IMG/VR virus record: IMGVR_UViG_3300010882_000010
Direction: 5' to 3' (one strand)
Source: a virus
Taxonomy: Duplodnaviria; Heunggongvirae; Uroviricota; Caudoviricetes
Length of the DNA: 64,000 nt
A program made the position numbers and the translations under genes. Positions 1 through 64,000 of the stretch are shown in pieces. Every line of letters starts with the position of its first letter. Position 1 is the first letter of the stretch. The notes under the pieces are model-generated. The model made no database searches, had not been told where the DNA came from, and saw only the letters and a list, made by a program, of their open reading frames with translations.

Positions 1-2
1 AT

Positions 3-1514
3 ACGTTTACGAACATATTAAGTAATCATACTGTAACTGCATACTTTGGACAGAATTTAGGAACCTTAGTATTTGATACGACGTTAGCAACAGAAGGAAC
101 GGTTGAATATAGTTACACAAGTGGAGGTCCTTACATTACAGTTCCTCCAAACGCAATAACACAAGTAAAAGCCTCTCCGGGAACATTGGTTTACAATCGA
201 GTATCGCCAAACTCTGGCTATATTTTAACAACAATTTTAACGGGAAGTACATTAAACGGTACTGACATTTTACCTCAACATGGTCCTTATCTTGCACATG
301 GTCCCGTTGCAGTTGCAAATATAACTATTCCAGGCACAAACCAAGTGCGGTATGTTAAATATTTGATTGAACAAAGATTCAGTAATACAACGTTTATCCC
401 TGACCCCATTTTTTTAATTGACTTTAAAGATAATAATGATACGATAAACAATGTGGTGCTAACTTGTAAAAATCCGAGTACAAATGTAGTATCTAAGTTT
501 AATTTAGTTCCTGACAGTCTTATTACAACACAAAACAGTTATGCAACCGATATGAGTGGTGATTTGAAACAATGTTTTCCGAATGTGTTAAAAGTGAATA
601 CAATAGGGTTCGACTACAAAAATCCTAATTGGAGCGCAATGAGAACAGCAATGGGTGAATTTAATCCAAGTAATATATCTCATACTGTTATCGTATTTTC
701 TACAAAAACGCCAAGAACTACGCACATCATCGATAATTCCGGTATCTGTGGAATAGATGGAGTTGGAACTATTGCAGGAGAGGCACATTCTACTATAGAA
801 CGAGGGATTTTTACTAATTTAGGGGGTATGGTAAGATATCCTGGTATTCATAATATGACATATCAGGCACATGGATTAACTTATGGTATTTTGGTTACTT
901 TTTACGATGCATCAAATTGGCGTGCTGATCACATTGTAATGACTGGAATGACATATAATGCAATAGAACAAAATGAGTTTGAAAAAGTAAAAGGTTGGGG
1001 TAATCAATCATATGAATTTCATAGTAAATTTATTGTACCCACACCTCTTAGTTATTCGCAACCTCTTGGGATTGTTCAAACGTTAGCAGGTAACGGAATT
1101 TTAAGTTTATTAAAGTCAAATGGATGTTTTGCGAAAGCAGACATGAAAATTGCCGGACTTGCAATCTATAACGGCGTTCTTACTGATGATCAGCTTCGTA
1201 AAATTTATACGACGAGAACACTTTTAGAGTTCAATTCACCTTTGCGTAACCCTACAATAACTGCAACCTGTTCCGATGGCACCGTGACTACACCAACCAG
1301 TACAATTGCACCCGATGGAAAAATTACAGTTCCAGTAGGCAGTACAATAACCTTTACTTTTACAAGGACAAATCCATTTCATGCACTTAATGCTTTTTAC
1401 ATTGATGGTGTTTTAGGAGATCCTGATACACTAAGTCCAGCAGTAACTTATACTTTCACGAATGTTACGTCAGACCACACAGTGCACGCAGTGTTTGGTA
1501 TGCCAATGAAATGA
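3..1514 (+). CDS. C-terminal part of a tail-fibre or other structural protein with a LamG/concanavalin-like lectin domain; the 5' end lies outside the window.
   Basis: The frame is open from nt 3 with no stop. The motif IAGLAIYNGVLTDDQLRKIY is typical of Laminin_G_3 domains. Thr/Asn-rich repeats such as ...HTVTAYFG and ...HTVHAVFG are present. The 186 start in the ORF track is a TTG inside a longer open frame. Confidence 0.6.
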   Translation, partial: TFTNILSNHTVTAYFGQNLGTLVFDTTLATEGTVEYSYTSGGPYITVPPNAITQVKASPGTLVYNRVSPNSGYILTTILTGSTLNGTDILPQHGPYLAHGPVAVANITIPGTNQVRYVKYLIEQRFSNTTFIPDPIFLIDFKDNNDTINNVVLTCKNPSTNVVSKFNLVPDSLITTQNSYATDMSGDLKQCFPNVLKVNTIGFDYKNPNWSAMRTAMGEFNPSNISHTVIVFSTKTPRTTHIIDNSGICGIDGVGTIAGEAHSTIERGIFTNLGGMVRYPGIHNMTYQAHGLTYGILVTFYDASNWRADHIVMTGMTYNAIEQNEFEKVKGWGNQSYEFHSKFIVPTPLSYSQPLGIVQTLAGNGILSLLKSNGCFAKADMKIAGLAIYNGVLTDDQLRKIYTTRTLLEFNSPLRNPTITATCSDGTVTTPTSTIAPDGKITVPVGSTITFTFTRTNPFHALNAFYIDGVLGDPDTLSPAVTYTFTNVTSDHTVHAVFGMPMK

Positions 1515-1590
1515 TAATACAAAATTTAAATTTAATAAAGTTCTAAAACTTTTTTCATTATTCGAGTAATAATAATAAATTTAAAACAAA

Positions 1591-2856
1591 ATGAATTATT
1601 ACTTAGATACAGAGTTTTATGAATATCATAAAGATATTTTAGTTGGTTTTAGAAATGTTAAGATTCCCACAATTGATTTAATTTCAATAGGAATTGTTTC
1701 AGATGATAATAGAGAGTATTATGCTCTTTGTAGTGAATGTGATATAGACGATGCATGGAATAATAAATGGTTACAGGATAATGTTTTTCGTCCTATTTTT
1801 GATGAACGTCGTCAAAATTGGTTAAAAGATAATCATCTTCCTTACGGTTTAGATAAGTTTTGTAAAAAGACAATAAAGAAAATTTTTAATACTTTTGGAT
1901 TTTCTCGTAAAGAAATTGCAAATCAAATTATACAGTTTGTTTATCCAGAAAAGTACATTGAAAGAGCAGGTTTTGATGTTGGTTGGAATTTTATACCATC
2001 TGATACACTTAATTATGTAAAGTTGGCAAAGGATCTTTGTCAGAATTTAGATTATCCCGTTTTTTATGGTTATTATGCTGATTATGATTGGGTTGTATTT
2101 GCACAGCTTTTTGGTAAGATGATAGATCTTCCTATTGGTTTTCCAATGTATTGTAGAGATTTAAAGCAGATGAAAGATGAAAGAATATTAGAAATTAAAT
2201 CTTTACATGGTAATGGAATTGGTAGATTATTAGGAGATAAAGATGTTACAAATTTAAGTTACGAGTATAATAAGACATGTGAATCTATTCGCCTAGAATT
2301 AGATGAATTACCAAGTTATCCGAAGCAAGAAAATGAGCATAATGCTTTAGCAGATGCAAGATGGAATAGAGAACTTTTTCATTGGCTTATGAAAATTAAG
2401 CCTGAATTTGAAAAACCGAGTACTGAAAATCATGGTAAATGGGAAAAGATTGCAGAAGAGATAGATACTTATTATGAGAAAACAAGACAAGCAGGACATA
2501 CTATAGCAACTTTCGCAAAATCAAAGGAAAAGAGTGGTGTTTATAATCCGGTTAGTGGTGAAATAGAACCAATAGAAGATAGAAAATTTTTTGCATTGGT
2601 ACCAAATAATGCAGATGTGTATGCAACTTTGTTGAATGTACCAATGAAAAATGTTATAACTTTAGAAACATTGCAAAAATTAAAAGGTAGTAGAAAGCCA
2701 ATTGTAATAGATCACACAGTTTTTCAAATGATAATGAGAGGATTATCAGGTGAACTTTATGGATTAAGAGAAATTATCAAAGATAAAGATTTGAAAATTA
2801 AGAAGTTGGAAGATACTATTGAACATGCAAAAGGAATTTTAGAACACTATTGCTAA
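1591..2856 (+). CDS. DEDDh-family 3'-5' exonuclease (DnaQ/RNase T-like) with a C-terminal extension.
   Basis: Exo I motif LDTEF near the N terminus, an Exo II-like YADYDWVVF, and Exo III HNALADARW (H-x-A-x-x-D-A). Confidence 0.75.
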   Translation: MNYYLDTEFYEYHKDILVGFRNVKIPTIDLISIGIVSDDNREYYALCSECDIDDAWNNKWLQDNVFRPIFDERRQNWLKDNHLPYGLDKFCKKTIKKIFNTFGFSRKEIANQIIQFVYPEKYIERAGFDVGWNFIPSDTLNYVKLAKDLCQNLDYPVFYGYYADYDWVVFAQLFGKMIDLPIGFPMYCRDLKQMKDERILEIKSLHGNGIGRLLGDKDVTNLSYEYNKTCESIRLELDELPSYPKQENEHNALADARWNRELFHWLMKIKPEFEKPSTENHGKWEKIAEEIDTYYEKTRQAGHTIATFAKSKEKSGVYNPVSGEIEPIEDRKFFALVPNNADVYATLLNVPMKNVITLETLQKLKGSRKPIVIDHTVFQMIMRGLSGELYGLREIIKDKDLKIKKLEDTIEHAKGILEHYC

Positions 2857-3290
2857 TGAAAACATGTTGGTATTCTTTTTGGCAAGGAGTTAGAAATTTA
2901 ATCCGATATTTTAAGATAGTTTGGAATCATAGAGAATGGGATTATGGTTTTGTATTAAGAATGTTAAAATTTCAGTTAACTGATTTAGGCAATTGTATAG
3001 CAAATGGACATGAAGAAGAAAAAAGTAGAGATAAAAAAGTAAAGAATATCCAAAGAGTTTGTGAAATTCTTGTAAATATCGAGAAAGATGACTACTTAGA
3101 AAGAAGTGGATGGATTCCCGGAAATGTTGAGTTCGTAAGAAAAGATGATAATATTTTTGAAACAAAGTTTGATAATAGACAAAGCGAAGAAGAGATAAAT
3201 CGAATTTTTAAGAAAGCACGGATTTTAGAAGATGGAGAATTTGAAGAGATGTTAGAATTGTTAAAAGGAATGAAAGGTTGGTGGGATTAA
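2850..3290 (+). CDS. Hypothetical protein.
   Basis: 146-aa ORF whose ATG overlaps the stop of the upstream gene (ATGA-type junction). Confidence 0.5.
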   Translation: MLMKTCWYSFWQGVRNLIRYFKIVWNHREWDYGFVLRMLKFQLTDLGNCIANGHEEEKSRDKKVKNIQRVCEILVNIEKDDYLERSGWIPGNVEFVRKDDNIFETKFDNRQSEEEINRIFKKARILEDGEFEEMLELLKGMKGWWD

Positions 3291-3460
3291 AAGATGGAAC
3301 GTAAAGAATTAGAAAGAATTGGGATAAAATTTTATAGTTAAACTAAAATGACATTTGTAATGGTAGATAAACCCGTTGTTATGAATAAATGTAATAAGGA
3401 ATTTTTAGAAAGAAAAGTTGATGGTAAGTATTATCAAGAAATTAAAATAAGTGAAGATTA

Positions 3461-3667
3461 ATGAAACTAGAAATTGAATTGTTAACTTTTGAGGAAGCGC
3501 CAGAATCTCTTAAAGAAAGAGTTTTAGAACATCCATGTAAAGAAAGGATGATGAAAAGTTGGTTTTTAACAAATGAAGAGAATACTACTTTTGTTGCAAT
3601 AGAAGAACCAACACAAGAGGGTTTAGTTGATACTTTTGGTAAGATAATGACATCAAGAGGATTTTAA
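3461..3667 (+). CDS. Hypothetical small acidic protein.
   Basis: 68-aa ORF in the + strand gene train. Confidence 0.4.
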   Translation: MKLEIELLTFEEAPESLKERVLEHPCKERMMKSWFLTNEENTTFVAIEEPTQEGLVDTFGKIMTSRGF

Positions 3668-3684
3668 AATTACAGAGATGAGAA

Positions 3685-4146
3685 GTGGGATTGTTACAAT
3701 TAGCAGGAATTTTGAATTGTCCTGATTTAGATGCAATTTCGGCTCCAGAATCGAGAGGATTAAGAGGTTGTATTGGTATGCAAGGAGTTAGAGGATGTAC
3801 TGGTTTACAAGGATCTCCGGGAATAGTTTTAGGACCAAGAGGAAGTACTGGTATTACAAAAGATTATCTTGAATTAAGAGAAGAGTACTTGGAAAGAAGT
3901 AAAGAATGGATAAGAAAACAAGAAGAGTATTGGAGAGATTGTCCAAAGGGAGATAAAGGTCCAAGAGGTATGATGGGTGTTGAAGATAAAGTTGAAGATA
4001 TTATTAAGGAATATCATGCAAAGAGAAAAGTAGATCATTGTGCCGGCGAAATGTGTCTTGATACTTTTAAAGAAGATTTTGATGTTTTGATTAAAGATTT
4101 ACAGAAGTATTACAATCAACTTTACAATAAGAAGAAAATTGACTAA
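3685..4146 (+). CDS. Collagen-like repeat protein.
   Basis: GTG start. About 11 consecutive G-X-Y triplets (GLRGCIGMQGVRGCTGLQGSPGIVLGPRGSTGI) and a second KGDKGPRGMMGV stretch. Confidence 0.55.
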   Translation: MGLLQLAGILNCPDLDAISAPESRGLRGCIGMQGVRGCTGLQGSPGIVLGPRGSTGITKDYLELREEYLERSKEWIRKQEEYWRDCPKGDKGPRGMMGVEDKVEDIIKEYHAKRKVDHCAGEMCLDTFKEDFDVLIKDLQKYYNQLYNKKKID

Positions 4147-4516
4147 AATGAGAAGACCTGATTATCTATTGATAATGGAAGATTTTAAATTTCCTAGAAC
4201 TATGGAAGATAATTTGTCTATGCAAGCAATTCAAAAGGTTCTTACAACCAACATAATTTCAAAAGATTTTGAAATTGAAGTAGATTTTAGAGATATTTGG
4301 AAAACAAGAGCAATAGAAGAAGGTTTTGATAAAATAGTAGGTTGTATTGAGACTTCTAAAACAGAAGAACAGTTTTTAGCAACAAAGAGGATGATTAAGA
4401 ATTATGATAGGTTGCATGAGTTTGAAAAATTAACAGAATTTTTGCAAATGATTTGTCATTTTTACGAAAGGGGAATTCAGAAGTTAGTAGCAAAAGGAGT
4501 TTTAACAGAATGGTAA
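4139..4516 (+). CDS. Hypothetical protein.
   Basis: 125-aa ORF whose start overlaps the upstream stop. Confidence 0.5.
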   Translation: MTKMRRPDYLLIMEDFKFPRTMEDNLSMQAIQKVLTTNIISKDFEIEVDFRDIWKTRAIEEGFDKIVGCIETSKTEEQFLATKRMIKNYDRLHEFEKLTEFLQMICHFYERGIQKLVAKGVLTEW

Positions 4517-4517
4517 G

Positions 4518-4736
4518 ATGGAAAAGAATTGTAATTTAGGATTATTTTCACACTTTGGATTTAAAGGAAATCCTAAAATTGAGTACAAAACAATAGAGAA
4601 AGCACAGAGGGCAGCAGAAATAATGAAGAAAAGACATGAAATTGAATTTGTACCATATTATTGTCCGCTTTGTCAAAACTACCATATTGGAAAAGATATC
4701 ATAGGAATTAAAGATGACAAAGAAAAGGAAGAGTAG
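4518..4736 (+). CDS. Small Cys-containing protein, paralogue 1 of a tandem triplet (shared C-terminal motif FVPYYCxxCxxYHIGK).
   Basis: 72-aa ORF. Its C terminus VPYYCPLCQNYHIGKD is shared with the next two loci. Confidence 0.55.
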   Translation: MEKNCNLGLFSHFGFKGNPKIEYKTIEKAQRAAEIMKKRHEIEFVPYYCPLCQNYHIGKDIIGIKDDKEKEE

Positions 4737-4914
4737 TAGGGGAATTTTTGGACATGTTAACCATAAAACTAAATTACCAAAAGTAGAATATCCAAATTTA
4801 GTAGAAGCAAGGAAAGTAGCGGAAAAGATGAAAGAAGAAACGGGAATGAATTTTGTACCATATTAGTGTGAATATTGTGGATTTTATCATATTGGAAAGA
4901 ATTACGAATTTTAG
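4714..4914 (+). pseudogene. Paralogue 2 of the small Cys-protein triplet, interrupted by an in-frame TAG (4864-4866) at the conserved Tyr position. Either a pseudogene or a read-through gene.
   Basis: Frame +1 reads MTKKRKSSRGIFGHVNHKTKLPKVEYPNLVEARKVAEKMKEETGMNFVPY*CEYCGFYHIGKNYEF*. The TAG replaces the TAT seen in paralogue 1 (a single T-to-G change). Conservation continues downstream of the TAG. Confidence 0.5.
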
Positions 4915-4916
4915 AA

Positions 4917-5192
4917 ATGAGAACAAGTTTTAAGAGAGTTTTAAAAGGAATTAAACATCAATTACCATTGAAAAGATTGTTTAGAAATTTTTTCATAACA
5001 GGTAATGCATGGGGAATGTTTTCTAAAAATTCTCACATAGTAAGTTCTACAGGTAAAGAAAAAGTTGGTTACAATACAAAAGAAAGTGCTAGAAAAGCAG
5101 CAGATTCAATGCAAAGAAAGTATGGCAATTATTATGCAATTTACTATTGCATATTTTGTGGAAAATATCACATCGGTAAAAATTTAAAGTAA
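4917..5192 (+). CDS. Small Cys-containing protein, paralogue 3 of the triplet.
   Basis: C terminus YYAIYYCIFCGKYHIGKN. The alternative upstream ATG at 4875 overlaps the tail of paralogue 2, so the start is ambiguous. Confidence 0.5.
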   Translation: MRTSFKRVLKGIKHQLPLKRLFRNFFITGNAWGMFSKNSHIVSSTGKEKVGYNTKESARKAADSMQRKYGNYYAIYYCIFCGKYHIGKNLK

Positions 5193-5193
5193 G

Positions 5194-5388
5194 ATGGACG
5201 GAAAAATTAAAGATTGGAAAGGATGGGTAATAGATCCTCCAACGGGTTGGAAGTATGGATTTCCAAAGAAAGTAATGGAAACATGTACTAATTTAGAAAC
5301 TTGGTTGTTAGAAAATGGCTATCCGCAATTTGAAATTGATGCTGGTATGGCTAATTATCTTAGAATGTGGAATGATGAAGAAAACTAG
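5194..5388 (+). CDS. Hypothetical protein.
   Basis: 64-aa ORF directly abutting the previous stop. Confidence 0.45.
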   Translation: MDGKIKDWKGWVIDPPTGWKYGFPKKVMETCTNLETWLLENGYPQFEIDAGMANYLRMWNDEEN

Positions 5389-5391
5389 ATT

Positions 5392-5883
5392 ATGGGATTA
5401 GAAATTGAAAGGAAGTTTTTAGTAGACAGTATAAAATGGTGGAATGAAGATTGGATTCACAAGTTTCATCCACAAGTAATTAAACAAGGTTACGTTACTT
5501 TGGGTGAGATTTTAATTAGATTCAGAACAGTAGACAATAAAGGAGTTGTTGGTTACAAACAAACGAGGGAAGATAATTTGTTGTCAAGAAAAGAGTTTGA
5601 ACAAGAAATTTCTAATAAAGATGCAGAACACTGTTTAGAAAATTTTTGTCACTCTAAAATTGAAAAAAGAAGATACAGAATTTTTCAATGTGAGAAATGG
5701 TGGGAAGTAGATGTTTTTGACGGAGAAAATTCCGGTTTAATAATTGCAGAAATTGAATTAGAGTCAGAAGATGAAAAATTTGAAATTCCTTGGTTTGCTA
5801 AAAAAGAAGTAACAGGAGACAAAAGATATTATAATGAATATCTTGTAATAAATCCTTTTAAAAAATGGAAAGTTGTTACTTAA
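5392..5883 (+). CDS. Hypothetical protein.
   Basis: 163-aa ORF. Confidence 0.55.
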   Translation: MGLEIERKFLVDSIKWWNEDWIHKFHPQVIKQGYVTLGEILIRFRTVDNKGVVGYKQTREDNLLSRKEFEQEISNKDAEHCLENFCHSKIEKRRYRIFQCEKWWEVDVFDGENSGLIIAEIELESEDEKFEIPWFAKKEVTGDKRYYNEYLVINPFKKWKVVT

Positions 5884-5913
5884 TAAAAATAGCTAATAAC
5901 TTCAAAAAATTTT

Positions 5914-5930
5914 GGAATAAATAGTAAAAG
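5914..5930 (+). promoter_or_regulatory. Copy 1 of the conserved 17-nt upstream motif GGAATAAATAGTAAAAG.
   Basis: Exact 17-mer, 15 nt upstream of the tnpB GTG start. Confidence 0.5.
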
Positions 5931-5945
5931 GATATTATTAATAAA

Positions 5946-7301
5946 GTGAAAATATCAAACATAGAAAAGAATCTTCAAATAGCAAAAACTCTTAATCAAA
6001 CAAGATTAAAGAGGAAGAATCAGATTTGTAAAGTTTTTACTGTAAAAATTCAAGAAGATGCTTTAAAACCACAACAGAAAGAGTTTCTTCAAATGGTTTT
6101 CTTAGAAGCAAAGTGGTTGGTTAATCATATCCTTAATTGGAGTCAAGAAAGTGAAGAGAACAAGATATGGGAGTTTAAAGTAGATGGATTAAAGAAAGTT
6201 CAAAGAAAATTAAGAGATGGTTCTTTTGTAGAACAGGAATTGAAGTTTTTAAAAAGTCAAATAAAACAAGAAATTTGTGCAGGAATAGTTGAAGATATTA
6301 AATCATTATTAAAGAAAAAAGAAAAAGGACAAAAAGTTGGTAAGTTAAAGTTTAGAAAAGAAATTACATCAATTGATTTAGTACAATTTGGAATAACTTG
6401 GAAATATTATGATATTACACATGTTGGTATTCAAGGAATGAGTGGTAAAAGAGGAAAGAAATCTAAACTCAAAGTTAATGGCTTATCTCAAATCCCTTCA
6501 AATGCTGAATTCGCAAATGCAAAATTACTTAAAAAACCTTCAGGATACTATCTTGCTATAACAACCTATCTACCTAAAGAATCAAAACAAACTAAACAAT
6601 ACAAAGCCCCTATCGGAATTGATATGGGTTGCCAAACATCATTAACTTTATCAACAGGTGAAAAGATTAATGTTTCGATTAAAGAAAGTGAACGCTTAAA
6701 AAGATTACAGAGAAAACATGCTCGTCAGTATTTGATGAATCCTAAAGGTTCTAATAATCGAAAGAAAACTTTACATCTAATTAAAATTGAGTATGAAAAA
6801 CAAACCAACAAGAAAAACGATCTCGCAAACAAAGTAATTAAGGATCTTTTAGAACATGAAATTATTTTTATGCAAAATGAGAATCTTAAAGGATGGAAGA
6901 AAAAGAAAAGAACTAAAAAAGGAAAGAAACTTAATCATCTTTCTTTTGGTAGACAGATCCAATCTTCAATCCTTGGAAGAGTTAAATCAAAACTTAAAGG
7001 ACATGAAAGAGTAGTTGTAGTAAATCAATTTGAACCTACTTCAAAAACATGTTTACAATGTGGATTTAAGAATGAAGATTTAAAACTTTCAGATAGAAAT
7101 TTTAAGTGTTCTCAATGTGGTTTTGAAATGGATAGGGATATCCATGCAGCTCAAAACATGATTAAGTTTGGTAAGAAACAATTAATAGGGCAGGGACTGT
7201 CCAAATTAACGCCTATAGAGATTGAAGCTCTACATGAAAATTCTTTAAGAAATTTTAATGCAACTTTGGTCGGTGAAGTAGGAACTCAAATAAAAATTTG
7301 A
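5946..7301 (+). CDS. tnpB: TnpB/OrfB-family RuvC-like nuclease (IS200/IS605 accessory protein; an RNA-guided OMEGA nuclease family).
   Basis: RuvC-I APIGIDMGCQT, C4 zinc finger TCLQCG...CSQCG, and RuvC-III DRDIHAAQNM. GTG start 15 nt after a copy of the GGAATAAATAGTAAAAG motif. Confidence 0.85.
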   Translation: MKISNIEKNLQIAKTLNQTRLKRKNQICKVFTVKIQEDALKPQQKEFLQMVFLEAKWLVNHILNWSQESEENKIWEFKVDGLKKVQRKLRDGSFVEQELKFLKSQIKQEICAGIVEDIKSLLKKKEKGQKVGKLKFRKEITSIDLVQFGITWKYYDITHVGIQGMSGKRGKKSKLKVNGLSQIPSNAEFANAKLLKKPSGYYLAITTYLPKESKQTKQYKAPIGIDMGCQTSLTLSTGEKINVSIKESERLKRLQRKHARQYLMNPKGSNNRKKTLHLIKIEYEKQTNKKNDLANKVIKDLLEHEIIFMQNENLKGWKKKKRTKKGKKLNHLSFGRQIQSSILGRVKSKLKGHERVVVVNQFEPTSKTCLQCGFKNEDLKLSDRNFKCSQCGFEMDRDIHAAQNMIKFGKKQLIGQGLSKLTPIEIEALHENSLRNFNATLVGEVGTQIKI

Positions 7302-7367
7302 GAGTTCATAATGAACACTTAAGCACTTGCCCATACAATAAATGGGAGAACAAAAATTAGAAGTAAA

Positions 7368-7817
7368 ATGAAAGGTTTGGATTTAATTGAGTTAGGTTTA
7401 GAAGAGAATACAATAGATGTTGAGATTCCATTTGACAGATTAGAATGTTTGGGACCGATTCAAGAGTATTATCAGTATTTAGTAGACAGAATAGTGTATG
7501 GAAATTCAGAAAGTAAAGACCATTATTCTCAGTGTGTAGAAATGATAGAAGATTTTCAACGGATACATGGTTGTTGGGAACTTACGGATAAACTATGGGA
7601 AATTATGATGTTGAAGTTTAAATTTGGAGATTGTTGGAAAGAAGACTATGAAGAGTTTAAAAGAAGGATTAAAGAAATGCACAAGGAATGGAAGAGTGGT
7701 AAGATGATGAGAGATTTATTGGAAAATTCAGAAGATTTAGATCCTGAAATAGTAGAAATGGTAAATGAAAATTTTTGGAAATTAATCGGGAATGATGAAG
7801 AAATTAGTGAAAATTAG
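7368..7817 (+). CDS. Hypothetical acidic protein.
   Basis: 149-aa ORF. Confidence 0.55.
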   Translation: MKGLDLIELGLEENTIDVEIPFDRLECLGPIQEYYQYLVDRIVYGNSESKDHYSQCVEMIEDFQRIHGCWELTDKLWEIMMLKFKFGDCWKEDYEEFKRRIKEMHKEWKSGKMMRDLLENSEDLDPEIVEMVNENFWKLIGNDEEISEN

Positions 7818-8076
7818 CAAACAAGATTTAGAATACTTGTGGGAGTTTTCTAAGAATGATCCTGGATATTTTTGTGAAGAAAAGCCGGCAGAATACAGAA
7901 AACATCGTAAGATAAAAAAGAGTTGTCCTAATTGTAACAAGTCTTTTGATTTAGCACGTTTACTTTTAGAAGTAGGCGGAGGATATTGGATAGAGAAATT
8001 ATTGGTTTCGGATGAATGTCCAATTTGGCCATGTGAAAAATGTAATGAGTTAATTTGGGTAGTTCAAGAAAGTTAA
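7792..8076 (+). CDS. Hypothetical zinc-ribbon protein.
   Basis: CPNC ... CEKC cysteine pairs. Overlaps the upstream gene. Confidence 0.45.
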   Translation: MMKKLVKISKQDLEYLWEFSKNDPGYFCEEKPAEYRKHRKIKKSCPNCNKSFDLARLLLEVGGGYWIEKLLVSDECPIWPCEKCNELIWVVQES

Positions 8077-8091
8077 AATTAGTTAAAAGAG

Positions 8092-8316
8092 ATGAGAACA
8101 GTTACAGTAACATATGAAACAAGACAAGGAGAACCGGGTTGGGGAGATGGAAGTATGCCACTTTGTGGATTTTACATGTGGGATTCTGATGTTGTAGGAG
8201 ACGGTTGGTGCTCAATTCAAAGCCATAAAACAGGCAATGGTTCAATTGATTTCAAAAAAGATTGCGATAATTGTCATGTTTTAAGAGAAAAAATCAGAGA
8301 ACAAAATGAAGGATAA
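8092..8316 (+). CDS. Hypothetical protein.
   Basis: 74-aa ORF. Confidence 0.4.
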   Translation: MRTVTVTYETRQGEPGWGDGSMPLCGFYMWDSDVVGDGWCSIQSHKTGNGSIDFKKDCDNCHVLREKIREQNEG

Positions 8317-9400
8317 AAGAGGTATTACACCTGGCAAATGGCATGCTATTGCTTGTATTGGTGCTAATAGAGAATTGGGTAAAGATGGTAAATTAATTTG
8401 GAATTTTCCTGAAGATATGAAACAGTTTAAGAAATTAACCGAAGGAAATGTTGTAATTATGGGAAGAAAAACTTGGGATAGTTTACCGAAAAAATTTAGA
8501 CCATTACCTAATCGTAAGAATATCATATTAACACGAAATTTGGATATAGCAGACCAGGAGTCAATTAGTGCGGGTGCTTTTTTTACAACATGTCCCATAA
8601 TAGCAGAAGAACTTGCAGAGGCTCATGCTGAAAGAGAAAATTGTGAAATTTTTGTTATTGGTGGCGCAGAAATTTATCGAATGTTTTGGAATTATGTTGA
8701 TTTTTTACATCTAACTTTAGTAGAAGATGCACATGGTGGTGCAGATACTTTTTTTCCTGAGTATGAAAAACAATTTCAATTTGAGTGTTGTCATGGTAAT
8801 TTAAAAGTTGATGAGTTTAATGGTTTGCAAATTCCAGGTGGTTTGGGTTTTTCATTTCAAAGATTTCACAGAGTTTCTAAAGAAGAACAAATTTTGAATG
8901 AGACTCTTAGAGAATTAGAAAGTGGAGATGAAATTTATCCGGTTTACGTTCCTGTAATGGAAAAACTTTATGATTTTGAAACAATTAAAAAAGCCATAGA
9001 TGATGAAATAGTAGATCATGATACTGTAATTGATTTAATGATAGACAGAAATTTGGGTAAACTTAGAAATTGGATTAGAAGATATCTTAAATTTCAGATA
9101 AGAGAATATCCAAAACCAAATTATCCTAATGGTTGTGTTGGGATTAGAGACAGTCAAGATCCTATTGGAATAAGTGCGCCGGAATATTACAAACAATTAA
9201 TTCGTGATGGTAAGTTTAGACAAGCAGAGCAGATGAAAAAGTACTGTAAACCAGCACCAGGATATGAAATTTGGGGTACTAAAGGTTTTTCAAGACAAGG
9301 ATGTTGTGATGGGGTTAAAGTGGAAGAAAAGAGAATGAAACATGCTTTGGATTACAATTGGGAAGAAATTAGAAATTTAATTCATCCAAAATTAGATTAA
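8306..9400 (+). CDS. Dihydrofolate reductase (N-terminal ~180 aa) fused to a C-terminal domain of unknown function (~180 aa).
   Basis: N terminus AIACIGANRELGKDGKLIWNFPEDMKQFKKLTEGNVVIMGRKTWDSLP...LPNRKNIILTR...IGGAEIY matches the FolA/DHFR signature. At 364 aa it is about twice DHFR length. Confidence 0.8.
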   Translation: MKDKRGITPGKWHAIACIGANRELGKDGKLIWNFPEDMKQFKKLTEGNVVIMGRKTWDSLPKKFRPLPNRKNIILTRNLDIADQESISAGAFFTTCPIIAEELAEAHAERENCEIFVIGGAEIYRMFWNYVDFLHLTLVEDAHGGADTFFPEYEKQFQFECCHGNLKVDEFNGLQIPGGLGFSFQRFHRVSKEEQILNETLRELESGDEIYPVYVPVMEKLYDFETIKKAIDDEIVDHDTVIDLMIDRNLGKLRNWIRRYLKFQIREYPKPNYPNGCVGIRDSQDPIGISAPEYYKQLIRDGKFRQAEQMKKYCKPAPGYEIWGTKGFSRQGCCDGVKVEEKRMKHALDYNWEEIRNLIHPKLD

Positions 9401-9419
9401 AAAGTGAGTTACTAGCATA

Positions 9420-9496
9420 AATTGTTAGTAACTTTTTTGATTTAAAGAGTTTCGTATCAGTATTTTTAGTATTTTTACAGTATCAAAACAATCAAA
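9420..9496 (+). promoter_or_regulatory. Intergenic promoter element copy A: AATTGTTAGTAAC box, then a ~45 bp spacer, then a Bacteroidetes-type -7 element.
   Basis: aattgttagtaactttttt...cgtatcagtatttttagtatttttacag, ending 1 nt before the ATG at 9497. Copies A and E share an almost identical 60 bp. Confidence 0.55.
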
Positions 9497-10234
9497 ATGA
9501 AACTCATCGGATTTGCTAGCCAATATTACACGCTTTGGAACGTTGAAGAAGAAACGATTTATCAAGCAGATGCCTATGGAAAACAGTGGCCATCTAATCA
9601 TATTACGAAGTACTTCTACATCAAGAATGTGAGTATGGATATTGAGAAAGTAAAGAGTCTTTATCCTGACCTTGCAATTGACGAGTCTCTTAAAGGGCAA
9701 TATCGTGATTTTCAAGTTTCTAAGAGATTACCAGGATTACCAATTAATTTCTTTAATTTTGGAAAGTATTCAGGTCATTCTATTGAAGAAGTTGCTGAGT
9801 TGGATTTTCCTTACTTACTTTGGTGTCTTAATGACTATTGTGGAAGTGCTGATTTCAGGGAAAAAGTAAAAGAGTTACCAAAAATTGTTGAACACTTTGC
9901 TGAAATTAAAAGACGTCAAGAAATGGAAATTGCTGAAAGAATGTCTGAAATTAAGCCCCTAGAATCTGGTGTTTATCGTTTATTGGTTGAAAGTAATCCA
10001 AGAGAAAAGCAAGTTTGGGTTCAAATCTCAGAATTTCACAATGTAGTTTTACAGTTTGATGAAGTTGAAAATTTGAACTATAACGGTTTTTGGTATGAGG
10101 TTCCGGTTTTTAACAATAAAATCAAAAGAATTAAGAACAAAGAACTTGCCTACAATCTTGAAATTTTAAGTTCAGAAATCTTACCAGAAGGAATTTGCAA
10201 CCAAGTAGCAAGAGTAATTTCAATAGAAAAATAG
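9497..10234 (+). CDS. Hypothetical protein.
   Basis: 245-aa ORF immediately downstream of promoter element copy A. Confidence 0.6.
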   Translation: MKLIGFASQYYTLWNVEEETIYQADAYGKQWPSNHITKYFYIKNVSMDIEKVKSLYPDLAIDESLKGQYRDFQVSKRLPGLPINFFNFGKYSGHSIEEVAELDFPYLLWCLNDYCGSADFREKVKELPKIVEHFAEIKRRQEMEIAERMSEIKPLESGVYRLLVESNPREKQVWVQISEFHNVVLQFDEVENLNYNGFWYEVPVFNNKIKRIKNKELAYNLEILSSEILPEGICNQVARVISIEK

Positions 10235-10278
10235 TTGTACCTAACTAAAACTTTTTGTCTTTTTCGTGTTTAAAAAAC

Positions 10279-10803
10279 ATGAGAAAGATAATTTTAATTT
10301 TAGCACTTTTGGTTCCATTTTTGGTTTTTGGTGGATCATTCGTAGATTCAACATCAGTAAAGAAAACTAAGCATACAAAAGGAGATTTAGGAATTTCACT
10401 TAATGTTAGTGCTTTTTCCGCGGATTGGGGATTTAAACCTGATGCAACACGAGATATTAATGCTGGTATTGGTTTTAACTACGTTTTTGTAGATAATTTT
10501 TCTTTTAATGTTTCAATTAATGGAGGATATCAACATCAAGAATCTTCTGAAACATCGGGTGGAAATTTAGGATTTTCTGCCGGAGTTCGATATCATCCAA
10601 AACTTTTTCTTTTGGGTGTTACTTACAATGGAGGAACTAATGATTTTAAGACCTATTCTCAAAGTTTAAGATTTGATTTTGGGTACACTTTTTTCATTAC
10701 TAAGATGTTTTCAATAGAACCGAGTTTGTACTACAAGAAATCAATCGGGAATACGAGTATTAATAGAATTGGTGCAGCAGTTGGATTTGGAATTAATTTT
10801 TAA
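10279..10803 (+). CDS. Secreted small outer-membrane beta-barrel protein (Ail/Lom/OmpX-like).
   Basis: Signal peptide MRKIILILALLVPFLVFG, alternating amphipathic beta-strands, and a C-terminal ...GFGINF ending in Phe, the usual OMP barrel terminus. About 175 aa, which fits an 8-strand barrel. Confidence 0.55.
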   Translation: MRKIILILALLVPFLVFGGSFVDSTSVKKTKHTKGDLGISLNVSAFSADWGFKPDATRDINAGIGFNYVFVDNFSFNVSINGGYQHQESSETSGGNLGFSAGVRYHPKLFLLGVTYNGGTNDFKTYSQSLRFDFGYTFFITKMFSIEPSLYYKKSIGNTSINRIGAAVGFGINF

Positions 10804-11102
10804 AAAATAGTAGCACATGTGTTTAAAAAGAAAAGCGAAAGTAACTTTCACAATAGAAGAGGTTGAAATAATGACTCAACTTTTAATAGACAAGTACAAT
10901 GATCTTCAAGCCAATATTAACAGAAATGATAGTTACAAAGGTAATTACATGCACAAACAGGCAGAAGTAATGAAAATTATTAAGAAATTGTAATGGGTAA
11001 AGAAAGAGAAAAGTTAGTTTTACATGATACTTTTTGGATGCCATTAGCATGTGGTGCTATTTTTGGTTTGCTTTTAGTTTTAATGATAGTTTTGATGCAG
11101 TC

Positions 11103-11507
11103 ATGTTAAAAGTAGAAACTTACCTTGATAAAAGTTCAATTCACGGAATTGGATGTTTTGCAAATAGAGATATTAAGCAAGATGAAATAGTTTGGCTTTT
11201 TGATGTCAGGTTTGATATTAAAGCACCTAAGAGTGTAATTGATTATCAACAAGAGGGTGTACTTTATGATTTTTTAATGATGAATGGTTGGTGGGTAAAC
11301 GAAAGAGATGAAATTTTCTTGATTTGTTGTGCAGATAATGCAAGATTTATCAACCACTCAAAAAATCCTAATGTAACAGGCGATTACATGCTTATTGCAA
11401 CTAAAGATATTGAAGCAGGGGAGGAGATATTACAGAATTATGAAGAGATGGGTGTAATAATAGAGAAAAAGAAAGATGGAAGTTTAAAATTTAAATCAAG
11501 ATACTAA
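11103..11507 (+). CDS. SET-domain protein (putative lysine methyltransferase-like).
   Basis: GIGCFA near the N terminus, ARFINHSKNPNV (the SET NHSCxPN motif with Cys replaced by Lys), and a post-SET-like GEEILQNYEE. Confidence 0.55.
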   Translation: MLKVETYLDKSSIHGIGCFANRDIKQDEIVWLFDVRFDIKAPKSVIDYQQEGVLYDFLMMNGWWVNERDEIFLICCADNARFINHSKNPNVTGDYMLIATKDIEAGEEILQNYEEMGVIIEKKKDGSLKFKSRY

Positions 11508-12415
11508 TGAAAAGAAAATTGCAAAATTGGTGGTGGAAAATTAGAACCGGTAAAAAATGGTACCGATTTGAGAGAAAAGTACTCATAGTTTGGTATTGGA
11601 TTACTAGACCTTATTGGAGGTGGAAACATGATAATTTTGATGGTACTAAAATTGGACCGGCAGATGATATTTCTGTTACAATAAATGGTAAGCCATTAGA
11701 ATTTACAAAGTACACAATGAATCCAGAACAATGGCTTAAAAAATTAGATTACTATTTAAAGAGTATTGGCGGTGTAGAAAATGGATACTTTGGAGATTGG
11801 AGACCTAGAATTTACGGAAGTTGGATGTTTAGTTCAGCTCCGGGTTGGAACATGTTAGTTTACGAACTCACTAAAGAGATAGTAGAAATGGGTTGGAATC
11901 GTCAGATTTGTCAAGTTAAAGAAAAGTTCGGTGGCTTAAGATATTATCCAAATGCTTGTAGTAATGAAGTTTGGGAAAAAATTTACAAAGCAGAGCAAGA
12001 AAGTTACACTATTTGTCAACACTGTGGAAATTACAACGCTGTTGCTTGTACTTATGGAGGAAATCCTTACGGTTGGATTGTAACACTTTGTGAAGACTGT
12101 AGGAAGACTAAAGATGGTGAGAATTACAAACCAATTCAAAATGAAGAAGATGTTTGTGATAAGGATATTGACTGTAAAGATTGTGTAGAAAAGGAATGTT
12201 TTGAAAAAGAAAGTACTGGAAAACTACCATTTAAAAGTTTGACTGTTTATTATGATGAGGAAGGAGTTGTAGGAGTTGACGGTTGTAAAGAAAATGAAGT
12301 AGTAGAGTTTAAAGAAGAGAACATACCAGAATTTGAAAGAAATTGCGATTGTAGCTTACCAAGTTGTGATGGATGTGAAAATTTAGAATTTAATCCTAAT
12401 TTGAAAGTAAACTAA
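11507..12415 (+). CDS. Cys-rich hypothetical protein.
   Basis: 302-aa ORF containing CQHCGNY, CEDCRK and multiple CxxC/CDC clusters. Confidence 0.55.
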   Translation: MKRKLQNWWWKIRTGKKWYRFERKVLIVWYWITRPYWRWKHDNFDGTKIGPADDISVTINGKPLEFTKYTMNPEQWLKKLDYYLKSIGGVENGYFGDWRPRIYGSWMFSSAPGWNMLVYELTKEIVEMGWNRQICQVKEKFGGLRYYPNACSNEVWEKIYKAEQESYTICQHCGNYNAVACTYGGNPYGWIVTLCEDCRKTKDGENYKPIQNEEDVCDKDIDCKDCVEKECFEKESTGKLPFKSLTVYYDEEGVVGVDGCKENEVVEFKEENIPEFERNCDCSLPSCDGCENLEFNPNLKVN

Positions 12416-12416
12416 G

Positions 12417-12590
12417 ATGGAATCGGGAGAATTTTATGCTATCATAATCTTGCTTGTACTTTTGAGTTTGTATGCTCTAATGGCACATTTGAATTACGCA
12501 AAGCAAAAACCTAAATTAGAAGAAGTATGGGCAGGACCAGATGAAGATGAAGAAACTTTAATAGAAATGAAAGGAGATAATAATGAGTGA
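12417..12590 (+). CDS. Small membrane protein.
   Basis: 57-aa ORF with one hydrophobic helix (AIIILLVLLSLYALM). Below the ORF-track length cutoff. Confidence 0.3.
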   Translation: MESGEFYAIIILLVLLSLYALMAHLNYAKQKPKLEEVWAGPDEDEETLIEMKGDNNE

Positions 12591-12822
12591 TAAATTTTAC
12601 GAGCTTTACGAAATAACTCGAGATGATTGGAGTTGGTTTGTAGTTGACTATTTTGGAAAGGGTTCTATGGATAAATTAGATGAACTTGCAGAACAAAAAG
12701 ATCCGAGTCTCTATTCACATCTTAATGATGTTTGGTATCATTTACCAGATAATCAGTTTAATATCAGAGAAAATCCTTCAGGATGGAGTGAGTTTTTGAG
12801 ATTGTTAGAATTTGAAGATTAA
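12583..12822 (+). CDS. Hypothetical protein.
   Basis: 79-aa ORF. Confidence 0.45.
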   Translation: MSDKFYELYEITRDDWSWFVVDYFGKGSMDKLDELAEQKDPSLYSHLNDVWYHLPDNQFNIRENPSGWSEFLRLLEFED

Positions 12823-12835
12823 AAAGAACAAGCAT

Positions 12836-13045
12836 ATGAAAAGGAAATTATTATTGACAAGTGCATTAGATGACGATGATAAAATTTTAGTTAATCTTGA
12901 TTTTGTAGTTGCTATAGAATGGGATTCAGCAAATGAACAATCTACTGTTATTATGAATGGTCAAGATGATTATGAAGTAAAAGAATCAGCAGTAGAGATT
13001 GACAAAATGATTAACAAGTTGAATGATAGTTTAATTAAAAAGTAA
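12836..13045 (+). CDS. Hypothetical protein.
   Basis: ORF 12812..13045; the internal ATG at 12836 is the more likely start. Confidence 0.4.
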   Translation: MKRKLLLTSALDDDDKILVNLDFVVAIEWDSANEQSTVIMNGQDDYEVKESAVEIDKMINKLNDSLIKK

Positions 13046-13051
13046 AGAGTT

Positions 13052-13474
13052 ATGGCAGAAATTAAAAATTACAAAAAGTTTGGTGATTTGCAAACAGGTA
13101 AGACCTACGTTTTACAATGTGATCAGCATGCAAGTTTGCATGAAATTCAAGTTTTAGAAAAAAGAAAAAATTCTCTTTGTGTTGTTTGGAATCCAAAAAC
13201 GGGTAATGCAACTTGTTGGGAAAAAGCTGATAAGGAAATTTGGGCTATTTTTGATGAGTGGGATACTTTTGTGCTTAGAACACAACCAATTGCAGTTCCA
13301 ATACCATCAAGATGTCCATATACTGGAGATTTAATACCATATCCATATTGGAATGGTGATCATTTTCCTCCTGGTTGGGAACACTGGTACACAACTTGCA
13401 GTTCTCAAACAGTACTACGAGGAGATACAGGAACCGTTTGTCAAGATGAAAATGGTAAATTAATTAAGTCCTAG
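13052..13474 (+). CDS. Hypothetical protein.
   Basis: 140-aa ORF. Confidence 0.55.
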   Translation: MAEIKNYKKFGDLQTGKTYVLQCDQHASLHEIQVLEKRKNSLCVVWNPKTGNATCWEKADKEIWAIFDEWDTFVLRTQPIAVPIPSRCPYTGDLIPYPYWNGDHFPPGWEHWYTTCSSQTVLRGDTGTVCQDENGKLIKS

Positions 13475-13524
13475 CAATAGGGCTTTTTTTCTATTAGATA
13501 GTTAGAAATCTCTTAAAAGAATCT

Positions 13525-13541
13525 GGAATAAATAGTAAAAG
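13525..13541 (+). promoter_or_regulatory. Copy 2 of the GGAATAAATAGTAAAAG motif.
   Basis: Exact copy; the ATG at 13581 lies downstream. Confidence 0.5.
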
Positions 13542-13580
13542 CAAATTACCGATTAGGTAAGATTAAAAAATTGAGATAAA

Positions 13581-13832
13581 ATGAACAGTAGAATCCCAAC
13601 TTTTCAAGATTTCATTCTTGAAAGAGAATTTTCAGATGAAGAACGTCAAAAACTTGCAGATGAAGGAAAAGCAATGAAAGATGGTAGTTTTCCAATTGAA
13701 ACAGAACAAGATTTGAAAAATGCAATTAAAGCGCACGGAAGAGCAAGTGATCCAGAAGAAGCTAAGAAGTGGATAATCAAAAGAGCAAAAGAAATGGGAA
13801 AAGCCGATATTCTCCCGGAAGATTGGCAATAA
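13581..13832 (+). CDS. Hypothetical small protein.
   Basis: 83-aa ORF about 40 nt downstream of a GGAATAAATAGTAAAAG motif copy. Confidence 0.5.
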   Translation: MNSRIPTFQDFILEREFSDEERQKLADEGKAMKDGSFPIETEQDLKNAIKAHGRASDPEEAKKWIIKRAKEMGKADILPEDWQ

Positions 13833-13835
13833 AGA

Positions 13836-14018
13836 TTGATGTGGCCACGCAAGTTCGAAGCACCAAAAGACTGTATTCTTTGTGGTAAGCCACTTGAGAT
13901 GGATTTTGAGTTTGAAGATTGGGTTTGCGAAGATTGTCAGTTAAAATTAAAATTTAAAGATCTTAAACCATATGAACAAAGTATTAACACCGAGCCAAAT
14001 GTTGGAAAAAACTCTTGA
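13836..14018 (+). CDS. Hypothetical zinc-ribbon protein.
   Basis: CILCG...CEDC motifs. Confidence 0.4.
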   Translation: MMWPRKFEAPKDCILCGKPLEMDFEFEDWVCEDCQLKLKFKDLKPYEQSINTEPNVGKNS

Positions 14019-14184
14019 TTACAGTTCACAAGCATACGAATTTAATCAGGAAGTTTTGAAATTGGGTACAAGAGATAATCTTTTTGATAAGTTCATGAAA
14101 AAGAACAAATTACCGGCGGATGATCTTTCAGATTTTATGCAGGCTGTAATTGATGATATTAAAAAGAGGTTTTATCTTTCATGA
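13972..14184 (+). CDS. Hypothetical protein.
   Basis: 70-aa ORF overlapping its neighbours. Confidence 0.4.
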   Translation: MNKVLTPSQMLEKTLDYSSQAYEFNQEVLKLGTRDNLFDKFMKKNKLPADDLSDFMQAVIDDIKKRFYLS

Positions 14185-15026
14185 AACAGTACATCCAAGA
14201 TTTTAACAATTTCTTAATAGAAGCAAAAGAACAGATAGATTTTGAAAAGTATGGTTATGATATTAGAAAATCTAGAGGTGGTATTTCTATTGATAAAAAA
14301 GTTTATGGTCATTGGACATTCATGTTACAGGTAAGTTCAAGGAAAGCAGCAGTAGAATGGATTAAAAAGGATATGGAAAAGAATGGAATAGTAATGGAGT
14401 CTTTTAGAATTGAATCGGGTTCTTCGGCAGATGTTTACATCGACAAAGGAGTTGTAGTAAAATTCACAAAAGATGAGTCAGAATTTCTTGCATGGTGTAA
14501 ACTTAGAGAAGCGGGTATTTTTCAAGTTTTAAAGAAATTTCCAGGAACTCCAAGAATTTACGAGTTGTTTTTAGATGAAACAAGAGATAAGAAGTTTATC
14601 ATTATAATGGAAGAAATTAATGAAATTCCAGATGATAAAGCAACTAAAATTGAAAAGTTCTTAATGAACAAATGGAGAACTACTTATCTTGAAAAAGTTT
14701 TATCATTTAAAGATGAGTTAACTAGGTTTAAAACTCTGGAAGAAGGTCTTACATGGGGTTTGTTAGATTTTTGTGCGAATTGGAAACAGTATTGTCAAAG
14801 TATTGGAATTAACATGAAAGAAATGGAAATTCAGAATATTGGACTAAAAAATGGTGAGTATGGATTTTTTGACATGGGAGAATCTAAAGTTTCAACCACA
14901 CTTAATGCAATGAAAAGATATTACATTAATGAACAAAGTTACTTTAGTTCAAAATTTAGAAATTTTGAAGAGAACAAATTAACCGATAAAGAATATGCCC
15001 AAAATTTGATTAATTATTACACATGA
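14181..15026 (+). CDS. Putative capsid-packaged internal protein carrying the N-terminal capsid-targeting-like sequence.
   Basis: N terminus MKQYIQDFNNFLIEAK fits the shared consensus MK(Q/R)(Y/R)I..F(E/D)(E/D)F(L/V).E.K. Confidence 0.6.
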   Translation: MKQYIQDFNNFLIEAKEQIDFEKYGYDIRKSRGGISIDKKVYGHWTFMLQVSSRKAAVEWIKKDMEKNGIVMESFRIESGSSADVYIDKGVVVKFTKDESEFLAWCKLREAGIFQVLKKFPGTPRIYELFLDETRDKKFIIIMEEINEIPDDKATKIEKFLMNKWRTTYLEKVLSFKDELTRFKTLEEGLTWGLLDFCANWKQYCQSIGINMKEMEIQNIGLKNGEYGFFDMGESKVSTTLNAMKRYYINEQSYFSSKFRNFEENKLTDKEYAQNLINYYT

Positions 15027-16069
15027 AAAGAATACTAAAGATTGAAAAAGTAAAACAATGCAAATTTTGTAAAGAAGATTTTGTGCCCAAAAATCCAGCA
15101 CAGATTTATTGTTCAGATGAATGCAAAAAAGAATCAAAATTCAAAGTAAAAAATTGTGAATTTTGTAGAAAAGAGTTTAAAACTAAAAGAAAGACAACAA
15201 GATTTTGTTCGGCATATTGTCGTTCTATGGTAGTAAACACAACAGAAGAATATCGAGAAATTATGTCAAATAGTCTTAAAAGCAGTCAAAAAGTTAAAGA
15301 GGGTAGAGTTAGACAAGCTGAAACAATGAAAGAAGTTCATCGACGTCCTGGATATAAAGAAAATCAATCATTAAAAATTTCTAAAGCAAAAAATTGTCCG
15401 GAATCAAAAGAAAAAACTTCAAAAAGTTCAAAAGAAGTTTGGCAAAGAGACGATTTTAAAGAAAAAATGATAATAATACGAAATGAACAATGGACTCCCG
15501 AATTAAGAAAAGCGAGGGGGATTTTAACTAAAAATAGTTGGCAAAATTTAGATTATCTTGAAAAAATGGAAAAAAGAAACAAAGAAAATTTAGAAAGATT
15601 TAAAAATGATGAATGGAGAAATTATTTTTGTCAACAAGTTTCAAAAGCATGTAATACACAAGAGAAAAAAGATTTACAATCAATAATTGCTACAAGTTTA
15701 TGGCAAATTCCAGAATATGTTGAAAAAGTAATGAATTCAAGTAGTCAATTTAAAGATTTTGTGATGCCATCTGGTAAAATGGTAAAATTACAAGGATATG
15801 AGCCTAAAGTTTTAACTGAATTATTAAAAACTTATCCAGAAGAAGATATCTTAACACAAAATGAAATTATCAGATATTTAGGACCAATTCTTTACATTGG
15901 AATAGATGGTAAAGAACACTCATACAGACCAGATTTTTACATCAAATCAGAAAACAAAATTGTAGAAGTTAAAGGAAAAAGATGGTATATCATGCATGAA
16001 GAAACATGCAAATTAAAAGAAAAAGCTTGTCTAAAAATGGGATTAAATTACGAAATTATCATATTATGA
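15023..16069 (+). CDS. Homing endonuclease-like protein: N-terminal zinc ribbon, NUMOD3-like repeats, and a C-terminal PD-(D/E)xK nuclease domain.
   Basis: CKFCKEDF...CSDEC; several S.ETK..EVH-type NUMOD-like repeats; C-terminal PDFYI...IVEVK (PD...E-x-K). Paralogous to 18624..19376. Confidence 0.65.
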   Translation: MKRILKIEKVKQCKFCKEDFVPKNPAQIYCSDECKKESKFKVKNCEFCRKEFKTKRKTTRFCSAYCRSMVVNTTEEYREIMSNSLKSSQKVKEGRVRQAETMKEVHRRPGYKENQSLKISKAKNCPESKEKTSKSSKEVWQRDDFKEKMIIIRNEQWTPELRKARGILTKNSWQNLDYLEKMEKRNKENLERFKNDEWRNYFCQQVSKACNTQEKKDLQSIIATSLWQIPEYVEKVMNSSSQFKDFVMPSGKMVKLQGYEPKVLTELLKTYPEEDILTQNEIIRYLGPILYIGIDGKEHSYRPDFYIKSENKIVEVKGKRWYIMHEETCKLKEKACLKMGLNYEIIIL

Positions 16070-17244
16070 AACAATTTATTGCAAATTTTAACATGTTTTT
16101 AAATGAGAGAAAAGCACAAGAAATTCCTCATAAAAAAAATCAGTGGGTTGAAATTAATCCAGCTGATTATGAAGATTTAAAAGATGATTTTTTTGAATTA
16201 GTTAAAATTGCATATGAGTCGATAGGAGGTAATCTTCAAGTTAAAAAACCGGCCGATTTATTTGATCAAGGAATTTCAGTTTTTAAAGCTGTGGATGTAG
16301 ATGGTGATAAGGATTTTGATGTAATGAAAGGATACAAAGAAACTCCATATGGGAAAAAATCAATTTTAATGGGAAGAGATGAATCTAAAGAAGCAAAAAA
16401 AAGTTATCTCGATAAGATGGGTGAAGAACTTAACAAGAAAGGATACTATGTGGAAGTTTCTCACAAACTTGCTGAAATCTTGATGAACAAGTATCATGTT
16501 CATGTAGTTACTAATCCAAAAGCAATAGAGACTGTTTTAGGAAAGCATATTGAGTTTCATGGTGAACATCCTACTGATAAGAATGCAACAGGAAATGGTT
16601 GGTATACAAGGAAGATTGGAGATAATAATGCAGTTAAAATCTTAGTAGGTAGACCATTAGTAAAGGAAAGTGTGGTTGAAGGTCTTAAAGCAATGAGTTA
16701 TGAAGTACAACCAAAACTTTTGATTTTACATGGTTACGAATCGAGTCATAATCCACCAAGAGTAGAAATTCTTAGAGATTTGGGTTTTAAAGTTTTTGCA
16801 GAAAAAATTGATTATGATTCAAGAAGTAGTGCAATTTTTAACAAGTACTTGAACTTGATTAGAGAGGAAAAAATTGATCTTATTGTAGGGTCTTCAATGG
16901 GTGGATATTTAGGATTTTACCTTGCAAAAGCAACAGGAGTTCCAGCAATAGTTTTTAATCCCGCACTAATTGAAACATCCAGCGGAGCGCCGAAACCTAT
17001 TGTAAATGTGAATGGTAGTCAAAAGCCCAAAATTATTGTAGTTACAGGATTAGAAGATGATGTAGTAAATTCTGAAAATTTGATAGAATGGTTAAAAGAG
17101 AATACAGGAAGTAATGTAAAGATAGAAAAAGAGAGAATAGGACATAGAATACCAGACAAACTTTACATCGACTACATTTTAGGTGAAGGTTTGTTAGAAG
17201 AGTACAAAGGAAAAAAAGACAAAAAATTAACACACTATTGGTAA
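16066..17244 (+). CDS. Alpha/beta-hydrolase (esterase/lipase-like) with the N-terminal capsid-targeting-like sequence.
   Basis: N terminus MKQFIANFNMFLNERK. The nucleophile elbow GSSMGG (GxSxG) lies in IDLIVGSSMGGYLGFYLAKATG. The ATG overlaps the upstream TGA (ATGA). Confidence 0.65.
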   Translation: MKQFIANFNMFLNERKAQEIPHKKNQWVEINPADYEDLKDDFFELVKIAYESIGGNLQVKKPADLFDQGISVFKAVDVDGDKDFDVMKGYKETPYGKKSILMGRDESKEAKKSYLDKMGEELNKKGYYVEVSHKLAEILMNKYHVHVVTNPKAIETVLGKHIEFHGEHPTDKNATGNGWYTRKIGDNNAVKILVGRPLVKESVVEGLKAMSYEVQPKLLILHGYESSHNPPRVEILRDLGFKVFAEKIDYDSRSSAIFNKYLNLIREEKIDLIVGSSMGGYLGFYLAKATGVPAIVFNPALIETSSGAPKPIVNVNGSQKPKIIVVTGLEDDVVNSENLIEWLKENTGSNVKIEKERIGHRIPDKLYIDYILGEGLLEEYKGKKDKKLTHYW

Positions 17245-17658
17245 ATGGAAAAAAGAATTGGAAATTTTGAAGAGTTTCTTAATGAAATGAAGTATGCTGA
17301 TCAAGGAGAAATTAAAATGCAGACTTTGGTAAATAAAGATATCTCTTGGGATGGATATCTTAGTACTTTCTTTAGAGATGCAATTTTGAAGTATTTTTTG
17401 GGACTTGATCCGAGAAAAGAATGGTATTCAAGATTAGACAAGAAGTATGCTAATTTGGATGTTGAATGGACACAAGATAATAATGTAATTAAGACTTTGG
17501 ATAGAAGAACTACTTTAGATAGTGCTGCTAATAGAAGAGGCGGTTATGTTACAGTTTATCAAATGAGACCTAATTATGTTGGGATTTTAGTAGAAGATAA
17601 TGATAGTATGGGATATCAAATTCTTTACGGATTTGATACTAATGATGTACTAAAATAA
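17245..17658 (+). CDS. Putative packaged internal protein (CTS-like N terminus).
   Basis: N terminus MEKRIGNFEEFLNEMK. Confidence 0.55.
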   Translation: MEKRIGNFEEFLNEMKYADQGEIKMQTLVNKDISWDGYLSTFFRDAILKYFLGLDPRKEWYSRLDKKYANLDVEWTQDNNVIKTLDRRTTLDSAANRRGGYVTVYQMRPNYVGILVEDNDSMGYQILYGFDTNDVLK

Positions 17659-17672
17659 AAAGAAGACAAGAT

Positions 17673-18131
17673 ATGAAACAAAGAATAGGAACTTTAGAAG
17701 ATTTCATTACAGAAAGTAAGAAAGATTTTGCAATTCGTTATCAGATGTTTAAGGGTAAAGACGGTGAAGTTGTAACAAAAGAGAAGTTTTTTCCATCTAA
17801 AGAAAAGTTAGATGCTTTTGTTGATAAAATAGTTGATGATAATAATTTTAAAGAAATTTTAGCTTTTTCAGATGGAGTTGAAGATACTTTTAATGAAAGT
17901 GCTGGATCACAAACAATAACAATGAGTGCTTTTGCAGAAGACTATTCAGAAAAAGCTTGGAAATTTTTGTTTGGTAGAAATCAGTTTGAGTTTGTTCCTA
18001 AATCTCAAGCTATTTTTGTTGAATCAGCAAAGAAGGGTGAAGAGTTTGATAATGGGGGTTCAAATTATTTTGAAATTCCATTATGGCTTTTCAAAAAATT
18101 AAAAGGAACAGAATTTTACGGAACAATTTAA
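17673..18131 (+). CDS. Putative packaged internal protein (CTS-like N terminus).
   Basis: N terminus MKQRIGTLEDFITESK. Confidence 0.55.
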   Translation: MKQRIGTLEDFITESKKDFAIRYQMFKGKDGEVVTKEKFFPSKEKLDAFVDKIVDDNNFKEILAFSDGVEDTFNESAGSQTITMSAFAEDYSEKAWKFLFGRNQFEFVPKSQAIFVESAKKGEEFDNGGSNYFEIPLWLFKKLKGTEFYGTI

Positions 18132-18147
18132 AAAAAATGATAAGAAC

Positions 18148-18624
18148 ATGGAAAAAAGAATTGGAACTTTTGATAATTTTCTAACAGAAGGAAAATTGAA
18201 TGAAGGTGTAATATCAAACTTTTTTAAGAATCCAAAAAATAGTAGTAAAACAGTTTTCTTTATTACAGATGATGAACACAAACCTGGATATTACAAAATT
18301 GCAAGTGCTACTAAAGTAACTTGGGATAAACCTGGTGAATGGGAAAATGAGGCAGAAGGTTTAACATACCAACAAGCAATAAAAGAAGCCACAAGTGGTA
18401 AGTTTGAATCTAAATGGGGAATGGAATACATCGGATCAATTGAAAATCCTAAAACGGGTATGTCTATTAAAGAAGGTGAAGATTTGGGAGAATTATTGGT
18501 AAAAATAGTAGGTAAAGTAGCTGGTGAAGTTAAGAAAGTTTTAGATAAAGGAGCAAAGGATTTAGAACTTGAAACTAAGGATATTATTGATGTTGTTTTC
18601 AAATTGATAAAATCAAAACTTTAA
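18148..18624 (+). CDS. Putative packaged internal protein (CTS-like N terminus).
   Basis: N terminus MEKRIGTFDNFLTEGK. Confidence 0.55.
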   Translation: MEKRIGTFDNFLTEGKLNEGVISNFFKNPKNSSKTVFFITDDEHKPGYYKIASATKVTWDKPGEWENEAEGLTYQQAIKEATSGKFESKWGMEYIGSIENPKTGMSIKEGEDLGELLVKIVGKVAGEVKKVLDKGAKDLELETKDIIDVVFKLIKSKL

Positions 18625-19376
18625 TGGAAAAACCAAAAAAGTTAATTGTTCTTGTAACTAAGATTTGTGAATATTGTAATACTGAATTTAAAACTTCTAA
18701 TAAAGATAAAAAATTTTGTACGAGAATTTGTCAAAATCAATCTTATTGGACAGAAAAACGCAGAAAAGAAAGATCAATTAAAAGTAAAGAAATTTGGAAT
18801 CGTCCTAATTTTTTAGAGAAAATGTCAGAAATTTCAAGTTTTAATCAAAACAAGATTGAATACAAAGAAAAACGTTCTAAAATTGCTAAAGAAATTAATA
18901 GTAGACCGGAAGTAATAGAACAACATCGAAATAATACTATAAAATTATGGCAACAAGAAGAATACAGAACAAAAAATTTAAATAGTAGAATAGAATTTTG
19001 GAAAGATAAAGAAAAAAGTGAAGAATATATTAAATCTTGTTTAAAGTACAAAGATTTTATTATGCCATCTGGAAAAATAGTTAAGATACAAGGATATGAA
19101 CCACAATTTTTAACAGAACTCTTAAAAACTTATCAAGAAGATGATATTATAATAAGAAAAAGAATTCATTATCAATTTAAAGAAAAAGAACATAATTATT
19201 TTCCTGATTTTTTTATTAAATCAAAAAATTGGATTATTGAAGTTAAAAGTGAATGGACTTTTAAACAACATGAAGAGCAAAATTTAGCAAAAAGAAAAGC
19301 ATGTTTAAAACAAGGATATAATTTTAGTTTTGTAATTTTTAACAAAAGAGGTACAATATGGAGATACTTAGAATAA
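18624..19376 (+). CDS. Homing endonuclease-like protein (zinc ribbon, NUMOD3-like repeats, PD-(D/E)xK domain); paralogue of 15023..16069.
   Basis: CEYCNTEF...CTRIC; C terminus DFIMPSGKIVKIQGYEPQFLTELLKTY...PDFFIKSKNWIIEVK aligns with the other copy. Confidence 0.65.
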   Translation: MEKPKKLIVLVTKICEYCNTEFKTSNKDKKFCTRICQNQSYWTEKRRKERSIKSKEIWNRPNFLEKMSEISSFNQNKIEYKEKRSKIAKEINSRPEVIEQHRNNTIKLWQQEEYRTKNLNSRIEFWKDKEKSEEYIKSCLKYKDFIMPSGKIVKIQGYEPQFLTELLKTYQEDDIIIRKRIHYQFKEKEHNYFPDFFIKSKNWIIEVKSEWTFKQHEEQNLAKRKACLKQGYNFSFVIFNKRGTIWRYLE

Positions 19377-20137
19377 ATTCAAAAGGAACATTAGTGAAAA
19401 AGTTACAAGAAATTCTTAATTTATTGGGATTTAAGTTAATAATTGATGGACAATTTGGAAAAGGAACAGAAAATGCAGTAAAAAGTTTTCAGTCCAAAAA
19501 CAAAATTTTAGCAGATGGAATTTGTGGTATGAAAACATGGGAATTACTTAATAAAGCAGTTATGGCTTTGAAACCAATTGTAGAAACAGTTAAAACTGTT
19601 AAGGTTCAATTTGATGCAGGTCTTGAAGGTCATGATATGATTGCAAAAGATTTGTTAGATTTACTTTTAGTTGCGGGTAAGGATTCAAAAAATGATATTG
19701 TTTTTGTTACCTCTTTACATCGTCCGCCAATTAGACAAGCAAATGCCATGTACAATAATCTTGCAAATGGAATAGTAGTTAGTTATGCTGAGCCAGGAAA
19801 AATAGTAACAAAATTAATCCAAGATGAGATTAAAAAGAAAACTAATCCGTCAACTATTGTAAAAATGGCAGAAGCTAAGATAATTGAATTAGCAGGTCAA
19901 GGTAAGTTGGTTTCTCGTCATTGTCAAACTGAAGCAGCATACAGAAAACTTAATGTGATTGATGTTACTAAAACAAGGATGAAAAATTACATCGAGTTTG
20001 TTAATAGTCTTTTGAAATCAAAGAAAATTTCAAGGATTATTACACCATTTGGAACTTTAGCAAATTACAATAATGATAAGAGAATTTTAGTTGACAAGAA
20101 TGAAAGTGCAGTGCATATTGAATATCAAGTGAGCTAA
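19358..20137 (+). CDS. Protein with an N-terminal peptidoglycan-binding domain (PG_binding_1-like); candidate cell-wall hydrolase or endolysin.
   Basis: LVKKLQEILNLLGFKLIIDGQFGKGTENAVKSFQSKNKILADGICGMKTWELL matches the PG_binding_1 pattern. The C-terminal ~170 aa are unassigned. Confidence 0.5.
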   Translation: MEILRINSKGTLVKKLQEILNLLGFKLIIDGQFGKGTENAVKSFQSKNKILADGICGMKTWELLNKAVMALKPIVETVKTVKVQFDAGLEGHDMIAKDLLDLLLVAGKDSKNDIVFVTSLHRPPIRQANAMYNNLANGIVVSYAEPGKIVTKLIQDEIKKKTNPSTIVKMAEAKIIELAGQGKLVSRHCQTEAAYRKLNVIDVTKTRMKNYIEFVNSLLKSKKISRIITPFGTLANYNNDKRILVDKNESAVHIEYQVS

Positions 20138-20144
20138 AATAATT

Positions 20145-20161
20145 GGAATAAATAGTAAAAG
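20145..20161 (+). promoter_or_regulatory. Copy 3 of the GGAATAAATAGTAAAAG motif.
   Basis: Exact copy, 12 nt upstream of the ATG at 20174. Confidence 0.5.
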
Positions 20162-20173
20162 GTAAATAGAGAA

Positions 20174-20917
20174 ATGTTAATTTTTGAAATTCAAGGAAAG
20201 AAAGGTTTTAGTGGAGTTGTTAAAATTCAGATTGATGATGAAGGTGTAATTCAAGGAAGTGTACATACAAAGTTTGATCCAAAGGTGAAAGAATTTAGCG
20301 GTACTACTAAGAATTTACCAGGGATGTTTGAATGGTTTTTAGAAAACATGCAATCTGATGAATTTAGTGCAAATCAAAGTTATCATGCTGTTAAAAGGTT
20401 GGTAGATAAAATGATGGATGATGTTATTTTTTATGCCAATAGAAAAGGAAGTGAAATCTACACTAAACAAAGAAAAGACATTTTAATAAAAGAGAATACC
20501 AATATGGAAAAAAGAATCGGAACACTTGCAGATTTTATAAATGAGTCTATAGAATTAGGAAAGCATATCGTTTTTGATTATGAAAAAGAACGATACATCA
20601 AAGAAAATTATCCAAAATTAATCCAACTTTTGCGAAAAATAATAGGTAAAGATTTTGTTTTGGTTCAAGATAGTACAACGCACTATATTGGTGATATTAT
20701 AGAATCACCTGTAGAATATGGAACAGAAGGAGATTTTGTTTATACTGAAGAAGGTGGTAAAAAAGTTTCGGTACTACCATACTTTTGGGGTAAATCTCCA
20801 ATTTATGCAGCAGTTGTAATTAAAGATGAGTTTTATGGTTTTGCGGTTCCTACTAAGAATTTGAAAGCAACATACAAAGTACAGATTCTTAGAGATATTA
20901 CCAATTTTGAAAATTAA
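20174..20917 (+). CDS. Two-part ORF: an N-terminal ~110 aa of unknown function, then a CTS-like motif at the internal Met (nt 20504) followed by ~138 aa.
   Basis: Internal NMEKRIGTLADFINESIEL matches the CTS consensus. No stop separates the two parts. A GGAATAAATAGTAAAAG copy lies at 20145-20161. Confidence 0.5.
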   Translation: MLIFEIQGKKGFSGVVKIQIDDEGVIQGSVHTKFDPKVKEFSGTTKNLPGMFEWFLENMQSDEFSANQSYHAVKRLVDKMMDDVIFYANRKGSEIYTKQRKDILIKENTNMEKRIGTLADFINESIELGKHIVFDYEKERYIKENYPKLIQLLRKIIGKDFVLVQDSTTHYIGDIIESPVEYGTEGDFVYTEEGGKKVSVLPYFWGKSPIYAAVVIKDEFYGFAVPTKNLKATYKVQILRDITNFEN

Positions 20918-20932
20918 AAAGAGATAATAATA

Positions 20933-22588
20933 ATGAAAAATTTTATCCCAAATTTTGAGAGTTTTTTAAATGAGTCTAAAGTAGCAGATGCTATTTTGGA
21001 TTTAATTATCAAAGTACATCAAAATCCAAATGATACAAAATCCTTACATCAGCTTGCTGAAATGTTAGGTCTTAATCCACAAGAAAAGAAAGAGTTAGAA
21101 AAGGTTAAGAAAATTATCAAGAATGCAGAAGATGCTTATGCAGCTTTTGATTTGCTTTTAGATTCAAGTAATGAGTCTGTTGTAGTTGAAGGTAATCTTT
21201 ACACGGGTGCAACTCCAATTAGAAATTTAGAACAGTTTTCTCATAAAGAGAATAATTTCATTTTAGACTATTTTCCAAGTGGAGATATCTTATGGTTAAT
21301 TTGGGGTATGAGAGGATTTAATGATATCTTTAAAGCTAAAGCAAAATGGAGAGTTTTGAGAACATATCAAGATGATCAGTACAGAATTATTGCATACAAA
21401 ACTAAATTCCGTGGAGATATTGTTTTAGGTGCTATTCTTAAATCAGATTTAGATGCAGGTAATGAAGAACTTACTGAATTTTTGATGGGAAAAAGAGTAT
21501 TACAAGAAAAATTACAAGGACCAGGAAAAGATACAGAATGGACTCAAATGAAGTTCGATGATGTTGTAGACAAACTTGAAGATATGGTTGAAGCTGCAGA
21601 AAAAACAGGAAATTATGATGCTATTGCACAATTTTGTGATTTGAAAGTAAAAGAAGTTAAAAAACTTTTTTTTGGTAATTATTCAGAAGGTGAAATAGTA
21701 CAAAAGATAATTGATATGATGGAGTCTGTTAAAACTCCCGAAGGTAAGAAAGTTAATGAAGTAAGAACTTGGTCAACAAATTATGGTAAAGTTACTTATT
21801 TTGAAGATTATAATGAGTTTCTAGATTTCTTTTCAATAAAGAGAAATATCACAAGAAAACCAGAATTTTCGGAAGTTGCTTTTTTGAATGATAGAAAAGG
21901 TAATACTAACAGATTAGTAAGAAATTGGTTTGGTGTAGAAGATCCTCATGGAGACTTTTTGATGGTAACAAATTTTCCAATTAAAAATGAAGTTTCATTT
22001 TATGATGTGGGCGGAAATTATATTGAAACAGATTTAGTTAAGAAGTTTAAACTCGATGATTATGCTAAAAATTATGAAAAAGGACTTTTTGAGTCTAAGA
22101 AAATTGATGAAAAACTTTCAATAGATACTAAAGTAGAGTTGGATTACTTAATTCAAAAAGCTTTAACAGAAGAAAGTTCAAAAGATGCTTATGCTGGTAT
22201 TGCTTTTATTATGAGAATGAAAGTTGATAAAGTTGCAGAAATTTTTCAGAAACATGGAAACAAAGAAAAAGCAATTTGGGATGAAATTATGGGAATTTTG
22301 AAAGAATCTGTTTTGAATGAAGATTTTTCTACGGATTGGGTAAAACCGGGTATTTTGATGCCATTAGGCGGAAAAACAGTAAAAGTAATTACAATAGATG
22401 ATTTTCAGAATGGAATAGTTTGGAGAATTAAAGTAAAGGACATGAATACTGGTAATTTCTATAAAGCAGTATGGAATGGTCAGATGTTTATCATGGGTGA
22501 ACAAATTGAAGCACCAATTTGCGATGAACCGGAAACTTTAGAAGATCCTGAAATAGAGTACAATGCACCTCTTCAATGGAGAGCTTAA
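20933..22588 (+). CDS. Large putative packaged internal protein (CTS-like N terminus), 551 aa.
   Basis: N terminus MKNFIPNFESFLNESK. Confidence 0.6.
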   Translation: MKNFIPNFESFLNESKVADAILDLIIKVHQNPNDTKSLHQLAEMLGLNPQEKKELEKVKKIIKNAEDAYAAFDLLLDSSNESVVVEGNLYTGATPIRNLEQFSHKENNFILDYFPSGDILWLIWGMRGFNDIFKAKAKWRVLRTYQDDQYRIIAYKTKFRGDIVLGAILKSDLDAGNEELTEFLMGKRVLQEKLQGPGKDTEWTQMKFDDVVDKLEDMVEAAEKTGNYDAIAQFCDLKVKEVKKLFFGNYSEGEIVQKIIDMMESVKTPEGKKVNEVRTWSTNYGKVTYFEDYNEFLDFFSIKRNITRKPEFSEVAFLNDRKGNTNRLVRNWFGVEDPHGDFLMVTNFPIKNEVSFYDVGGNYIETDLVKKFKLDDYAKNYEKGLFESKKIDEKLSIDTKVELDYLIQKALTEESSKDAYAGIAFIMRMKVDKVAEIFQKHGNKEKAIWDEIMGILKESVLNEDFSTDWVKPGILMPLGGKTVKVITIDDFQNGIVWRIKVKDMNTGNFYKAVWNGQMFIMGEQIEAPICDEPETLEDPEIEYNAPLQWRA

Positions 22589-22604
22589 AATTTAGAAAAT
22601 AATA

Positions 22605-23405
22605 ATGAAGCAATACATCGCAAAATTTGATGAGTTTGTTAGTGAAGCAAAAATAGTAGAGATGCCATTTAGAATGAGTTTGGATTCTTCAAAATCGGAT
22701 CCTGAATTTGGTGGAGCACAGATGTACATGACACCGGAAGCAGAGAATTTGGTTCGTAAGTACTTAGGTAATGATTTCTATGGTCTTAGATTTGATGGAG
22801 AATACAGACACAAGAATTTTAAGTACTTGCAGAAAAAAGTTAACTCTTGGAAAAAAGTTACAGAAAAGTATGCTAAAGTAGTCGATAAAGCAGATGAAGG
22901 AAAACCATTACAATACGTAGTTTTTCAATCTCCTGATAGACAAGATTTTATTATTGAAGTTTCATGGAAAGATTTTAATGCGGATGAAAGCACAAGAATA
23001 GTATTAGCATATTGGGCGAGTAAAGAATTTTTACTCGAAAATGAAGATAATGAAAGTATTACTTTGATGAGACTTAATGAAAAGGAAGATGTTGATTACA
23101 AAAAAGAGTTTGCAAATGTTCATGTAGAATTAAAGAAATTTTTTAATAATCCAAAGAATGCTGAAAAGATAGCTTGGTTTGTAACTAATGATATTGAAGC
23201 ACAATCAAAAGGAAAGTATTGGTTGCTTTATGCAAGTAAAGAGACCTATGATAATCCACAAGTTGGAACTCCAAATGCTTGGCAATATTATGGAGGTAAT
23301 ACTGAAATGACAAAAGCAGAAGCCATTAAAAGAGGTAAAAAGTACGTAACCGAATTTAGAAATGCAGGTGAGCAAGATGAATTCATTGGCGTAATTGAAG
23401 CATAA
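22605..23405 (+). CDS. Putative packaged internal protein (CTS-like N terminus).
   Basis: N terminus MKQYIAKFDEFVSEAK. Confidence 0.6.
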   Translation: MKQYIAKFDEFVSEAKIVEMPFRMSLDSSKSDPEFGGAQMYMTPEAENLVRKYLGNDFYGLRFDGEYRHKNFKYLQKKVNSWKKVTEKYAKVVDKADEGKPLQYVVFQSPDRQDFIIEVSWKDFNADESTRIVLAYWASKEFLLENEDNESITLMRLNEKEDVDYKKEFANVHVELKKFFNNPKNAEKIAWFVTNDIEAQSKGKYWLLYASKETYDNPQVGTPNAWQYYGGNTEMTKAEAIKRGKKYVTEFRNAGEQDEFIGVIEA

Positions 23406-23417
23406 AATTAAGATAGA

Positions 23418-26226
23418 AATGAAAAGATACATCCCATTATTTGAAGATTTTGTAGTAGAAAAGGTTGAATATCCAATTCCAGATTATAATGCAAAACAAT
23501 TAAAATCAACTTTTGAATTATCTTCAAAAGAATCTGAGGATATTTTTCAGTTTTTAAAAACTGATGCTTACAATATCTTAACACAAGATAAAACAGGTAG
23601 AAATCAATGGAAAATTATTGCCAATGAGATACACCAAAAAATTATCAAAGGTAAAGGAAAAGTAGATGGTATTGAAGGAAAATTAGAATTTTACACCTTA
23701 GGAAATGGTAATAGAGTAGTTGCAATTGATGATGATGGAATTGTTTTTATTATTCCAAATTGGACACTTTCTCTTTATGAAGCAAGAGGGCTTTCAGGAT
23801 TACATGCTAAAGGTGAAAAAGTTTTTACAGTAAGAGGAAACCTCAAAGATGCTATTAAGAAGATTAACTTTGGTAAGTACGTGGAGATTTTGTTTAGAGA
23901 TGGAGAGAAAGTAAGAGGAAAATTGGTAGATACTAATTTAGGATTGTACAGTATTACAATTGAAGATGATAAGAATACTTTTGAGTTTAATATCGACAAT
24001 ATTCAGGATATTAGAGTAATACGAGGGATGAATGATTACTCTTCAGATTTTGCAAATGAGTCAGAAGAACAGATTGATGAAGCAAAGAAAGAGTATTGGA
24101 TGCTAAAAGGTAAGCATACTTCAAAAAGAGGATATTCAGAAACAGAATACTTTGTTTATCTCTATCCATTTGATTCTAAAAAAGCAGCAAGTTGGAGTCG
24201 AGGACCAGCAGAAAGAAGGACAGATTTAACACAGACTTTTAACACAAAACAAGAATTAGAAGATGAAGGAAAGGATTTAGAAAAAGATGGTTATATCGTA
24301 AATTGGATTACTGAGTCAGAACAAATTAATGAAGGTGATGATATAGTAATGAAAAGATATTGGCTTGCTACAGAAGAAGATAAAGAGGAATTTTTGAAAT
24401 TTTTGAGAAAACTAAAGAAAGCAGAGAAAAAACCTAATTTCATATCATTTCTTTTTAGTGATATGGGTAAAGCAATGTACCAAGTAACAAAAGGAAAGGA
24501 TGGAAAAGAGGTATCAAGATACAATCAATGGGAAGTAGATGTTACGGCTTTTGATCCAAGTGTAATTCAAAAGGTTGAAAAATTTGGAAAGCTTTTAGAG
24601 TCAGAATCTGAATTTGAATCTTCAGAATTAATTAATGAAATTCAGATGTCTATTATTCCATTCAATAAAATTAGAACAGGAATGACTGTTTACACAGATG
24701 ATGGAGATGTTGTAGGTAAAATAGTTGATTTAGGTTCTGGTTGGAAAGGTCTTGCACATGCTATCAAAGTTCACAATACTTTTCAAGATAATGTGCCCGA
24801 TGAAATGTTAAATCCAAGTTCAGCTAATACTTTCAAATGGGTAATAGTAGATACTGGTATGGACAGAGAAGCATGGTTGTATGATAGTAAAAAATATCAA
24901 AGTGTGCAGGTTTTTGAATGTGAAGAAATTACAGAACAACTTAATGAAGCAGGTGAACAATGTTACTACAAAATTTTAGTTAATACTGTTTTGAAACAAA
25001 AGCATACTGGAAATGATTGGAAAGAATTGGTAAGAGGAACACATCAAATCATGGATATTTGCAAAAAGATTGGAATTATTACTAATGTAGAGGTTAATGG
25101 ACCTAATGTTAAATTGGTTTTAATTAAATCTGGTAAAGTAAACAATACTAGGTTGTATGATGAAATTTCGGAGAGATTCTGGAAAATTTGGGAAGATGAT
25201 AATTCACTTTTTCAAATTTCACAAAACTATGCTACAATAGAATTGAAAATGAAAGAGATAAAATCAATTGATGAAAGCAGAGCAGATACATATGAAGAGT
25301 TAATTGACAAATTAGATAATGAAGCGCACAATTTAATGGGTGTTGTAACAGGATGGACAGATGACGAAAAGATTTACAGTGCTTTTAATAGTGAGTTTGA
25401 TATGAAACATGCTATTAAAACTCTTGAAAAATGGGGATTTAAAAAAGGTGATATTATAATTCACAAGAAAGAGAAAAATCTGAGTCCAAGTTTTGACAAA
25501 ACTTTTCCATTTGTAATTAGTCTTGCTTTGTACCTTGATGAGAATTTGCAATTACAAGAAGCAATTAAAACAGTTCCAACACAATCAACAGAAGTGCATA
25601 AAGCTTATGCTGGTGGACAAAAGATTAAAGTTCATGAAGTAGTAGGTTTGACGGCTTATGGTCCGGATGGAAAAATTGGTGATATTATGCAAGTAGGTCA
25701 AGGAGTTAAAGATCTTAAAAAATTCAGAGCTTTACCTGGAATAGTAGACAAAACACCAGAAGGATTTAATGAAGATACCGTAATTGTACAAATTAAGAAT
25801 CATTATACTAAGGATATTGAACTTTGGATTTATTACACACCAGAACTCGATGATACTAGAAATTCTGTTTTAGTTTGGGAATCGGTTCAAAATAGTGGTG
25901 AACAATTAGATGAAGCACTTAATTACAAAAGAAAACAACCCGGATATGCAAGATTTCATCCGAAAAATCAAGGTAAAATAGAAGCTAAAATTACATCAAT
26001 AGACCAACTTAATAGAAAAGATGTCTACATGATAGCACTTAAACGTAATGATATCTTAGAATGGACAGATGATTGGAAACTACAAAAAGAATGGGATAAT
26101 GGAGAGGGGATGTATATGTACTTGTTTAAAACGACTAATGGCTATCTTTTTAAAGATACTTTAGAAATTGATTTAATAGGTTTAGAGTTAATGGTAAAAG
26201 ATAAAGAAATTGCAATTCAAAAATAG
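23418..26226 (+). CDS. Very large putative packaged internal or ejected protein (~935 aa) with a CTS-like N terminus.
   Basis: Likely start MKRYIPLFEDFVVEK at 23418; the ORF track starts at an upstream ATG (23395). Confidence 0.6.
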
Positions 26227-26253
26227 TAAAACAAACATAAAATACAGTTAATA

Positions 26254-26925
26254 ATGAAAAGAATGATAGAAAGCTTTAATGAGTTTGTTGATAAACAGAC
26301 AGTTAATGAAAAAGATACAAGCGCAGTACAATATTCTAAGCCATTTCATTTGATGAAAATTCGTGATAATGTTTTTGATCCCGTTGGTAATAAGATTGGG
26401 ATTGTTTTTGATTTTGGTAGAGGTGAAAAAGAATTAGATCAAACTGTTAAGAGATTTGGTCTTATTGATGAAATTCCAAAAGAAAAGAAAGTTGGTAATT
26501 TTCCATGGGTTGCTATTGATTATGGTGGTGCAGACGATAAAAAAGTTTTTGCATATGATAGAAATCGAGATATGGAATTTAGAGTTTTTGAGTCAGAACA
26601 ACTTAATGAAAATTTTTCAATTGGTGTAGGTGAAGTAAAATTGGGTACTTTGGAAGAATTTGTGAGATTTGTGAATTTTGGTACAAAGCATATCATGAAA
26701 TCAGAAATTAAAAGATGGTTTGAGTCATCAATGGGATTTAAAAATAGTCAAGAATCTGTGGATCTTTATGAAGGATTTAAAAATGAAACACTTGCTTTTA
26801 GAGGTTATTGGGCAGATCCAAAGATTAACAAAATGTTTAATAGAGAAGAGTTAGTAGAAATAGAATATCAACTTGGAAAAGATTTGAAAGGAAAACCAAG
26901 AGTGATTTACACCTATATTGAATAA
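26254..26925 (+). CDS. Putative packaged internal protein (CTS-like N terminus).
   Basis: N terminus MKRMIESFNEFVDKQ. Confidence 0.55.
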   Translation: MKRMIESFNEFVDKQTVNEKDTSAVQYSKPFHLMKIRDNVFDPVGNKIGIVFDFGRGEKELDQTVKRFGLIDEIPKEKKVGNFPWVAIDYGGADDKKVFAYDRNRDMEFRVFESEQLNENFSIGVGEVKLGTLEEFVRFVNFGTKHIMKSEIKRWFESSMGFKNSQESVDLYEGFKNETLAFRGYWADPKINKMFNREELVEIEYQLGKDLKGKPRVIYTYIE

Positions 26926-26960
26926 TTGAAGTAGGATGTTTGATGGATTGAGTTACTGAC

Positions 26961-27051
26961 AATTGTTAGTAACTTTTTTCTTTTTAAAGATGTTAGTAAA
27001 GATTTTTTCATTATTTTTGCTTTAGATTAAGAAAAATTAAAATTCAAGAAA
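26961..27051 (+). promoter_or_regulatory. Promoter element copy B.
   Basis: aattgttagtaacttttttc ... cattatttttg (TAtTTTTG at 27012-27019) upstream of the ATG at 27052. Confidence 0.55.
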
Positions 27052-27336
27052 ATGGAAAAACTTTTTATCGTAAGAAACACAAGAGGCGAAACATCAGATA
27101 TGTGGGGAAGTTATGCAATTGCAGCAGATGTAGACAAGTTGAATTATTTTAAAAAATCTAATTCAACATCTTGGCTTGGACCAGATATGAAAAATGAAGA
27201 AATTTGGGTACCAGAATGTAACGGTTTAGATTACTTAGTTGGTGATATTAAGAATAGTTGTAGTGAAGTAATGTTAATTGCATCTTTGAATTACTTGAAA
27301 AATTACTACAAAATTGAAATTTTTGCAAAACTTTAA
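27052..27336 (+). CDS. Hypothetical protein.
   Basis: 94-aa ORF downstream of promoter element copy B. Confidence 0.45.
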   Translation: MEKLFIVRNTRGETSDMWGSYAIAADVDKLNYFKKSNSTSWLGPDMKNEEIWVPECNGLDYLVGDIKNSCSEVMLIASLNYLKNYYKIEIFAKL

Positions 27337-27348
27337 ATTAAGATAGAA

Positions 27349-27690
27349 ATGAAAACACTTTATTGTTGCTCAATTACTGAGTATGAAGAAGGCTGGGGAA
27401 GTAGACCAGATGGTTATTATCTTTCAACATCAATGGAAGAATTAAAAAAGTACATCCAATTGTATGGAAATTCAGGCGAGTATGCTATGTTTTGGAGATG
27501 TGGAACTCCATATGAAGTTTTTGTAGAGGAGTGTGAAGCGGTTGAAAAATTAGTAGAAACAATCGAAACACCAAAACAGGAAATTGATGAAAATGGAGTT
27601 CAATACAATGTTCAAAATGGTAGAGGTGCTATGAAAGTACTTTGGGTTAGACATCTTGAAGATATTGGAATTGAATTTTTTAAAAAGTAG
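27349..27690 (+). CDS. Hypothetical protein.
   Basis: 113-aa ORF. Confidence 0.45.
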   Translation: MKTLYCCSITEYEEGWGSRPDGYYLSTSMEELKKYIQLYGNSGEYAMFWRCGTPYEVFVEECEAVEKLVETIETPKQEIDENGVQYNVQNGRGAMKVLWVRHLEDIGIEFFKK

Positions 27691-27711
27691 AAATCATTAA
27701 AATTCAAAGAT

Positions 27712-28071
27712 ATGACAAAGAAAGAAATTCATGACATCATTTATCCTCTTGGACTATTTTGCATGTTTGTAGGAGGGATGATTTTTGGAACTGGAGATTA
27801 CTTAATAGGTGGTTTGGTTTTAGGTGCCGGATTAGTTTGTTTTGGTATTTCCATTTTTATTGATCCAAAAAGAGAACCTAAGTGGACTGGAAAATGTGAA
27901 AGATGTGATAAAATTTTAATTAGAGATTATCAAAAATGGTTAGAAGTAAAAGATACTTTGGGAGAAAATGATTGGGATTTTCCACGATTAGAAGGACAAA
28001 AATGGTATTGTGAAACTTGTTTTCAAGAAAGGTTTAAAGAAATAGTAAAAGACGGAAGTAATGAAAGCTAA
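27712..28071 (+). CDS. Membrane protein with two transmembrane helices and a C-terminal zinc ribbon.
   Basis: LGLFCMFVGGMIFGTGDYLIGGLVLGAGLVCFGISIFI, then CERCDK...CETC. Confidence 0.45.
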   Translation: MTKKEIHDIIYPLGLFCMFVGGMIFGTGDYLIGGLVLGAGLVCFGISIFIDPKREPKWTGKCERCDKILIRDYQKWLEVKDTLGENDWDFPRLEGQKWYCETCFQERFKEIVKDGSNES

Positions 28072-28372
28072 GCAAATAACAAAATTACGATTAAAGATAG
28101 CTAATTACAAAAAGTATTGGATAGAAGATACAGACAGACTTTTTGGAAGTTTTGGTATTTGGGGATTGAGTGATATTGAAAATCATGCAAAATACAATAC
28201 TAAAGCAAGTTCTCATGAACAAGCACTTAGAAGATATCTTAGATGGTACAAGGAAAAGTACAAAGAGAGACATGAACATGATGATGTTTTTGATTCTCAT
28301 GGAGAAACAGTAAGAAATTGGGCACACTTTGTTGTAATAGATGAAAATGGATACAAAAAATTTTACCAATGA
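28061..28372 (+). CDS. Hypothetical basic protein.
   Basis: 103-aa ORF. Confidence 0.45.
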   Translation: MKAKQITKLRLKIANYKKYWIEDTDRLFGSFGIWGLSDIENHAKYNTKASSHEQALRRYLRWYKEKYKERHEHDDVFDSHGETVRNWAHFVVIDENGYKKFYQ

Positions 28373-28698
28373 AAAAGAAAACTACAAAATCTAAAGTTGA
28401 CGTAAGTGAGATTAAGTTGCTTACCTATGATGAAATTGAAAGAGGCTTTAAAGTTTCTAAAGAAGACATCCAAAAATTTCTGAAAGCTAAAAACAGTGAT
28501 ACTAATTATTATTATCCAGGCTTGACTTTTGATGAGAAAATAACAAGGGAAATAGTAAAACTTTTTGTTATGGCTTTTCCCGGTATTGATGTTTTAGACA
28601 AATCAAAAAATCATCAGTATATCGAGATTTTTCTGAATACAATGGAACGTCATGTTTTCAGGTATTCAGTTGAAAAACATTTCAAGAGGAATTGTTAG
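28369..28698 (+). CDS. Hypothetical protein; its last codons and stop (AAT TGT TAG) lie inside promoter element copy C.
   Basis: 109-aa ORF. Confidence 0.45.
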   Translation: MKKKTTKSKVDVSEIKLLTYDEIERGFKVSKEDIQKFLKAKNSDTNYYYPGLTFDEKITREIVKLFVMAFPGIDVLDKSKNHQYIEIFLNTMERHVFRYSVEKHFKRNC

Positions 28699-28778
28699 TA
28701 ACTTTTTGAGAAATCTTGAAATTGGTAAAGATTTTTTCCGTATTTTTGCTGTATCAAAATTAATCAAAATTCAATAGT
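28690..28778 (+). promoter_or_regulatory. Promoter element copy C; overlaps the stop codon of the upstream gene.
   Basis: aattgttagtaactttttga ... ccgtatttttg (28741-28748); ATG at 28779. Confidence 0.55.
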
Positions 28779-29087
28779 ATGAAAAGAACAGAACAACAAC
28801 TTTACTTTTTGGACAAACTTTTTCGTTGTATTAAGGGAGGAAAAGTTAATTTTAATACTGATGTAACTTTTGTCGCTACAGACATGTTCATGAGTATGTG
28901 TGATTATTTCGGCTGTAATTCAGCAGATAATGTGAAAAAAGGTGTCTACGTTTTTCAAAATGTTTTGACACAAAAGAGTCTTTTTGACTTTTACTTACCA
29001 AATGCAACTTTTCATTGCTATGAAACAGATCAAAAATTGTACTTTTTTGATTTAGATAATATCCAAGAAGTAGAAGAAACCAATTAA
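28779..29087 (+). CDS. Hypothetical protein.
   Basis: 102-aa ORF. Confidence 0.45.
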
Positions 29088-29101
29088 AATTCAAGCAAGA
29101 T

Positions 29102-29317
29102 ATGAAACAAGAAAACATGCAATTTTCTGGAATTGTAGTCGAGTCTTTACCGAATGCAATGTTTAGAGTAGAATTAGACAATGGACACAAGGTCCTTGCA
29201 ACACTCTCAGGAAAGATGAGAGTACACTATATCAAAGTATTAGAAGGAGACCGAGTAGATTTAGAAGTTTCTCCTTATGATTTAAACAAAGGTCGAATCA
29301 CTAAAAGATTAAAATAA
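29102..29317 (+). CDS. infA: Translation initiation factor IF-1 homologue (S1-like OB fold).
   Basis: [61 protein letters not shown] aligns along its full length with bacterial IF-1 (...GTV.E.LPN.MFRVEL.NGH.V.AHISGKMR...I..GD.V..E..PYDL.KGRI). Confidence 0.8.
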
Positions 29318-29637
29318 TGAGAACAGTTGATTACATCATTTCACTCGCCGGTATTTTTACTGTTATTTTCATAATGATGGTTTCTTGTGTAGGAACCGAT
29401 TTCGAATCTGAAGGTTCAAAAGGTCGTAGACTTTATGGAGACTACAAATTTAGAGTAAAAGAGTTTCCAAAAGCACCAAAATCTTACTTTCAAGAACATT
29501 GGATTTATTGTGATAGTATGCAACAAATTGGACCAAAAGAAATTGAAGTTTGGGTAGATGGTATTAAGATAAGAAAGTTAACAAATGGAGAATTCGTAAT
29601 TGTATCAAATCCTTACTATTCATCTAAAGAAGATTAA
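29317..29637 (+). CDS. Small membrane-anchored protein.
   Basis: N-terminal hydrophobic helix IISLAGIFTVIFIMMVSCVG. Confidence 0.45.
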   Translation: MRTVDYIISLAGIFTVIFIMMVSCVGTDFESEGSKGRRLYGDYKFRVKEFPKAPKSYFQEHWIYCDSMQQIGPKEIEVWVDGIKIRKLTNGEFVIVSNPYYSSKED

Positions 29638-29640
29638 GAT

Positions 29641-30399
29641 ATGGAAAGAGAAGTATGGCTATGCCCATTTTGTAAAACAGAATTAGAATATTGGGAAACA
29701 ATGGTGGTTGAAACTTTAGTAGACCATGTTTGTGATCCTAATGGTCCAGGAAGTGCACAAAGTATGGTAAAATGTTCTAATCCTGAATGTTATTCTAATC
29801 AAGAAGAAGTTCAAATGAGATGGGATACTTATGGAGATTCTTACACTTTTGGTACTAAGTATGAAGTAAGAGAAGATAAAGCAATAGGAAAGAATGTTGG
29901 ACCATTTGGAAGTGTTGCAAGAAAATCGGGGGTTGAAATTTACCGAAATGGAGTTAAAAAAGAAACATGGTTTAAGATTAATCCTTGTTGGTTAACTTTT
30001 AATTTAGGAATTTTTGGTGAATATCAATATCAAGCCGATTATGATGGTAATGTTTTGAAAAAATCTATCAAATGGAAAAGAGTAAAGAAAGAAAAAGATG
30101 GTGCTATAATTTTGTATCCAACTATTTTTCATGATATTTGTCAAAAATTAAAATGGTTTTATTCTGATAGAAGATACTTTTTTAAAGATCCTAAGGGATC
30201 TTTTAGTCAAGATGAATTGTTAAAACATTATGAAGCAAAGTTGCCAGAATGGGATACAAGATTTTATCGTAAATTTTGCAAATGGTGGGTTAACACTTTT
30301 TACATCAAAACTTTCCGGAAATTACAGTTTGCTATGGGTAAACATAGTATTGCAGTTCAATGGGCTGTAGATGATTTAAAAGGAAAGAAGAGTAACTAA
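29641..30399 (+). CDS. Cys-rich hypothetical protein.
   Basis: 252-aa ORF with CPFCKTEL...CDPNG...CSNPEC. Confidence 0.55.
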   Translation: MEREVWLCPFCKTELEYWETMVVETLVDHVCDPNGPGSAQSMVKCSNPECYSNQEEVQMRWDTYGDSYTFGTKYEVREDKAIGKNVGPFGSVARKSGVEIYRNGVKKETWFKINPCWLTFNLGIFGEYQYQADYDGNVLKKSIKWKRVKKEKDGAIILYPTIFHDICQKLKWFYSDRRYFFKDPKGSFSQDELLKHYEAKLPEWDTRFYRKFCKWWVNTFYIKTFRKLQFAMGKHSIAVQWAVDDLKGKKSN

Positions 30400-30580
30400 T
30401 TACTCAAAATTAAAATTTTTCAAAAACATAGAGACAATCAACTTTTAGTGAGTTGAATTGTAACATCAATCAAAAACTCAAAAAATTCTCAAATTGTTAA
30501 CAACTTTTTGAAACTAATCCAAAGTTTTGAATAGTAGTAACAAGTGAAGTAGATGAAATTATTAACTAAACAATAACAAA

Positions 30581-31144
30581 ATGTTACAAAGTACAATTTT
30601 CTTTTGGCTTGCAATAGCCATTTCAACAATTTTCGTATTCCAATTTTTACTATCATTATTGGGAGCCGATTCAGATCATAGTGTAGAATTAGATTCTCCA
30701 GGAGGATTTGCACATGATGCTTTTTCATTTAAGGGTGCTATCCATTTTATCTTAGGATTTTCTTGGTTCATGTATCTAATTGACGTTTACACTTTAGCCA
30801 GCTATGGAATGGGGATTGGTGTAGGACTTGTTTTTGTCTTCGTACTCTTCTTCTTTTACAAAGGGGTCTATTCCTTGAGAAATGAGATTCCGAAAGAATC
30901 TGGACAAGATTTGGTAGGTAGAATTGCAACCATCTACAGTGCTTTAGAGAATGGAGATTATCTTGTTACAGTAGAAATTAATGGTGCAGGAAAACAAATC
31001 CAAGTTACACCAGATCCAGGAATTGTAGAAAAATTAAAAACCGGTTCAATGGTACAAATTGGATCCTATATGGGTGGAGTTTACTATATCATAGATTCAA
31101 TGTGGGGAGTGAATGCTAAAAATGAAATTAAAGAACAAAATTAA
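30581..31144 (+). CDS. NfeD-like membrane protein (YuaF/YqiJ-type partner of SPFH proteins).
   Basis: Three hydrophobic helices followed by a soluble beta-rich C-terminal domain. Sits immediately upstream of the flotillin gene, as in yuaF-floT and yqiJ-yqiK operons. Confidence 0.6.
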   Translation: MLQSTIFFWLAIAISTIFVFQFLLSLLGADSDHSVELDSPGGFAHDAFSFKGAIHFILGFSWFMYLIDVYTLASYGMGIGVGLVFVFVLFFFYKGVYSLRNEIPKESGQDLVGRIATIYSALENGDYLVTVEINGAGKQIQVTPDPGIVEKLKTGSMVQIGSYMGGVYYIIDSMWGVNAKNEIKEQN

Positions 31145-31175
31145 CAATTAATTACTAACTAAATTTTTTAAAACT

Positions 31176-32852
31176 ATGGAAAACGTTTCAAGTTTGTTCA
31201 GCAATGGTGCTGTGTACGGATGGATGATTGGAATTCTCGCCGTACTAATGTTTATCACGTTTATCGCTATTGTAAAGCGGTACAAAAAATGTCCATCTAA
31301 CAAGGTGCTTGTTGTGTATGGAAAAACAAGAGGTAAAAAGAGTGCAAAAATGTACCACGGTGGTGCGGCGTTCATTTGGCCTATCATTCAATCTTTCGAA
31401 TTTTTGGACTTAGAGCCGATGAATGTTAAGTGTGACTTGGCAGATGTTCTTTCTGGTCAAATGATTCGTGTATCCGTTCCGATTAATCTTACTGTCGGTA
31501 TTTCAACAGATGAGACTATTATGCAAAATGCAGCAGAACGTCTTTTAGGTATGAAACAACCGGACATCGAGAAGTTAATTAAGGAAGTATCTCATGGTCA
31601 AATGCGTTTGGTAATTGCCAGTATGCAAATTGAAGACATGAATTCTGACAGAGACAAATTCTTAAGTGAAGTTAAAACTAAAGTAGATCTTGAATTAAAC
31701 AAACTCGGTTTATCTCTTATCAATATCAACATGTCAGACATCCAAGACAATGCAGAATATCTTTTGAATTTGTCTCGTGAAGCTGAATCTAAAGCACGTA
31801 ATGAAGCTCTTGCAAGTATTGAAGAACAAAACAAAATTGGTGCTATTAAAATTGCTGCTCAGGTTAGAGAAAAAGAAATTAAAACATCTGAGCAAAACAA
31901 AGATAAAGAAATTCAAGTAGCTGAAATTAAGAAAGAAGAAGCTACAAAAGTTTCTGAGGCAGATAAATTGAAAGCTATTGCAGTTGCTGAAAACAAATCC
32001 ATTGAGGATTCAAAAGTAGCAGCAGCAGAAGCACAAGCTGTTGAAAATGTTACACAAGCTAATACCGAAAGGGACTCTAAAGTTGCAGAATACAATGCGC
32101 AATTACAAAAACGTCAAGCAAAAGCAAATCAAGATGGACAGTTAGCAGAAAACTTGGCACAAGAAGAAATTGCAAAATCTGGTGCTAAATTGAATGTTAC
32201 AAAAGCTGAAGCAAAACAAAAATCGGGTGAAGCATTTGAAATAGCAGAAGCCGGTATCAAACAAAAGAAAGAAGAAGCAGCTAAAGCAGTTGAAGAAGCA
32301 AGAGCAAGAAAAGTAGAGGCACAATTGCAAGCAGATAATATTGTACCAGCAGAACAGGCTAAGAAAGAAAAAGTAATTCAAGCCGCAGCAATTGGAGATG
32401 CAGCCAAAACTCAAGCAGAAGGTGAAGGTGAAGCAGAATTAATTCGTGCTAAAAAAGCTGCAGAAGCACTTAGACTTAAAGGTCAAGCAGAAGGTGATGC
32501 AAAGAAAGCTGTATTACTTGCAGAAGCAGAAGGTGTTAAAGCTAAAGCTCTTGCAGAAGCAGAAGGTTTTAGTGCTATGATGGAAGCTGCCCAACAAAAT
32601 TCTGAAATCGCAGTTCAGTACAAAATGATTGAACAATGGAAAGAAATTGCAGGTGAACAAGTTAAAGCATTTGAAAACATCAAATTAGGAGAAATTACTG
32701 TTTTTGATGGTGGAAATGCAACAGGTAATTTCTTAAACAATATTGTGAAAACAGTAGCACCGGCTTTGAACATCATGGATCAATTGCCAATAGGTGAAAC
32801 ATTCAAAGGAATCTTAAAACCTGGTACAAAAACCGAAGTTAAGAAAGACTAA
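31176..32852 (+). CDS. Flotillin-like SPFH/band-7 protein (FloT/YqiK-like).
   Basis: N-terminal TM helix, an SPFH-like region, and a long coiled coil with Ala/Glu-rich EA repeats (...KAKALAEAEGFSAMMEAAQQN) typical of flotillins. Confidence 0.8.
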   Translation: MENVSSLFSNGAVYGWMIGILAVLMFITFIAIVKRYKKCPSNKVLVVYGKTRGKKSAKMYHGGAAFIWPIIQSFEFLDLEPMNVKCDLADVLSGQMIRVSVPINLTVGISTDETIMQNAAERLLGMKQPDIEKLIKEVSHGQMRLVIASMQIEDMNSDRDKFLSEVKTKVDLELNKLGLSLININMSDIQDNAEYLLNLSREAESKARNEALASIEEQNKIGAIKIAAQVREKEIKTSEQNKDKEIQVAEIKKEEATKVSEADKLKAIAVAENKSIEDSKVAAAEAQAVENVTQANTERDSKVAEYNAQLQKRQAKANQDGQLAENLAQEEIAKSGAKLNVTKAEAKQKSGEAFEIAEAGIKQKKEEAAKAVEEARARKVEAQLQADNIVPAEQAKKEKVIQAAAIGDAAKTQAEGEGEAELIRAKKAAEALRLKGQAEGDAKKAVLLAEAEGVKAKALAEAEGFSAMMEAAQQNSEIAVQYKMIEQWKEIAGEQVKAFENIKLGEITVFDGGNATGNFLNNIVKTVAPALNIMDQLPIGETFKGILKPGTKTEVKKD

Positions 32853-32895
32853 ACAAACTGAAACGTCTTAGACGTAGACTACCTTAAACACGGAA

Positions 32896-32944
32896 TCTCT
32901 CAAGTTTGGACTTTGTAATCCGAGTTCGAGTCTCGGTGAGAGAT
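32896..32944 (+). ncRNA. tRNA-like minihelix with a 7-bp acceptor stem and a canonical T arm but no D or anticodon arm.
   Basis: tctctca-agtttggactttgtaa-tccgag/ttcgagt/ctcgg-tgagaga-t. The 7-bp stem is perfect and the T stem-loop is CCGAG-TTCGAGT-CTCGG. Confidence 0.4.
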
Positions 32945-32958
32945 CAAAAACAAAAACA

Positions 32959-33120
32959 ATGAAAGAATTTAAAGTTCAAGAAATTGAAGTTGATAAAGAT
33001 TTAATGAGAGCATATCAAAATTGGGATGACATGTGTGGTGGTTGTGCACCAGCATATGATGAGAATGATGAAACTCCTGATTTGGTAATTTTGAAACCAA
33101 AAGAAATTAAAAAGCAATAA
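32959..33120 (+). CDS. Small hypothetical protein (53 aa).
   Basis: ATG ORF MKEFKVQEIEVDKDLMRAYQNWDDMCGGCAPAYDE... Below the ORF-track cutoff. Confidence 0.3.
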   Translation: MKEFKVQEIEVDKDLMRAYQNWDDMCGGCAPAYDENDETPDLVILKPKEIKKQ

Positions 33121-33121
33121 C

Positions 33122-33472
33122 ATGAAAAGATTTTTACTATTATTAGGATTCTTAGTTGTACTTTCTACAGTAAGTTTTAGTTGTAAACAGACACCTGAAC
33201 AACAAAGAAAATCAGCCGAAAGAAAAGAACAAAGAGAAAGGGAACAGAAAGCAAGAGAAGCAGTTTACAATGCTGGTAAAGTTGTTTCAGCAAAAGATGC
33301 TCCTATTGAAAACAGATTTTCAGCTACTGACTATTTTTGGGGAGAAGGTAGTGTAACTAAATCGACTACAGTTTACTATCTTTATTCAGAAGATGGTTAC
33401 AGTTTGGAAGTAGACAGAAAAGTTTATCATCAAACAAAAATTGGAGATAGAGTAAAAGGTCATTGGCAGTAG
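33122..33472 (+). CDS. Putative lipoprotein.
   Basis: Signal peptide MKRFLLLLGFLVVLSTVSFSC with a lipobox-like ...FSC. Confidence 0.5.
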   Translation: MKRFLLLLGFLVVLSTVSFSCKQTPEQQRKSAERKEQREREQKAREAVYNAGKVVSAKDAPIENRFSATDYFWGEGSVTKSTTVYYLYSEDGYSLEVDRKVYHQTKIGDRVKGHWQ

Positions 33473-33723
33473 AGATGAGACATATTCGAATTTTAAGAGA
33501 CCGAAAAGAAGTAGGCAATGTTTTACTTGATGCAAGAATCAAGGGAATTACAGACTCAGATGAAGAAATTTTGAGTAATTGGGATGAAGCTTTTAAGCTG
33601 TATGATCAAATTGCTTATTGTGTAGAAACAGGAGATTTTTTAGCTGTTGTAGACAAGCAAGGATATCTTCAAGTTGTTCTACCAGAACATCGTACTATTA
33701 ATCCAGGAGTTGCTTTAAAATGA
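33463..33723 (+). CDS. Hypothetical protein.
   Basis: 86-aa ORF. Confidence 0.45.
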   Translation: MAVEMRHIRILRDRKEVGNVLLDARIKGITDSDEEILSNWDEAFKLYDQIAYCVETGDFLAVVDKQGYLQVVLPEHRTINPGVALK

Positions 33724-34109
33724 AAAAGGAAAAGTTAAAGGATGTTACTGATGTAATTTTTGTGGTTTGTCCAAACAGAGAATGCAAGAAGTATTATGAT
33801 GAACCAAGAAGACCAAAAATTGATGAAATACCTGATAATTTTGTAGCATGGGATTGTGATGGAGGATGTCCTTGGGATTGTCAGCACTATATCATTTGTC
33901 CAGCATGTCATCATAAAATTTTCTTTGATCCTAAAAACAATTCAAGATGGGCAAGAGAAACTTGTCCTCATGTTACTGAAATTTTAGGAGCCGGAAGAGA
34001 TACTTGGAGATGTGATGGTTACAGTTTTGCTAAAATGAGTAATTGTTTTCTATTAAAATTTAAAGATGAAGAAAATGGAAGAGAAGATGAAAAAGTTTAC
34101 AGTCTCTGA
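33720..34109 (+). CDS. Cys/His-rich zinc-binding hypothetical protein.
   Basis: CPNREC...CDGGCPWDCQHY..CPACHH...CPH. Confidence 0.5.
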   Translation: MKKEKLKDVTDVIFVVCPNRECKKYYDEPRRPKIDEIPDNFVAWDCDGGCPWDCQHYIICPACHHKIFFDPKNNSRWARETCPHVTEILGAGRDTWRCDGYSFAKMSNCFLLKFKDEENGREDEKVYSL

Positions 34110-34500
34110 TGGAGATGAAATAGTAATAACAAGTTGCTATTTTCAAATTGAAGATTGGTCAGAAGGTTCACCGGTTGTAATTTTAGAACCATGTTTAGTT
34201 TATCGAGAAGATGTTTCATGTGAAAGTGTGATTGAAGATTTTCTTGAAGATTTAGTTTGTTGTAATGGTGTAGATGTAGGGGATGAAGAAATTGTAGATG
34301 AAGATTTAAGATGGGCAGGAAAATCTTTGAAATCTGTTAAAGATAAAGTTAAGAAAGGATTAAAAGAAGGTAAGAAACCATACAAAGGTACTTACTCTGA
34401 AATAGTACAAAAGAAAGTACAATTTTTCATGAATCCAAATTGTGCTTGGTCGGGTGAAGAAGGTTTGGATTACAAAGTAATGTGGACACTAACAATTTAA
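34066..34500 (+). CDS. Hypothetical acidic protein.
   Basis: 144-aa ORF; an alternative ATG lies at 34078. Confidence 0.45.
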   Translation: MKKMEEKMKKFTVSDGDEIVITSCYFQIEDWSEGSPVVILEPCLVYREDVSCESVIEDFLEDLVCCNGVDVGDEEIVDEDLRWAGKSLKSVKDKVKKGLKEGKKPYKGTYSEIVQKKVQFFMNPNCAWSGEEGLDYKVMWTLTI

Positions 34501-34503
34501 CAG

Positions 34504-34884
34504 ATGACAATTTTTGAAACTTTTGCTAGTAAAATTGAGTTTCTTGAAAAATTAGGAGCCAAGAAGTACAATTTGCAAATGACCGATTTTCATTACAGAC
34601 CATATTGCTGGAGACACAATAATGGTAAAGCAGAAGATACATCATTTCTTACGATTGATTACAGACGTAAGGATGTTTGGTTTACTTTAGATTTTTATTG
34701 GAACGAGGATCAAGAAATTAAATTGTTAATTCATGTTAGAATAGTTACTGATGTAATTTTTAATCGTTCTGAATATCATAATTTTGATCTTTTTCATCAA
34801 TGGGATAAAACTGAAACTTTTGAAGAAAACTTGATAAAAATAATGGGAAAAGTTAACAATACAATAATAGGATTAAAGAAATGA
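34504..34884 (+). CDS. Hypothetical protein.
   Basis: 126-aa ORF. Confidence 0.45.
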   Translation: MTIFETFASKIEFLEKLGAKKYNLQMTDFHYRPYCWRHNNGKAEDTSFLTIDYRRKDVWFTLDFYWNEDQEIKLLIHVRIVTDVIFNRSEYHNFDLFHQWDKTETFEENLIKIMGKVNNTIIGLKK

Positions 34885-35327
34885 AACAACAAGACTTAAA
34901 GGGGTACACAATAGCAGTAGATTTTGATGGTACAATTACAATGGGTTCAAATTATCCAGATATTGGAGAAATGAGACCATTGATTAATGTTTGCATAGAA
35001 CAACTTTGGAATAGAGGTGCGGAGATTATTATTTGGACTTGTCGTCATGACCATGGAACTCCTGAAACACATGCAGCATATCAAGCAATGATTGATTTTC
35101 TTAAAGAGCACGATATTAAGCATGATGCTATTAACAAAAATTTAGTAGAATTAGCACCTAATCCAGGACCTAAAATCTATGCTGATTTGTACTTAGATGA
35201 CAAAACTTTATGCTGGAATCCAGAATGTAATGGACATCAGCTTTATGGAAAAATTGACGAGTATTTTAAGAAAAATCCGAAATCAATTAAAGAAACCTAT
35301 CATTTAGAAGGAGGAACTAAGATATGA
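34881..35327 (+). CDS. HAD-superfamily phosphatase-like protein.
   Basis: Motif I YTIAVDFDGTIT (DxDGT). Confidence 0.55.
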   Translation: MKQQDLKGYTIAVDFDGTITMGSNYPDIGEMRPLINVCIEQLWNRGAEIIIWTCRHDHGTPETHAAYQAMIDFLKEHDIKHDAINKNLVELAPNPGPKIYADLYLDDKTLCWNPECNGHQLYGKIDEYFKKNPKSIKETYHLEGGTKI

Positions 35328-35524
35328 GAATAATTAAAGAAGGGGTATTACCAATAAGAGCAATTGATGCAACTTGTCAGAATTGTAAGTGTGAATTTGA
35401 AGTGGATATTGATGTAGATGATATTATTTTCGAGTACAGTCAAGATTTTGGTTCAGATGTTTACAGTTTTGATTGTCCATGTTGTAGTAAAAAATGTTGG
35501 GGTTCAGAAAGAAGTAGATACTAA
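35324..35524 (+). CDS. Small zinc-ribbon protein.
   Basis: CQNCKC...CPCCSKKC. Confidence 0.4.
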   Translation: MRIIKEGVLPIRAIDATCQNCKCEFEVDIDVDDIIFEYSQDFGSDVYSFDCPCCSKKCWGSERSRY

Positions 35525-35600
35525 TTGTTAGTAACTATTTTTAATAATTGGAGATTTGTGTCAAAATTTTCAGTATTTTTGTGTTTAAAATTAAAATAGA
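35523..35600 (+). promoter_or_regulatory. Promoter element copy D.
   Basis: aattgttagtaactattttt ... cagtatttttg (35574-35581); ATG at 35601. Confidence 0.55.
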
Positions 35601-36041
35601 ATGAAGAGTTTAATCGTTTTAAGAGGATTACCTGGTGCAGGAAAATCAACTTTAGCAGAAGTACTTTCAGCTGGAATACATCCAATTGCTTGTGCTGATG
35701 ATTATTTTATGGTAGATGGGGAGTACAAGTTTGATGCAAGAAAATTGGGTGAAGCACATGCTAATTGTAGAAATAGAGTAGAAGTTGCAATGCAAACATC
35801 ATGGCTTAATTCTTTGAAGTTTGATTACAATATCAATGAAGATCCATATCGTACAATAATTGTAGCCAATACTAACACAGTTTCAAGTGAATGGTATGAT
35901 TTCTATTCAGAACTTGCAGAAAAGTATGGTTATCAAATCCATTCTGTAATAGTAGAGAATAGACATGGAAACAAAAGTATTCACAATGTGCCAGAGGAAA
36001 CTATGGAAAGAATGAGAAACAGATTTGAAGTAAAACTATAG
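35601..36041 (+). CDS. P-loop NTPase kinase (polynucleotide kinase / nucleoside-monophosphate kinase-like).
   Basis: Walker A LRGLPGAGKSTLAEVL at the N terminus and small size, comparable to the T4 Pnk kinase domain. Sits downstream of promoter element copy D. Confidence 0.6.
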   Translation: MKSLIVLRGLPGAGKSTLAEVLSAGIHPIACADDYFMVDGEYKFDARKLGEAHANCRNRVEVAMQTSWLNSLKFDYNINEDPYRTIIVANTNTVSSEWYDFYSELAEKYGYQIHSVIVENRHGNKSIHNVPEETMERMRNRFEVKL

Positions 36042-36046
36042 TAGAA

Positions 36047-36667
36047 ATGAAAGTTTGGTTGCAAGTAACTTCAGGAAGAGGACCAGTAGAATGTTGTAGA
36101 GTTGTTGTAGAAGTATGTTCAGAGATAATTTGTGAAGGAAGTGAACAAGGATTAGAGGTTGAATTTTTAGCGGGTGAATCAGGTCCGGTAAAGAGAACTT
36201 GGTATTCTTCAATAATAACAGTAGAAGGAGATGAAAAACAGGTAGAAGATTTTGTTAAATCATGGGAGGGTACAGTACTTTGGATAACAAACAGTCCATA
36301 CCGATTACATCACAAAAGAAAGAATTGGTTTGTTGGTGTGAAAAGATTGGAAGTTGCAAAGGTTCAAGATTTTAAGGAAAATGAAGTTGAGTTTACTACA
36401 ACAAGATCTTCAGGACCTGGTGGACAACATGTGAACAAAACAGAATCTTGTGTAGTTGCAATACACTTACCAACAGGAATTAAAGTTACATCAAGCAATA
36501 GAAGTTCGCAATTTCAAAACAAGCAGATTGCAATAGAATTACTTAAAGCTAAATTAGCAACTTTAGAAGCAGAAAAAGAACTTAAAGTAGAACAAACTAA
36601 TTGGCAAAATCATAATGAATTGGAAAGAGGAAATCCAGTTAGAACTTTTAAAAGAAGATTAACATGA
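36047..36667 (+). CDS. prfH: PrfH-like peptidyl-tRNA hydrolase / release factor H (a GGQ-domain protein lacking RF domain 1).
   Basis: TTRSSGPGGQHVNKTESCVVAIHLPTGIKVTSSNRSSQFQNKQIAIELLKAKL is the class-I release-factor GGQ domain. At 206 aa with the motifs GPVECC, SPYRLHHKRKNWFVG and C-terminal ERGNPVRTF, the layout fits PrfH, not RF1/RF2 or ArfB. Confidence 0.8.
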   Translation: MKVWLQVTSGRGPVECCRVVVEVCSEIICEGSEQGLEVEFLAGESGPVKRTWYSSIITVEGDEKQVEDFVKSWEGTVLWITNSPYRLHHKRKNWFVGVKRLEVAKVQDFKENEVEFTTTRSSGPGGQHVNKTESCVVAIHLPTGIKVTSSNRSSQFQNKQIAIELLKAKLATLEAEKELKVEQTNWQNHNELERGNPVRTFKRRLT

Positions 36668-37218
36668 GTAAGAGAACAATGGAAGAGTACTTAAGACCGA
36701 GTTTAAAATCAAACAAACCGATTTGTTTTTGTGATATGGATGGATGTGTTGCAGATTATGATAAAAGAGTACAAGAAAATAGGGTAGCAGGTATTAAGGA
36801 ACATGAATTAACAAGAGCAAAAAATGCTTACAAAGATTTGGAGTTAATTCCTGGTGCTTATGATGCTGTACAATGGTTATCAGAACATTTTGATTTCTAT
36901 CTTGCAAGTACCTCTCCATGGAGTTGTCCAGATGCTTGGATGCAAAAGAGAATCTGGGCAGAAGAATATCTTGGAAAAGTTGTTAAAAAGCGTTTGATTT
37001 TAACACACAATAAAGGACTTTTAAAAGGAGATCTTTTGATAGATGATAGAATTGCAAATGGTGTAGCCGATTTTGAGGGTACTTTCATTCATTTTGGTTC
37101 TCTTCAATTTCCGGATTGGGATACAACTATCGAATGGTTGAAAAATGGAGATGGTCAGAAGATTTTTGAAAGGTTTGAAGTCAGACAAAGAATCTTAAAA
37201 TCAAAATGTTACCGATAA
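36664..37218 (+). CDS. HAD-family 5'(3')-deoxyribonucleotidase-like phosphatase (NT5C family).
   Basis: ICFCDMDGCVADYDKR matches the NT5C motif I (DMDGVLAD); a downstream ...LLIDD motif is also present. Confidence 0.6.
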   Translation: MSKRTMEEYLRPSLKSNKPICFCDMDGCVADYDKRVQENRVAGIKEHELTRAKNAYKDLELIPGAYDAVQWLSEHFDFYLASTSPWSCPDAWMQKRIWAEEYLGKVVKKRLILTHNKGLLKGDLLIDDRIANGVADFEGTFIHFGSLQFPDWDTTIEWLKNGDGQKIFERFEVRQRILKSKCYR

Positions 37219-37233
37219 TTAAAACACAAAATA

Positions 37234-37461
37234 ATGAGTAAGTACGAAACACTTTCAAGATTAGATGAACTTAGAGAAGAAGAAAAATGGCCAGTGGTAG
37301 AAATGGAATTATGGGATGGTCAAGTTTTGCATGGTCTTTACAGAGGTATGGATGGAGATGATACTTTAATGTTGAAAAACATGGAAAGAACATCCACACT
37401 TGGTTGGCATGTTGAAACTATTAAGAACATTACACTTTTAAAAGAAGATCAAAATGACTAA
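37234..37461 (+). CDS. Hypothetical protein.
   Basis: 75-aa ORF. Confidence 0.4.
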   Translation: MSKYETLSRLDELREEEKWPVVEMELWDGQVLHGLYRGMDGDDTLMLKNMERTSTLGWHVETIKNITLLKEDQND

Positions 37462-37699
37462 AGAAGAACAAGTTATTATTAAAACATCTTCATACACCGA
37501 GACTTTTCCGGAATCTTCTTGTAAAGTTAAAGTTGCTATTAGAGCAGTTGGATGGGATAAAAATGATTGTTTCAAAACTTACGTCTATGAAGATGCCATC
37601 TATGATGGTGGATTTGTTACTATTCCAGAAAAGAAACAGTCCTACCTTGCTTTTAATTTTCTCTTTCACAAGTTGAAACGTGAAGATTTAAAGAACTAA
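37454..37699 (+). CDS. Hypothetical protein.
   Basis: 81-aa ORF. Confidence 0.4.
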   Translation: MTKEEQVIIKTSSYTETFPESSCKVKVAIRAVGWDKNDCFKTYVYEDAIYDGGFVTIPEKKQSYLAFNFLFHKLKREDLKN

Positions 37700-37714
37700 A
37701 AAAGACTAAAAACA

Positions 37715-38473
37715 ATGAGTTTGATTAATGTTCTTAAACGAGCAAAACAATACAGTAATGTTATTGCTGTTGGTGATATTCATGGTCAGACATCTGAGTT
37801 AGGTTACAGGATTAAAAAGCGTTACAATATTGAGAATAGTGTTATTATTCTTTGCGGTGATATTGGAGTTGGTTTTCACAAGTTTAACTACCATAAAGAT
37901 GACTTTGCACGGTTAGATACTATTGCTAAATCTAGCAAAAATTTGATTATTGTAGTACGTGGAAATCATGATGATCCTACTTATTTTGATGGAAGTTTTA
38001 ACATGTTTACCAATATTGCTTTTGTACCAGATTACACAGTAGTAGAGACAAAAAACCAAAGAATACTTTGTGTAGGTGGTGGTGTTTCTATTGATAGGAC
38101 AGATCGAAAATTGGGAAGTTCTTATTGGGGTGATGCGGAGTTACCTGTTTATGATGAAGAGTTGTTAAAATCAGCAGGAGAAATTGATGTAATCTGTGCA
38201 CATGGAGCACCATCTTGGTGTGAACCGAGTAATAAAGATGGAATTGACTATTGGATTTCAAAAGATTCAGAATTAAGCAAGGACATCGACTATGAACGAA
38301 AAGTGATGGATCAGATTTTTAATTACTTAGAGAAAAACACAAAGAGTTTGAATTTTTGGGTTTATGGTCATTATCACATGTCAAAATCTCAAAATTATGA
38401 TGGGATGCGATATCGTGCTATTGATTGTATGGAATTTTTTCCAATTCCAGACCTTGATAGAAAATCGGAATAG
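37715..38473 (+). CDS. Calcineurin-like metallophosphoesterase (Ser/Thr phosphatase / ApaH / RNA-repair phosphoesterase family).
   Basis: IAVGDIHGQ (GDxHG), CGDIGVG (GDxxDRG-like) and VRGNHDD (GNHE/D). Confidence 0.7.
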   Translation: MSLINVLKRAKQYSNVIAVGDIHGQTSELGYRIKKRYNIENSVIILCGDIGVGFHKFNYHKDDFARLDTIAKSSKNLIIVVRGNHDDPTYFDGSFNMFTNIAFVPDYTVVETKNQRILCVGGGVSIDRTDRKLGSSYWGDAELPVYDEELLKSAGEIDVICAHGAPSWCEPSNKDGIDYWISKDSELSKDIDYERKVMDQIFNYLEKNTKSLNFWVYGHYHMSKSQNYDGMRYRAIDCMEFFPIPDLDRKSE

Positions 38474-38484
38474 ATAGTAAAAGG
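38467..38484 (+). promoter_or_regulatory. Copy 4 of the motif (GGAATAGATAGTAAAAGG).
   Basis: One mismatch (A to G); 11 nt upstream of the ATG at 38496. Confidence 0.5.
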
Positions 38485-38495
38485 AATAGTAAGAA

Positions 38496-39491
38496 ATGAC
38501 AGGTCATACAGTTTACCTTAAAGATACAGAAGAAAATCAATCACCTCTTTATACTAAAGAATTTTTTGATTATTCTAAAAACACAAGCGCACAATTTGAA
38601 GCATACATCAGTGGTCAGAATTATTGGAATAAGCCGTTAAGTAGACTTGATATTCATGGAGTTTACTATATTGGAAGTGGTTCACAATATGAAGGACAAT
38701 CTGGGGGTATTTCAGGAATACTTTTAGTGCATCATGAACCCGGGACTGTAAAAGAAGAGTTTGCACCATTAGATATTAAGTTAGACCAATTATTGCAAAC
38801 TGAAATTACTAACTTAGGACAAATTTTAAATGTTAGATTAACTCAAGATTCAGAATGCCCGCCTGTTGATATGAGAGAATTTGGTATTGAAAATTCAGCA
38901 GGAGAAATAGCATCACTTTACATCAACGAGAAAAAACAATTCAGATTTTTTAGTCATCATATTGGAAGACCAATTTTGGATATGGAAGGAGAGCGAGAAG
39001 AAAACAAATGGTTTACAATTACAAGACTTAATCAAAGTGCAACATCTGGATTTGATAGTCGTGAATTAAAATCATCCATGAATCCGATAGCAGATAATGA
39101 TACTAAAAAATATCGGTTGATTTTTTGGGATTTGACAAAGCGTTGTATGCTTTATGTTTACAAAGCACCGGCAAATCTTGGAGATGTAGGCGAGTTCTAT
39201 GAAAATTTGGAATTGATAGCAAAAACTGTAACTAACAAAGGATTTGATTTGGCGGCTGATGTTACTTTGGGATTTGGTACTTACTTTATCAGATTGAGAA
39301 TAATTGAAGATGGTTGTACTAAATTTAATCTTGATTTAAGAGAAATTGGTACTAATAGTGGAGAAATCGGATTTGAGTTTGAAAATCCATTTAGCAATAC
39401 AATAATAATGCCAATTACAGGAGATGGTCCTCCTACAGGAGAAACAGGAACAACAGGTTCTACCGGAAGTACCGGGGTTACAACAAGATAA
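38496..39491 (+). CDS. Probable structural (tail or fibre) protein with a C-terminal collagen-like G-X-T repeat tail.
   Basis: The C terminus is GDGPPTGETGTTGSTGSTGVTT. An immediately upstream GGAATAGATAGTAAAAG copy lies at 38467-38484. Confidence 0.5.
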   Translation: MTGHTVYLKDTEENQSPLYTKEFFDYSKNTSAQFEAYISGQNYWNKPLSRLDIHGVYYIGSGSQYEGQSGGISGILLVHHEPGTVKEEFAPLDIKLDQLLQTEITNLGQILNVRLTQDSECPPVDMREFGIENSAGEIASLYINEKKQFRFFSHHIGRPILDMEGEREENKWFTITRLNQSATSGFDSRELKSSMNPIADNDTKKYRLIFWDLTKRCMLYVYKAPANLGDVGEFYENLELIAKTVTNKGFDLAADVTLGFGTYFIRLRIIEDGCTKFNLDLREIGTNSGEIGFEFENPFSNTIIMPITGDGPPTGETGTTGSTGSTGVTTR

Positions 39492-39527
39492 AACAAAAAA
39501 TTTTGCTTTTTTAGTTACTATCGAGAA

Positions 39528-39615
39528 ATTGTTAGTAACTTTTTTCTTTTAAAGACGTTTCGTATCAGTATTTTTAGTATTTTTACAGTATCAAAACAAT
39601 CAAAATTCAATCAAA
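39528..39615 (+). promoter_or_regulatory. Promoter element copy E (near-duplicate of copy A).
   Basis: aattgttagtaacttttttcttttaaagacgtttcgtatcagtatttttagtatttttacagtatcaaaacaatcaaaat. Confidence 0.55.
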
Positions 39616-39972
39616 ATGTCACAAGAAAAATTAACAAAAGAACACATCCAACTGAAGCTGGAAACTGACATCCGTTGGTTAGAAAGAGCAGTTGTAGCAA
39701 TTTGGGAATTCCAAACTGAACAAGAAAAATCTTACCAATCTACTTTAGAGTTTAATGGTGTAGGTTTTAATGGTTCAGATGCTCCATTTTTAACGAGTAT
39801 TGCCAATCATCTTAACAAAGGAAGACATCTTACTGAAAAGCAAATCCCTTACGTTCGTAAGAAAATGAAAAAGTATGCTGGTCAACTTTTGAGAATTGCA
39901 AATGCTAAAGCAGTAGCTAAAGCACAGAGAGAAGAAAATCAATCAAATTATCAACTTAAAATCAATTACTAA
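39616..39972 (+). CDS. Hypothetical protein.
   Basis: 118-aa ORF downstream of promoter element copy E. Confidence 0.45.
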   Translation: MSQEKLTKEHIQLKLETDIRWLERAVVAIWEFQTEQEKSYQSTLEFNGVGFNGSDAPFLTSIANHLNKGRHLTEKQIPYVRKKMKKYAGQLLRIANAKAVAKAQREENQSNYQLKINY

Positions 39973-39973
39973 G

Positions 39974-40165
39974 ATGAACACAATTAGAATTTCCATGTCA
40001 ATAATGTCCTATCTTTCAGATGCACAAGCAATGATAGAATTAGGTATGCTTAAAGAAGCAAATGCCAGAATTAACTGTGCAAAATCAATTTTGTTAGATT
40101 TTCCGAATACTAATGAGGAAGTAGACAAAAGAGCAATTTACGAATCAATTAAAGAATGGTTGTAA
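39974..40165 (+). CDS. Hypothetical protein.
   Basis: 63-aa ORF. Confidence 0.4.
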   Translation: MNTIRISMSIMSYLSDAQAMIELGMLKEANARINCAKSILLDFPNTNEEVDKRAIYESIKEWL

Positions 40166-41430
40166 TGGAAGGAATAGTAATAATTAACAATGCACAGACA
40201 CAAGCAGGTAAGATTTTATTGGAACTTGAATGTGAACGAATAGTAAACCAAGAACCATTCATTACAAATCTTATTGCAATAGGTGGAAAGCCATATTATG
40301 TTGGCGGTTTTGTAAGGGACTATTTAATGGGTAGACCTAATAAAGATATTGACATCATAGTTGAAGGGCTTAATATTGAACAGATTAGAAAATCTTTGAC
40401 TTACTTTGGTAAAGTAGATGTTGTTGGAGAAAGTTTTGCGGTTGTAAAGTTTAAATCTTCAGATACCGGAATTGAGTATGATATTGCAGCACCAAGAATC
40501 GACAAGAAAGTTGCAGAAGGTCACAAAGGGTTTGAAGTTGTTTCAGGAAGTGAAGTAACTTTAGAAGAGGATCTTTTGCGTAGAGATTTCAGAATTAATA
40601 GTATTGCAGTTGACATCCAAACAGGGAAAATAGTGGATCCATTTAATGGAATTGCTGATATTGAAAAACGTAGAATTACAATGACAAATCCTCAAGCTTT
40701 TCTTGATGATCCATTGAGAATTTTAAGGGCTGTTCAATTTTCTATTCGGTTTGATTTTTCAATAACAGATGGAACTTTCCAATTGATGAGAGAACATATG
40801 AAGTTGATTAAAGAAATTCCTGGCGAGAGAATACATGAAGAGTTTGTTAAAATTGCTATGAAAAATGGCAGTGCTATTAAGACTTACCAATTATTAAGAC
40901 AGTTGAATTTTCATCAATACTTTAATAGTAGTATGCAATGGGTAATTAATTCAGTTCAAGATCTTAAGATTGGAAGATTAAAGACAGGAATTTACGAGTA
41001 CAATACAATGGGTGAGTTTTTTACTATCATTTGCGGTTGTCATTCTAAAGCACCGGAATTTTATCAAGAAGTTTTGAAGGGTGAAACAAGCACATATAAA
41101 CAGATGAAAGCCATTCTATTTTACAAGAAAAACAGGTTTGAACATCCGGGAATTTTGGCAAGTAAAATGGTGAAGATTACGAATGATAGTTTTAGTTTTA
41201 CTAAAAATGTTGTGCCAGATGATGAAGTAAGAAGGTACTTGCATGATATGAGAGATGAGATATTGCCGGCATACGTAAAGGATTTGAAAATTAATGGTAA
41301 TGATGCAATAGAAGCAGGATATGAAGGTAAAAGAATTGGAGATATCTTGCAACGACTTTACGAAGGGGTAATAATGGGATGGTTTCCAAATGAACGTGAA
41401 AAATTGTTAGAACTTTTAAAATTAAAGTAA
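40156..41430 (+). CDS. tRNA nucleotidyltransferase (CCA-adding enzyme / poly(A) polymerase family, class II).
   Basis: Head-domain signature GGKPYYVGGFVRDYLMGRPNKDIDIIVEG (GGxVRD ... DxD). Confidence 0.75.
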   Translation: MVVMEGIVIINNAQTQAGKILLELECERIVNQEPFITNLIAIGGKPYYVGGFVRDYLMGRPNKDIDIIVEGLNIEQIRKSLTYFGKVDVVGESFAVVKFKSSDTGIEYDIAAPRIDKKVAEGHKGFEVVSGSEVTLEEDLLRRDFRINSIAVDIQTGKIVDPFNGIADIEKRRITMTNPQAFLDDPLRILRAVQFSIRFDFSITDGTFQLMREHMKLIKEIPGERIHEEFVKIAMKNGSAIKTYQLLRQLNFHQYFNSSMQWVINSVQDLKIGRLKTGIYEYNTMGEFFTIICGCHSKAPEFYQEVLKGETSTYKQMKAILFYKKNRFEHPGILASKMVKITNDSFSFTKNVVPDDEVRRYLHDMRDEILPAYVKDLKINGNDAIEAGYEGKRIGDILQRLYEGVIMGWFPNEREKLLELLKLK

Positions 41431-41609
41431 TGAATCCGGTATTTAAAAATAACATGAATCTTAGTTTAAAAATGGAAAATCTAAGATTACAAAGAGAATT
41501 AGAAAAAATTAAACAACAAGAACAAGTAGATGAAGAATCTTTGTATGTGGTTTTGATTTGTACTGTGGTTTTTGTTTTTGGAATTTTAATCGGTTGTTCA
41601 ATTTTCTAA
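41430..41609 (+). CDS. Small membrane protein (59 aa) with a coiled-coil N terminus and a C-terminal TM helix.
   Basis: MNPVFKNNMNLSLKMENLRLQRELEKIKQQ...LYVVLICTVVFVFGILIGCSIF. Below the ORF-track cutoff. Confidence 0.3.
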   Translation: MNPVFKNNMNLSLKMENLRLQRELEKIKQQEQVDEESLYVVLICTVVFVFGILIGCSIF

Positions 41610-41652
41610 AACTATTGGGAAAATTCGTGTTTAAATTAAAAAGATTTGAGTA

Positions 41653-41925
41653 ATGGAAGATATCAAAATATTAAAAGAAGGGAATCTTTATACTATTATT
41701 TTAGATGATCAGACTATTAAAACTAAAGTAACGGAACAATTTTTAGAGGATTTTAAACTTTTGGGTATTCTTCCTGAAGAAGGAACAGAAGAAGAAATTC
41801 AACAAGCACTTGAAAATTACTTAATTCAAGGCGCTAAACAATACGTAGAGAAAGGTTTAAACAAACCAAAAACTCTAAGACAAGAATTAGAACAAGAAGA
41901 TTTAGAAGAACTAGAAAATTACTAA
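41653..41925 (+). CDS. Hypothetical acidic protein.
   Basis: 90-aa ORF. Confidence 0.4.
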   Translation: MEDIKILKEGNLYTIILDDQTIKTKVTEQFLEDFKLLGILPEEGTEEEIQQALENYLIQGAKQYVEKGLNKPKTLRQELEQEDLEELENY

Positions 41926-41930
41926 ACAAT

Positions 41931-42188
41931 ATGGCTGAAAAGAAACTTGAAAAATTACATCTTGAAAATCTTTGGATTCGATATTCAGATTATGGTAAAA
42001 CATACTCGGGTTCAATTGAATTTGCAAACAAGAAAGTAGAGTTCAAATTACAATTTGGAGATGAAATGGCAAAACGTCTTATTGCTTTACTTGCTAATGA
42101 AATCCAAGAAGCAAAAGATACTCTTGCACAAGAAATGGTTAAAGCTATTGAAGAAACAACAGAAGAAAAAATTGAAGAAACAGTATGA
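41931..42188 (+). CDS. Hypothetical protein.
   Basis: 85-aa ORF. Confidence 0.4.
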   Translation: MAEKKLEKLHLENLWIRYSDYGKTYSGSIEFANKKVEFKLQFGDEMAKRLIALLANEIQEAKDTLAQEMVKAIEETTEEKIEETV

Positions 42189-42571
42189 TTGAACAAAGAG
42201 AAATAATGAAAATTTTATGGCTTATCATTAAAGAACAAATTGTTATTAATAAAAAACTGGAAGATAGATTAAGAAGTGTAGAAAGAAAGAATAAGAAGAT
42301 AGGACCTAGCACCGGACTTAATGAAAGTAGTGGAATTAAGAGAGGTTTGGATAAAATGGAATACTTGCACAAAAATTTAACAAAATCTTTTGTTGCTAAA
42401 AATCCAAATCAAAGTGATGAAGAAGTTGAAAAGATGATGGCGGAGTATGAAGAACAATATTATCCGACTATTGAAGAAGAAAAAGATTTTTTTCCAAAAA
42501 TTGAAGAGTTGGTAAAGCATGTGCAAAATTTAAATCTTCAAAATAAAGCATGGGAACAATTAAACAGTTAG
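42185..42571 (+). CDS. Hypothetical protein.
   Basis: 128-aa ORF. Confidence 0.45.
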   Translation: MIEQREIMKILWLIIKEQIVINKKLEDRLRSVERKNKKIGPSTGLNESSGIKRGLDKMEYLHKNLTKSFVAKNPNQSDEEVEKMMAEYEEQYYPTIEEEKDFFPKIEELVKHVQNLNLQNKAWEQLNS

Positions 42572-42577
42572 AGAATT

Positions 42578-43039
42578 ATGGAAATTGAAAAATTAGGTGA
42601 GTCATTACAGTTAGTTTCTTTTGAACAAGCTTTAGAATTAAAAGATGTAGGTTTTAATTGGTTTTGTGAAAGATACTATCATGTTGATGGTGGTTGGTTA
42701 GATGACGATGGAGATAAGTATGCTTACAATTGGAATACAACCAACAATGAAGATTTATCAGAAAGACTTTTTGATGGAGATGAAGTTGTTAATGTTTGTT
42801 CAGCACCTCCGGTAGATTTAGTTTTCCGGTGGTTTTATCAAGTTCATGAAATTCATCCGGTTGTTCACATGTACTTTGATACAAAAACAGGTGCAGAATT
42901 TTTTGGTGCTTTTCAAGATATCAATTCAACAGAAAAAAGAACACATCACTATACTAACAAAAATTACAAAGACAAAGACGAAGCAGCACTAGAATTAGTG
43001 AGTAGAATAATCAGTTACATGCAAAGCAAATTAAATTAA
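42578..43039 (+). CDS. Hypothetical protein.
   Basis: 153-aa ORF. Confidence 0.5.
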   Translation: MEIEKLGESLQLVSFEQALELKDVGFNWFCERYYHVDGGWLDDDGDKYAYNWNTTNNEDLSERLFDGDEVVNVCSAPPVDLVFRWFYQVHEIHPVVHMYFDTKTGAEFFGAFQDINSTEKRTHHYTNKNYKDKDEAALELVSRIISYMQSKLN

Positions 43040-43506
43040 TGAAAAAGTACACCATTTACTTAGATTTTGACGGAACAGTAGTAGAACATGACTATCTTAG
43101 AATGGGTAGACCTAATTATGGTTTTGTAGAACCATTGATGAAGTTACAAAATGCAGGTCATGAAATTATTCTCAATACTACAAGAATTGAATTAAGTAAA
43201 GAGTCTTTTGATGATAGTATAGAATTTTTTGATAGTGCTTGGATGTTTATTACGGATAGAAACAGAATTAATGATGAAGAGTATATTAATAGTATTAATA
43301 TCAAGATAGACAAGCATACTGATAAAAAATTGACACCATGGCCTTGGGATTGGAAATTATTTCATGAAAAGAATACAATTTTCATTGATGATTGGTGTTC
43401 AAAAATACCACTAAAACAAACAGGTTATGATTGTGGAATGATGGTAAATTGGGATGAACTTGATAAACAATTTGAAAAAGAAGGACTCTATGAAAACATT
43501 GCCTAA
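43039..43506 (+). CDS. HAD-superfamily phosphatase-like protein.
   Basis: Motif I YTIYLDFDGTVVEHD (DxDGT). Confidence 0.55.
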   Translation: MKKYTIYLDFDGTVVEHDYLRMGRPNYGFVEPLMKLQNAGHEIILNTTRIELSKESFDDSIEFFDSAWMFITDRNRINDEEYINSINIKIDKHTDKKLTPWPWDWKLFHEKNTIFIDDWCSKIPLKQTGYDCGMMVNWDELDKQFEKEGLYENIA

Positions 43507-43729
43507 TTTTTGTCCTTATTGCGGGACTAAGGTTTTAATTCACTATGATAATGGTAAGATAAAATGTCATGAGTGTGAAAAGGTTTTTACAGTAAAGTTA
43601 ATTGAGAAGAAAATTTTACCATCTCCTCAAATTGATAAGGATGTTACTTTGATAAAGAAAACAGAGGTGCCAGCAATTAGAAGAACAATAGCAACATCAT
43701 ACATTAAGAACGGTTACACTTTTAATTAG
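43490..43729 (+). CDS. Small zinc-ribbon protein.
   Basis: CPYCGTKV...CHECEK. The likely ATG at 43490 lies within the 43454 ORF. Confidence 0.4.
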   Translation: MKTLPNFCPYCGTKVLIHYDNGKIKCHECEKVFTVKLIEKKILPSPQIDKDVTLIKKTEVPAIRRTIATSYIKNGYTFN

Positions 43730-43735
43730 AATATT

Positions 43736-44281
43736 ATGGAAGGATTTGTTACAAATGAACAAGCTAAGCAATTAAAGAAATTAGGATTTCCACAAAGTTG
43801 GTCAGAAGATAATCTTTTTGATAGAAGTGAACCTAATTGTAAAGATTGCATATCATTAAGAAGTGATAAAAAGAGTAAAGATGAAATTTTTAGAACATCT
43901 TGGAATAAAGCTTGTTACTATGATTGTATTGAATTTTCCGGAGATGATTCAGAAAGATGGGTGCTTGCAAGAACATCAAAGAAAAGAGCAGAAAGTTGTA
44001 GAGATTTTGCAAGAGAACAGTGGACAATACCATCAATTTCTGAAGCAATATCTTGGTTTAGAAATAATCTAGATTTTAAGATTAAGTGTGGTGTTGGTGT
44101 AGGAGTGGATGATGTTTTAATGGAGCCAACATATGAATGGACTTTTGATGTTGGAGTTGGTTTAATTCATGCAAAAACAGGCTATTATTCTTACGAAGTT
44201 GCAGAAAAAGCTTTATTAGAACATATTCTGGAAGGTTTTGAAAAATGGGAATCTTTGATTAAAAAGAAGATACCAAACTAA
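43736..44281 (+). CDS. Hypothetical protein.
   Basis: 181-aa ORF. Confidence 0.5.
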   Translation: MEGFVTNEQAKQLKKLGFPQSWSEDNLFDRSEPNCKDCISLRSDKKSKDEIFRTSWNKACYYDCIEFSGDDSERWVLARTSKKRAESCRDFAREQWTIPSISEAISWFRNNLDFKIKCGVGVGVDDVLMEPTYEWTFDVGVGLIHAKTGYYSYEVAEKALLEHILEGFEKWESLIKKKIPN

Positions 44282-44287
44282 AACTTT

Positions 44288-44761
44288 TTGAACTTTCAGC
44301 ATATTAAAACTAAGCAGAGTTTTAAAAAAGAATTAAAATTACTACAAAATACTATGAGACATGAAATTGAACGCGCGGAAAATGGCGTGATATGGAGAGA
44401 TATCTGGGGTCCTCAAGAATGGGATGATACAGATAATGAAAAAATTGATACTACAGTTTTTGAAATGCCTACTTTCGTAGATGGTTGGCATGAATTTGAT
44501 GAAGAAGAAATTGGAAAAATACGCGGATTTCTTTGGACTGTTCTTGATAAATTAGGTCTTGATTGGAACAAGTACCGTAAGAACAATATCTCTATTACAA
44601 CAGATCATGGTGATCACTATGAATTTCAAGAATACGATAGAGATTTTATTTTGGAAAAAATTAAAGAACATCAATTTGAACTTGAATGTTGGGAAGAACA
44701 ATTGGGATATCTCGACGAAGCCAAGAAAGAGAAAGAAGAAAAGCAAACTAAGAACGACTAA
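44288..44761 (+). CDS. Hypothetical acidic protein.
   Basis: 157-aa ORF. Confidence 0.5.
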   Translation: MNFQHIKTKQSFKKELKLLQNTMRHEIERAENGVIWRDIWGPQEWDDTDNEKIDTTVFEMPTFVDGWHEFDEEEIGKIRGFLWTVLDKLGLDWNKYRKNNISITTDHGDHYEFQEYDRDFILEKIKEHQFELECWEEQLGYLDEAKKEKEEKQTKND

Positions 44762-44771
44762 AATACTACTA

Positions 44772-45392
44772 ATGAAAAGAGAAGATTGTCCATTCTGTAA
44801 TGTTGCAGAATTGGGTCATGAAATTATCATAGAAACAGAAAATTGTGTTTCGTTTTACAACAAGTTTCCAATTTGCAAAGGTCATGCACTTGTTGTTTGT
44901 AAAGATCACCGAGGATTAAAATCAAAGTGGTACAATGAGTATTGGCAATTGATTGAAGATACAGTTAAAATTTTAGAAGTAAAGTTCCATCCTGATGGTA
45001 TGAACATCGGAATGAATCGAGGTTTTTATGCTGGTCAATCAGTAGAGCATGAACATATGCACTTAATTCCGAGATACAAAGGAGATGTTGAAAATCCTAT
45101 CGGAGGGGTTTGCAATATTGTACCACATCTTCCGAGTTATTACAAAAATGAAGAAAATGAAACTTGCCATTTACCAGCAAATTTAAAGCCCGGTGAAGCA
45201 ATGAAGTATGGAAATTTTGCTATTACATGCTTGGATTTTACTAAAATAGAAACAAAAGAATCAATGCCTGTTCCTTGTGAGTATTGTGATTTGCAATATC
45301 ATGATGTTTTCAATCAATGTCAAAATTTTGTTGATTGTGATCTTTCAGGTGATACAACAGTTTACAGAGTAACTAACTTAATGAAAGAATAA
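44772..45392 (+). CDS. HIT-family (histidine triad) nucleotide hydrolase with a Cys-rich C-terminal extension.
   Basis: N-terminal CPFCNV, the histidine triad EHEHMHLIPR (HxHxHxx), and a C-terminal CEYCDLQYHDVFNQCQNFVDCD cluster. The start is set at the ATG at 44772; the track's upstream start overlaps the previous gene. Confidence 0.7.
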   Translation: MKREDCPFCNVAELGHEIIIETENCVSFYNKFPICKGHALVVCKDHRGLKSKWYNEYWQLIEDTVKILEVKFHPDGMNIGMNRGFYAGQSVEHEHMHLIPRYKGDVENPIGGVCNIVPHLPSYYKNEENETCHLPANLKPGEAMKYGNFAITCLDFTKIETKESMPVPCEYCDLQYHDVFNQCQNFVDCDLSGDTTVYRVTNLMKE

Positions 45393-46339
45393 TGAGAATT
45401 TTAGTTTTTGGTTCAACTGGTCAATTGGGACAGTGTTTCAAGGAGATTCACAAGAATTATCCAGAACATGATTTTGTTTTCTTGACAAGACATGAGCTTG
45501 ATTTAATGAAATGTTGTCTTGAAGATAAGACTAGACTTTCAAATTATTTTAGGTTAACACATCCTGATATTGTAATTAATTGTGCTGGTTACACAGATGT
45601 AGAAAAAGCAGAGTATGATACTTTAAATTGTTTTACTTTAAATGCTTTAGTTCCACAGGAAATGGCACTTAGATGTAAAGAGCAAAATATCAAGTTTATC
45701 CATTTTTCAACAGATTACGTTTTTAATGGAACTAAGAAAGGTGAGTATGTTGAAGGAGATGATATTGTGTTTCAAAGAGCAACCAATTTCTATGGTTTTT
45801 CAAAACAATTGGGCGAGCAATACGTACTACATGAAAATCCGGTAGGTTTTATCATTAGAATTTCAGGATTAGTTTCTACTTATGGTAAGAACTTTGTGAA
45901 AACTATGATTAAAAAATTTCAAGATAATGCAAATTTCAAAGATCTTAAAGTAGTTAGAGATCAATGGACTAAGTTAACATCCGGACATGATTTAGCAGAA
46001 TTTGTGATGCACTTGATTAATGACTATGAATGCAAGCCACAATGTATGATTAAAGGTCCTATTCAAGGAATTGACATCTTACACTATGGAAATGCGCCAT
46101 CTAATTCTTGGTATTATTTTGCAAGATTAATTCAAGAAAAGATGATAGAACTTGAAATTCCTAATGAATGCACTTTAATACCGGTTGATACAGATAAAGA
46201 ATCTACAATAGCCAAAAGACCACAAAATTCAGTACTTAATAATCTAAAGACAATAATCCAATACAATGATACTCCGGGATTGATAGATGATACTATTAAA
46301 AGAATTATCCAATCTGAGTTAAAAGAAAATTGTTCGTAA
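45392..46339 (+). CDS. NAD(P)-dependent epimerase/reductase (RmlD-like short-chain Rossmann protein).
   Basis: N-terminal MRILVFGSTGQLGQ glycine-rich dinucleotide-binding motif and ~315 aa length. The last codons and stop (AAT TGT TCG TAA) lie in promoter element copy H. Confidence 0.65.
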   Translation: MRILVFGSTGQLGQCFKEIHKNYPEHDFVFLTRHELDLMKCCLEDKTRLSNYFRLTHPDIVINCAGYTDVEKAEYDTLNCFTLNALVPQEMALRCKEQNIKFIHFSTDYVFNGTKKGEYVEGDDIVFQRATNFYGFSKQLGEQYVLHENPVGFIIRISGLVSTYGKNFVKTMIKKFQDNANFKDLKVVRDQWTKLTSGHDLAEFVMHLINDYECKPQCMIKGPIQGIDILHYGNAPSNSWYYFARLIQEKMIELEIPNECTLIPVDTDKESTIAKRPQNSVLNNLKTIIQYNDTPGLIDDTIKRIIQSELKENCS

Positions 46340-46408
46340 CTTTTGACAAAGAACTAAAGAACGTAAACTAATTTTCACTATTTTTACCAACTTTTAAACA
46401 CTAACACG
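46328..46408 (+). promoter_or_regulatory. Promoter element copy H, a variant (TTGTTCGTAAC) upstream of the sigma-factor gene.
   Basis: aattgttcgtaacttttgacaaag ... cactatttttacc; ATG at 46409. Confidence 0.45.
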
Positions 46409-47116
46409 ATGGCAACGAAAAAAACAAAAGAAGCTAAAGAACAACGAAACACTAAAGATATTCAATTGCTTGCAACTGAATTTATCAATACTAAATCAGA
46501 AGAAGCATACACTCAAATTGTGAAGAGATTAACACCGGGTTTGCACAAGCATATCATGGAAATTGAACCTAACCAAGAAAAAAGAAAAGAAATCATCAAT
46601 GATGTTTTTGTTAAAGTTTGGACAAAAATCCATCAATATAATCCAGAATTTGGTGCTTTTTCAACTTGGATCTACAAAATAGCATACAATGACGTTTTAC
46701 TTTCAAAAAGAAACAGTTTTAGAACAACTTCTATTGATGGTGGAAATGAAGACACAACAAACGTAACTTTATCTCCTCTTAACTCTATTCAATATTCCTA
46801 CAAAATGAATGAGGAGTTTGATACTTACAAAGATAACAATGTTATTGATGAATTGTATGGAATGGTTAAAACAATGATTTTGAATTTTCCAGAATCAGAG
46901 AAGTACAAAAATTGGAAAACAGCTTTCTTGCTTAAAGATATTGAGGGATACCAATTTAATGAAGTTGCTGAATTAATGAATGAAAATGAAAACACAGTAA
47001 AAGGATGGGTTTGTAAAGCTCGTAGACACTTAGCAAAAATGACCAATAAAGAAGATCAAAATTTGGTTGAAGATTACTTTGCTTATCGCTACGAGTATGA
47101 AAACAATCCGTATTAA
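46409..47116 (+). CDS. Sigma-70-family (ECF-like) RNA polymerase sigma factor.
   Basis: Region-2-like FSTWIYKIAYNDVL and a region-4 helix-turn-helix YQFNEVAELMNENENTVKGWVCKARRHLAK. Confidence 0.75.
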   Translation: MATKKTKEAKEQRNTKDIQLLATEFINTKSEEAYTQIVKRLTPGLHKHIMEIEPNQEKRKEIINDVFVKVWTKIHQYNPEFGAFSTWIYKIAYNDVLLSKRNSFRTTSIDGGNEDTTNVTLSPLNSIQYSYKMNEEFDTYKDNNVIDELYGMVKTMILNFPESEKYKNWKTAFLLKDIEGYQFNEVAELMNENENTVKGWVCKARRHLAKMTNKEDQNLVEDYFAYRYEYENNPY

Positions 47117-47131
47117 AAATACTACACTATA

Positions 47132-47539
47132 ATGACTACATTTGGACTATATTGGAGAGAGATACTTTATTATTTCTACATCCGAAGAACTATCAAAAAA
47201 GAGAAAAAGAAAGGTGATATATGGAATACTTTGAGATTAAGAGCAGATTGGGTTGGTAGAATCTACACTGTAATTAATCTTAGAAAAGAAGATGTAGGCG
47301 AAGAAGACCTTGTTAAACGTGCAAAAATTGCAGATAAAATTAAGCCAATTAATGATTACCTTGTTTCTCTTGATATGACTGAAATTGTTTTTCCGGCAAT
47401 TCAGCAACTTTCAGATCAATCATTTCTTATTGTTTACTCACCGATTTTTCGGAAGTTCACTTGGATAAGAACAATTTGGTACTTAATTGTATTAGGTGCT
47501 ATTATTACAGGAGCAATTTACGGAATCAAACTACTTTAA
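47132..47539 (+). CDS. Membrane protein.
   Basis: C-terminal TM helix WYLIVLGAIITGAIYGI. Confidence 0.45.
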   Translation: MTTFGLYWREILYYFYIRRTIKKEKKKGDIWNTLRLRADWVGRIYTVINLRKEDVGEEDLVKRAKIADKIKPINDYLVSLDMTEIVFPAIQQLSDQSFLIVYSPIFRKFTWIRTIWYLIVLGAIITGAIYGIKLL

Positions 47540-47540
47540 T

Positions 47541-47787
47541 TATGAAACCAAAAGAATCACAAAAAGAAGGACCTTACATCAATTGTCCAGAATTACTAAA
47601 ATTTCAAAAGTACACACTCGATAAAGGAAGAACAACTGAGTGTGAGGTAATTTTGTTAAATTTTGGAAAAATCTATGGTGAGGTTTGCTTACCATATTGT
47701 GGATTACTTGAAGATAAACCTAAATCAATGCAAGTTATGCTTAATCGTTTGACAAAAATTAACACTAATTGGCATGAAGGAAATTAG
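47541..47787 (+). CDS. Hypothetical Cys-containing protein.
   Basis: ATG at 47541 directly after the upstream stop; the track's 47461 start overlaps the previous gene. Confidence 0.4.
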
Positions 47788-48538
47788 AGGAACAAGAGAA
47801 TACGGATTTTACACTATTGATTATGAAGCTGATTGTTACAGATTCCCATCTGTTACATCGGTTCTTAGTCATATCAAAGATCCGGATTTAGAAGAGTTGA
47901 AAGAATTATTAGGACCTGAAAAGTTTGCAGAAGTTTCTAAAAATGGTGCAGATAGAGGAACTATTATGCATGGATTTCTTGAGAATTATTGTAAAGCAAT
48001 GAAACATTTTAAGGATAAAGATAAAGCATTACAATACATGCAACAGAAAACACCAAAACAATTTGAAGAGTTTTTTCCTAAGACTATGATAGATACTGCA
48101 AGAGATATGGCTTACAGTATTTTGAATGGTGGATTTGAAGAAGAGTTAAAAATGCCATTTTTAATTGAAGGATTAATGGCAAATTTTGATTTAGGTTATG
48201 CTGGTAGAACCGACATCATTTTTGTTAATCAAAAGAATGAACTCATTTTAGGCGACTACAAATCTTCTTCAAAAAAGTTAGATCCATGTTGTAATAAAGT
48301 TTTGAAGTACAAGTTACAACTTTCCGCTTATTGGGTTGCTTTTGAGAAATTTTACGAAAAGAAAATTAAAGAGGGTGTAATTTTTGTAGCATATCCAGAT
48401 GCAAATCAAGGATTTCAAAAGATAACACTTTCAGAGTTTGAAAAAGAGATTTACTATGCTTACTTTGAGAAGATTTTTAGGGATTGTTACGAGTTCATAG
48501 AAGGAAAGTACAAAGTAGGAATGATTTGCCCGTTTTAA
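47774..48538 (+). CDS. PD-(D/E)xK nuclease (RecB/Cas4/YqaJ-exonuclease-like).
   Basis: GRTDIIFV...ELILGDYKSS carries the D ... E-x ... D-Y-K motif arrangement of RecB-family nucleases. C-terminal cysteines CPF. Confidence 0.6.
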   Translation: MKEIRGTREYGFYTIDYEADCYRFPSVTSVLSHIKDPDLEELKELLGPEKFAEVSKNGADRGTIMHGFLENYCKAMKHFKDKDKALQYMQQKTPKQFEEFFPKTMIDTARDMAYSILNGGFEEELKMPFLIEGLMANFDLGYAGRTDIIFVNQKNELILGDYKSSSKKLDPCCNKVLKYKLQLSAYWVAFEKFYEKKIKEGVIFVAYPDANQGFQKITLSEFEKEIYYAYFEKIFRDCYEFIEGKYKVGMICPF

Positions 48539-48561
48539 GAAAAAATTAGGCCAAAATTTTT

Positions 48562-48578
48562 GGAATAGATAGTAAAGG
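48562..48578 (+). promoter_or_regulatory. Copy 5 of the motif (GGAATAGATAGTAAAGG).
   Basis: 8 nt upstream of the ATG at 48587. Confidence 0.5.
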
Positions 48579-48586
48579 AAGATATT

Positions 48587-49195
48587 ATGGAAATGTTTAA
48601 AGAATTTTGTGAAAAATCATTATTGGATAATTTTGTTGAAAAATTGTTTGAAATGGAATTTTCATTATTTGTTGATGATTCTAATGATGTTGATATTAAA
48701 GAAATTGATTTAAAATCAGCACTATTAAAAATCAGAGAAATTAAAAACCATACTATTAAAAAGGGTAATTTAGGAGATAGTCTCTACATTAAAGTAAAGA
48801 AAAACAAGAAAATTGTTTTCATAATAAGAATTTCTTATCATAAGCCATTATCAACTTTTGGTATGAAAAAAGGAGAAGAGGATGTTATTAATGTACTTTG
48901 TCTTGATATTTTATCTTGGGCTGATGAAATTAAAGTACACAAAATACGAACAGAAAATTATCCATCTGAATTAAATGATTCTGGATTAAAAGATAAAGAA
49001 GAACACAAAGGGGTAGTTTTTAAAAAAATTAAACCATTTTTTCCAAATTTAAAATTCATGGATTTAGAAGATGATAATTATTCTAAAGTAAAAAATGCTA
49101 TTAAAATGTTTTTACAGGAAAATGGTTTTGAAGTTTTAGAAAACATGAATTTAGAAGAGTACACTTTAGAGTATGAGATTATTAATGAAGATTAA
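48587..49195 (+). CDS. Hypothetical protein.
   Basis: 202-aa ORF 8 nt downstream of GGAATAGATAGTAAAGG (48562-48578). Confidence 0.5.
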   Translation: MEMFKEFCEKSLLDNFVEKLFEMEFSLFVDDSNDVDIKEIDLKSALLKIREIKNHTIKKGNLGDSLYIKVKKNKKIVFIIRISYHKPLSTFGMKKGEEDVINVLCLDILSWADEIKVHKIRTENYPSELNDSGLKDKEEHKGVVFKKIKPFFPNLKFMDLEDDNYSKVKNAIKMFLQENGFEVLENMNLEEYTLEYEIINED

Positions 49196-49219
49196 AACAA
49201 TAAAAAGAAAAACTAAGAG

Positions 49220-49729
49220 ATGAAAAAAGAAGAAAATGTTACAGTAGAAAAAGTAACAACTGAAAAAGAACTAAAGAAAGAACAAAACAAAAAATTGTTA
49301 GAAGAGTTAACTAAAAAACTTGAAGATCTACAGAAAGATCTTGATGTGAAAAGGTTTTTAGTGGATGGTGGTACAGAATCGGCTAAGAAATTTTTGAATT
49401 TTGTAGAAACTAAAGCAAAATGGAAATTTACTGAGGTACTTGGTATTGTTGAATTACAAAGAGTTTTTAAAGATTTCTTAAAAGGTGGAAAAAGTAAAGA
49501 ATTTTTAATGGGACCTATCGAAATTGAAGCACTTTACTACTTTTTATCAAAAGAAGAAGGAATTGGTACAGAAGGAACTATAGAATACAATGAATTACTG
49601 AAATTAATTAACACTCCGAAATCTAAAATGGATGCTATGCGAAAAGAATTTGAACAACTACAATTTAGAATGGCATCAGTAGAAAATGGCATAGATCCAG
49701 ATCAGGTTGAGGAAGAACTGAAAAAATAG
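49220..49729 (+). CDS. Hypothetical coiled-coil protein.
   Basis: 169-aa ORF. Confidence 0.5.
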   Translation: MKKEENVTVEKVTTEKELKKEQNKKLLEELTKKLEDLQKDLDVKRFLVDGGTESAKKFLNFVETKAKWKFTEVLGIVELQRVFKDFLKGGKSKEFLMGPIEIEALYYFLSKEEGIGTEGTIEYNELLKLINTPKSKMDAMRKEFEQLQFRMASVENGIDPDQVEEELKK

Positions 49730-49736
49730 GACAATA

Positions 49737-50087
49737 ATGGACGAAATCAAAAAAATCCAGGAAGTACTAAAAAACATCCAAATCTACGTTTGGATTGGTT
49801 TTGTAACACTTTTCTTGATGTCAATGATGAGTACTTGTAATAGTTGTACATCTAAAAATGATGTTAAAAAAGTTCAAAAAGAAATGCAAGTGCAAATAGT
49901 TGAAAAGGATTCAACAATTAATGCACAGTCTTTTTACATCATCGAACTTGAAAGAGAAAAAGCTGCACTTGGTGCACAAGTTACTGTATTACAAGCAGAA
50001 AATGATAAAAAAACAGGATTAGTTACTAAATCATTGGAAAAGCCCACAAACGTAACAGTGAAAGTTTCTGAGACTGATAAGAAGTAA
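49737..50087 (+). CDS. Membrane-anchored coiled-coil protein.
   Basis: TM helix IQIYVWIGFVTLFLMSMMS followed by a coiled coil. Confidence 0.45.
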   Translation: MDEIKKIQEVLKNIQIYVWIGFVTLFLMSMMSTCNSCTSKNDVKKVQKEMQVQIVEKDSTINAQSFYIIELEREKAALGAQVTVLQAENDKKTGLVTKSLEKPTNVTVKVSETDKK

Positions 50088-50089
50088 AG

Positions 50090-50896
50090 ATGGATTCAAG
50101 AAAAAACAAAATCATCCATTGGTTCATACTTTGTACTATGGCGGGTTTGTATTGTTTTGTGAGTGTAATTTCAATGTTACATGTTATTGAGTTTTTTGAA
50201 CTTAGTAATACACGAGGCATGGCAATAGCACTTGCAATAGCATTTGAGTTAGGTGCTATGGCCTCACTTTGTAGTATACTTATCATGGATAAAATGAAAG
50301 CTTGGATTGTTTGGGGTTTGTTTATTATTCTTACAATTTATCAAGCGGCAGGAAATACCTATTTTGCTTTTGCACACTTAGAAAATTATCAAGGGTGGAT
50401 AGAATTGTTTGGACTTGCAGATTTAGAAATAATTACACAGAAAAGAATTTTAGCAATAGTTTCCGGTGCTATTCTTCCAATAGTTGCGCTTGGCTTTATC
50501 AAAACTTTAGTAGATTACATCCGACCTGAAAAACAGGAAACCGGTGCGATACTTGCAAATCAACGATATGACTCATATGGTTTACCAAATTTGCAAGATG
50601 AAAAATCATTAGAATTTTTGTTAAACAAACCATTAACTATTGGTGAAACGCAACCTATTGTAGAAGAGTTGGTTCCTGATGATCTAGAAAATCTGAATAC
50701 AGAAATAATACCCGATGAAATAATTGAAGAATTTAAAGTAGGCGAAAAGGATAATTTTGCAAAGGTAATGGATGAGTATATCGAAAAAGCTGAAATGGAA
50801 AAACCATTAGAATCTGAAAAACAAACTGAAACAATAACTAAAGTAATTGGTAATAATCCTGATGTGCATCCTCATATAATTCCGGGTATTGGATAA
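50090..50896 (+). CDS. Integral membrane protein with 4 or more TM helices.
   Basis: Multiple hydrophobic helices in the N-terminal 150 aa and an acidic C-terminal tail. Confidence 0.55.
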   Translation: MDSRKNKIIHWFILCTMAGLYCFVSVISMLHVIEFFELSNTRGMAIALAIAFELGAMASLCSILIMDKMKAWIVWGLFIILTIYQAAGNTYFAFAHLENYQGWIELFGLADLEIITQKRILAIVSGAILPIVALGFIKTLVDYIRPEKQETGAILANQRYDSYGLPNLQDEKSLEFLLNKPLTIGETQPIVEELVPDDLENLNTEIIPDEIIEEFKVGEKDNFAKVMDEYIEKAEMEKPLESEKQTETITKVIGNNPDVHPHIIPGIG

Positions 50897-50915
50897 AAGA
50901 GTTCAAAAATAATCT

Positions 50916-50932
50916 GGAATAAATAGTGAAAG
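50916..50932 (+). promoter_or_regulatory. Copy 6 of the motif (GGAATAAATAGTGAAAG).
   Basis: Upstream of the GIY-YIG endonuclease gene. Confidence 0.45.
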
Positions 50933-50980
50933 ATAACTATTTATGCATGAATAATTATCTTTAAAATTTGTGAAATTTAG

Positions 50981-51433
50981 ATGTACATCTACAAAACTAC
51001 ATGTAAAATTAATGGAATGATTTACGTTGGACAGTCTTCAAAGACACCAAACGAATCAAAGAGATATTTGGGTTCTGGAGCTGGACATTTTAATAATGCA
51101 CTTAAAAAGTATGGAAAAAATGCTTTTGGAAAGGAAATTTTAGAAGATAACATACAGTCTAAAGAAGAACTTAATAATCGAGAAATTTACTGGATTGCTC
51201 ATTACAAAGATTTGTATCCAGAATTGGTTTACAATATTGCAAAGGGTGGACAAGGTGGAAATTTTGGTGAAGATGTTAATAAGAAGATTTCTAAAGCATT
51301 AAAAGGAAAAAAGCATACACCTGAACATATTGCTAAAACTCGAGTAGAATTTACAGAAGAAGTAAGAAAAAAATTGAGCAAAGCTCAACTTGAAAGATTT
51401 GAAAAAAAAATCCAACATCAACCAAAACAATAG
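50981..51433 (+). CDS. GIY-YIG homing endonuclease (I-TevI-like), catalytic domain plus a first NUMOD3-like repeat.
   Basis: MYIYKTTCKINGMIYVGQS...YLGSG...REIYWIAHY (GIY...YVG...E) and ISKALKGKKHTPEHIAKT (NUMOD3-like). The frame ends just after an A9 run at 51402-51410. Confidence 0.75.
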   Translation: MYIYKTTCKINGMIYVGQSSKTPNESKRYLGSGAGHFNNALKKYGKNAFGKEILEDNIQSKEELNNREIYWIAHYKDLYPELVYNIAKGGQGGNFGEDVNKKISKALKGKKHTPEHIAKTRVEFTEEVRKKLSKAQLERFEKKIQHQPKQ

Positions 51434-51498
51434 AAAAATGGATTAAATCAAGAAAAGAAAATGGTTGGTATAAAGAGCCAGAAACAACTAAGCAAAAA

Positions 51499-51717
51499 AT
51501 GAGCGCAAAGGGTAAGGGGAGAAAAGCATCTTTAGAAACAAGAGAATTGCAATCTAAACAAAGAAGAGGAACGCAAACAGGTAAAGATAATCCTATGTTT
51601 GGTAGATGTGCATATGATATTTGGGTAGAAAAGTATGGAATAGAAGAAGCAGATAGAAAAAGAGAACAGCAAGTTAGGAAGAGTATTGAGACAAAAAAAA
51701 ATTGTAATGTTAACTAA
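51499..51717 (+). CDS. NUMOD3-like DNA-binding segment, probably the C-terminal part of the GIY-YIG endonuclease reached through a frame change at the A9 run.
   Basis: The +1 frame opens at 51403, immediately at the A9 run, and reads ...TIEKWIKSRKENGWYKEPETTKQKMSAKGKGRKASLETRELQSKQRRGTQTGKDNPMFGR, which has NUMOD-type repeats. Confidence 0.45.
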   Translation: MSAKGKGRKASLETRELQSKQRRGTQTGKDNPMFGRCAYDIWVEKYGIEEADRKREQQVRKSIETKKNCNVN

Positions 51718-51814
51718 CAATCTCGGACTTCAGTGTCCAACACTTTGTAATAATAAAATTTTACTACAATTCTTAGATCCTATGAAGTTTGGAATTATTT
51801 TTGGTTCTTAAACT

Positions 51815-52702
51815 TTGGGATCTTTTTCTTTAGCAGGTTTTTTTGAAACTATTGAGAGACACTTAATTACAACAGTTACAGTAAGACCTGGTGAAATTAC
51901 AAGAATTGAGTTAGGTAATATTGGATCAAGAGGAGAGCGTAGAGATATTAGACGAGTTGAAATACCTGAATCCTTACTTGAAGAGAATCGACCTGTAATG
52001 GTAATGACCGGAATTAAAGGACAAGAAAATGCTATTGAGTTTACATCATCTTCAAGTTTTGTTACTTTGATGCAAAATTTTAGAACAGAACTCAAAAAAA
52101 GTTGTTGTCTTAGTTCAAATGTTGAAATTATCAATATCGACAATAGTACAAGAACTTTTGAAATAGCAACTATTAATTTTGGAGTTGAGTTAGCATGGTT
52201 AATGACTATTAATAATGTTCAAATACCAGCAATTCAGATACAAAATCCAATTCGTTATCCTAATGGTCGTTGTAAGTTCATGTTTTTAATGCCAAATTTT
52301 GGTGATATTACAGGAAATGTTACAATGCCAGGAATGATGACAGGTGGTAATAGAATACCAGGAACTAATGTCAATGTTTTACCGTTTGGAATTTCGCCAC
52401 AAATGGCATCTATGAGTGCTTTTATGCCAATGGGTAATAATTGTGGATCGGGTGCAGGCGGGGGAACTGGTAGTATTCCAGGGTCGAATCAAAAACATTT
52501 AGAGTATGCTTTTGATGATGAGTATCAAGAACATGCAAAAACAGGTCATTGGGAACTAATTAATTGGCGTAGAATGGGTAAGATGTTTGTACTAAGTTCA
52601 GATTCAGATGTAACAGAACAGGATATGAATTTGAATGAAACAATTTGGATTAAAAATCCTCAAAATTACATGATTTCAGTTCAAGTAATGATAGCAACTT
52701 AA
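51815..52702 (+). CDS. Hypothetical Asn/Gly-rich protein.
   Basis: 295-aa ORF. Confidence 0.55.
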   Translation: MGSFSLAGFFETIERHLITTVTVRPGEITRIELGNIGSRGERRDIRRVEIPESLLEENRPVMVMTGIKGQENAIEFTSSSSFVTLMQNFRTELKKSCCLSSNVEIINIDNSTRTFEIATINFGVELAWLMTINNVQIPAIQIQNPIRYPNGRCKFMFLMPNFGDITGNVTMPGMMTGGNRIPGTNVNVLPFGISPQMASMSAFMPMGNNCGSGAGGGTGSIPGSNQKHLEYAFDDEYQEHAKTGHWELINWRRMGKMFVLSSDSDVTEQDMNLNETIWIKNPQNYMISVQVMIAT

Positions 52703-52717
52703 AATTAAGAATACAGA

Positions 52718-53203
52718 ATGAAACAAAGAGTTGAAACAAAATTAGGTGATTACATTAATTCTATTAATGAGGCATTTTACGTTAATGGATACAATAAAGA
52801 GGGACAATGTGAGATAGAAGAAGAATTTAAAACAAGAGCCAAAGCCGAAGCATTTTTCAGCAAGAAAGCAAGAGAAAATGGAACTTTAGATTTTTTCTTG
52901 ATGGATGAAGATGGTAATAATTTAAGAGAATTGTTTCAGTCTAAATCAAAGAAAAATGAAAATCTTAAAGAAGGGTTTGTGAACGGAGAAGGAACGGCAG
53001 AACATTATGCATATGAATTTGCAAGTAGCATGATGCACAGTAATGGTAAGTTTAATTTAGAACCAGCAAGAGCATGGACTATGCTTTTTATGAAACAACA
53101 TCCTGATGTTAAGTTTGATCAAAATTGGAAGGAAGAAGCTTTTTCATACTTAGAACAATGGGATGCCAAGTTTACTTTAAAAGAATTTCTTAAAATTTTC
53201 TAA
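52718..53203 (+). CDS. Hypothetical protein with only a weak CTS-like N terminus.
   Basis: N terminus MKQRVETKLGDYINSINEAFY. Confidence 0.5.
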   Translation: MKQRVETKLGDYINSINEAFYVNGYNKEGQCEIEEEFKTRAKAEAFFSKKARENGTLDFFLMDEDGNNLRELFQSKSKKNENLKEGFVNGEGTAEHYAYEFASSMMHSNGKFNLEPARAWTMLFMKQHPDVKFDQNWKEEAFSYLEQWDAKFTLKEFLKIF

Positions 53204-53207
53204 AGAT

Positions 53208-53888
53208 ATGAAGAGAGTTCAAACATTAGATGAGTTTGTTACTAACGAAACAAGTAAAGTTCCATATGGAATTAATAGTTCAGGTGGAATTGAAGCTATG
53301 ATGAAATTGAAGGGGATTGTAGAAAGATACCATAAGAATTGGGAGACTGAAGTTAGAAATGAACTTGATGATATGGTAGTTATTGATGGATATGGAGATA
53401 CAATTGCAAGGATGTACTATGCAATAGGTTGGAAAATGTGGAGAGTTGATGTAGTTGCAAATTATGATGTAAATCCTTCAAAAAGATTAGAATTTGAAAA
53501 GTTTGTCGATCAAATTATTGCAACTCCAGGATTGAATGTAGAAGAAATTTCAAACAAAGAATTTCAGAAAAAATTAGTTGAGTCTGATAATTCTGAACAA
53601 CTTTCTGAATCAATGTTAGGTCTTAATCTTAATTCTGAACAGAAAAAAGAATTAAAAGATTTTGTTTTTAATAATGCAGAAAAAATTTTGACTGAAAGAG
53701 GTGTTAGAAATGTTGTTAAAGTTTTGGAAGTAAATGCGCCTGGTGATAGTGTTAATATTGTTTATCGAAATGATAAGGGGGTTAGAATGAGTAAAAGTTT
53801 TAGTCAAGATGGTGATCCAACAATGGGTGTTCATGGATTAGGATCAAGTGATATAATTAGAGAATTTTCTAAGAAGTACAAAAAGTAA
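53208..53888 (+). CDS. Putative packaged internal protein (CTS-like N terminus).
   Basis: N terminus MKRVQTLDEFVTNETSK. Confidence 0.55.
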   Translation: MKRVQTLDEFVTNETSKVPYGINSSGGIEAMMKLKGIVERYHKNWETEVRNELDDMVVIDGYGDTIARMYYAIGWKMWRVDVVANYDVNPSKRLEFEKFVDQIIATPGLNVEEISNKEFQKKLVESDNSEQLSESMLGLNLNSEQKKELKDFVFNNAEKILTERGVRNVVKVLEVNAPGDSVNIVYRNDKGVRMSKSFSQDGDPTMGVHGLGSSDIIREFSKKYKK

Positions 53889-53902
53889 AATTAAGACCAA
53901 CA

Positions 53903-54232
53903 ATGAAAAGATTAGAAACATTAGAAGAGTTTGTTACTGAAGCAAAAAGTTTAGATTGGGTTGATGTAGATCCTAAAAAAATTGCAAAAGAAATTGTGAA
54001 AGTTTTTGGTAATAATGGAACCTTAGCAACAGAAAAAGGAAAAACTGGAATTTCATTAGAACAATGGGTTGATAATTACAAAGTAGAAAAGTTAGGAAAG
54101 GCTGAAAATCAGATGTGTCATGTAGATTGGGAATGGACTGATAAAGTTTGGGATGAAATTGAAAAGTTGTTGCCGAAAAATAGAGTGAGTGGTGATGAAT
54201 TAGGTGAAATTTTCATGAGACATATCGACTAA
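53903..54232 (+). CDS. Putative packaged internal protein (CTS-like N terminus).
   Basis: N terminus MKRLETLEEFVTEAKSL. Confidence 0.5.
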   Translation: MKRLETLEEFVTEAKSLDWVDVDPKKIAKEIVKVFGNNGTLATEKGKTGISLEQWVDNYKVEKLGKAENQMCHVDWEWTDKVWDEIEKLLPKNRVSGDELGEIFMRHID

Positions 54233-54284
54233 AATTGCAAAAAATTACTAAAAATTAAAAAGTGGAAAAACTTTTTTAAAAATC

Positions 54285-54300
54285 GGAATAGATAGTAAAG
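54285..54300 (+). promoter_or_regulatory. Copy 7 of the motif (GGAATAGATAGTAAAG).
   Basis: Upstream of the small lipoprotein ORF at 54330. Confidence 0.45.
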
Positions 54301-54329
54301 AAAAGAGATTAAAAAATTAAAACAATAAC

Positions 54330-54500
54330 ATGAAAAAATTAGTAGGACTATTACTTAGTATTATCTTAGTAGCAACAGCTTGTTCATACGGGCATAAAGT
54401 AAACAATGAAACAATTGAAATTGATTCTTTGGAATTTGTTGTAGATACAGTAAATTATGATATAGATACAACTTTTGTAGAAATTGATACTTTAAACTAA
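54330..54500 (+). CDS. Small putative lipoprotein (56 aa).
   Basis: MKKLVGLLLSIILVATACSYGH... is a signal peptide plus Cys. Preceded by GGAATAGATAGTAAAG at 54285-54300. Below the ORF-track cutoff. Confidence 0.35.
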   Translation: MKKLVGLLLSIILVATACSYGHKVNNETIEIDSLEFVVDTVNYDIDTTFVEIDTLN

Positions 54501-54691
54501 AACTTTTTATAACTCGCGCATAATAATTAAAACAATAAAATTACAATAATGAAACTTCAAGCAATTAATTTTAGAAAGAATTGGGAAAACATAGTGGATT
54601 TTATCATTGAGAGAATGGATGATAAAGTTGATTGTGATATGGGTTTTTATTGTAGTAGATGAAGTAAGTGAGATAATTAAGAAACAATGAA

Positions 54692-54722
54692 AGCCCGAAT
54701 CCAAAAAAGTTCGGGTTTTTTT
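54692..54722 (+). terminator. Rho-independent terminator.
   Basis: GC-rich hairpin cccgaa-tccaaaaaag-ttcggg followed by tttttttgtttt. Confidence 0.6.
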
Positions 54723-54741
54723 GTTTTAAGAGAAATGATGA

Positions 54742-54810
54742 AATTGTTAGTAACTTTCTGAACTAACTGAAAAATCAGAAAGAAAAAAGTGCTATTTTTG
54801 TGTTTCAAAA
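54742..54810 (+). promoter_or_regulatory. Promoter element copy F, at the 5' edge of the tRNA array.
   Basis: aattgttagtaactttctg ... gctatttttgtg (54793-54800), followed by the aaaatgc x3 repeat. Confidence 0.5.
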
Positions 54811-54831
54811 ATGCAAAATGCAAAATGCAAA
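54809..54831 (+). repeat. Short tandem repeat (AAAATGC)x3.
   Basis: aaaatgcaaaatgcaaaatgcaaat lies directly downstream of promoter copy F. Confidence 0.5.
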
Positions 54832-54866
54832 TAGCATAGAGTACTTTGAAAAAGTGAAAAATTTTA

Positions 54867-54941
54867 CCGTTTTCGTGGTGTAATGGCGTGCATAACTCCC
54901 TGTCACGGAGTAGGTCGGAGTTCGAACCTCCCGGGGACGGC
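54867..54941 (+). tRNA. Putative tRNA-Asp (anticodon GTC); weak acceptor and D stems.
   Basis: Anticodon arm actcc-CTGTCAC-ggagt and T arm ggag-ttcgaac-ctcc. The acceptor ccgtttt/gggacgg needs 3 G-U pairs. Confidence 0.4.
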
Positions 54942-54965
54942 AAAACAAAAAGAGCAAAAAACTAA

Positions 54966-55030
54966 AATTGTTAGTAACTTTTTCCAACTATTAGAAGTTG
55001 GTATTGAAATTTTTAGTATTTTTGTACTGT
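54966..55030 (+). promoter_or_regulatory. Promoter element copy G, upstream of the main tRNA array.
   Basis: aattgttagtaactttttcc ... tagtatttttgtac (55017-55024). Confidence 0.5.
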
Positions 55031-55145
55031 TCTTTGACATCTTGAATGAAAAAGTAAAGTAAAAAAGCAGATTCACTTTACTACCATGAACGAGGGATCC
55101 TATGGGTAAACTCTTAAAATGGAATTGTAATGGATTTGCTATTAT

Positions 55146-55218
55146 GCTCCTGTCATCTAAGGGTTTAGGATAAGTGATTTTCGATCACTAAATCGGGGTT
55201 CGAATCCCCGTGGGAGTA
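55146..55218 (+). tRNA. tRNA-Glu (anticodon TTC).
   Basis: Acceptor gctcctg/tgggagt, D stem atct/ggat, anticodon arm agtga-TTTTCGA-tcact, T arm cgggg-ttcgaat-ccccg. No encoded CCA. Confidence 0.7.
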
Positions 55219-55624
55219 CAAAGTTGTTAAAAGACGTTTTAATAACCTGGAGAGTTCGAAATCTCCGATCGAGCATAGTTTAGAGGGAACAGCCTGTCTG
55301 TGTAGGTCTAATTGACCGATAAGACGGGCGGGTGTAAGGTTCGAATCCTTATGGTTTGGCAGAATTTTGATTTGAAATTATCATTAGAGGTGTTAGTCCA
55401 TGTAGATTAACACCTCAGTGGTTAGGAAATCAAAGAAAAAACAACAACAGAATACTAAACATTGCGATGAGGGTCTGCAATATGGTACTAGTAAAACATC
55501 TCCCAAGGTGAATTAGAGGCGGGTTCCGCGGCATGTTAAACCTTAAAACATTGAAGTTTGGTAATTCTGTTTTTTTAATTAGGTACAATAGTTAAAATGA
55601 AAAGGCAATAAGCCCAATAAAAAT

Positions 55625-55644
55625 AGAGATACATAGTAAAAAGA
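55625..55644 (+). promoter_or_regulatory. Copy 8 of the motif, degenerate (GAGATACATAGTAAAAAG).
   Basis: Upstream of the ATG at 55653 (Vsr-like endonuclease). Confidence 0.35.
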
Positions 55645-55652
55645 AGATTACT

Positions 55653-56471
55653 ATGCCTCGAAAAATTATTGATACTTTAAGAAATTGTGAAAATTGTGAA
55701 ATTGAATTTTTTGGACATACAAGGTTTTGTTCATTAAGTTGTAAAGGAAAGTATCTTGCCAAACGTTCATTAGAAGTACGAAAAGAATTGGGTGTATCTA
55801 TCGGAGCTAAAGTAGGTAGAAAAAACAAGAATGCACTTGGAAATTGGAAATGTGAAATTTGTGAAGAAGTTTTTAGAACAAGAAGAGAATTACAAGATCA
55901 TAAAAAAGTTCATGGAACAAGCATAGAACGAAACAAAGAAAAATTAAAAAAGGAGTACACTTGTCAATATTGTGGTAGATTGAAAATAACTACAAAAGAA
56001 GGTGCAACTAATCACGAAAGAGTTTGTAAAGAAAATCCTAATAGACAAAAAACATCACAAGAAGGAAAATCATTAACAGTAGAACACAAACAAAATGTTT
56101 CTAGAGGAATGAAAAAAGCACACGAAGAAGGACGAGCTTGGAATATTGGAAAAAGTAGATGGAATAATGAACCTTCTTATCCTGAAAAATGGTTTATGCA
56201 AGTAATAGAAAATGAGTTTAATGATAAATTGTATGAAAGAGAGTATTCTTGTAGTATTTACTCAATTGATTTTGCATGGGTGCATAAAATGAAAGGTATT
56301 GAAATTGATGGTTCACAACATCAAAGATTTAAAGAATATCAAGAAAGAGATGAGAGAAAAATGAAAAAGTGTACTGAATTTGGATGGAAAATTTTAAGAA
56401 TATCGTGGAAAGAATGTTTTAATAATCCAAAACAATGGATTAAAATAGCAAAAGAATTCATTGAAAATTAA
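55653..56471 (+). CDS. Homing endonuclease-like protein: C2H2/zinc-ribbon motifs, a NUMOD3-like segment, and a C-terminal DUF559/Vsr-like PD-(D/E)xK domain.
   Basis: CENCEIEF..CSLSC; CEICEEVFRTRRELQDHKKVH; NUMOD3-like LTVEHKQNVSRGMKKAHEEGR; C-terminal YSIDFAWVHKMKGIEIDGSQHQ...ERDERKMKKCTEFGWKILRISWKE. Inserted inside the tRNA array. Confidence 0.65.
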   Translation: MPRKIIDTLRNCENCEIEFFGHTRFCSLSCKGKYLAKRSLEVRKELGVSIGAKVGRKNKNALGNWKCEICEEVFRTRRELQDHKKVHGTSIERNKEKLKKEYTCQYCGRLKITTKEGATNHERVCKENPNRQKTSQEGKSLTVEHKQNVSRGMKKAHEEGRAWNIGKSRWNNEPSYPEKWFMQVIENEFNDKLYEREYSCSIYSIDFAWVHKMKGIEIDGSQHQRFKEYQERDERKMKKCTEFGWKILRISWKECFNNPKQWIKIAKEFIEN

Positions 56472-56472
56472 A

Positions 56473-56544
56473 GGGCTGGTAGCTCCAATGTAGAGCGGAA
56501 TCCTGTTAAGATTATGGTTGGTGGTTCAAGTCCACCCCAGCCCG
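56473..56544 (+). tRNA. tRNA-Asn (anticodon GTT).
   Basis: Acceptor gggctgg/ccagccc (perfect), D arm gctc-caatgta-gagc, anticodon arm gaatc-CTGTTAA-gatta, T arm ggtgg-ttcaagt-ccacc. Starts 2 nt after the upstream stop codon. Confidence 0.85.
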
Positions 56545-56745
56545 CAAAAAAATCAACAAACTGGATCCGACGTAATACAGAAGAAAAAACGGGGAAACAG
56601 AATTGCAATTAGATTGCTAATTTTGCTAATCATTTAGCTCATCCACAGTAGTCAGTTTGTTTTTAAAGAAATAGTGCGGGATAGACTGGAGGTGGTTCCA
56701 GCTCGGTCTCAATAAAGTATCCAACTTACTGTTAATTAGTTGGTT

Positions 56746-56791
56746 ACCGGAAAATAGTTGGAATATTAGGGTTCGAATCCTTATTCCGGTA
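56746..56791 (+). ncRNA. tRNA-like minihelix (acceptor stem plus T arm only).
   Basis: accggaa-aatagttggaatat-taggg/ttcgaat/cctta-ttccggt-a, with a perfect 7-bp acceptor-like stem. Confidence 0.4.
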
Positions 56792-56843
56792 CTAAGCCGA
56801 ACTACGTGGGTTCGACTCCCACTCCCGCTACAAAGTTTGATAC

Positions 56844-56897
56844 TTTTGATTTTTTGGGAAAAATCCGGATAGGTGAGTTCGAATCTCACATCAAAAG
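56844..56897 (+). ncRNA. tRNA-like minihelix (acceptor stem plus T arm only).
   Basis: ttttgat-tttttgggaaaaatccggatag-gtgag/ttcgaat/ctcac-atcaaaa-g, with a perfect 7-bp stem. Confidence 0.4.
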
Positions 56898-57119
56898 TAA
56901 AGAACCTAAAAGATAGGTTGTTAAGTGACTGAGCCTGAACGTATTCACTCTATGTACTCGGCTTTAACATGAAAGTAAAGGAAATTCCTGGGTGAACTAG
57001 CAGGTGGTAAAACTAGAACGAAGTAAGATGCTCTGTTTGAAGAATGAAACATCATCTGGCAACGGGGTTGTGTAGCCAAAGTTGACAACCAAGATCAACA
57101 CTTACTATCTTTTTCTCAT

Positions 57120-57192
57120 AGTGCTGAGGTCAAACGGTTAAGATGTCGCCCTGTCACGGCGTACGGAGCGGGTTCAACTCCCGTCAGCACTG
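57120..57192 (+). tRNA. tRNA-Asp (anticodon GTC).
   Basis: Acceptor agtgctg/cagcact (perfect), anticodon arm cgcc-CTGTCAC-ggcg, T arm gcggg-ttcaact-cccgt. Confidence 0.7.
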
Positions 57193-57600
57193 CATAATTA
57201 TCTAAAAAGATGCGGATTGAGTACTTTTGGTGAAACATGTGGAGAAACCAAAAGGATTAGCAAATTCAAGAAGGTGTTTTTAGGATTATGGCTTATTTGG
57301 ACTGCTATTCAAGTAGGTTGCAATAATTTCTAACTATTGGTGTAATTAGGTAACACGCTCTTCGAGGAGGAGGGAATTGAGAGTTCGAGTCTTTCATAGT
57401 AAGAAAGGTTTGCGTAGGTATTGCATAGCATTAAGGTTTAATGTGCTGGGAGGAAATCCCGGAGAATGGGTTCGAATCTCAACAATATCACAAAATGGCG
57501 AAGTACGCCCGTAATTGGTACACGGGGTCAATCTGAAAATTAAAAGATTGAATACTGCAAAGATTTCATTGTAAGTTCGATTCTTTCCTTCGCCGCAAAT

Positions 57601-57730
57601 TAGGGTGTAGCTCAGTGGTTAGAGCGCGTAAAATTCAACAACTAAAATCTGATAGTCAAAGGTTTTATGCAGCAAAAAATTAGAAATTGCATTCAGGAGC
57701 ACGATGTCGGTGGTTCGAATCCATCCACCC
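57601..57730 (+). tRNA. tRNA-like gene with a ~55-60 nt insertion in the anticodon region (candidate intron-containing or otherwise atypical tRNA).
   Basis: Canonical 5' half tagggtg-ta-gctc-agtggtta-gagc-g and 3' end ggtgg-ttcgaat-ccatc-cacccta (perfect 7-bp acceptor), but about 83 nt lie between the D stem and the T stem where about 22 are expected. Confidence 0.4.
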
Positions 57731-57817
57731 TAACTTTTTAAGTGCTTGTAGCAAAACGGCTTCGCCGCTGGCTTTTAACCAGCAGAAGGAGGTTCGACTC
57801 CTCCCAGGCACACTTAG

Positions 57818-57890
57818 GCTCTTATGGCGCAATTGGTAGCGCTGCTGGTTCTTACCCAGTAGGTTGGTGGTTCGAATCCATCTAGGAGTA
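57818..57890 (+). tRNA. tRNA-Lys (anticodon CTT).
   Basis: Acceptor gctctta/taggagt, D arm gcgc-aattggta-gcgc, anticodon arm gctgg-TTCTTAC-ccagt, T arm ggtgg-ttcgaat-ccatc. Confidence 0.7.
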
Positions 57891-58080
57891 CACAAAGGTT
57901 TCTTACAGCAACTTTTAGGACTCAACTTTTAATTGAACATTCTGAATGAAACCTGAAATTTTACATCCACAGTTTAATGGTTAAATACCTGAGATGCATG
58001 TCATGAAACTTGGGAGTTTGTCAGTTCGAGTCTGACTGGATGTGCTAAAAATCTTAACAAAATGGAAAACTTTAAGTAAT

Positions 58081-58156
58081 GGCCGAGTAGCTGCAATTGG
58101 TACAGCGCGGGTGTGAAGTACCCGGACTCTTGTAGGTTCGACTCCTACCTTGGCCA
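58081..58156 (+). tRNA. tRNA-Phe (anticodon GAA).
   Basis: Acceptor ggccgag/cttggcc, D arm gctg-caattggta-cagc, anticodon arm cgggt-GTGAAGT-acccg, T arm gtagg-ttcgact-cctac. Confidence 0.8.
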
Positions 58157-58165
58157 CAAAATCAT

Positions 58166-58241
58166 TGACCTCTAGCGAAATTGGTTTAATGCAGCGCGCT
58201 CATAACGCGAAGATGTACAGGTTCGAGTCCTGTGGGGTCAA
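58166..58241 (+). tRNA. tRNA with anticodon CAT (Met, initiator, or a lysidine-Ile tRNA).
   Basis: Acceptor tgacctc/ggggtca, anticodon arm gcgc-CTCATAA-gcgc, T arm acagg-ttcgagt-cctgt. Confidence 0.65.
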
Positions 58242-58247
58242 CAATAT

Positions 58248-58318
58248 TGGAGATTGTTGTAACAGTAGCGATTTGGTTTTACATACCAACAGAGGCGGGG
58301 CAGCACCGTCATCTCCAA
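58248..58318 (+). tRNA. tRNA-Val (anticodon TAC).
   Basis: Acceptor tggagat/atctcca (perfect), anticodon arm ttggt-TTTACAT-accaa, and a non-canonical T loop (ggcgg-ggcagca-ccgtc). Confidence 0.6.
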
Positions 58319-58327
58319 CAAACTTAT

Positions 58328-58399
58328 TGCCTGCTAGCTCAGAAGTAGAGCAATCGGCTGATATCCGATAGGTGCGAGGAGCATTACCTCGGCAGGCAA
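58328..58399 (+). tRNA. tRNA-Ile (anticodon GAT).
   Basis: Acceptor tgcctgc/gcaggca (perfect), D arm gctc-agaagta-gagc, anticodon arm atcgg-CTGATAT-ccgat, T arm cgagg-agcatta-cctcg (non-canonical loop). Confidence 0.7.
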
Positions 58400-58508
58400 C
58401 TAATCATAAAACACTTATGGATGCAATTCTTATCTATTGTTATCGTGGTAAGTTGCAGAATTTTTAAGTCGACTATGGAATTTTAAGTGCCCTTTGATGA
58501 TTCTTTAT

Positions 58509-58578
58509 TGCAATGTAGATAATGATAGTCATACGGTTTCATGAACCGGAAGTCTTGGTTTGAATCCAAGCATTGCAA
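58509..58578 (+). tRNA. Second tRNA with anticodon CAT (Met, fMet or Ile2); degenerate D arm.
   Basis: Acceptor tgcaatg/cattgca (perfect), anticodon arm cggt-TTCATGA-accg, T arm cttgg-tttgaat-ccaag. Confidence 0.5.
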
Positions 58579-58585
58579 CAATTAA

Positions 58586-58658
58586 GCCTCTGTAGTTCAA
58601 TTGGATAGAACAAGAGATTTCTAATCTCTAAATCGGGAATCATGCTCCTGTGGAGGTA
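58586..58658 (+). tRNA. tRNA-Arg (anticodon TCT).
   Basis: Acceptor gcctctg/tggaggt (3 G-U pairs), D arm gttc-aattggata-gaac, anticodon arm agaga-TTTCTAA-tctct, T arm cggga-atcatgc-tcctg. Confidence 0.65.
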
Positions 58659-58686
58659 CTAAATTTTAGTTTTCAAAAAATTACTT

Positions 58687-58703
58687 GGAATAGATAGAGA
58701 AAA
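58687..58703 (+). promoter_or_regulatory. Copy 9 of the motif, degenerate (GGAATAGATAGAGAAAA).
   Basis: Upstream of the HD-domain gene at 58707. Confidence 0.35.
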
Positions 58704-58706
58704 CAC

Positions 58707-59207
58707 TTGCCTATGGTAAGAAAATCTAATCAGGAAATAGTGGACCTAGCGGCACAACTCGCAAAAGAAATTCATGGTTCACAAGCTGATAAACAAGGTG
58801 TTAACTATTTTCAAGGTCATTTGACAGAAGTAGCAAGTCATTGTCGAGAATGGAAAGAAAAAATCATTGCATATTTGCATGATGTTAGTAAGTTCACAGA
58901 CATTTCAGAGTCTGAATTGGTAATGATTTTGCAAGATCGTTCAAATGGTAGATTAACAGACAAAATTGCAATAAAATTAAAGAAAGCACTTTGGCTTTTA
59001 GATCCAAAGAATTCAAAAACAAGAGAAGATTACATCGAGGGGATTAAAACTAATTATCTTGCAACAAAAGTAAAATTATGGGATTTGCAAGATAACATGA
59101 ACCTTGTTAAGATGAAAAATCCAAAACAGAAAGATTTTTTGAGAATACAAAAATACTATAAAGAGTATGCTAATTTGATTAATCTTTCTCATTACAAAGT
59201 ATTATAA
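58707..59207 (+). CDS. HD-domain phosphohydrolase-like protein.
   Basis: H ... HD arrangement: IHGSQADKQGVNYFQGHLTEVASH...IIAYLHDVSK. Preceded by a degenerate GGAATAGATAGAGAAAAC motif (58687-58703). Confidence 0.55.
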   Translation: MPMVRKSNQEIVDLAAQLAKEIHGSQADKQGVNYFQGHLTEVASHCREWKEKIIAYLHDVSKFTDISESELVMILQDRSNGRLTDKIAIKLKKALWLLDPKNSKTREDYIEGIKTNYLATKVKLWDLQDNMNLVKMKNPKQKDFLRIQKYYKEYANLINLSHYKVL

Positions 59208-59343
59208 TACAGGTCTTACCCAATGGATAGGGGGAATCGGTTACAACCCGATTAAAAATGTGCATTCGAATCGTCAAAGACCTGCTATTAAAAAAATCAA
59301 TAAAACTAAAACTTTTTTCATTCAAGGTATAATAATATTAAAT

Positions 59344-59473
59344 TGAAGGGTGGTGGAATTGGTATGCACCGGAGTCGAAAGGTTTTCTGAGATAAAAGAA
59401 AGTATGTAGTAATTATCGAATGGTAAAACCGGCGCTTAAAAAGCAATTGTAGGTTCAAGTCCTACCTCTTCAA
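59344..59473 (+). tRNA. tRNA-like gene with intact acceptor, D and T arms but a ~55 nt expanded central region.
   Basis: Acceptor tgaaggg/ctcttca, D arm ggtg-(g)aattggtatg-cacc, T arm gtagg-ttcaagt-cctac; total 130 nt. Confidence 0.35.
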
Positions 59474-60142
59474 CAAAATTAAAGGTTCCATACGGCAACT
59501 AATTCCAATTTGACTGTTACTCAAACTCCAACGGAACCTGAAGAAATCGCGACGGAAAAATGTGAAGTAAAAGGAGTCTCAAAAACCGTAATGGATATGA
59601 GATAGAGGTATGTGGTAGACCATTAATTGTAGGAAACTAGAATTAAAAAGTAATGAAAATTACAATCATAATAAGCAATTTTTCAAACAGTTACTTTAGT
59701 TGGTTCAAATCCAACACCGTCGCCAAAATACGTGATTATCCCGGTTCCCTTCGAGTTGAAAAATTCTAGAACACCGCGCTTAGGATAATCCTTTTTTACT
59801 GAATGGAATGTTAGTTTGGAAGCAGCTATTCATCTAAGGGGTGCGTAACAGCTCACCATTCAGAAGTCTCTAACAACCTCCATATGAATCAAGCCAGATT
59901 TTGTTCATTGTTAGAGTAAAAGCAAGAGTATGGATAGACAGAAATTGCAGGTGCAAAGTTGTGAGTAGTGGCGAGCGAAAACAGAGTGTCAGACATCAAG
60001 AACTTGAAAAGAACTGGCTGCGACAATCAAGTTCTTAATAATAGAGAGTGTTTAGAAATAGGCACTCTTTTTTCATTTTAACAGATTTTTAGCAAAACTT
60101 TTCCTAATTTTTGAGTTTAATTAAAAGCAAAAATTAAAATTA

Positions 60143-60159
60143 AGAATAGATAGTAAAAG
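60143..60159 (+). promoter_or_regulatory. Copy 10 of the motif (AGAATAGATAGTAAAAG).
   Basis: 8 nt upstream of the second TnpB-like gene (ATG at 60168). Confidence 0.45.
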
Positions 60160-60167
60160 TAATTAAC

Positions 60168-61406
60168 ATGATTTTATCAGAACAACACATCATTAAAAAA
60201 TCAAATCCTCTTTATCAAGAGTTAGATATGTTGTGTTTTTTATCTAAAAATCTCTACAATTTAGCTCTTTATTCTGTACGCCAACACTATTTTGAAACAG
60301 GAAAGTTTTTGGGAAAATTTGAGTTAATTAAGAACTTCACAAAGGAGAAACAGAAAGATTTTAAAAAATTAACGCATAGAGTAGCACAACAAATTATTTT
60401 TCAAGTAGAACAAGATATGCGTTCATTTTTTGCTCTTTTAAAGTTAAAACAAAAAGGACAATATCAAGGTAAAGTTAAATTACCTAAGTACAAAGAAAAA
60501 CAAGGTAGGAATGTAGCAATTTTTGAGATAATGGGTATTTCAGGAAAAGAATTAAAGAAAGGAATTATCAAATTTGGTGGAATGGAAATTAACAAAAAGT
60601 TTGTTCCGTTGGTTAAAAGAACCATCAAAACCAAACAATCTAAAGTTCAACAAGTTAGAATAATCCCTAAAAACGGATACTATACTGTAGAAGTGCTTTA
60701 CAAAGTAGAATCAAAACAAAAGAAAGAAGATAATCAAAAGTACTTATCAATTGATTTGGGCATAAACAACTTAGCAACTTTAACTTCTAATGTAACTAAA
60801 CCTATCATAGTAAACGGGAAACCTGTAAAGAGTATTAACCAATTTTACAATAAAACTAAAGCAAAACTCTCTTCACAATTAGAAACAGTAAACAAAACTA
60901 AATCATCAAAAAGAACTCAATCTTTATCCTTAAAGAGAAACAACAAAATTAAAGATTACTTTCACAAGACATCTAGATTCATAGTGAATCACGCAATTTC
61001 TAATGACCTTAATACCATAATTATCGGTAAAAATCAAGGCTGGAAACAAGACACAAATCTAGGTAGAGTTAATAATCAAAAGTTTGTTTCAATTCCGTTT
61101 AACAATTTAATTCAAATGATAAGCTACAAAGCTGAATTACAAGGAATTAAAGTTATTGTAAGAGAAGAAAGTTACACAAGCCAAGCAAGTTTCTTAGATA
61201 ATGATTTCATACCAAAGTATGGGGATAAGGAAATTAAGGAATTTAGCGGGAAAAGGATTAAGAGAGGTCTCTACCAGACTAAAAATGGTAGATTAATTAA
61301 TGCTGATGTTAACGGAAGTTTAAACATCATGAAAAAAGAAGTTCCAAATGCCTTAAATGGATATGGAATAGAGGTGTGCAGCACGCCATTAGTTGTAGGA
61401 TTCTAG
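60168..61406 (+). CDS. TnpB-like RuvC nuclease (IS200/IS605 OrfB family) with no zinc-finger cysteines.
   Basis: RuvC-I YLSIDLGINNLATL, RuvC-II VIVREESYTSQ, RuvC-III ADVNGSLNIMKK. There is no CxxC pair between the RuvC-II and RuvC-III motifs. Preceded by AGAATAGATAGTAAAAG (60143-60159). Confidence 0.75.
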   Translation: MILSEQHIIKKSNPLYQELDMLCFLSKNLYNLALYSVRQHYFETGKFLGKFELIKNFTKEKQKDFKKLTHRVAQQIIFQVEQDMRSFFALLKLKQKGQYQGKVKLPKYKEKQGRNVAIFEIMGISGKELKKGIIKFGGMEINKKFVPLVKRTIKTKQSKVQQVRIIPKNGYYTVEVLYKVESKQKKEDNQKYLSIDLGINNLATLTSNVTKPIIVNGKPVKSINQFYNKTKAKLSSQLETVNKTKSSKRTQSLSLKRNNKIKDYFHKTSRFIVNHAISNDLNTIIIGKNQGWKQDTNLGRVNNQKFVSIPFNNLIQMISYKAELQGIKVIVREESYTSQASFLDNDFIPKYGDKEIKEFSGKRIKRGLYQTKNGRLINADVNGSLNIMKKEVPNALNGYGIEVCSTPLVVGF

Positions 61407-61480
61407 AACTAAGAAAATTTCAGAAAATTAAAACTTTTTGAAAGTTAGTTGTAATAATAGCAATTAAAATTACTAAGAAG

Positions 61481-61810
61481 ATGAAGTATGTTAAAAAACC
61501 TATCCCGGTAGAATGTTACACTTGGGATGAAGTAATCCAAGATTTTCATGAAGAAAAGTTTGTTAAGAATGTTGTTATGCACACGAATGTAAAGGGTGAT
61601 ATCAATGGTGCTACTTTTGAAATTAACAATAGAACTATGAAATGGGATCCAATTAATGGAGTGATGAGAATTGGAACTTTAGAAGGAGAAATGACAATGC
61701 AACGTGCTGACATCCTGATAATTGGGGTTCGGGGGGAATGTTATCCCTGTAGAGGTGATATTTTTGAAGAGACATACGAATTGTATGTTGAAAATCACAA
61801 TTTCAATTAG
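61481..61810 (+). CDS. Hypothetical protein.
   Basis: 109-aa ORF. Confidence 0.5.
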   Translation: MKYVKKPIPVECYTWDEVIQDFHEEKFVKNVVMHTNVKGDINGATFEINNRTMKWDPINGVMRIGTLEGEMTMQRADILIIGVRGECYPCRGDIFEETYELYVENHNFN

Positions 61811-61815
61811 AAACT

Positions 61816-62112
61816 ATGAGCACATCAGAAATTAAAGCATGTCCAAGAACAATAGAGGAAATTTTTCCATTGACTATTGTAATGATGAGATATGGTGGTA
61901 AAATTGTGATTTGCAATACAATAGCTGATAATTCAACAATTCAGGATTTGCAAGAAAGTGAAGAGCCGATGTATGATATTGATGGGTACATAACAAAATG
62001 GAGTTGTTTTGACTATGGATATGGTGATACAATATGGCAAGCTTTTGAAGATTACCAAAAGAGAATTTTAGGAGAATGGCAAGTTCCTGGATTATCAAAA
62101 AGAAAAGACTAA
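61816..62112 (+). CDS. Hypothetical protein.
   Basis: 98-aa ORF. Confidence 0.45.
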   Translation: MSTSEIKACPRTIEEIFPLTIVMMRYGGKIVICNTIADNSTIQDLQESEEPMYDIDGYITKWSCFDYGYGDTIWQAFEDYQKRILGEWQVPGLSKRKD

Positions 62113-62129
62113 AAAGACTAAGAATACTA

Positions 62130-63740
62130 ATGAAACAATACCTTGAATTATGCAAAGAGATAATCCAAGATGGAGAATTAAAAACGCCGGCGAGAAAAAA
62201 CATGCCAGCAACCATAGAACTTTTTAAGAGAGATTTGAGTTTTGATCTCAGAGAAGGTTTTCCGTTATTAACAACAAAAAAAGTTAACTTAAAGAACATC
62301 ATTACTGAATTATTTTGGTTTTTGAATGGTGAGAGTGATGTTAGATTTCTCACCAAACGAGGTTGTAATATCTGGAATGAGGATACTTTCAAGTTTGTTA
62401 AAGCGCAATATGAAAAAGAAAGTGAACCGGTTTTTAAATCACTGGGATTTGATGTGAAATTTCCAACCTATGAAGAGTGGATTAAGATTGGTAAAGGTGA
62501 GATGGAATGGCAATTTACACCAAATGCAGAAGCACCTATTAACAGGTATTTTGAAGGCGGCGAAGTGTATGGAAGACACTGGAGAAACTTTAACAATTTG
62601 ATACTTAATGATATACCTGTAATTAAGGATGGCGCTGATAGAGGATTTACCGATTTAATAATGAACGGAACAGATCAATTTTTGGCTTTAATTAATGGAA
62701 TTTTAACTAATCCCGATTCTCGTTATCATATTGTGAGTGCCTGGAATCCAACTGTTTTAGAAAAGAAAATGGCATGTTTACCAAGTTGTCATATCCTCTA
62801 TCAGTGTTCAATTTCAAAATCACGTTATCTTGATCTTTACATCTATCAAAGGAGTTGTGATTTTCCATTGGGTGTACCATATGATATCGCAAGTTATGCT
62901 ACTTTAATGCACATCATTTGCTATTTGACCGGATATGAACCTGGAATGTTACATTGGACGGGTGGAAGTTGTCATCTTTATGAAAATCAAATTACTACAA
63001 TGAGAGAACAGGTAGAGAGAAATCCAAAAGTACTACCAAAACTAAAGTGTGAATTAAAAGATGTTTTAGAACCAAACACAGAAGGAAGTGAATTAGGTCT
63101 TAAAATTTCTAGGCATATTAATGATAGTACACCATACACCAAAGAAGAACTTGCTGAGATTTTTGTTCCTGAAAGTTGGATTATTGAACTTGAAAATTAT
63201 GATAGTTATCCTGTGATAAATTATCCATTCTCTTCAGGCAAGGACAGATTTTGTAATGTTGCAGCAATAATTACCGTGCAAAATGGTGAAGAATTTACCT
63301 ACAAGCAAAATGTTGAAGAGTGGATGGTACATAATCCGAGAATGTTCAAGAATTTTGCAAAGAATGGAGTTGTTGTAACAGATGAAAATGGAAGAGCTTT
63401 GCTAAGTTCAAGATTAGGAATTGAAAATTGTTACACTTTGATGGAAGGAGACGATCCTAAAGAATTTTTAGAAGAGTTAAGAAAAACACAAGATCAAGTA
63501 GTTTACCTTTTTGGAAACTGGTCTTTGTATGAAAAGTTTTTGAAAGCAAGTTTGGTAGATGTAATTTACGGAACTTTTTGGTGTCAAGCATACGATTATT
63601 CAGATAAGAAATCTGTTAATGTTGATTGGGTAATGGATGATTTTGAAAGTGTATGGAGTTCTAATATCGAAGAAAACGGAAGGAAAAGTTATCAGTACAT
63701 TTGGCACAATAAAGAGTTCATTAAAAAATATCGAAAGTAA
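62130..63740 (+). CDS. Thymidylate-synthase-family enzyme, probably a dCMP hydroxymethylase or methylase (Asp at the ThyA Asn177 position), fused to a ~230 aa C-terminal domain.
   Basis: MKQYLELCKEI...GFPLLTTKKVNLKNIITELFWFLNG; catalytic Cys in LPSCHILYQ; RSCDFPLGVPYDIASYATLMHII, where ThyA has ...PFNIASY. The C-terminal half has a DHFR-like ...VVYLFGNWSLYEKFL segment. Confidence 0.75.
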   Translation: MKQYLELCKEIIQDGELKTPARKNMPATIELFKRDLSFDLREGFPLLTTKKVNLKNIITELFWFLNGESDVRFLTKRGCNIWNEDTFKFVKAQYEKESEPVFKSLGFDVKFPTYEEWIKIGKGEMEWQFTPNAEAPINRYFEGGEVYGRHWRNFNNLILNDIPVIKDGADRGFTDLIMNGTDQFLALINGILTNPDSRYHIVSAWNPTVLEKKMACLPSCHILYQCSISKSRYLDLYIYQRSCDFPLGVPYDIASYATLMHIICYLTGYEPGMLHWTGGSCHLYENQITTMREQVERNPKVLPKLKCELKDVLEPNTEGSELGLKISRHINDSTPYTKEELAEIFVPESWIIELENYDSYPVINYPFSSGKDRFCNVAAIITVQNGEEFTYKQNVEEWMVHNPRMFKNFAKNGVVVTDENGRALLSSRLGIENCYTLMEGDDPKEFLEELRKTQDQVVYLFGNWSLYEKFLKASLVDVIYGTFWCQAYDYSDKKSVNVDWVMDDFESVWSSNIEENGRKSYQYIWHNKEFIKKYRK

Positions 63741-63741
63741 C

Positions 63742-64000
63742 ATGAAAGAAGAGAAAACAATTCAAGAAGAATTAAAATTGCAGCCCGATGGAAGAAGATT
63801 GGGTGAAATGAGTGAAGCAGATTTAGATGTACTTAGAGAGTTAGAAGATAGAGATGAAGATGAAGAGAGGTCGATGATGAAACCTCCTACAGGATTGATG
63901 CCAAAATGGTTGTTAGAAGAAAAGAGAAAAAGTGCTATTAGACAAGCAGTTAATCGTTATTTTATGGCAGGAGGATATCAAATTCCAATAGAATGGATAG
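63742..64000 (+). CDS. Hypothetical acidic protein; the 3' end lies outside the window.
   Basis: ATG ORF open to the end of the window (MKEEKTIQEELKLQPDGRRLGEMSEADLDVLRELEDRDEDEE...). Confidence 0.4.
   Translation, partial: MKEEKTIQEELKLQPDGRRLGEMSEADLDVLRELEDRDEDEERSMMKPPTGLMPKWLLEEKRKSAIRQAVNRYFMAGGYQIPIEWI

What the first reader, a model, noticed from the sequence alone, without database searches (positions are those of the whole stretch)
56746..56897. Armless acceptor-stem plus T-arm minihelices, three copies.
Three short elements each consist of a perfect 7-bp stem closed through a canonical tRNA T arm. They have only 14-22 nt of linker where the D and anticodon arms should be.
- 32896-32944: tctctca...ccgag-ttcgagt-ctcgg-tgagaga.
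- 56746-56791: accggaa...taggg-ttcgaat-cctta-ttccggt.
- 56844-56897: ttttgat...gtgag-ttcgaat-ctcac-atcaaaa.

Perfect 7-mer complementarity at the right spacing three times over is unlikely by chance. Such minihelices are minimal substrates for RNase P, tRNase Z and CCA-adding enzymes. They could act as transcript-processing punctuation, as decoys or substrates for the phage CCA enzyme, or as remnants of tRNA genes. One lies right after the flotillin operon, far from the tRNA array.
Basis: seen in the sequence. Interest (0 to 1): 0.6.

Follow-up and report, generated by a model that had tools for sequence, protein, structure and literature searches.

The report
tRNA-like minihelices; one is a tRNA intron
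Three stripped-down tRNA look-alikes in a large gut-phage genome are real, and one of them is the core of an 81-base insert that splits a tRNA gene's anticodon loop, the same unexplained kind of "intron" reported in Lak megaphages.

Summary
There are three perfect 7-bp stems closed through canonical T arms, with linkers of 14, 17 and 22 nt, against 0.01 expected by chance.

The element at 56746-56791 is not free-standing. It is the core of an 81-nt insert (56712-56792) in the anticodon loop of a tRNA gene (56675-56831). Removing the insert restores the loop CTCATAA, so the gene is a tRNA(CAT). The same grammar appears in Lak megaphage tRNA introns (Devoto 2019, "enigmatic introns") and in Lak-like IMG/VR contigs: a hairpin, then an acceptor/T-arm module with a conserved GG in its linker, ending at N73-C74.

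If the insert ends exactly at the inner module's C74, all 15 examples give a CT-NNN-AA loop whose anticodon fits the tRNA body. The published Lak "Tyr" genes with short variable arms then read as Asn.

The other two elements (32896-32944 and 56844-56897) are free-standing modules of the same build. No relatives exist to test them.

The mechanism is inferred. tRNA end-processing enzymes would cut at the inner module and an RNA ligase would reseal the loop. The phage encodes a CCA-adding enzyme, a PNK-like kinase, a phosphoesterase and two RNA ligases.

Verdict: new member of a known but unexplained kind.

The parts
56675..56831 (+). Interrupted tRNA(CAT) gene: outer acceptor stem (tGCGGGA / TCCCGCt, with a T:T mismatch at 1:72), D-arm-like ctgg-aggtggtt-ccag, anticodon stem TCGGT/GCCGA, T arm gtggg-ttcgact-cccac, discriminator A56830, C74 at 56831.
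   Evidence: After in-silico removal of the insert, ARAGORN at default stringency calls a tRNA. The outer acceptor/T-arm pairing was found independently by the scan.
56675..56711 (+). 5' exon, ending with loop positions C32 T33 C34 A35 (CTCA).
   Evidence: Junction rule tested on 15 examples.
56712..56792 (+). 81-nt intervening sequence (ATAAAG...CCGGTAC). It starts W-T-A as in the Lak-type inserts and ends at C74 of the inner module.
   Evidence: The grammar is shared with the Lak A1/A2 introns and with L021, L025, L037, L080 and L097.
56721..56743 (+). Hairpin in the 5' part of the insert: CCAACT - tactgttaatt - AGTTGG, extendable to gta-t-...-t-tac at 56717-56747.
   Evidence: RNAfold of the unit and of the insert alone. 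Its position matches the 4-5-bp ARTAAA-loop hairpin of the Lak-type inserts, but its sequence and loop size differ.
56746..56792 (+). Element 2: inner tRNA-like module. ACCGGAA / TTCCGGT acceptor stem, 14-nt linker aatagTTGGAAtat carrying a D-loop-like GG, T arm taggg-ttcgaat-cctta, then A73 and C74.
   Evidence: Rfam tRNA 22.4 bits, below threshold. GG motif statistics. Pair counts across 13 modules.
56793..56831 (+). 3' exon, starting with TAA (T36 A37 A38) and then GCCGA.
56841..56899 (+). Element 3: free-standing module 10-13 nt after the interrupted tRNA. 10-bp stem (7-bp core 56844-56850 / 56890-56896), 22-nt linker with a small hairpin and GG, T arm gtgag-ttcgaat-ctcac. The nucleotide after G73 is T, so there is no C74.
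32895..32945 (+). Element 1: free-standing module in the 107-nt spacer between the flotillin gene (stop codon at 32850-32852) and the next ORF (ATG at 32960). 7-bp stem TCTCTCA/TGAGAGA plus A32895:T32944, linker agTTTGGActttgtaat, T arm ccgag-ttcgagt-ctcgg, then T73, C74 and AAAAA, which is the usual trailer of tRNA genes in this genome.
   Evidence: Trailer statistics.
32863..32875 (+). Small hairpin acgtc-tta-gacgt 19 nt upstream of element 1. It may correspond to the hairpin that precedes the inner module in the inserts. Tentative.
   Evidence: By position only; no comparative support.
40156..41430 (+). CCA-adding enzyme (tRNA nucleotidyltransferase). Candidate partner enzyme; no link to the elements has been shown.
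   Evidence: PF01743 3.7e-25 and PF12627. phrog_2244 3.5e-61.
35601..36041 (+). P-loop kinase of the polynucleotide-kinase type. Candidate RNA end-healing enzyme.
   Evidence: PF13671 AAA_33 7.5e-7. phrog_2071 5.8e-33 and phrog_505 'polynucleotide kinase' 3.7e-5.
37715..38473 (+). Calcineurin-type metallophosphoesterase. Candidate RNA end-healing enzyme.
   Evidence: PF00149 8.1e-13. phrog_1649 7.6e-20.
55653..56471 (+). Zinc-ribbon plus DUF559/MTES_1575 (Vsr-like) nuclease ORF inside the tRNA array, ending 1 nt before tRNA-Asn and about 200 nt upstream of the interrupted tRNA. Homing-endonuclease-like.
   Evidence: Zn-ribbon nuclease-like or HNH ORFs also flank intron-bearing tRNAs in L021, L037 and L097. 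Sequence similarity to those is limited to the N-terminal zinc ribbon (pairwise E = 0.002).

Best explanation
The three elements are tRNA top-half mimics. Each has an acceptor-type stem stacked on a canonical T arm. The short linker keeps a D-loop-like GG that could dock on the T loop.

Element 2 is the core of an 81-nt intervening sequence (56712-56792) that interrupts the anticodon loop of a tRNA(CAT) gene. It is a diverged member of the tRNA-like-bearing introns reported in Lak megaphages.

Proposed mechanism:
1. The inner module is read by the normal tRNA end-maturation machinery. RNase P would cut at its 5' side, and a 3' cut would fall at its encoded C74. That position coincides with the start of the 3' exon.
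2. The hairpin-bearing 5' part of the insert is removed.
3. The two exons, held together by the tRNA body, are resealed across the anticodon loop by an RNA ligase. This phage encodes two ligases, one of the T4 Rnl1 type.

Elements 1 and 3 are free-standing modules of the same build. Element 1 sits inside a probable polycistronic mRNA and has a tRNA-gene-like T73-C74-A-rich trailer. These two most likely serve as RNase P / 3'-processing sites that release a small tRNA-like RNA, or they are reduced tRNA genes still processed in that way.

Shown: the anatomy, the nesting, the junction rule, conservation of the module, and the presence of the candidate enzymes.
Inferred: every enzymatic step, and that splicing happens at all.
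For: Non-randomness: 3 observed against 0.01 expected.

Nesting: ARAGORN with introns. The outer acceptor and T arm were found independently. Removing the insert gives an ARAGORN-recognised tRNA.

Same grammar elsewhere: L021, L025 (3 copies), L037 (2), L080/L123 and L097 (2), and the Lak A1/A2 introns in Supplementary Table S6 of PMC6784885.

Junction rule: if the insert ends at the inner C74, 15 of 15 give a CT-NNN-AA loop. GTA stays only in the two tRNAs with a 14-nt variable arm. The window gives CTCATAA. ARAGORN recognises 13 of 15 after splicing. The rule reproduces the one-nucleotide offset that Devoto et al. derived from intron-less alleles.

C74 is the normal 3' signature of tRNA genes here: 10 of 11 in the window, 62 of 62 in Lak-like loci, 533 of 618 in other viral loci.

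RNA-level constraint: 98.8% of cells paired and 12 of 13 pairs changed on both sides across 13 modules. L025 and L097 carry near-identical inserts in Tyr and Phe genes, with a G-C to A-T swap in the T stem. An adjacent GG is present in 12 of 12 linkers (joint shuffle probability about 1e-6). All 9 hits to the stem-independent hairpin motif are followed by the stem/T-arm module.

Enzymes:
- CCA-adding enzyme, PNK-like kinase and metallophosphoesterase in the window.
- An RNA ligase (phrog_968, 7e-34) and a T4 Rnl1-type ligase N-terminus (PF09511, 34.8 bits against a 28.3 cutoff; phrog_562, 1e-15) at 4.9 and 8.9 kb past the window end on the same contig.
- An RNA ligase (PF09414, 7e-27) inside the intron-bearing array of L025.
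Against: - There are no expression data, so splicing, cleavage sites and CCA addition are untested.
- RNase P cleavage at the inner module would leave about 30 nt (W-T-A, the hairpin and the linker) on the 5' exon. I can name no enzyme that removes this precisely.
- The window's outer tRNA is atypical: a T:T mismatch at 1:72, a poor D stem, and no detection by Rfam even with an insertion allowed. It could be decaying.
- The window's insert shares no sequence with the Lak inserts beyond the T loop, and its hairpin is different.
- The RNA repair kit is equally well explained as a counter-defence against host anticodon nucleases.
- Stem pairing was a search criterion for part of the module set, which inflates the pair counts.
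- The 8th base pair is not module-specific.
- Free-standing short minihelices in 1 Mb of other phage tRNA regions occur at chance frequency.
- Nothing comparative supports a function for elements 1 and 3.
Confidence: 0.55

Rival explanations
1. Selfish mobile insert. The module-bearing insert is a mobile element that targets tRNA anticodon loops and persists because it splits the recognition site of a neighbouring free-standing homing endonuclease (collaborative homing). The tRNA-like module exists only so that the insert can be removed from the RNA. This is a rival for why the insert exists, and it is compatible with the splicing model.
For: - Near-identical inserts occur in different tRNA genes (Tyr in L025, Phe in L097), with 2-4 copies per contig.
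- Lak phages show presence/absence polymorphism, with identical intron sequences across cohorts (PMC6784885).
- Nuclease-like ORFs sit beside intron-bearing tRNAs in L021, L037 and L097 and in the window (55653-56471).
- The window is rich in mobile genes: two TnpB, DUF7487/TnsA-like ORFs, and an intein in the ligase gene.
Against: - The endonuclease-like ORFs are not demonstrably homologous between the window and the Lak-like loci.
- No intron-less allele of the window's tRNA was found.
- No cleavage specificity is known.
Confidence: 0.3
2. Decayed tRNA genes. The minihelices, at least elements 1 and 3, are remnants of tRNA genes that lost the D stem and anticodon arm by internal deletion. 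They have no function of their own.
For: - Other phages carry short minihelices directly after normal tRNAs that keep D-arm residue and an encoded ACCA. One example is L107 (AGTCCTG-TAGCTCAAacgat-...-CAGGACT-ACCA); L098 is another.
- The linkers of elements 1 and 2 contain AGTT(T)GGA, which resembles a D loop.
- The array holds other orphan T arms and odd units.
- Free-standing minihelices elsewhere occur at chance frequency.
Against: - All three keep perfect 7-10-bp Watson-Crick stems and canonical T arms (G53-C61, TTCGA), while several real tRNAs in the same array carry mismatches.
- Element 2 sits exactly where removing it restores a 7-nt loop.
- Element 1 is 22 kb from the array, in a host-derived operon whose bacterial counterparts have no adjacent tRNA.
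Confidence: 0.2
3. The insert is never removed. The interrupted tRNA is a dead gene, or it acts as a decoy or sponge, for example for host anticodon nucleases or tRNA-binding defence proteins. The inner module adds a second tRNA elbow.
For: - The window's outer tRNA is atypical and is not found by Rfam.
- No known splicing signals are present: no group I or II features, no bulge-helix-bulge, and no Rfam family in the inserts (Devoto Table S6 notes 'no hit in rfam').
- The isotypes hit (Lys, Tyr, Asn, Phe, Thr, Met) include known targets of anticodon nucleases. That last point rests on my own knowledge.
Against: - In Lak-like contigs the outer tRNAs are in excellent condition (53.8 bits with the insert included).
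- Removing the insert gives perfect 7-nt loops in 15 of 15 cases. That is hard to explain unless the spliced product is under selection.
Confidence: 0.15
4. One reading: independent armless minihelices that serve as transcript punctuation, or as substrates or decoys for the phage CCA-adding enzyme.
For: - A CCA-adding enzyme is present.
- Element 1 lies between two genes on the coding strand, with no + strand terminator nearby, inside a block bounded by candidate promoter motifs at 28692 and 35525.
Against: - Element 2 is part of a tRNA insert.
- No other intergenic spacer in the 64 kb carries such an element, so this is not a general punctuation system.
Confidence: 0.15
5. Chance co-occurrence of T-loop-like hairpins and complementary 7-mers.
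For: None beyond the fact that the genome is A+T-rich.
Against: 0.01 expected against 3 observed. The T-loop sequences are canonical.
Confidence: 0.01

Closest known systems
tRNA introns of Lak megaphages (Devoto et al. 2019, PMC6784885; also noted in the 2026 jumbo-phage survey PMC13037316)
   Same: - The insert lies in the anticodon loop of a phage tRNA gene and is neither group I nor BHB type.
- It contains an acceptor-stem/T-arm tRNA-like module preceded by a hairpin.
- It starts W-T-A and ends at N73-C74 of the inner module.
- Removing it restores a CT-NNN-AA loop.
- The host group is probably the same, Bacteroidales.
   Different: - No sequence similarity beyond the T loop.
- The hairpin has a 6-bp stem and an 11-nt loop, not 4-5 bp with an ARTAAA loop, and it abuts the module with no A-rich linker.
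- The host tRNA is a CAT tRNA, an isotype not listed for Lak.
- This phage uses the standard genetic code. Lak phages and most intron-bearing jumbo phages in the 2026 survey use alternative codes.
- The publications flagged only the Thr intron as a possible tRNA and gave no common architecture or mechanism.
Minihelix model substrates of RNase P, RNase Z and CCA-adding enzyme (acceptor stem plus T arm; from my own knowledge of McClain, Guerrier-Takada and Altman 1987 and later work)
   Same: A 7-bp acceptor-type stem coaxial with a 5-bp T stem and a 7-nt T loop, with no D or anticodon arms.
   Different: - Those are laboratory constructs with a free NCCA end.
- Here the elements are genome-encoded, N73 can pair with N-1, and only C74 is encoded (elements 1 and 2).
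- Cleavage has not been tested.
mascRNA / MALAT1-type tRNA-like 3' processing modules (RF01684)
   Same: A tRNA-like element embedded in a longer transcript. There, RNase P and RNase Z cleavage releases a small CCA-tailed RNA and defines the end of the upstream RNA. This is the working analogy for element 1.
   Different: - That system is eukaryotic and nuclear, with a cloverleaf that has an anticodon-like arm.
- The Rfam model matches only the genuine tRNA-Glu here, below threshold, and none of the elements.
T4 Pnkp + Rnl1 repair of nicked tRNA anticodon loops (from my own knowledge)
   Same: The phage encodes a PNK-type kinase, a phosphoesterase, a CCA-adding enzyme and an Rnl1-family ligase. 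These are the activities needed to reseal an anticodon loop.
   Different: In T4 the nick is made by a host defence nuclease (PrrC) in a host tRNA. Here the break would come from removing a genome-encoded insert. No link has been shown.
Group I introns in bacterial and phage tRNA genes, and archaeal/eukaryal BHB tRNA introns
   Same: Located in the anticodon loop of a tRNA gene.
   Different: - The insert is 65-141 nt, too small for group I. It has no terminal G, no P1-P9 and no Rfam match.
- No bulge-helix-bulge appears around the junctions in predicted folds.

Membership tests
Lak-type tRNA-like-bearing tRNA intron | The insert lies in the anticodon loop of a phage tRNA gene, and removing it restores a 7-nt loop and a recognisable tRNA. 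| tested here: met
   Window: CTCA|TAA gives CTCATAA, and ARAGORN calls tRNA(cat) after splicing. ARAGORN -i calls 56675-56831 with an 81-nt insert.
Lak-type tRNA-like-bearing tRNA intron | The insert contains an acceptor-stem/T-arm tRNA-like module with a GG-bearing linker. | tested here: met
   Element 2. GG present in 12 of 12 modules. Pair counts.
Lak-type tRNA-like-bearing tRNA intron | The insert starts W-T-A and ends at N73-C74 of the inner module. | tested here: met
   The window insert reads ATAAAG...GGT-A-C. The same holds in 15 of 15 examples.
Lak-type tRNA-like-bearing tRNA intron | A 5' hairpin of 4-5 bp with an ARTAAA loop, followed by an A/T-rich linker ending in AAA. | tested here: not met
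   The window has a hairpin in the same position, but with a 6-bp stem, an 11-nt loop and no A-rich linker. The ACAG[AG][AG]TAAACTG motif hits only the Lak-like loci among the fetched loci; the window sequence was not included in that motif scan.
Lak-type tRNA-like-bearing tRNA intron | Sequence homology to the published Lak introns. | tested here: not met
   No match beyond generic T-arm similarity. By contrast, the L021 insert is clearly the same family as the Lak A1 'Tyr' intron.
Lak-type tRNA-like-bearing tRNA intron | Presence/absence polymorphism (intron-less alleles). | tested here: inconclusive
   No orthologue was found in the JGI metagenome contigs. All contigs of this phage are at least 99.87% identical and have no SNP in the array.
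Canonical tRNA (Rfam RF00005) | Cloverleaf with D and anticodon arms, scoring at or above the 29-bit gathering threshold. | tested here: not met
   Element 2 scores 22.4 bits. Elements 1 and 3 are not reported. Linkers of 14-22 nt cannot hold both arms.
Group I intron | At least about 200 nt, P1-P9 core, terminal G, match to the Rfam Intron_gpI model. | tested here: not met
   The insert is 81 nt, ends in C, and has no Rfam hit at E <= 10.
Archaeal/eukaryal BHB tRNA intron | Bulge-helix-bulge (3-4-3) at the exon-intron junctions. | tested here: not met
   No such motif appears in the MFE folds of the window unit or of the Lak-like units. This was checked by inspection only.
tmRNA | tRNA-like domain plus a tag reading frame. 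| tested here: not met
   ARAGORN -m finds no tmRNA in the window.
Mitochondrial-type armless tRNA | Keeps the anticodon arm and lacks the D and/or T arm. | tested here: not met
   The anatomy here is the opposite: the T arm is kept and the anticodon arm is missing. ARAGORN in mt mode calls 56835-56897 'Pro(ggg)' only by using a non-canonical loop.
RNase P / RNase Z minihelix substrate | A 12-bp coaxial acceptor/T helix with a T loop. | tested here: met
RNase P / RNase Z minihelix substrate | Cleaved by the enzymes at +1 and after N73. | not testable with these tools
   Needs in vitro assays or RNA end mapping.
YrlA / bacterial Y RNA tRNA-like domain (RF02553) | Match to the Rfam model; Ro-binding helix. 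| tested here: not met
   Only weak sub-threshold hits elsewhere in the array (57544-57654 and 58553-58611, at most 17.9 bits against a gathering score of 69). None at the elements.
T4 stable RNAs species 1 and 2 (rnaC, rnaD) in the tRNA cluster | Small stable RNAs with tRNA-like termini encoded among phage tRNA genes. | not tested
   Recalled from memory only. The T4 region was not fetched or compared.

The most novel reading that the evidence does not exclude
These inserts represent a third route of tRNA splicing, distinct from self-splicing group I introns and from the BHB endonuclease pathway. The intron carries its own tRNA-like module, so the ordinary tRNA end-maturation enzymes (RNase P and the 3' processing activity that stops at C74) define the cuts. 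A phage Rnl1-type RNA ligase then reseals the anticodon loop. The free-standing modules (elements 1 and 3) use the same enzymes to punctuate transcripts and release small CCA-tailed tRNA-like RNAs.
Probability: 0.22. Interest if true: 0.85.

Novelty: new member of a known kind. Interest (0 to 1): 0.5.

Why it matters
Non-group-I introns in the tRNA genes of bacterial viruses have been on record since 2019 as "enigmatic". No architecture or mechanism has been proposed for them. This window has several practical consequences.

- **Wider distribution.** The class extends to a standard-code, non-Lak jumbo phage.
- **A concrete grammar.** The insert has a hairpin, then an acceptor/T-arm module with a conserved GG, and ends at C74.
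- **A junction rule.** The rule predicts the spliced sequence exactly, so the splicing question can be tested directly with tRNA-seq or three-enzyme in vitro assays.
- **Annotation fixes.** The window's gene is a tRNA(CAT) that default ARAGORN and Rfam both miss. The published Lak "tRNA-Tyr(GTA)" genes with short variable arms are better read as tRNA-Asn(GTT).

If the processing model holds, it would show that a tRNA-like module can make a selfish insert harmless by borrowing the cell's tRNA maturation enzymes.

Tried and rejected
**Searches for relatives**
- Protein anchors 53208-53888, 58707-59207 and flotillin in IMG/VR found no relatives. In the 5.8-billion-protein set the first two are orphans.
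- Flotillin homologues are bacterial (Bacteroidales) and lie in housekeeping contexts. No tRNA is adjacent to them.
- DNA anchors from element 2, tRNA-Asn and tRNA-Asp found nothing in IMG/VR.
- The 3' exon found nothing in the JGI metagenome contigs.
- INPHARED gave tRNA-only hits.

**Population variation**
- All contigs of this phage are at least 99.87% identical, with no SNP in the array.

**Ideas I dropped**
- My first splice guess (loop CTCAAAA, Leu-CAA) gave type-I "Leu" and "Tyr" tRNAs. The C74 rule replaced it.
- The 8th base pair (N-1:N73) is not a hallmark of the module. It is pairable in 77% of ordinary tRNAs in Lak-like loci.
- Enrichment of free-standing minihelices in other phages: 9 in 1.06 Mb against 9-17 at decoy offsets, so they are not enriched.
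- Other IMG/VR families with nested T loops (L011, L104, L047 and others) do not follow the grammar.
- Linking L025 to deposited Lak genomes by BLAST failed because those genomes are absent from that collection. The link was made through Devoto's Supplementary Table S6 instead.
- Ribozyme or other named RNA family in the inserts: none in Rfam.
- The 331-aa ORF 38496-39491 as a ligase: no KxDG motif, no family or PDB hit, and AF2 pLDDT of 34.
- Homology between the window's nuclease ORF and the Lak-like ORFs is limited to a zinc ribbon.
- The suspected 23S rRNA fragments at 59.8-60.0 kb have no BLAST or Rfam support.
- Element 1 as a terminator: there is no + strand terminator-like site.
Full report
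**1. The observation**

The three elements are present as described. I scanned for a 5-bp T stem with a TTCRANN loop, followed directly by 7 nt with a perfect Watson-Crick partner 8-30 nt upstream. The scan returns exactly these three sites, with linkers of 17, 14 and 22 nt. Dinucleotide-preserving shuffles give 0.01 such sites per window. All three lie on the + strand, as does every large ORF in the window.

Rfam scores element 2 as tRNA at 22.4 bits, below the 29-bit threshold, and does not report the other two. Free-energy folding is not diagnostic on its own.

**2. What the genome is**

- The window has 31.5% G+C and uses the standard genetic code.
- It belongs to a phage whose longest contig is at least 219 kb.
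- It has no close relative in INPHARED or IMG/VR.
- Its flotillin gene is about 54% identical to Bacteroides, Parabacteroides and Leyella proteins, which points to a Bacteroidales host.
- The tRNA array (about 54.8-59.8 kb) is untidy. ARAGORN finds 11 tRNAs. Rfam adds a second tRNA-Asp at 57120-57192 and a tRNA with a 71-nt insertion at 57601-57733.
- The array also holds orphan T arms, several over-long acceptor/T-arm units, a homing-endonuclease-like ORF and a TnpB gene.

**3. Element 2 is nested**

The 7-mer tGCGGGA at 56675 pairs with TCCCGCt at 56823. That 3' strand follows a second T arm (gtggg-ttcgact-cccac) lying only 22 nt downstream of element 2. With introns allowed, ARAGORN calls 56675-56831 a tRNA with an 81-nt insert. 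So element 2 sits inside the anticodon loop of a tRNA gene.

**4. The same architecture elsewhere**

I searched IMG/VR for two canonical T loops 15-45 nt apart, a spacing that two adjacent normal tRNAs cannot have. This returned more than 120 loci. Most are a normal tRNA followed by an orphan T arm.

A subset shows a well-formed tRNA whose anticodon loop is interrupted by a hairpin, an A-rich linker and an acceptor/T-arm module. These are L021, L025, L037, L080/L123 and L097, from contigs of up to 448 kb. A search for the conserved hairpin motif, which ignores stems, found nine sites. Every one is followed by the stem/T-arm module, and every one lies in a tRNA anticodon loop. There are 2-4 per contig, in different tRNAs.

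**5. Literature**

Devoto et al. 2019 (PMC6784885) reported "tRNAs with highly conserved introns" in Lak megaphages, in the Tyr, Phe, Thr and Gly genes. Some genomes have a given intron and others lack it. The Thr intron "itself may encode a tRNA". The abstract calls these introns "enigmatic".

A 2026 survey (PMC13037316) repeats that such introns "could encode another tRNA" and links them to alternative-code jumbo phages.

The sequences in Devoto's Supplementary Table S6, annotated "no hit in rfam", all follow the grammar I found. The Lak A1 "Tyr" intron belongs to the same family as the L021 insert. The class is therefore known as an observation. Its common architecture and its mechanism have not been described.

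**6. Anatomy of the module**

- Across 13 modules, the 8+5-bp helix is 98.8% paired and 12 of 13 pairs change on both sides. Pairing was a search criterion for some copies, which inflates this figure.
- L025 (in Tyr) and L097 (in Phe) carry near-identical inserts that differ by a compensatory G-C to A-T change in the T stem.
- The hairpin stems covary: CAGG/CCTG, ACAG/CTGT, AATC/GATT, CAAG/CTTG and ATGG/CCAT (read directly from the sequences).
- All 12 short linkers contain an adjacent GG preceded by A or T (joint shuffle probability about 1e-6). This fits a D-loop G18-G19 surrogate that docks on the T loop.
- The extra pair N-1:N73 is not specific to the module, because ordinary tRNAs in these loci have it in 77% of cases.

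**7. The junction rule**

Ordinary tRNA genes in these genomes encode C74 after the discriminator: 10 of 11 in the window, 62 of 62 in Lak-like loci and 86% in other viral loci. The inner modules also end in N73-C74.

If the insert is taken to end exactly at the inner C74, all 15 examples give a CT-NNN-AA loop. The isotype then matches the tRNA body:

- GTA remains only in the two tRNAs with a 14-nt variable arm, which are true Tyr.
- The short-variable-arm "Tyr" genes become Asn(GTT). This includes the published Lak A1 "Tyr".
- The window's gene becomes a tRNA(CAT) with loop CTCATAA, instead of an implausible type-I Leu(CAA).

After splicing by this rule, ARAGORN recognises 13 of the 15. The rule also reproduces the one-nucleotide offset that Devoto et al. 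inferred from intron-less Thr alleles. In the window the insert is 56712-56792.

**8. Enzymes**

The window encodes a CCA-adding enzyme (40156-41430), a PNK-like P-loop kinase (35601-36041) and a metallophosphoesterase (37715-38473).

On the same contig, 4.9 and 8.9 kb past the window end, lie two more relevant genes:

- a 469-aa RNA ligase (phrog_968, E = 7e-34);
- the N-terminus of a T4 Rnl1-type ligase that runs into an intein (PF09511 above its cutoff; phrog_562, E = 1e-15).

L025 has an RNA ligase (PF09414, E = 7e-27) inside its intron-bearing array. Everything needed to reseal a nicked anticodon loop is therefore present. The same kit could equally serve as a counter-defence against host anticodon nucleases.

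**9. Elements 1 and 3**

Both are free-standing.

- **Element 1** lies in the spacer after the flotillin gene. It has a T73-C74-A-rich trailer like the real tRNA genes here. A small hairpin lies 19 nt upstream, and there is no + strand terminator nearby. It sits between two copies of a candidate promoter motif, at 28692 and 35525. It was not captured together with the flotillin operon.
- **Element 3** begins 10-13 nt after the interrupted tRNA (outer stem at 56841, 7-bp core at 56844). It has a 10-bp stem and no C74.

In other phages, short minihelices directly after tRNAs exist but occur at chance frequency. Some are clearly internally deleted tRNAs that keep an encoded ACCA. With no relatives available, I cannot decide between function and decay for these two. 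Their perfect stems and canonical T arms argue against old decay.

**10. Verdict**

Element 2 is a new, diverged member of the Lak-type tRNA-like-bearing tRNA introns. The proposed processing route (tRNA end-maturation enzymes plus RNA ligase) is inferred. Its main weakness is that I can name no enzyme for the 5' junction.

Noticed in passing
window 57601-57734, 57497-57595, 59344-59474, 59550-59722, 57963-58043: Five more odd acceptor/T-arm units sit in the array. One is a tRNA with a 60-71-nt insert that has no inner T arm (Rfam 46 bits). Three are over-long units with 98-142 nt between the acceptor 5' strand and the T arm. One is an 81-nt unit with a perfect ACATCCA/TGGATGT acceptor stem that neither ARAGORN nor Rfam calls. 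Their inserts do not follow the module grammar.
   Followed up: partly
window 57120-57192: A second tRNA-Asp(GTC) is missed by default ARAGORN but found by Rfam at 51.8 bits.
   Followed up: yes
Lak A1/A2 'tRNA-Tyr(GTA)' in PMC6784885 Table S6; L021 3284-3498, L025 2224-2375, L037 (- strand) around 4566-4700: With the C74 junction rule, the short-variable-arm tRNAs annotated or predicted as Tyr(GTA) give the loop CTGTTAA, which is tRNA-Asn(GTT). Only the two genes with a 14-nt variable arm remain Tyr.
   Followed up: yes
all tRNA genes in the window and in 120 viral loci: C74 is encoded after the discriminator in 86-100% of phage tRNA genes, usually followed by A or T and not by CA. This points to a 3' maturation route that stops at C74 and leaves the CCA enzyme to add CA.
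   Followed up: partly
window 35601-41430: A cluster of RNA-end-related genes: PNK-like kinase, RF-1-domain (peptidyl-tRNA-hydrolase-like) protein, 5'-nucleotidase, metallophosphoesterase and CCA-adding enzyme. The kinase and the phosphoesterase both weakly match successive parts of phrog_8238, a Pnkp-like kinase-phosphatase-ligase profile.
   Followed up: partly
L131 16785-18194 and 20737-21303 (4.9 and 8.9 kb past the window end, same contig): There are two RNA ligase genes. The T4 Rnl1-type gene is interrupted by an intein after about residue 88 and is followed by a DUF7487 endonuclease-like gene.
   Followed up: partly
window 9422, 26963, 28692, 35525, 39529, 54744, 54968 (+ strand): TTGTTAGTAAC is a repeated intergenic motif, part of a longer AAATTGTTAGTAACTTTTT...GTATTTTTAGTATTTTTAC block. 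With one mismatch allowed there are 15 matches against 2 expected. It precedes the tRNA array, the RNA-repair cluster and other blocks, so it may be a phage promoter or operator.
   Followed up: partly
window 5946-7301 and 60168-61406: There are two TnpB (OrfB_IS605 plus Cas12f-like TNB) genes. One lies just downstream of the tRNA array.
   Followed up: no
window 55653-56471; also 15023-16069 and 18624-19376: Several homing-endonuclease-like ORFs are present. One has a zinc ribbon plus a DUF559/MTES_1575 nuclease and ends 1 nt before tRNA-Asn. Two are DUF7487/TnsA-like ORFs.
   Followed up: partly
window 62076-63740 and 8306-9400: The thymidylate synthase (536-554 aa) and the dihydrofolate reductase (364 aa) are each about twice the usual length. 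The Pfam match to ThyA is stretched over residues 20-326, which suggests an insertion.
   Followed up: no
window 55029-55219 and L025 2005-2099: Both this phage and a Lak-like contig give sub-threshold matches to the Rfam DUF2693 RNA model (33.4 and 27.5 bits against a gathering score of 81.3), in each case next to the tRNA array.
   Followed up: no
window about 55251, 55335-55351, about 57467: Orphan T-arm-like hairpins (ggaga-gttcgaaa-tctcc, taagg-ttcgaat-cctta, tggg-ttcgaat-ctca) have no acceptor partner. They are probably tRNA debris.
   Followed up: no
L097 874-2076: A reverse transcriptase gene (RVT_1, E = 5e-20) lies next to an intron-bearing tRNA array in a Lak-like contig.
   Followed up: no
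window 59805-59990: Stretches here reminded me of 23S rRNA segments. Neither BLAST against E. coli genomes nor Rfam supports this, so I treat it as unfounded.
   Followed up: yes
window 54805-54830: A short tandem repeat (AAAATGC x3) lies between the candidate promoter motif and tRNA-Asp.
   Followed up: no

Follow-up and report, generated by a model that had tools for sequence, protein, structure and literature searches.

The gene at positions 62130 to 63740 of the window (the whole 64,000-nucleotide stretch of viral DNA that was analysed) encodes a thymidylate synthase (TS)-like protein with aspartate at its specificity position. We read this protein, with a probability of roughly 0.55, as a folate-dependent pyrimidine-C5 methylase of the canonical ThyA lineage, in which Asn would have been replaced by Asp252 and which would make 5-methyl-dCMP. 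The features concerned are the following:

62130..63740, + strand: whole gene, encoding a 536-aa fusion of a ThyA-type and a DHFR-fold domain (ORF list; identical gene call on five contigs)
62130..63236, + strand: ThyA-type domain, aa 1-369 (PF00303, PDB phmmer, BLASTP, Foldseek)
62778..62792, + strand: codons Leu217-Pro-Ser-Cys220-His221 (HMMER alignment, MAFFT L-INS-i)
62883..62885, + strand: GAT codon of Asp252, equivalent to E. coli Asn177 and L. casei Asn229 (alignments, sequence read)
63243..63737, + strand: C-terminal DHFR-fold domain, aa ~372-536 (tblastn, AF2 domain model, Foldseek)
8306..9400, + strand: separate DHFR gene (PF00186, residue table)

A ThyA-type protein with aspartate at the specificity position

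The protein is a member of the ThyA-type family PF00303, as its profile match, TS fold and catalytic residue set attest. Indeed, the Thymidylat_synt profile matches aa 2-308 at 2.5e-71 (Pfam), the top solved-structure relatives are true thymidylate synthases (approx. 1e-47, PDB phmmer), and E. coli ThyA aligns at 32% identity (9e-48, BLASTP). The AF2 model of the whole protein has a mean pLDDT of 88.6 and a pTM of 0.88. Foldseek relates its TS domain to the L. casei, E. faecalis and E. coli enzymes (E ~1e-29 over ~370 columns, target-normalised TM 0.79-0.92), and the model could be superposed on L. casei TS structures, one of them the dCMP complex of the N229D mutant (1njc). The TS domain extends past aa 308: a ~40-aa insert (aa ~310-350) is followed by the conserved tail INYPFSS at aa ~369, which aligns to E. 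coli IKAPVAI; further inserts form a small helical domain (aa ~86-140) and a hairpin (aa ~153-181). The open frame, 62076..63740 (+), is larger than the called gene; the ATG at 62130 opens a sequence (MKQYLELCKEI...) that matches the ThyA N-terminus, and gene callers use the same start (536 aa).

The motif LPSCHILYQ occupies aa 217-225, with the catalytic Cys220, and GVPYDIASY occupies aa 248-256. Asp252, in the latter, falls on E. coli Asn177 in all alignments, whether by HMMER (S. aureus and E. faecalis TS), BLASTP (E. coli ThyA) or MAFFT. Thus both observations of the sequence-only reading were upheld, namely that this is a ThyA-family enzyme with the TS landmarks and a catalytic Cys in the first motif, and that Asp stands at the specificity position; the alignment it had proposed, which here included E. 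coli ThyA, T4 gp42 and Xp12 TS, gives Asp and not Asn. In TS, Asn177 hydrogen-bonds O4/N3 of uracil. The canonical dUMP-specific enzyme (EC 2.1.1.45) has Asn177 where the query has Asp252, whose GAT codon is a single transition from AAT.

Among the best 111 motif-bearing homologs, 106 have Asn at this position and five have Asp; such retention of Asn indicates that the position is strongly constrained in true TS enzymes. In a neighbour-joining (NJ) tree, the Asp177 variants occupy five separate tips, each amid Asn177 sequences, a scatter which suggests a recurrent single-residue functional switch. The query itself nests among Asn177 ThyA sequences, and its closest relatives with the same fusion carry Asn, which argues for an independent single-residue switch in a canonical ThyA rather than for descent from the Xp12 or T4 lineage. 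At all other tabulated active-site positions, the query and its Asn-type sisters (P0002 and P0003) are the same.

ENA samples ERZ27257304 and ERZ27257295 both contain a contig that matches the 1611-bp gene at 100% identity. Five contigs, among them k141_515881 (160 kb, ERZ27257304) and one of 219,030 bp, encode exactly this protein, its 536-codon frame unbroken. A sequencing error or a pseudogene was rejected in view of the identical DNA in independent assemblies together with the intact frame, the identity in further contigs making a read or assembly error unlikely. As every contig with the gene is identical in DNA, there is also no sign of long-term selection for Asp252.

The view of the Asn-to-Asp change as an established determinant of dCMP specificity is backed by published work. 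In E. coli (N177D) and L. casei (N229D) TS, the substitution shifted preference to dCMP (PMC8670742, PMC13326640), and Asp177 is the residue most associated with cytosine-modified metavirome contigs (PMC8670742; bioRxiv 10.1101/2024.12.05.627091). Xp12 TS and five of the seven metagenomic Asp177 homologs tested gave 5mdC in vivo; the remaining two gave none (bioRxiv 10.1101/2024.12.05.627091). For the present phage, modified virion DNA would be predicted from one residue, Asp252.

Active-site residues and the predicted reaction

Apart from Asp252, the catalytic and cofactor residues of ThyA are kept as a full set (in E. coli numbering: R21 (R22), E58, W80, Y94, R126, L143, C146, H147, Q165, R166, S167, C168, D169, G173, H207 and Y209), with query equivalents that include E60, Y147, C220, R241-S242-C243-D244, H282 and Y284. 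Cys220 corresponds to E. coli C146, Leu217 at position -3 to L143 and His221 to H147; A216, L217 and H221 are nearly invariant in an 80-sequence family alignment. L143 was placed from the HMMER and L-INS-i alignments and defined as the residue three positions upstream of the Cys; the MAFFT --add placement was dropped, as a two-residue gap beside the catalytic Cys had misaligned L143. The catalytic Tyr belongs to the run Glu145-Val146-Tyr147, with no Ser/Thr-x-Tyr motif. Two changes are subfamily-wide, W83 of E. coli being replaced by Asp and R127 by Tyr, and they give the subfamily a cofactor pocket somewhat unlike that of the model enzymes. W83D is also present in Asn177 members and is therefore not linked to the Asp switch.

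These residues bear on the choice between hydroxymethylase and methylase, which the sequence-only reading had left open. In hydroxymethylases, the residue at -3 from the catalytic Cys is Asp/Glu, Ser/Thr precedes the catalytic Tyr and the C-terminal tail is absent (PMC6400193, PMC13326640), whereas the query has Leu217, Glu145-Val146-Tyr147 and INYPFSS, respectively. It likewise keeps Asp244 where 5-hydroxy-dCMP synthases are marked by D169N (PMC13326640). A non-acidic -3 residue and Asp169, the signature of reductive methylation, are both represented (Leu217 and Asp244). Of the two options, the methylase appears the better reading: its residues and the tail are in place, and the hydroxymethylase signature is absent. 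His147 ranks second among the positions that discriminate modified contigs, and here it is not replaced, His221 being kept where Xp12, P0052 and P0065 have Pro.

In the proposed mechanism, Asp252 would form hydrogen bonds to the 4-amino group and N3 of cytosine, with dCMP accepted in place of dUMP as a result; Cys220 would attack C6, and the methylene of 5,10-CH2-THF would be moved to C5. Since the query retains the water-excluding residues Leu217, Val146-Tyr147 and Asp244 as well as the C-terminal tail, hydride from THF would reduce the exocyclic methylene, yielding 5-methyl-dCMP and dihydrofolate; the separate DHFR (8306-9400) would then restore THF. Phosphorylation of 5-methyl-dCMP would provide 5-methyl-dCTP to replace some or all of the C in phage DNA, and part of the 5-methyl-dC nucleotide could be deaminated for dTTP, as in Xp12.

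The DHFR-fold domain, the separate DHFR and the genomic context

The sequence-only reading had noted a fused C-terminal domain of ~230 aa. An extra domain does exist, but it measures ~165 aa (372-536), the rest being the ~40-aa insert inside the TS domain. Its identity came only through structure prediction and fold search, not through sequence profiles: Pfam gave no DHFR_1 match to the domain and a sole, sub-threshold match to RibD_C (0.063), and phmmer against the PDB gave no matches. The AF2 model of the isolated domain (pLDDT 76) has a DHFR fold, as Foldseek matched it to PDB DHFRs at E 2e-8 (probability 1.0, TM ~0.55-0.6) and to viral DHFRs at 1e-9. The catalytic acid and the NADPH motifs (GRxT, GG) are altered, with Asn at the position of E. 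coli Asp27, TDEN for the NADPH loop GRxT (GRHT) and GNW for GGG, the residue equivalences being somewhat uncertain at 13-16% identity; P0002 and P0003 share these losses. In an exhaustive HMMER search, the domain turned up in only three clusters among 1.84e9 representatives. A tblastn match spans the adjoining thyA and dfrA genes of phages Edson and helene, and the domain is most likely a relic of a fused thyA-dfrA gene pair. To judge from its motifs, it would no longer reduce dihydrofolate; folate binding, scaffolding or regulation is a possible present role.

The DHFR fusion gene that had been described as accompanying the enzyme (8306-9400) is real, although it lies 53 kb from the fusion gene and is not adjacent to it. 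PF00186 matches aa 14-159 at 2.4e-38 (Pfam), and the N-terminal ~160-190 aa form a canonical DHFR in which Asp27, GRKTW, Arg52/Arg57, IGG and Tyr100 are all kept; for the ~175-aa extension, Pfam and PHROG give no match. A canonical DHFR in the genome fits a reaction yielding dihydrofolate, and this enzyme is likely to recycle the dihydrofolate produced by a reductive methylase. In the Asp-type relative P0076, a DHFR is encoded two genes away.

The dCTPase, dNMP kinase and glycosyltransferase genes for which a search had been proposed were not found in the ~82 kb examined of the 219-kb contig, and neither was a dCMP/dCTP deaminase, a second ThyA or a ThyX; exact-pattern scans of IMG/VR and the JGI metagenome contigs for more of the contig gave no match, and with this coverage, such absence is partial evidence. 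In modified contigs that carry a deaminase gene, a deaminase homolog lies within 3 kb in 70% of cases; here none was found between ~62 kb upstream and 10 kb downstream of the fusion gene. A kinase (35601-36041), an NT5C protein (36664-37218) and a metallophosphoesterase (37715-38473) were considered as a nucleotide-pool module and rejected, because their PHROG/Pfam assignments (polynucleotide kinase, phosphoesterase), taken with a CCA-adding enzyme and RNA ligases encoded nearby, speak for a role in RNA repair. The NT5C protein is a candidate dNMP phosphatase. The stretch 44772-46339 codes for a HIT protein and an RmlD-like nucleotide-sugar reductase. When 14 kb was compared with GenBank phages by Megablast, no match emerged, hence no annotated close relative. 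A protein with a T9SS sorting domain is encoded on the contig of an Asn-type sister, a hint that the host belongs to the Bacteroidota.

The genome is 69% A+T. Palindromes are scarce (observed/expected 0.44 for GATC, 0.36 for GAATTC and 0.5 for GGCC), and CpG stands at 0.56 versus 1.02 in the Asn-type sister. However, T4, whose DNA is fully modified, likewise avoids GATC (0.39), so that these numbers do not discriminate and were given little weight.

Alternative explanations and known systems

Counted against the methylase are its dependence on a single residue, the unchanged His147, the clonal copies, the Asn of the nearest fusion relatives, the lack of partner genes in the ~82 kb examined, the W83D/R127Y pocket and the two of seven homologs inactive for 5mdC. 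Several of these points would suit a protein whose main or partial activity is still that of a thymidylate synthase (dUMP to dTMP), Asp being tolerated as a recent or dual-specificity change and the phage DNA being canonical, an explanation that we regard as possible but rather doubtful. All other active-site residues, His147 included, are those of canonical ThyA; the closest relatives are Asn-type with the same architecture; neither a second TS nor cytosine-pool-clearing enzymes were seen in the ~82 kb; an A+T-rich genome demands much dTTP; all copies are clonal, so that Asp may be transient; and the C-containing palindromes GATC, GAATTC and GGCC are under-represented, though GATC is so in T4 as well. 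Yet a single N-to-D change is enough to turn the preference of E. coli and L. casei TS to dCMP (PMC8670742, PMC13326640), natural Asp177 homologs gave 5mdC in five of seven cases (bioRxiv 10.1101/2024.12.05.627091), and Asn is otherwise retained in 106 of the 111 relatives.

A dCMP hydroxymethylase like T4 gp42, supplying 5-hydroxymethyl-dCMP for hydroxymethyl- or glycosyl-cytosine DNA, is improbable. Asp at the specificity position (compare T4 Asp179), Asp in place of Trp at W83, a solvent-access residue (PMC6400193), and the RmlD-like reductase and HIT genes would be in keeping with it; but W83D is common to Asn177 members, Leu at -3, the Glu-Val-Tyr motif and the tail depart from the hydroxymethylase signature (PMC6400193, PMC13326640), and the ~82 kb yielded neither a glycosyltransferase nor a dCTPase. 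Moreover, the reaction yields no dihydrofolate, which would leave the retention of DHFR unexplained, and the likeness to gp42 that had been drawn from the motif is marginal over the protein (E = 0.009, against 9e-48 to E. coli ThyA, BLASTP). Hardly credible is a flavin-dependent 5-hydroxy-dCMP synthase of the RB69 gp48 or DLP3 gp80 kind: those enzymes are also ThyA homologs with Asp177 (PMC13326640), but the query has Asp244 instead of the D169N change, its L143 equivalent is non-acidic, and the search of the ~82 kb revealed no cluster of arabinosyl- or glycosyl-transferase genes. As for an impaired or non-enzymatic protein, be it a decaying gene or a scaffold of which the pseudo-DHFR is the relevant part, we hold it at least as improbable as the hydroxymethylase. 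In its favour, the DHFR-fold domain has already degenerated, Tyr replaces R127 and the fusion removes the free C-terminal carboxylate of TS; against this, the 536-codon frame is whole, the catalytic TS residues are all conserved, the AF2 model is confident, and R127Y and an extended tail are common to many relatives annotated as TS.

If the protein is a dCMP methylase, a new lineage would join the short list of viruses with nucleotide-level 5-methylcytosine (Xp12, PaMx74 and metagenomic relatives), and it would offer a natural case of a one-residue switch so far demonstrated mainly by mutagenesis, with Asn-type sisters for comparison. Such enzymes and their accompanying deaminases are in use as methylation-sequencing tools. 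That viromes commonly contain Asp177 TS homologs is established, and 5-methylcytosine chemistry is already known from Xp12; the case thus extends a known theme and opens no new one, its only unusual feature being the degenerate DHFR-fold fusion. A more far-reaching version, which we consider unlikely, is that a single N-to-D change, independent of the Xp12 and T4 lineages, created the sole pyrimidine-C5 methylase of a phage of at least 219 kb, perhaps infecting Bacteroidota; its 5-methyl-dCMP would feed both 5mC DNA and, once deaminated, all thymidine, and the dead DHFR-fold domain would have found a new use in folate binding, channelling or regulation. Were this true, a sole methylase with a re-used DHFR fold would be a new architecture for nucleotide-modifying enzymes.

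The Xp12 TS homolog, a 5-methyl-dCMP synthase (MT664984, 45326-46195), likewise has Asp177, the catalytic Cys, Asp169, His207 and Tyr209; a DHFR is encoded in both genomes, and the predicted reaction is shared (dCMP + CH2-THF -> 5mdCMP + DHF). The two proteins are however only 24% identical (2e-17, versus 32% and 9e-48 to E. coli ThyA), and the query groups with canonical ThyA rather than with the Xp12/PaMx74 clade. The query has His at the H147 position and Leu at the one aligned to L143, the corresponding Xp12 residues being Pro and Asn, and Xp12 lacks the fused pseudo-DHFR domain. A single operon of Xp12 contains TS, DHFR, a HAD hydrolase and a dCMP-deaminase homolog, whereas here the deaminase was not found and the DHFR is 53 kb off.

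Closer in scaffold are the laboratory mutants L. casei N229D (1njc) and E. coli N177D, both dCMP methylases and canonical ThyA proteins in which, as in the query, Asn to Asp is the sole active-site change; the query differs as a natural phage protein, known here from its sequence, with large inserts, W83D, R127Y and a C-terminal fusion. T4 gp42 shares the specificity Asp, the ThyA superfamily and a phage origin, but has Asp at -3, Ser94 and no tail, where the query has Leu, no Ser94-type residue and a tail; gp42's dCTPase and glucosyltransferase partners were not seen in the ~82 kb. TS and a DHFR fold are also linked in the DHFR-TS of protozoa and plants, although the query order, TS then DHFR, is opposite to the protozoan one. 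Adjacent thyA-dfrA pairs occur in Bacillus phage Edson and Vibrio phage helene, the Edson pair in the same order as the query fusion (tblastn). Compared with both DHFR-TS and these pairs, the DHFR fold of the query is highly diverged and has lost its catalytic Asp and NADPH motifs.

Gene model and domain architecture

The window has a G+C content of 31%, carries all of its genes on the + strand and comes from an uncultured phage; no DNA resembling its sequence was found among GenBank phages. The protein encoded by the thymidylate synthase (TS) fusion gene (536 aa) was recovered in identical form on contigs as long as 219 kb, and every base of the 1611-bp gene is the same in contigs of two ENA samples. 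The features needed here are as follows.

62076..63740, + strand: open reading frame of the TS fusion, as given in the ORF list
aa ~372-536 of the fusion protein: extra C-terminal domain, DHFR fold by structure match
8306-9400, + strand: separate DHFR gene

The functional start is the ATG at 62130, from which the translation (MKQYLELCKEI...) is colinear with the N-terminus of E. coli ThyA, and which was also chosen by gene callers on five contigs. The protein matches Pfam PF00303 at 2.5e-71; this match ends at aa 308 because a helical insert of about 40 aa comes next. Alignment sets a conserved TS tail, INYPFSS (aa 363-369), opposite E. coli IKAPVAI, and Foldseek aligned about 370 columns to the L. 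casei and E. coli enzymes. The C-terminal domain of about 230 aa proposed in the sequence-only reading thus took in part of the TS itself, the true extra domain beginning near aa 372.

The model of this domain (pLDDT 76) finds DHFRs as structural matches, with E = 2e-8 for the PDB and 1e-9 for viral models. By sequence it has no PDB match, its one Pfam match is RibD_C at 0.063, and only three clusters match it among 1.84 billion representatives. Compared with E. coli FolA, Asn replaces the catalytic Asp27, T-D-E-N the G-R-H-T NADPH loop and G-N-W the G-G-G motif, equivalences that rest on 13-16% identity and are hence not certain; these changes are common to all three known members of the domain. 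In Bacillus phage Edson and Vibrio phage helene, where dfrA lies downstream of thyA, a tblastn alignment passes from the TS part directly into dfrA. We conclude that the domain is a DHFR-fold relic; it probably arose when neighbouring thyA and dfrA genes fused, and it is probably not a reductase. The gene at 8306-9400, previously described as a DHFR fusion, is a DHFR with the full set of canonical residues; its C-terminal extension of about 175 aa (8876-9400) has neither a Pfam nor a PHROG match.

The aspartate at position 177 and the predicted chemistry

The top solved relatives of the protein are genuine thymidylate synthases (approx. 1e-47). Asp252, in GVPYDIASY, aligns with E. coli Asn177 in HMMER alignments to the S. 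aureus and E. faecalis enzymes, in BLASTP against E. coli ThyA (32% identity, 9e-48) and in two MAFFT alignments, as had been proposed, and its codon is GAT (62883-62885). The motif is present in 111 of the 120 best homologs, where residue 177 is Asn in 106 and Asp in five. Since alignments, codon and homolog counts agree, Asp at the specificity position is real and uncommon.

The substitution N177D is described as conferring dCMP specificity, and residue 177 as having the strongest association with cytosine-modified metavirome contigs, followed by H147 (PMC8670742). Hydroxymethylases are marked by an acidic residue at -3 from the catalytic Cys (L143 in E. coli, Asp145 in T4), by Ser/Thr ahead of the catalytic Tyr and by loss of the C-terminal tail (PMC6400193, PMC13326640), and flavin-dependent 5-hydroxy-dCMP synthases by D169N (PMC13326640). 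The fusion protein displays Leu217 at -3, Glu-Val-Tyr147, His221, Asp244 and a tail. HMMER, L-INS-i and the '-3 from Cys' definition all give Leu, which is nearly invariant across the family; one automatic alignment, which shifted L143 through a gap beside the Cys, was rejected on these grounds.

As these residues and the tail are kept, the protein has, apart from Asp252, the equipment of a true TS for reductive methylation. We favour the reading, somewhat more probable than its alternatives combined (approx. 0.55), that a natural change of one residue has turned a canonical ThyA into a dCMP methylase. The predicted products are 5-methyl-dCMP and dihydrofolate, and the functional DHFR in the genome fits a reaction releasing dihydrofolate. 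The main rival, namely that TS activity is retained or that specificity is dual, seems rather unlikely. Both other chemistries are disfavoured: a hydroxymethylase is at odds with Leu217, with Glu-Val-Tyr147 and with the tail, and a 5-hydroxylase lacks its D169N mark, Asp244 being kept. The earlier suggestion of a 'dCMP hydroxymethylase or methylase' is thus partly supported, its second half being favoured and its first disfavoured. Under the methylase reading, the phage DNA may plausibly contain 5-methylcytosine.

Genomic context

Context was surveyed over about 82 kb (the window together with upstream and downstream flanks of 8.4 and 9.7 kb, respectively), using precomputed Pfam annotation and additional Pfam and PHROG scans of candidate genes. 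Within this span, neither Pfam nor PHROG revealed a dCTPase/dUTPase, dCMP/dCTP deaminase, dNMP kinase, DNA methyltransferase, second TS or glycosyltransferase. The TS gene is surrounded by TnpB (approx. 700 bp upstream), small unknown ORFs, an AAA ATPase, a homing endonuclease and an RNA ligase. A kinase/HAD/phosphoesterase group at 35.6-38.5 kb was set aside, as it looks like RNA repair. Further features, including some on L001, a contig with the identical gene, are listed below.

5946-7301 and 60168-61406, +: TnpB / IS605 OrfB-like genes (PF01385, PF07282)
11049-11507, +: SET-domain protein (PF00856, 6.3e-12)
31176-32852, +, and L001 19261-20067: Band_7 / flotillin-family proteins
35601-41430, +: RNA-repair-like set (P-loop kinase, phrog_2071 / polynucleotide kinase; RF-1-domain protein; NT5C/HAD phosphatase; metallophosphoesterase; CCA-adding enzyme)
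44772-47116, +: HIT-family protein, RmlD-like nucleotide-sugar reductase (PF04321, 2.6e-60) and sigma-70 family factor in tandem
54868-58659, +: 11 tRNAs by ARAGORN (Asp, Glu, Asn, Pro, 2 Lys, Phe, 2 Met, Ile, Arg)
55653-56471, +: 272-aa protein with C2H2 zinc finger and DUF559 / MTES_1575 endonuclease domain, within the tRNA cluster
L001 16785-18194 and 20737-21303: RNA-ligase-like genes, just outside the window

Rfam adds a tRNA-cluster match at 57120-57192 and an unusually long one of 133 nt at 57601-57733, which may represent an intron- or insert-containing tRNA. The DUF559 / MTES_1575 domain presumably adopts a Vsr-like fold; Vsr-type nucleases target T:G mismatches arising by deamination of 5-methylcytosine. 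The CpG observed/expected ratio (0.56 over the 82 kb versus 1.02 in 15 kb of L008, the contig of an Asn177 sister phage) is not diagnostic, nor is the strong under-representation of GATC (0.44), CTAG (0.28), TATA (0.45) and GAATTC (0.36) over the 82 kb, all along which GC skew runs from +0.14 to +0.35.

Lineage and relation to known enzymes

A neighbour-joining tree built from 80 relatives places the protein with two Asn177 proteins carrying the same pseudo-DHFR fusion (P0002 and P0003), from which it differs, among the tabulated active-site residues, at 177 alone; the four remaining Asp177 sequences are separate tips amid Asn177 sequences. Throughout the subfamily, Asp stands in place of E. 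coli W83 and Tyr in place of R127; these are lineage traits unconnected with the switch at 177. The P0002 contig has comparable neighbouring genes (sigma factor, PD-(D/E)XK nuclease, TS fusion). One of its other products bears a T9SS sorting domain, a hint that the host may belong to the Bacteroidota.

Partner genes were seen near other Asp-type enzymes. P0044, an Asp177 relative, has a PF00692 dUTPase/dCTP-deaminase-family gene (4e-14) 2 bp upstream of its TS (contig L010, 9504-10912), the pair lying inside a DNA-replication module, an arrangement more typical of a cytosine-modifying phage than that of the window. In P0076, another such relative, a DHFR lies two genes away, and in the Xp12 genome TS, deaminase homolog and DHFR adjoin one another.

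Since Asp177 TS homologs are already known to be widespread in viromes, several of them experimentally validated, the fusion protein extends a known kind of enzyme; its fused pseudo-DHFR domain is rare and is its sole unusual feature. The reaction predicted for the protein is the one carried out by the Xp12 enzyme and by the N229D mutant of L. casei TS; structural matches to the protein include 1njc, the complex of this mutant with dCMP. The protein belongs neither to the Xp12 lineage (24% identity) nor to that of T4 gp42 (E = 0.009).
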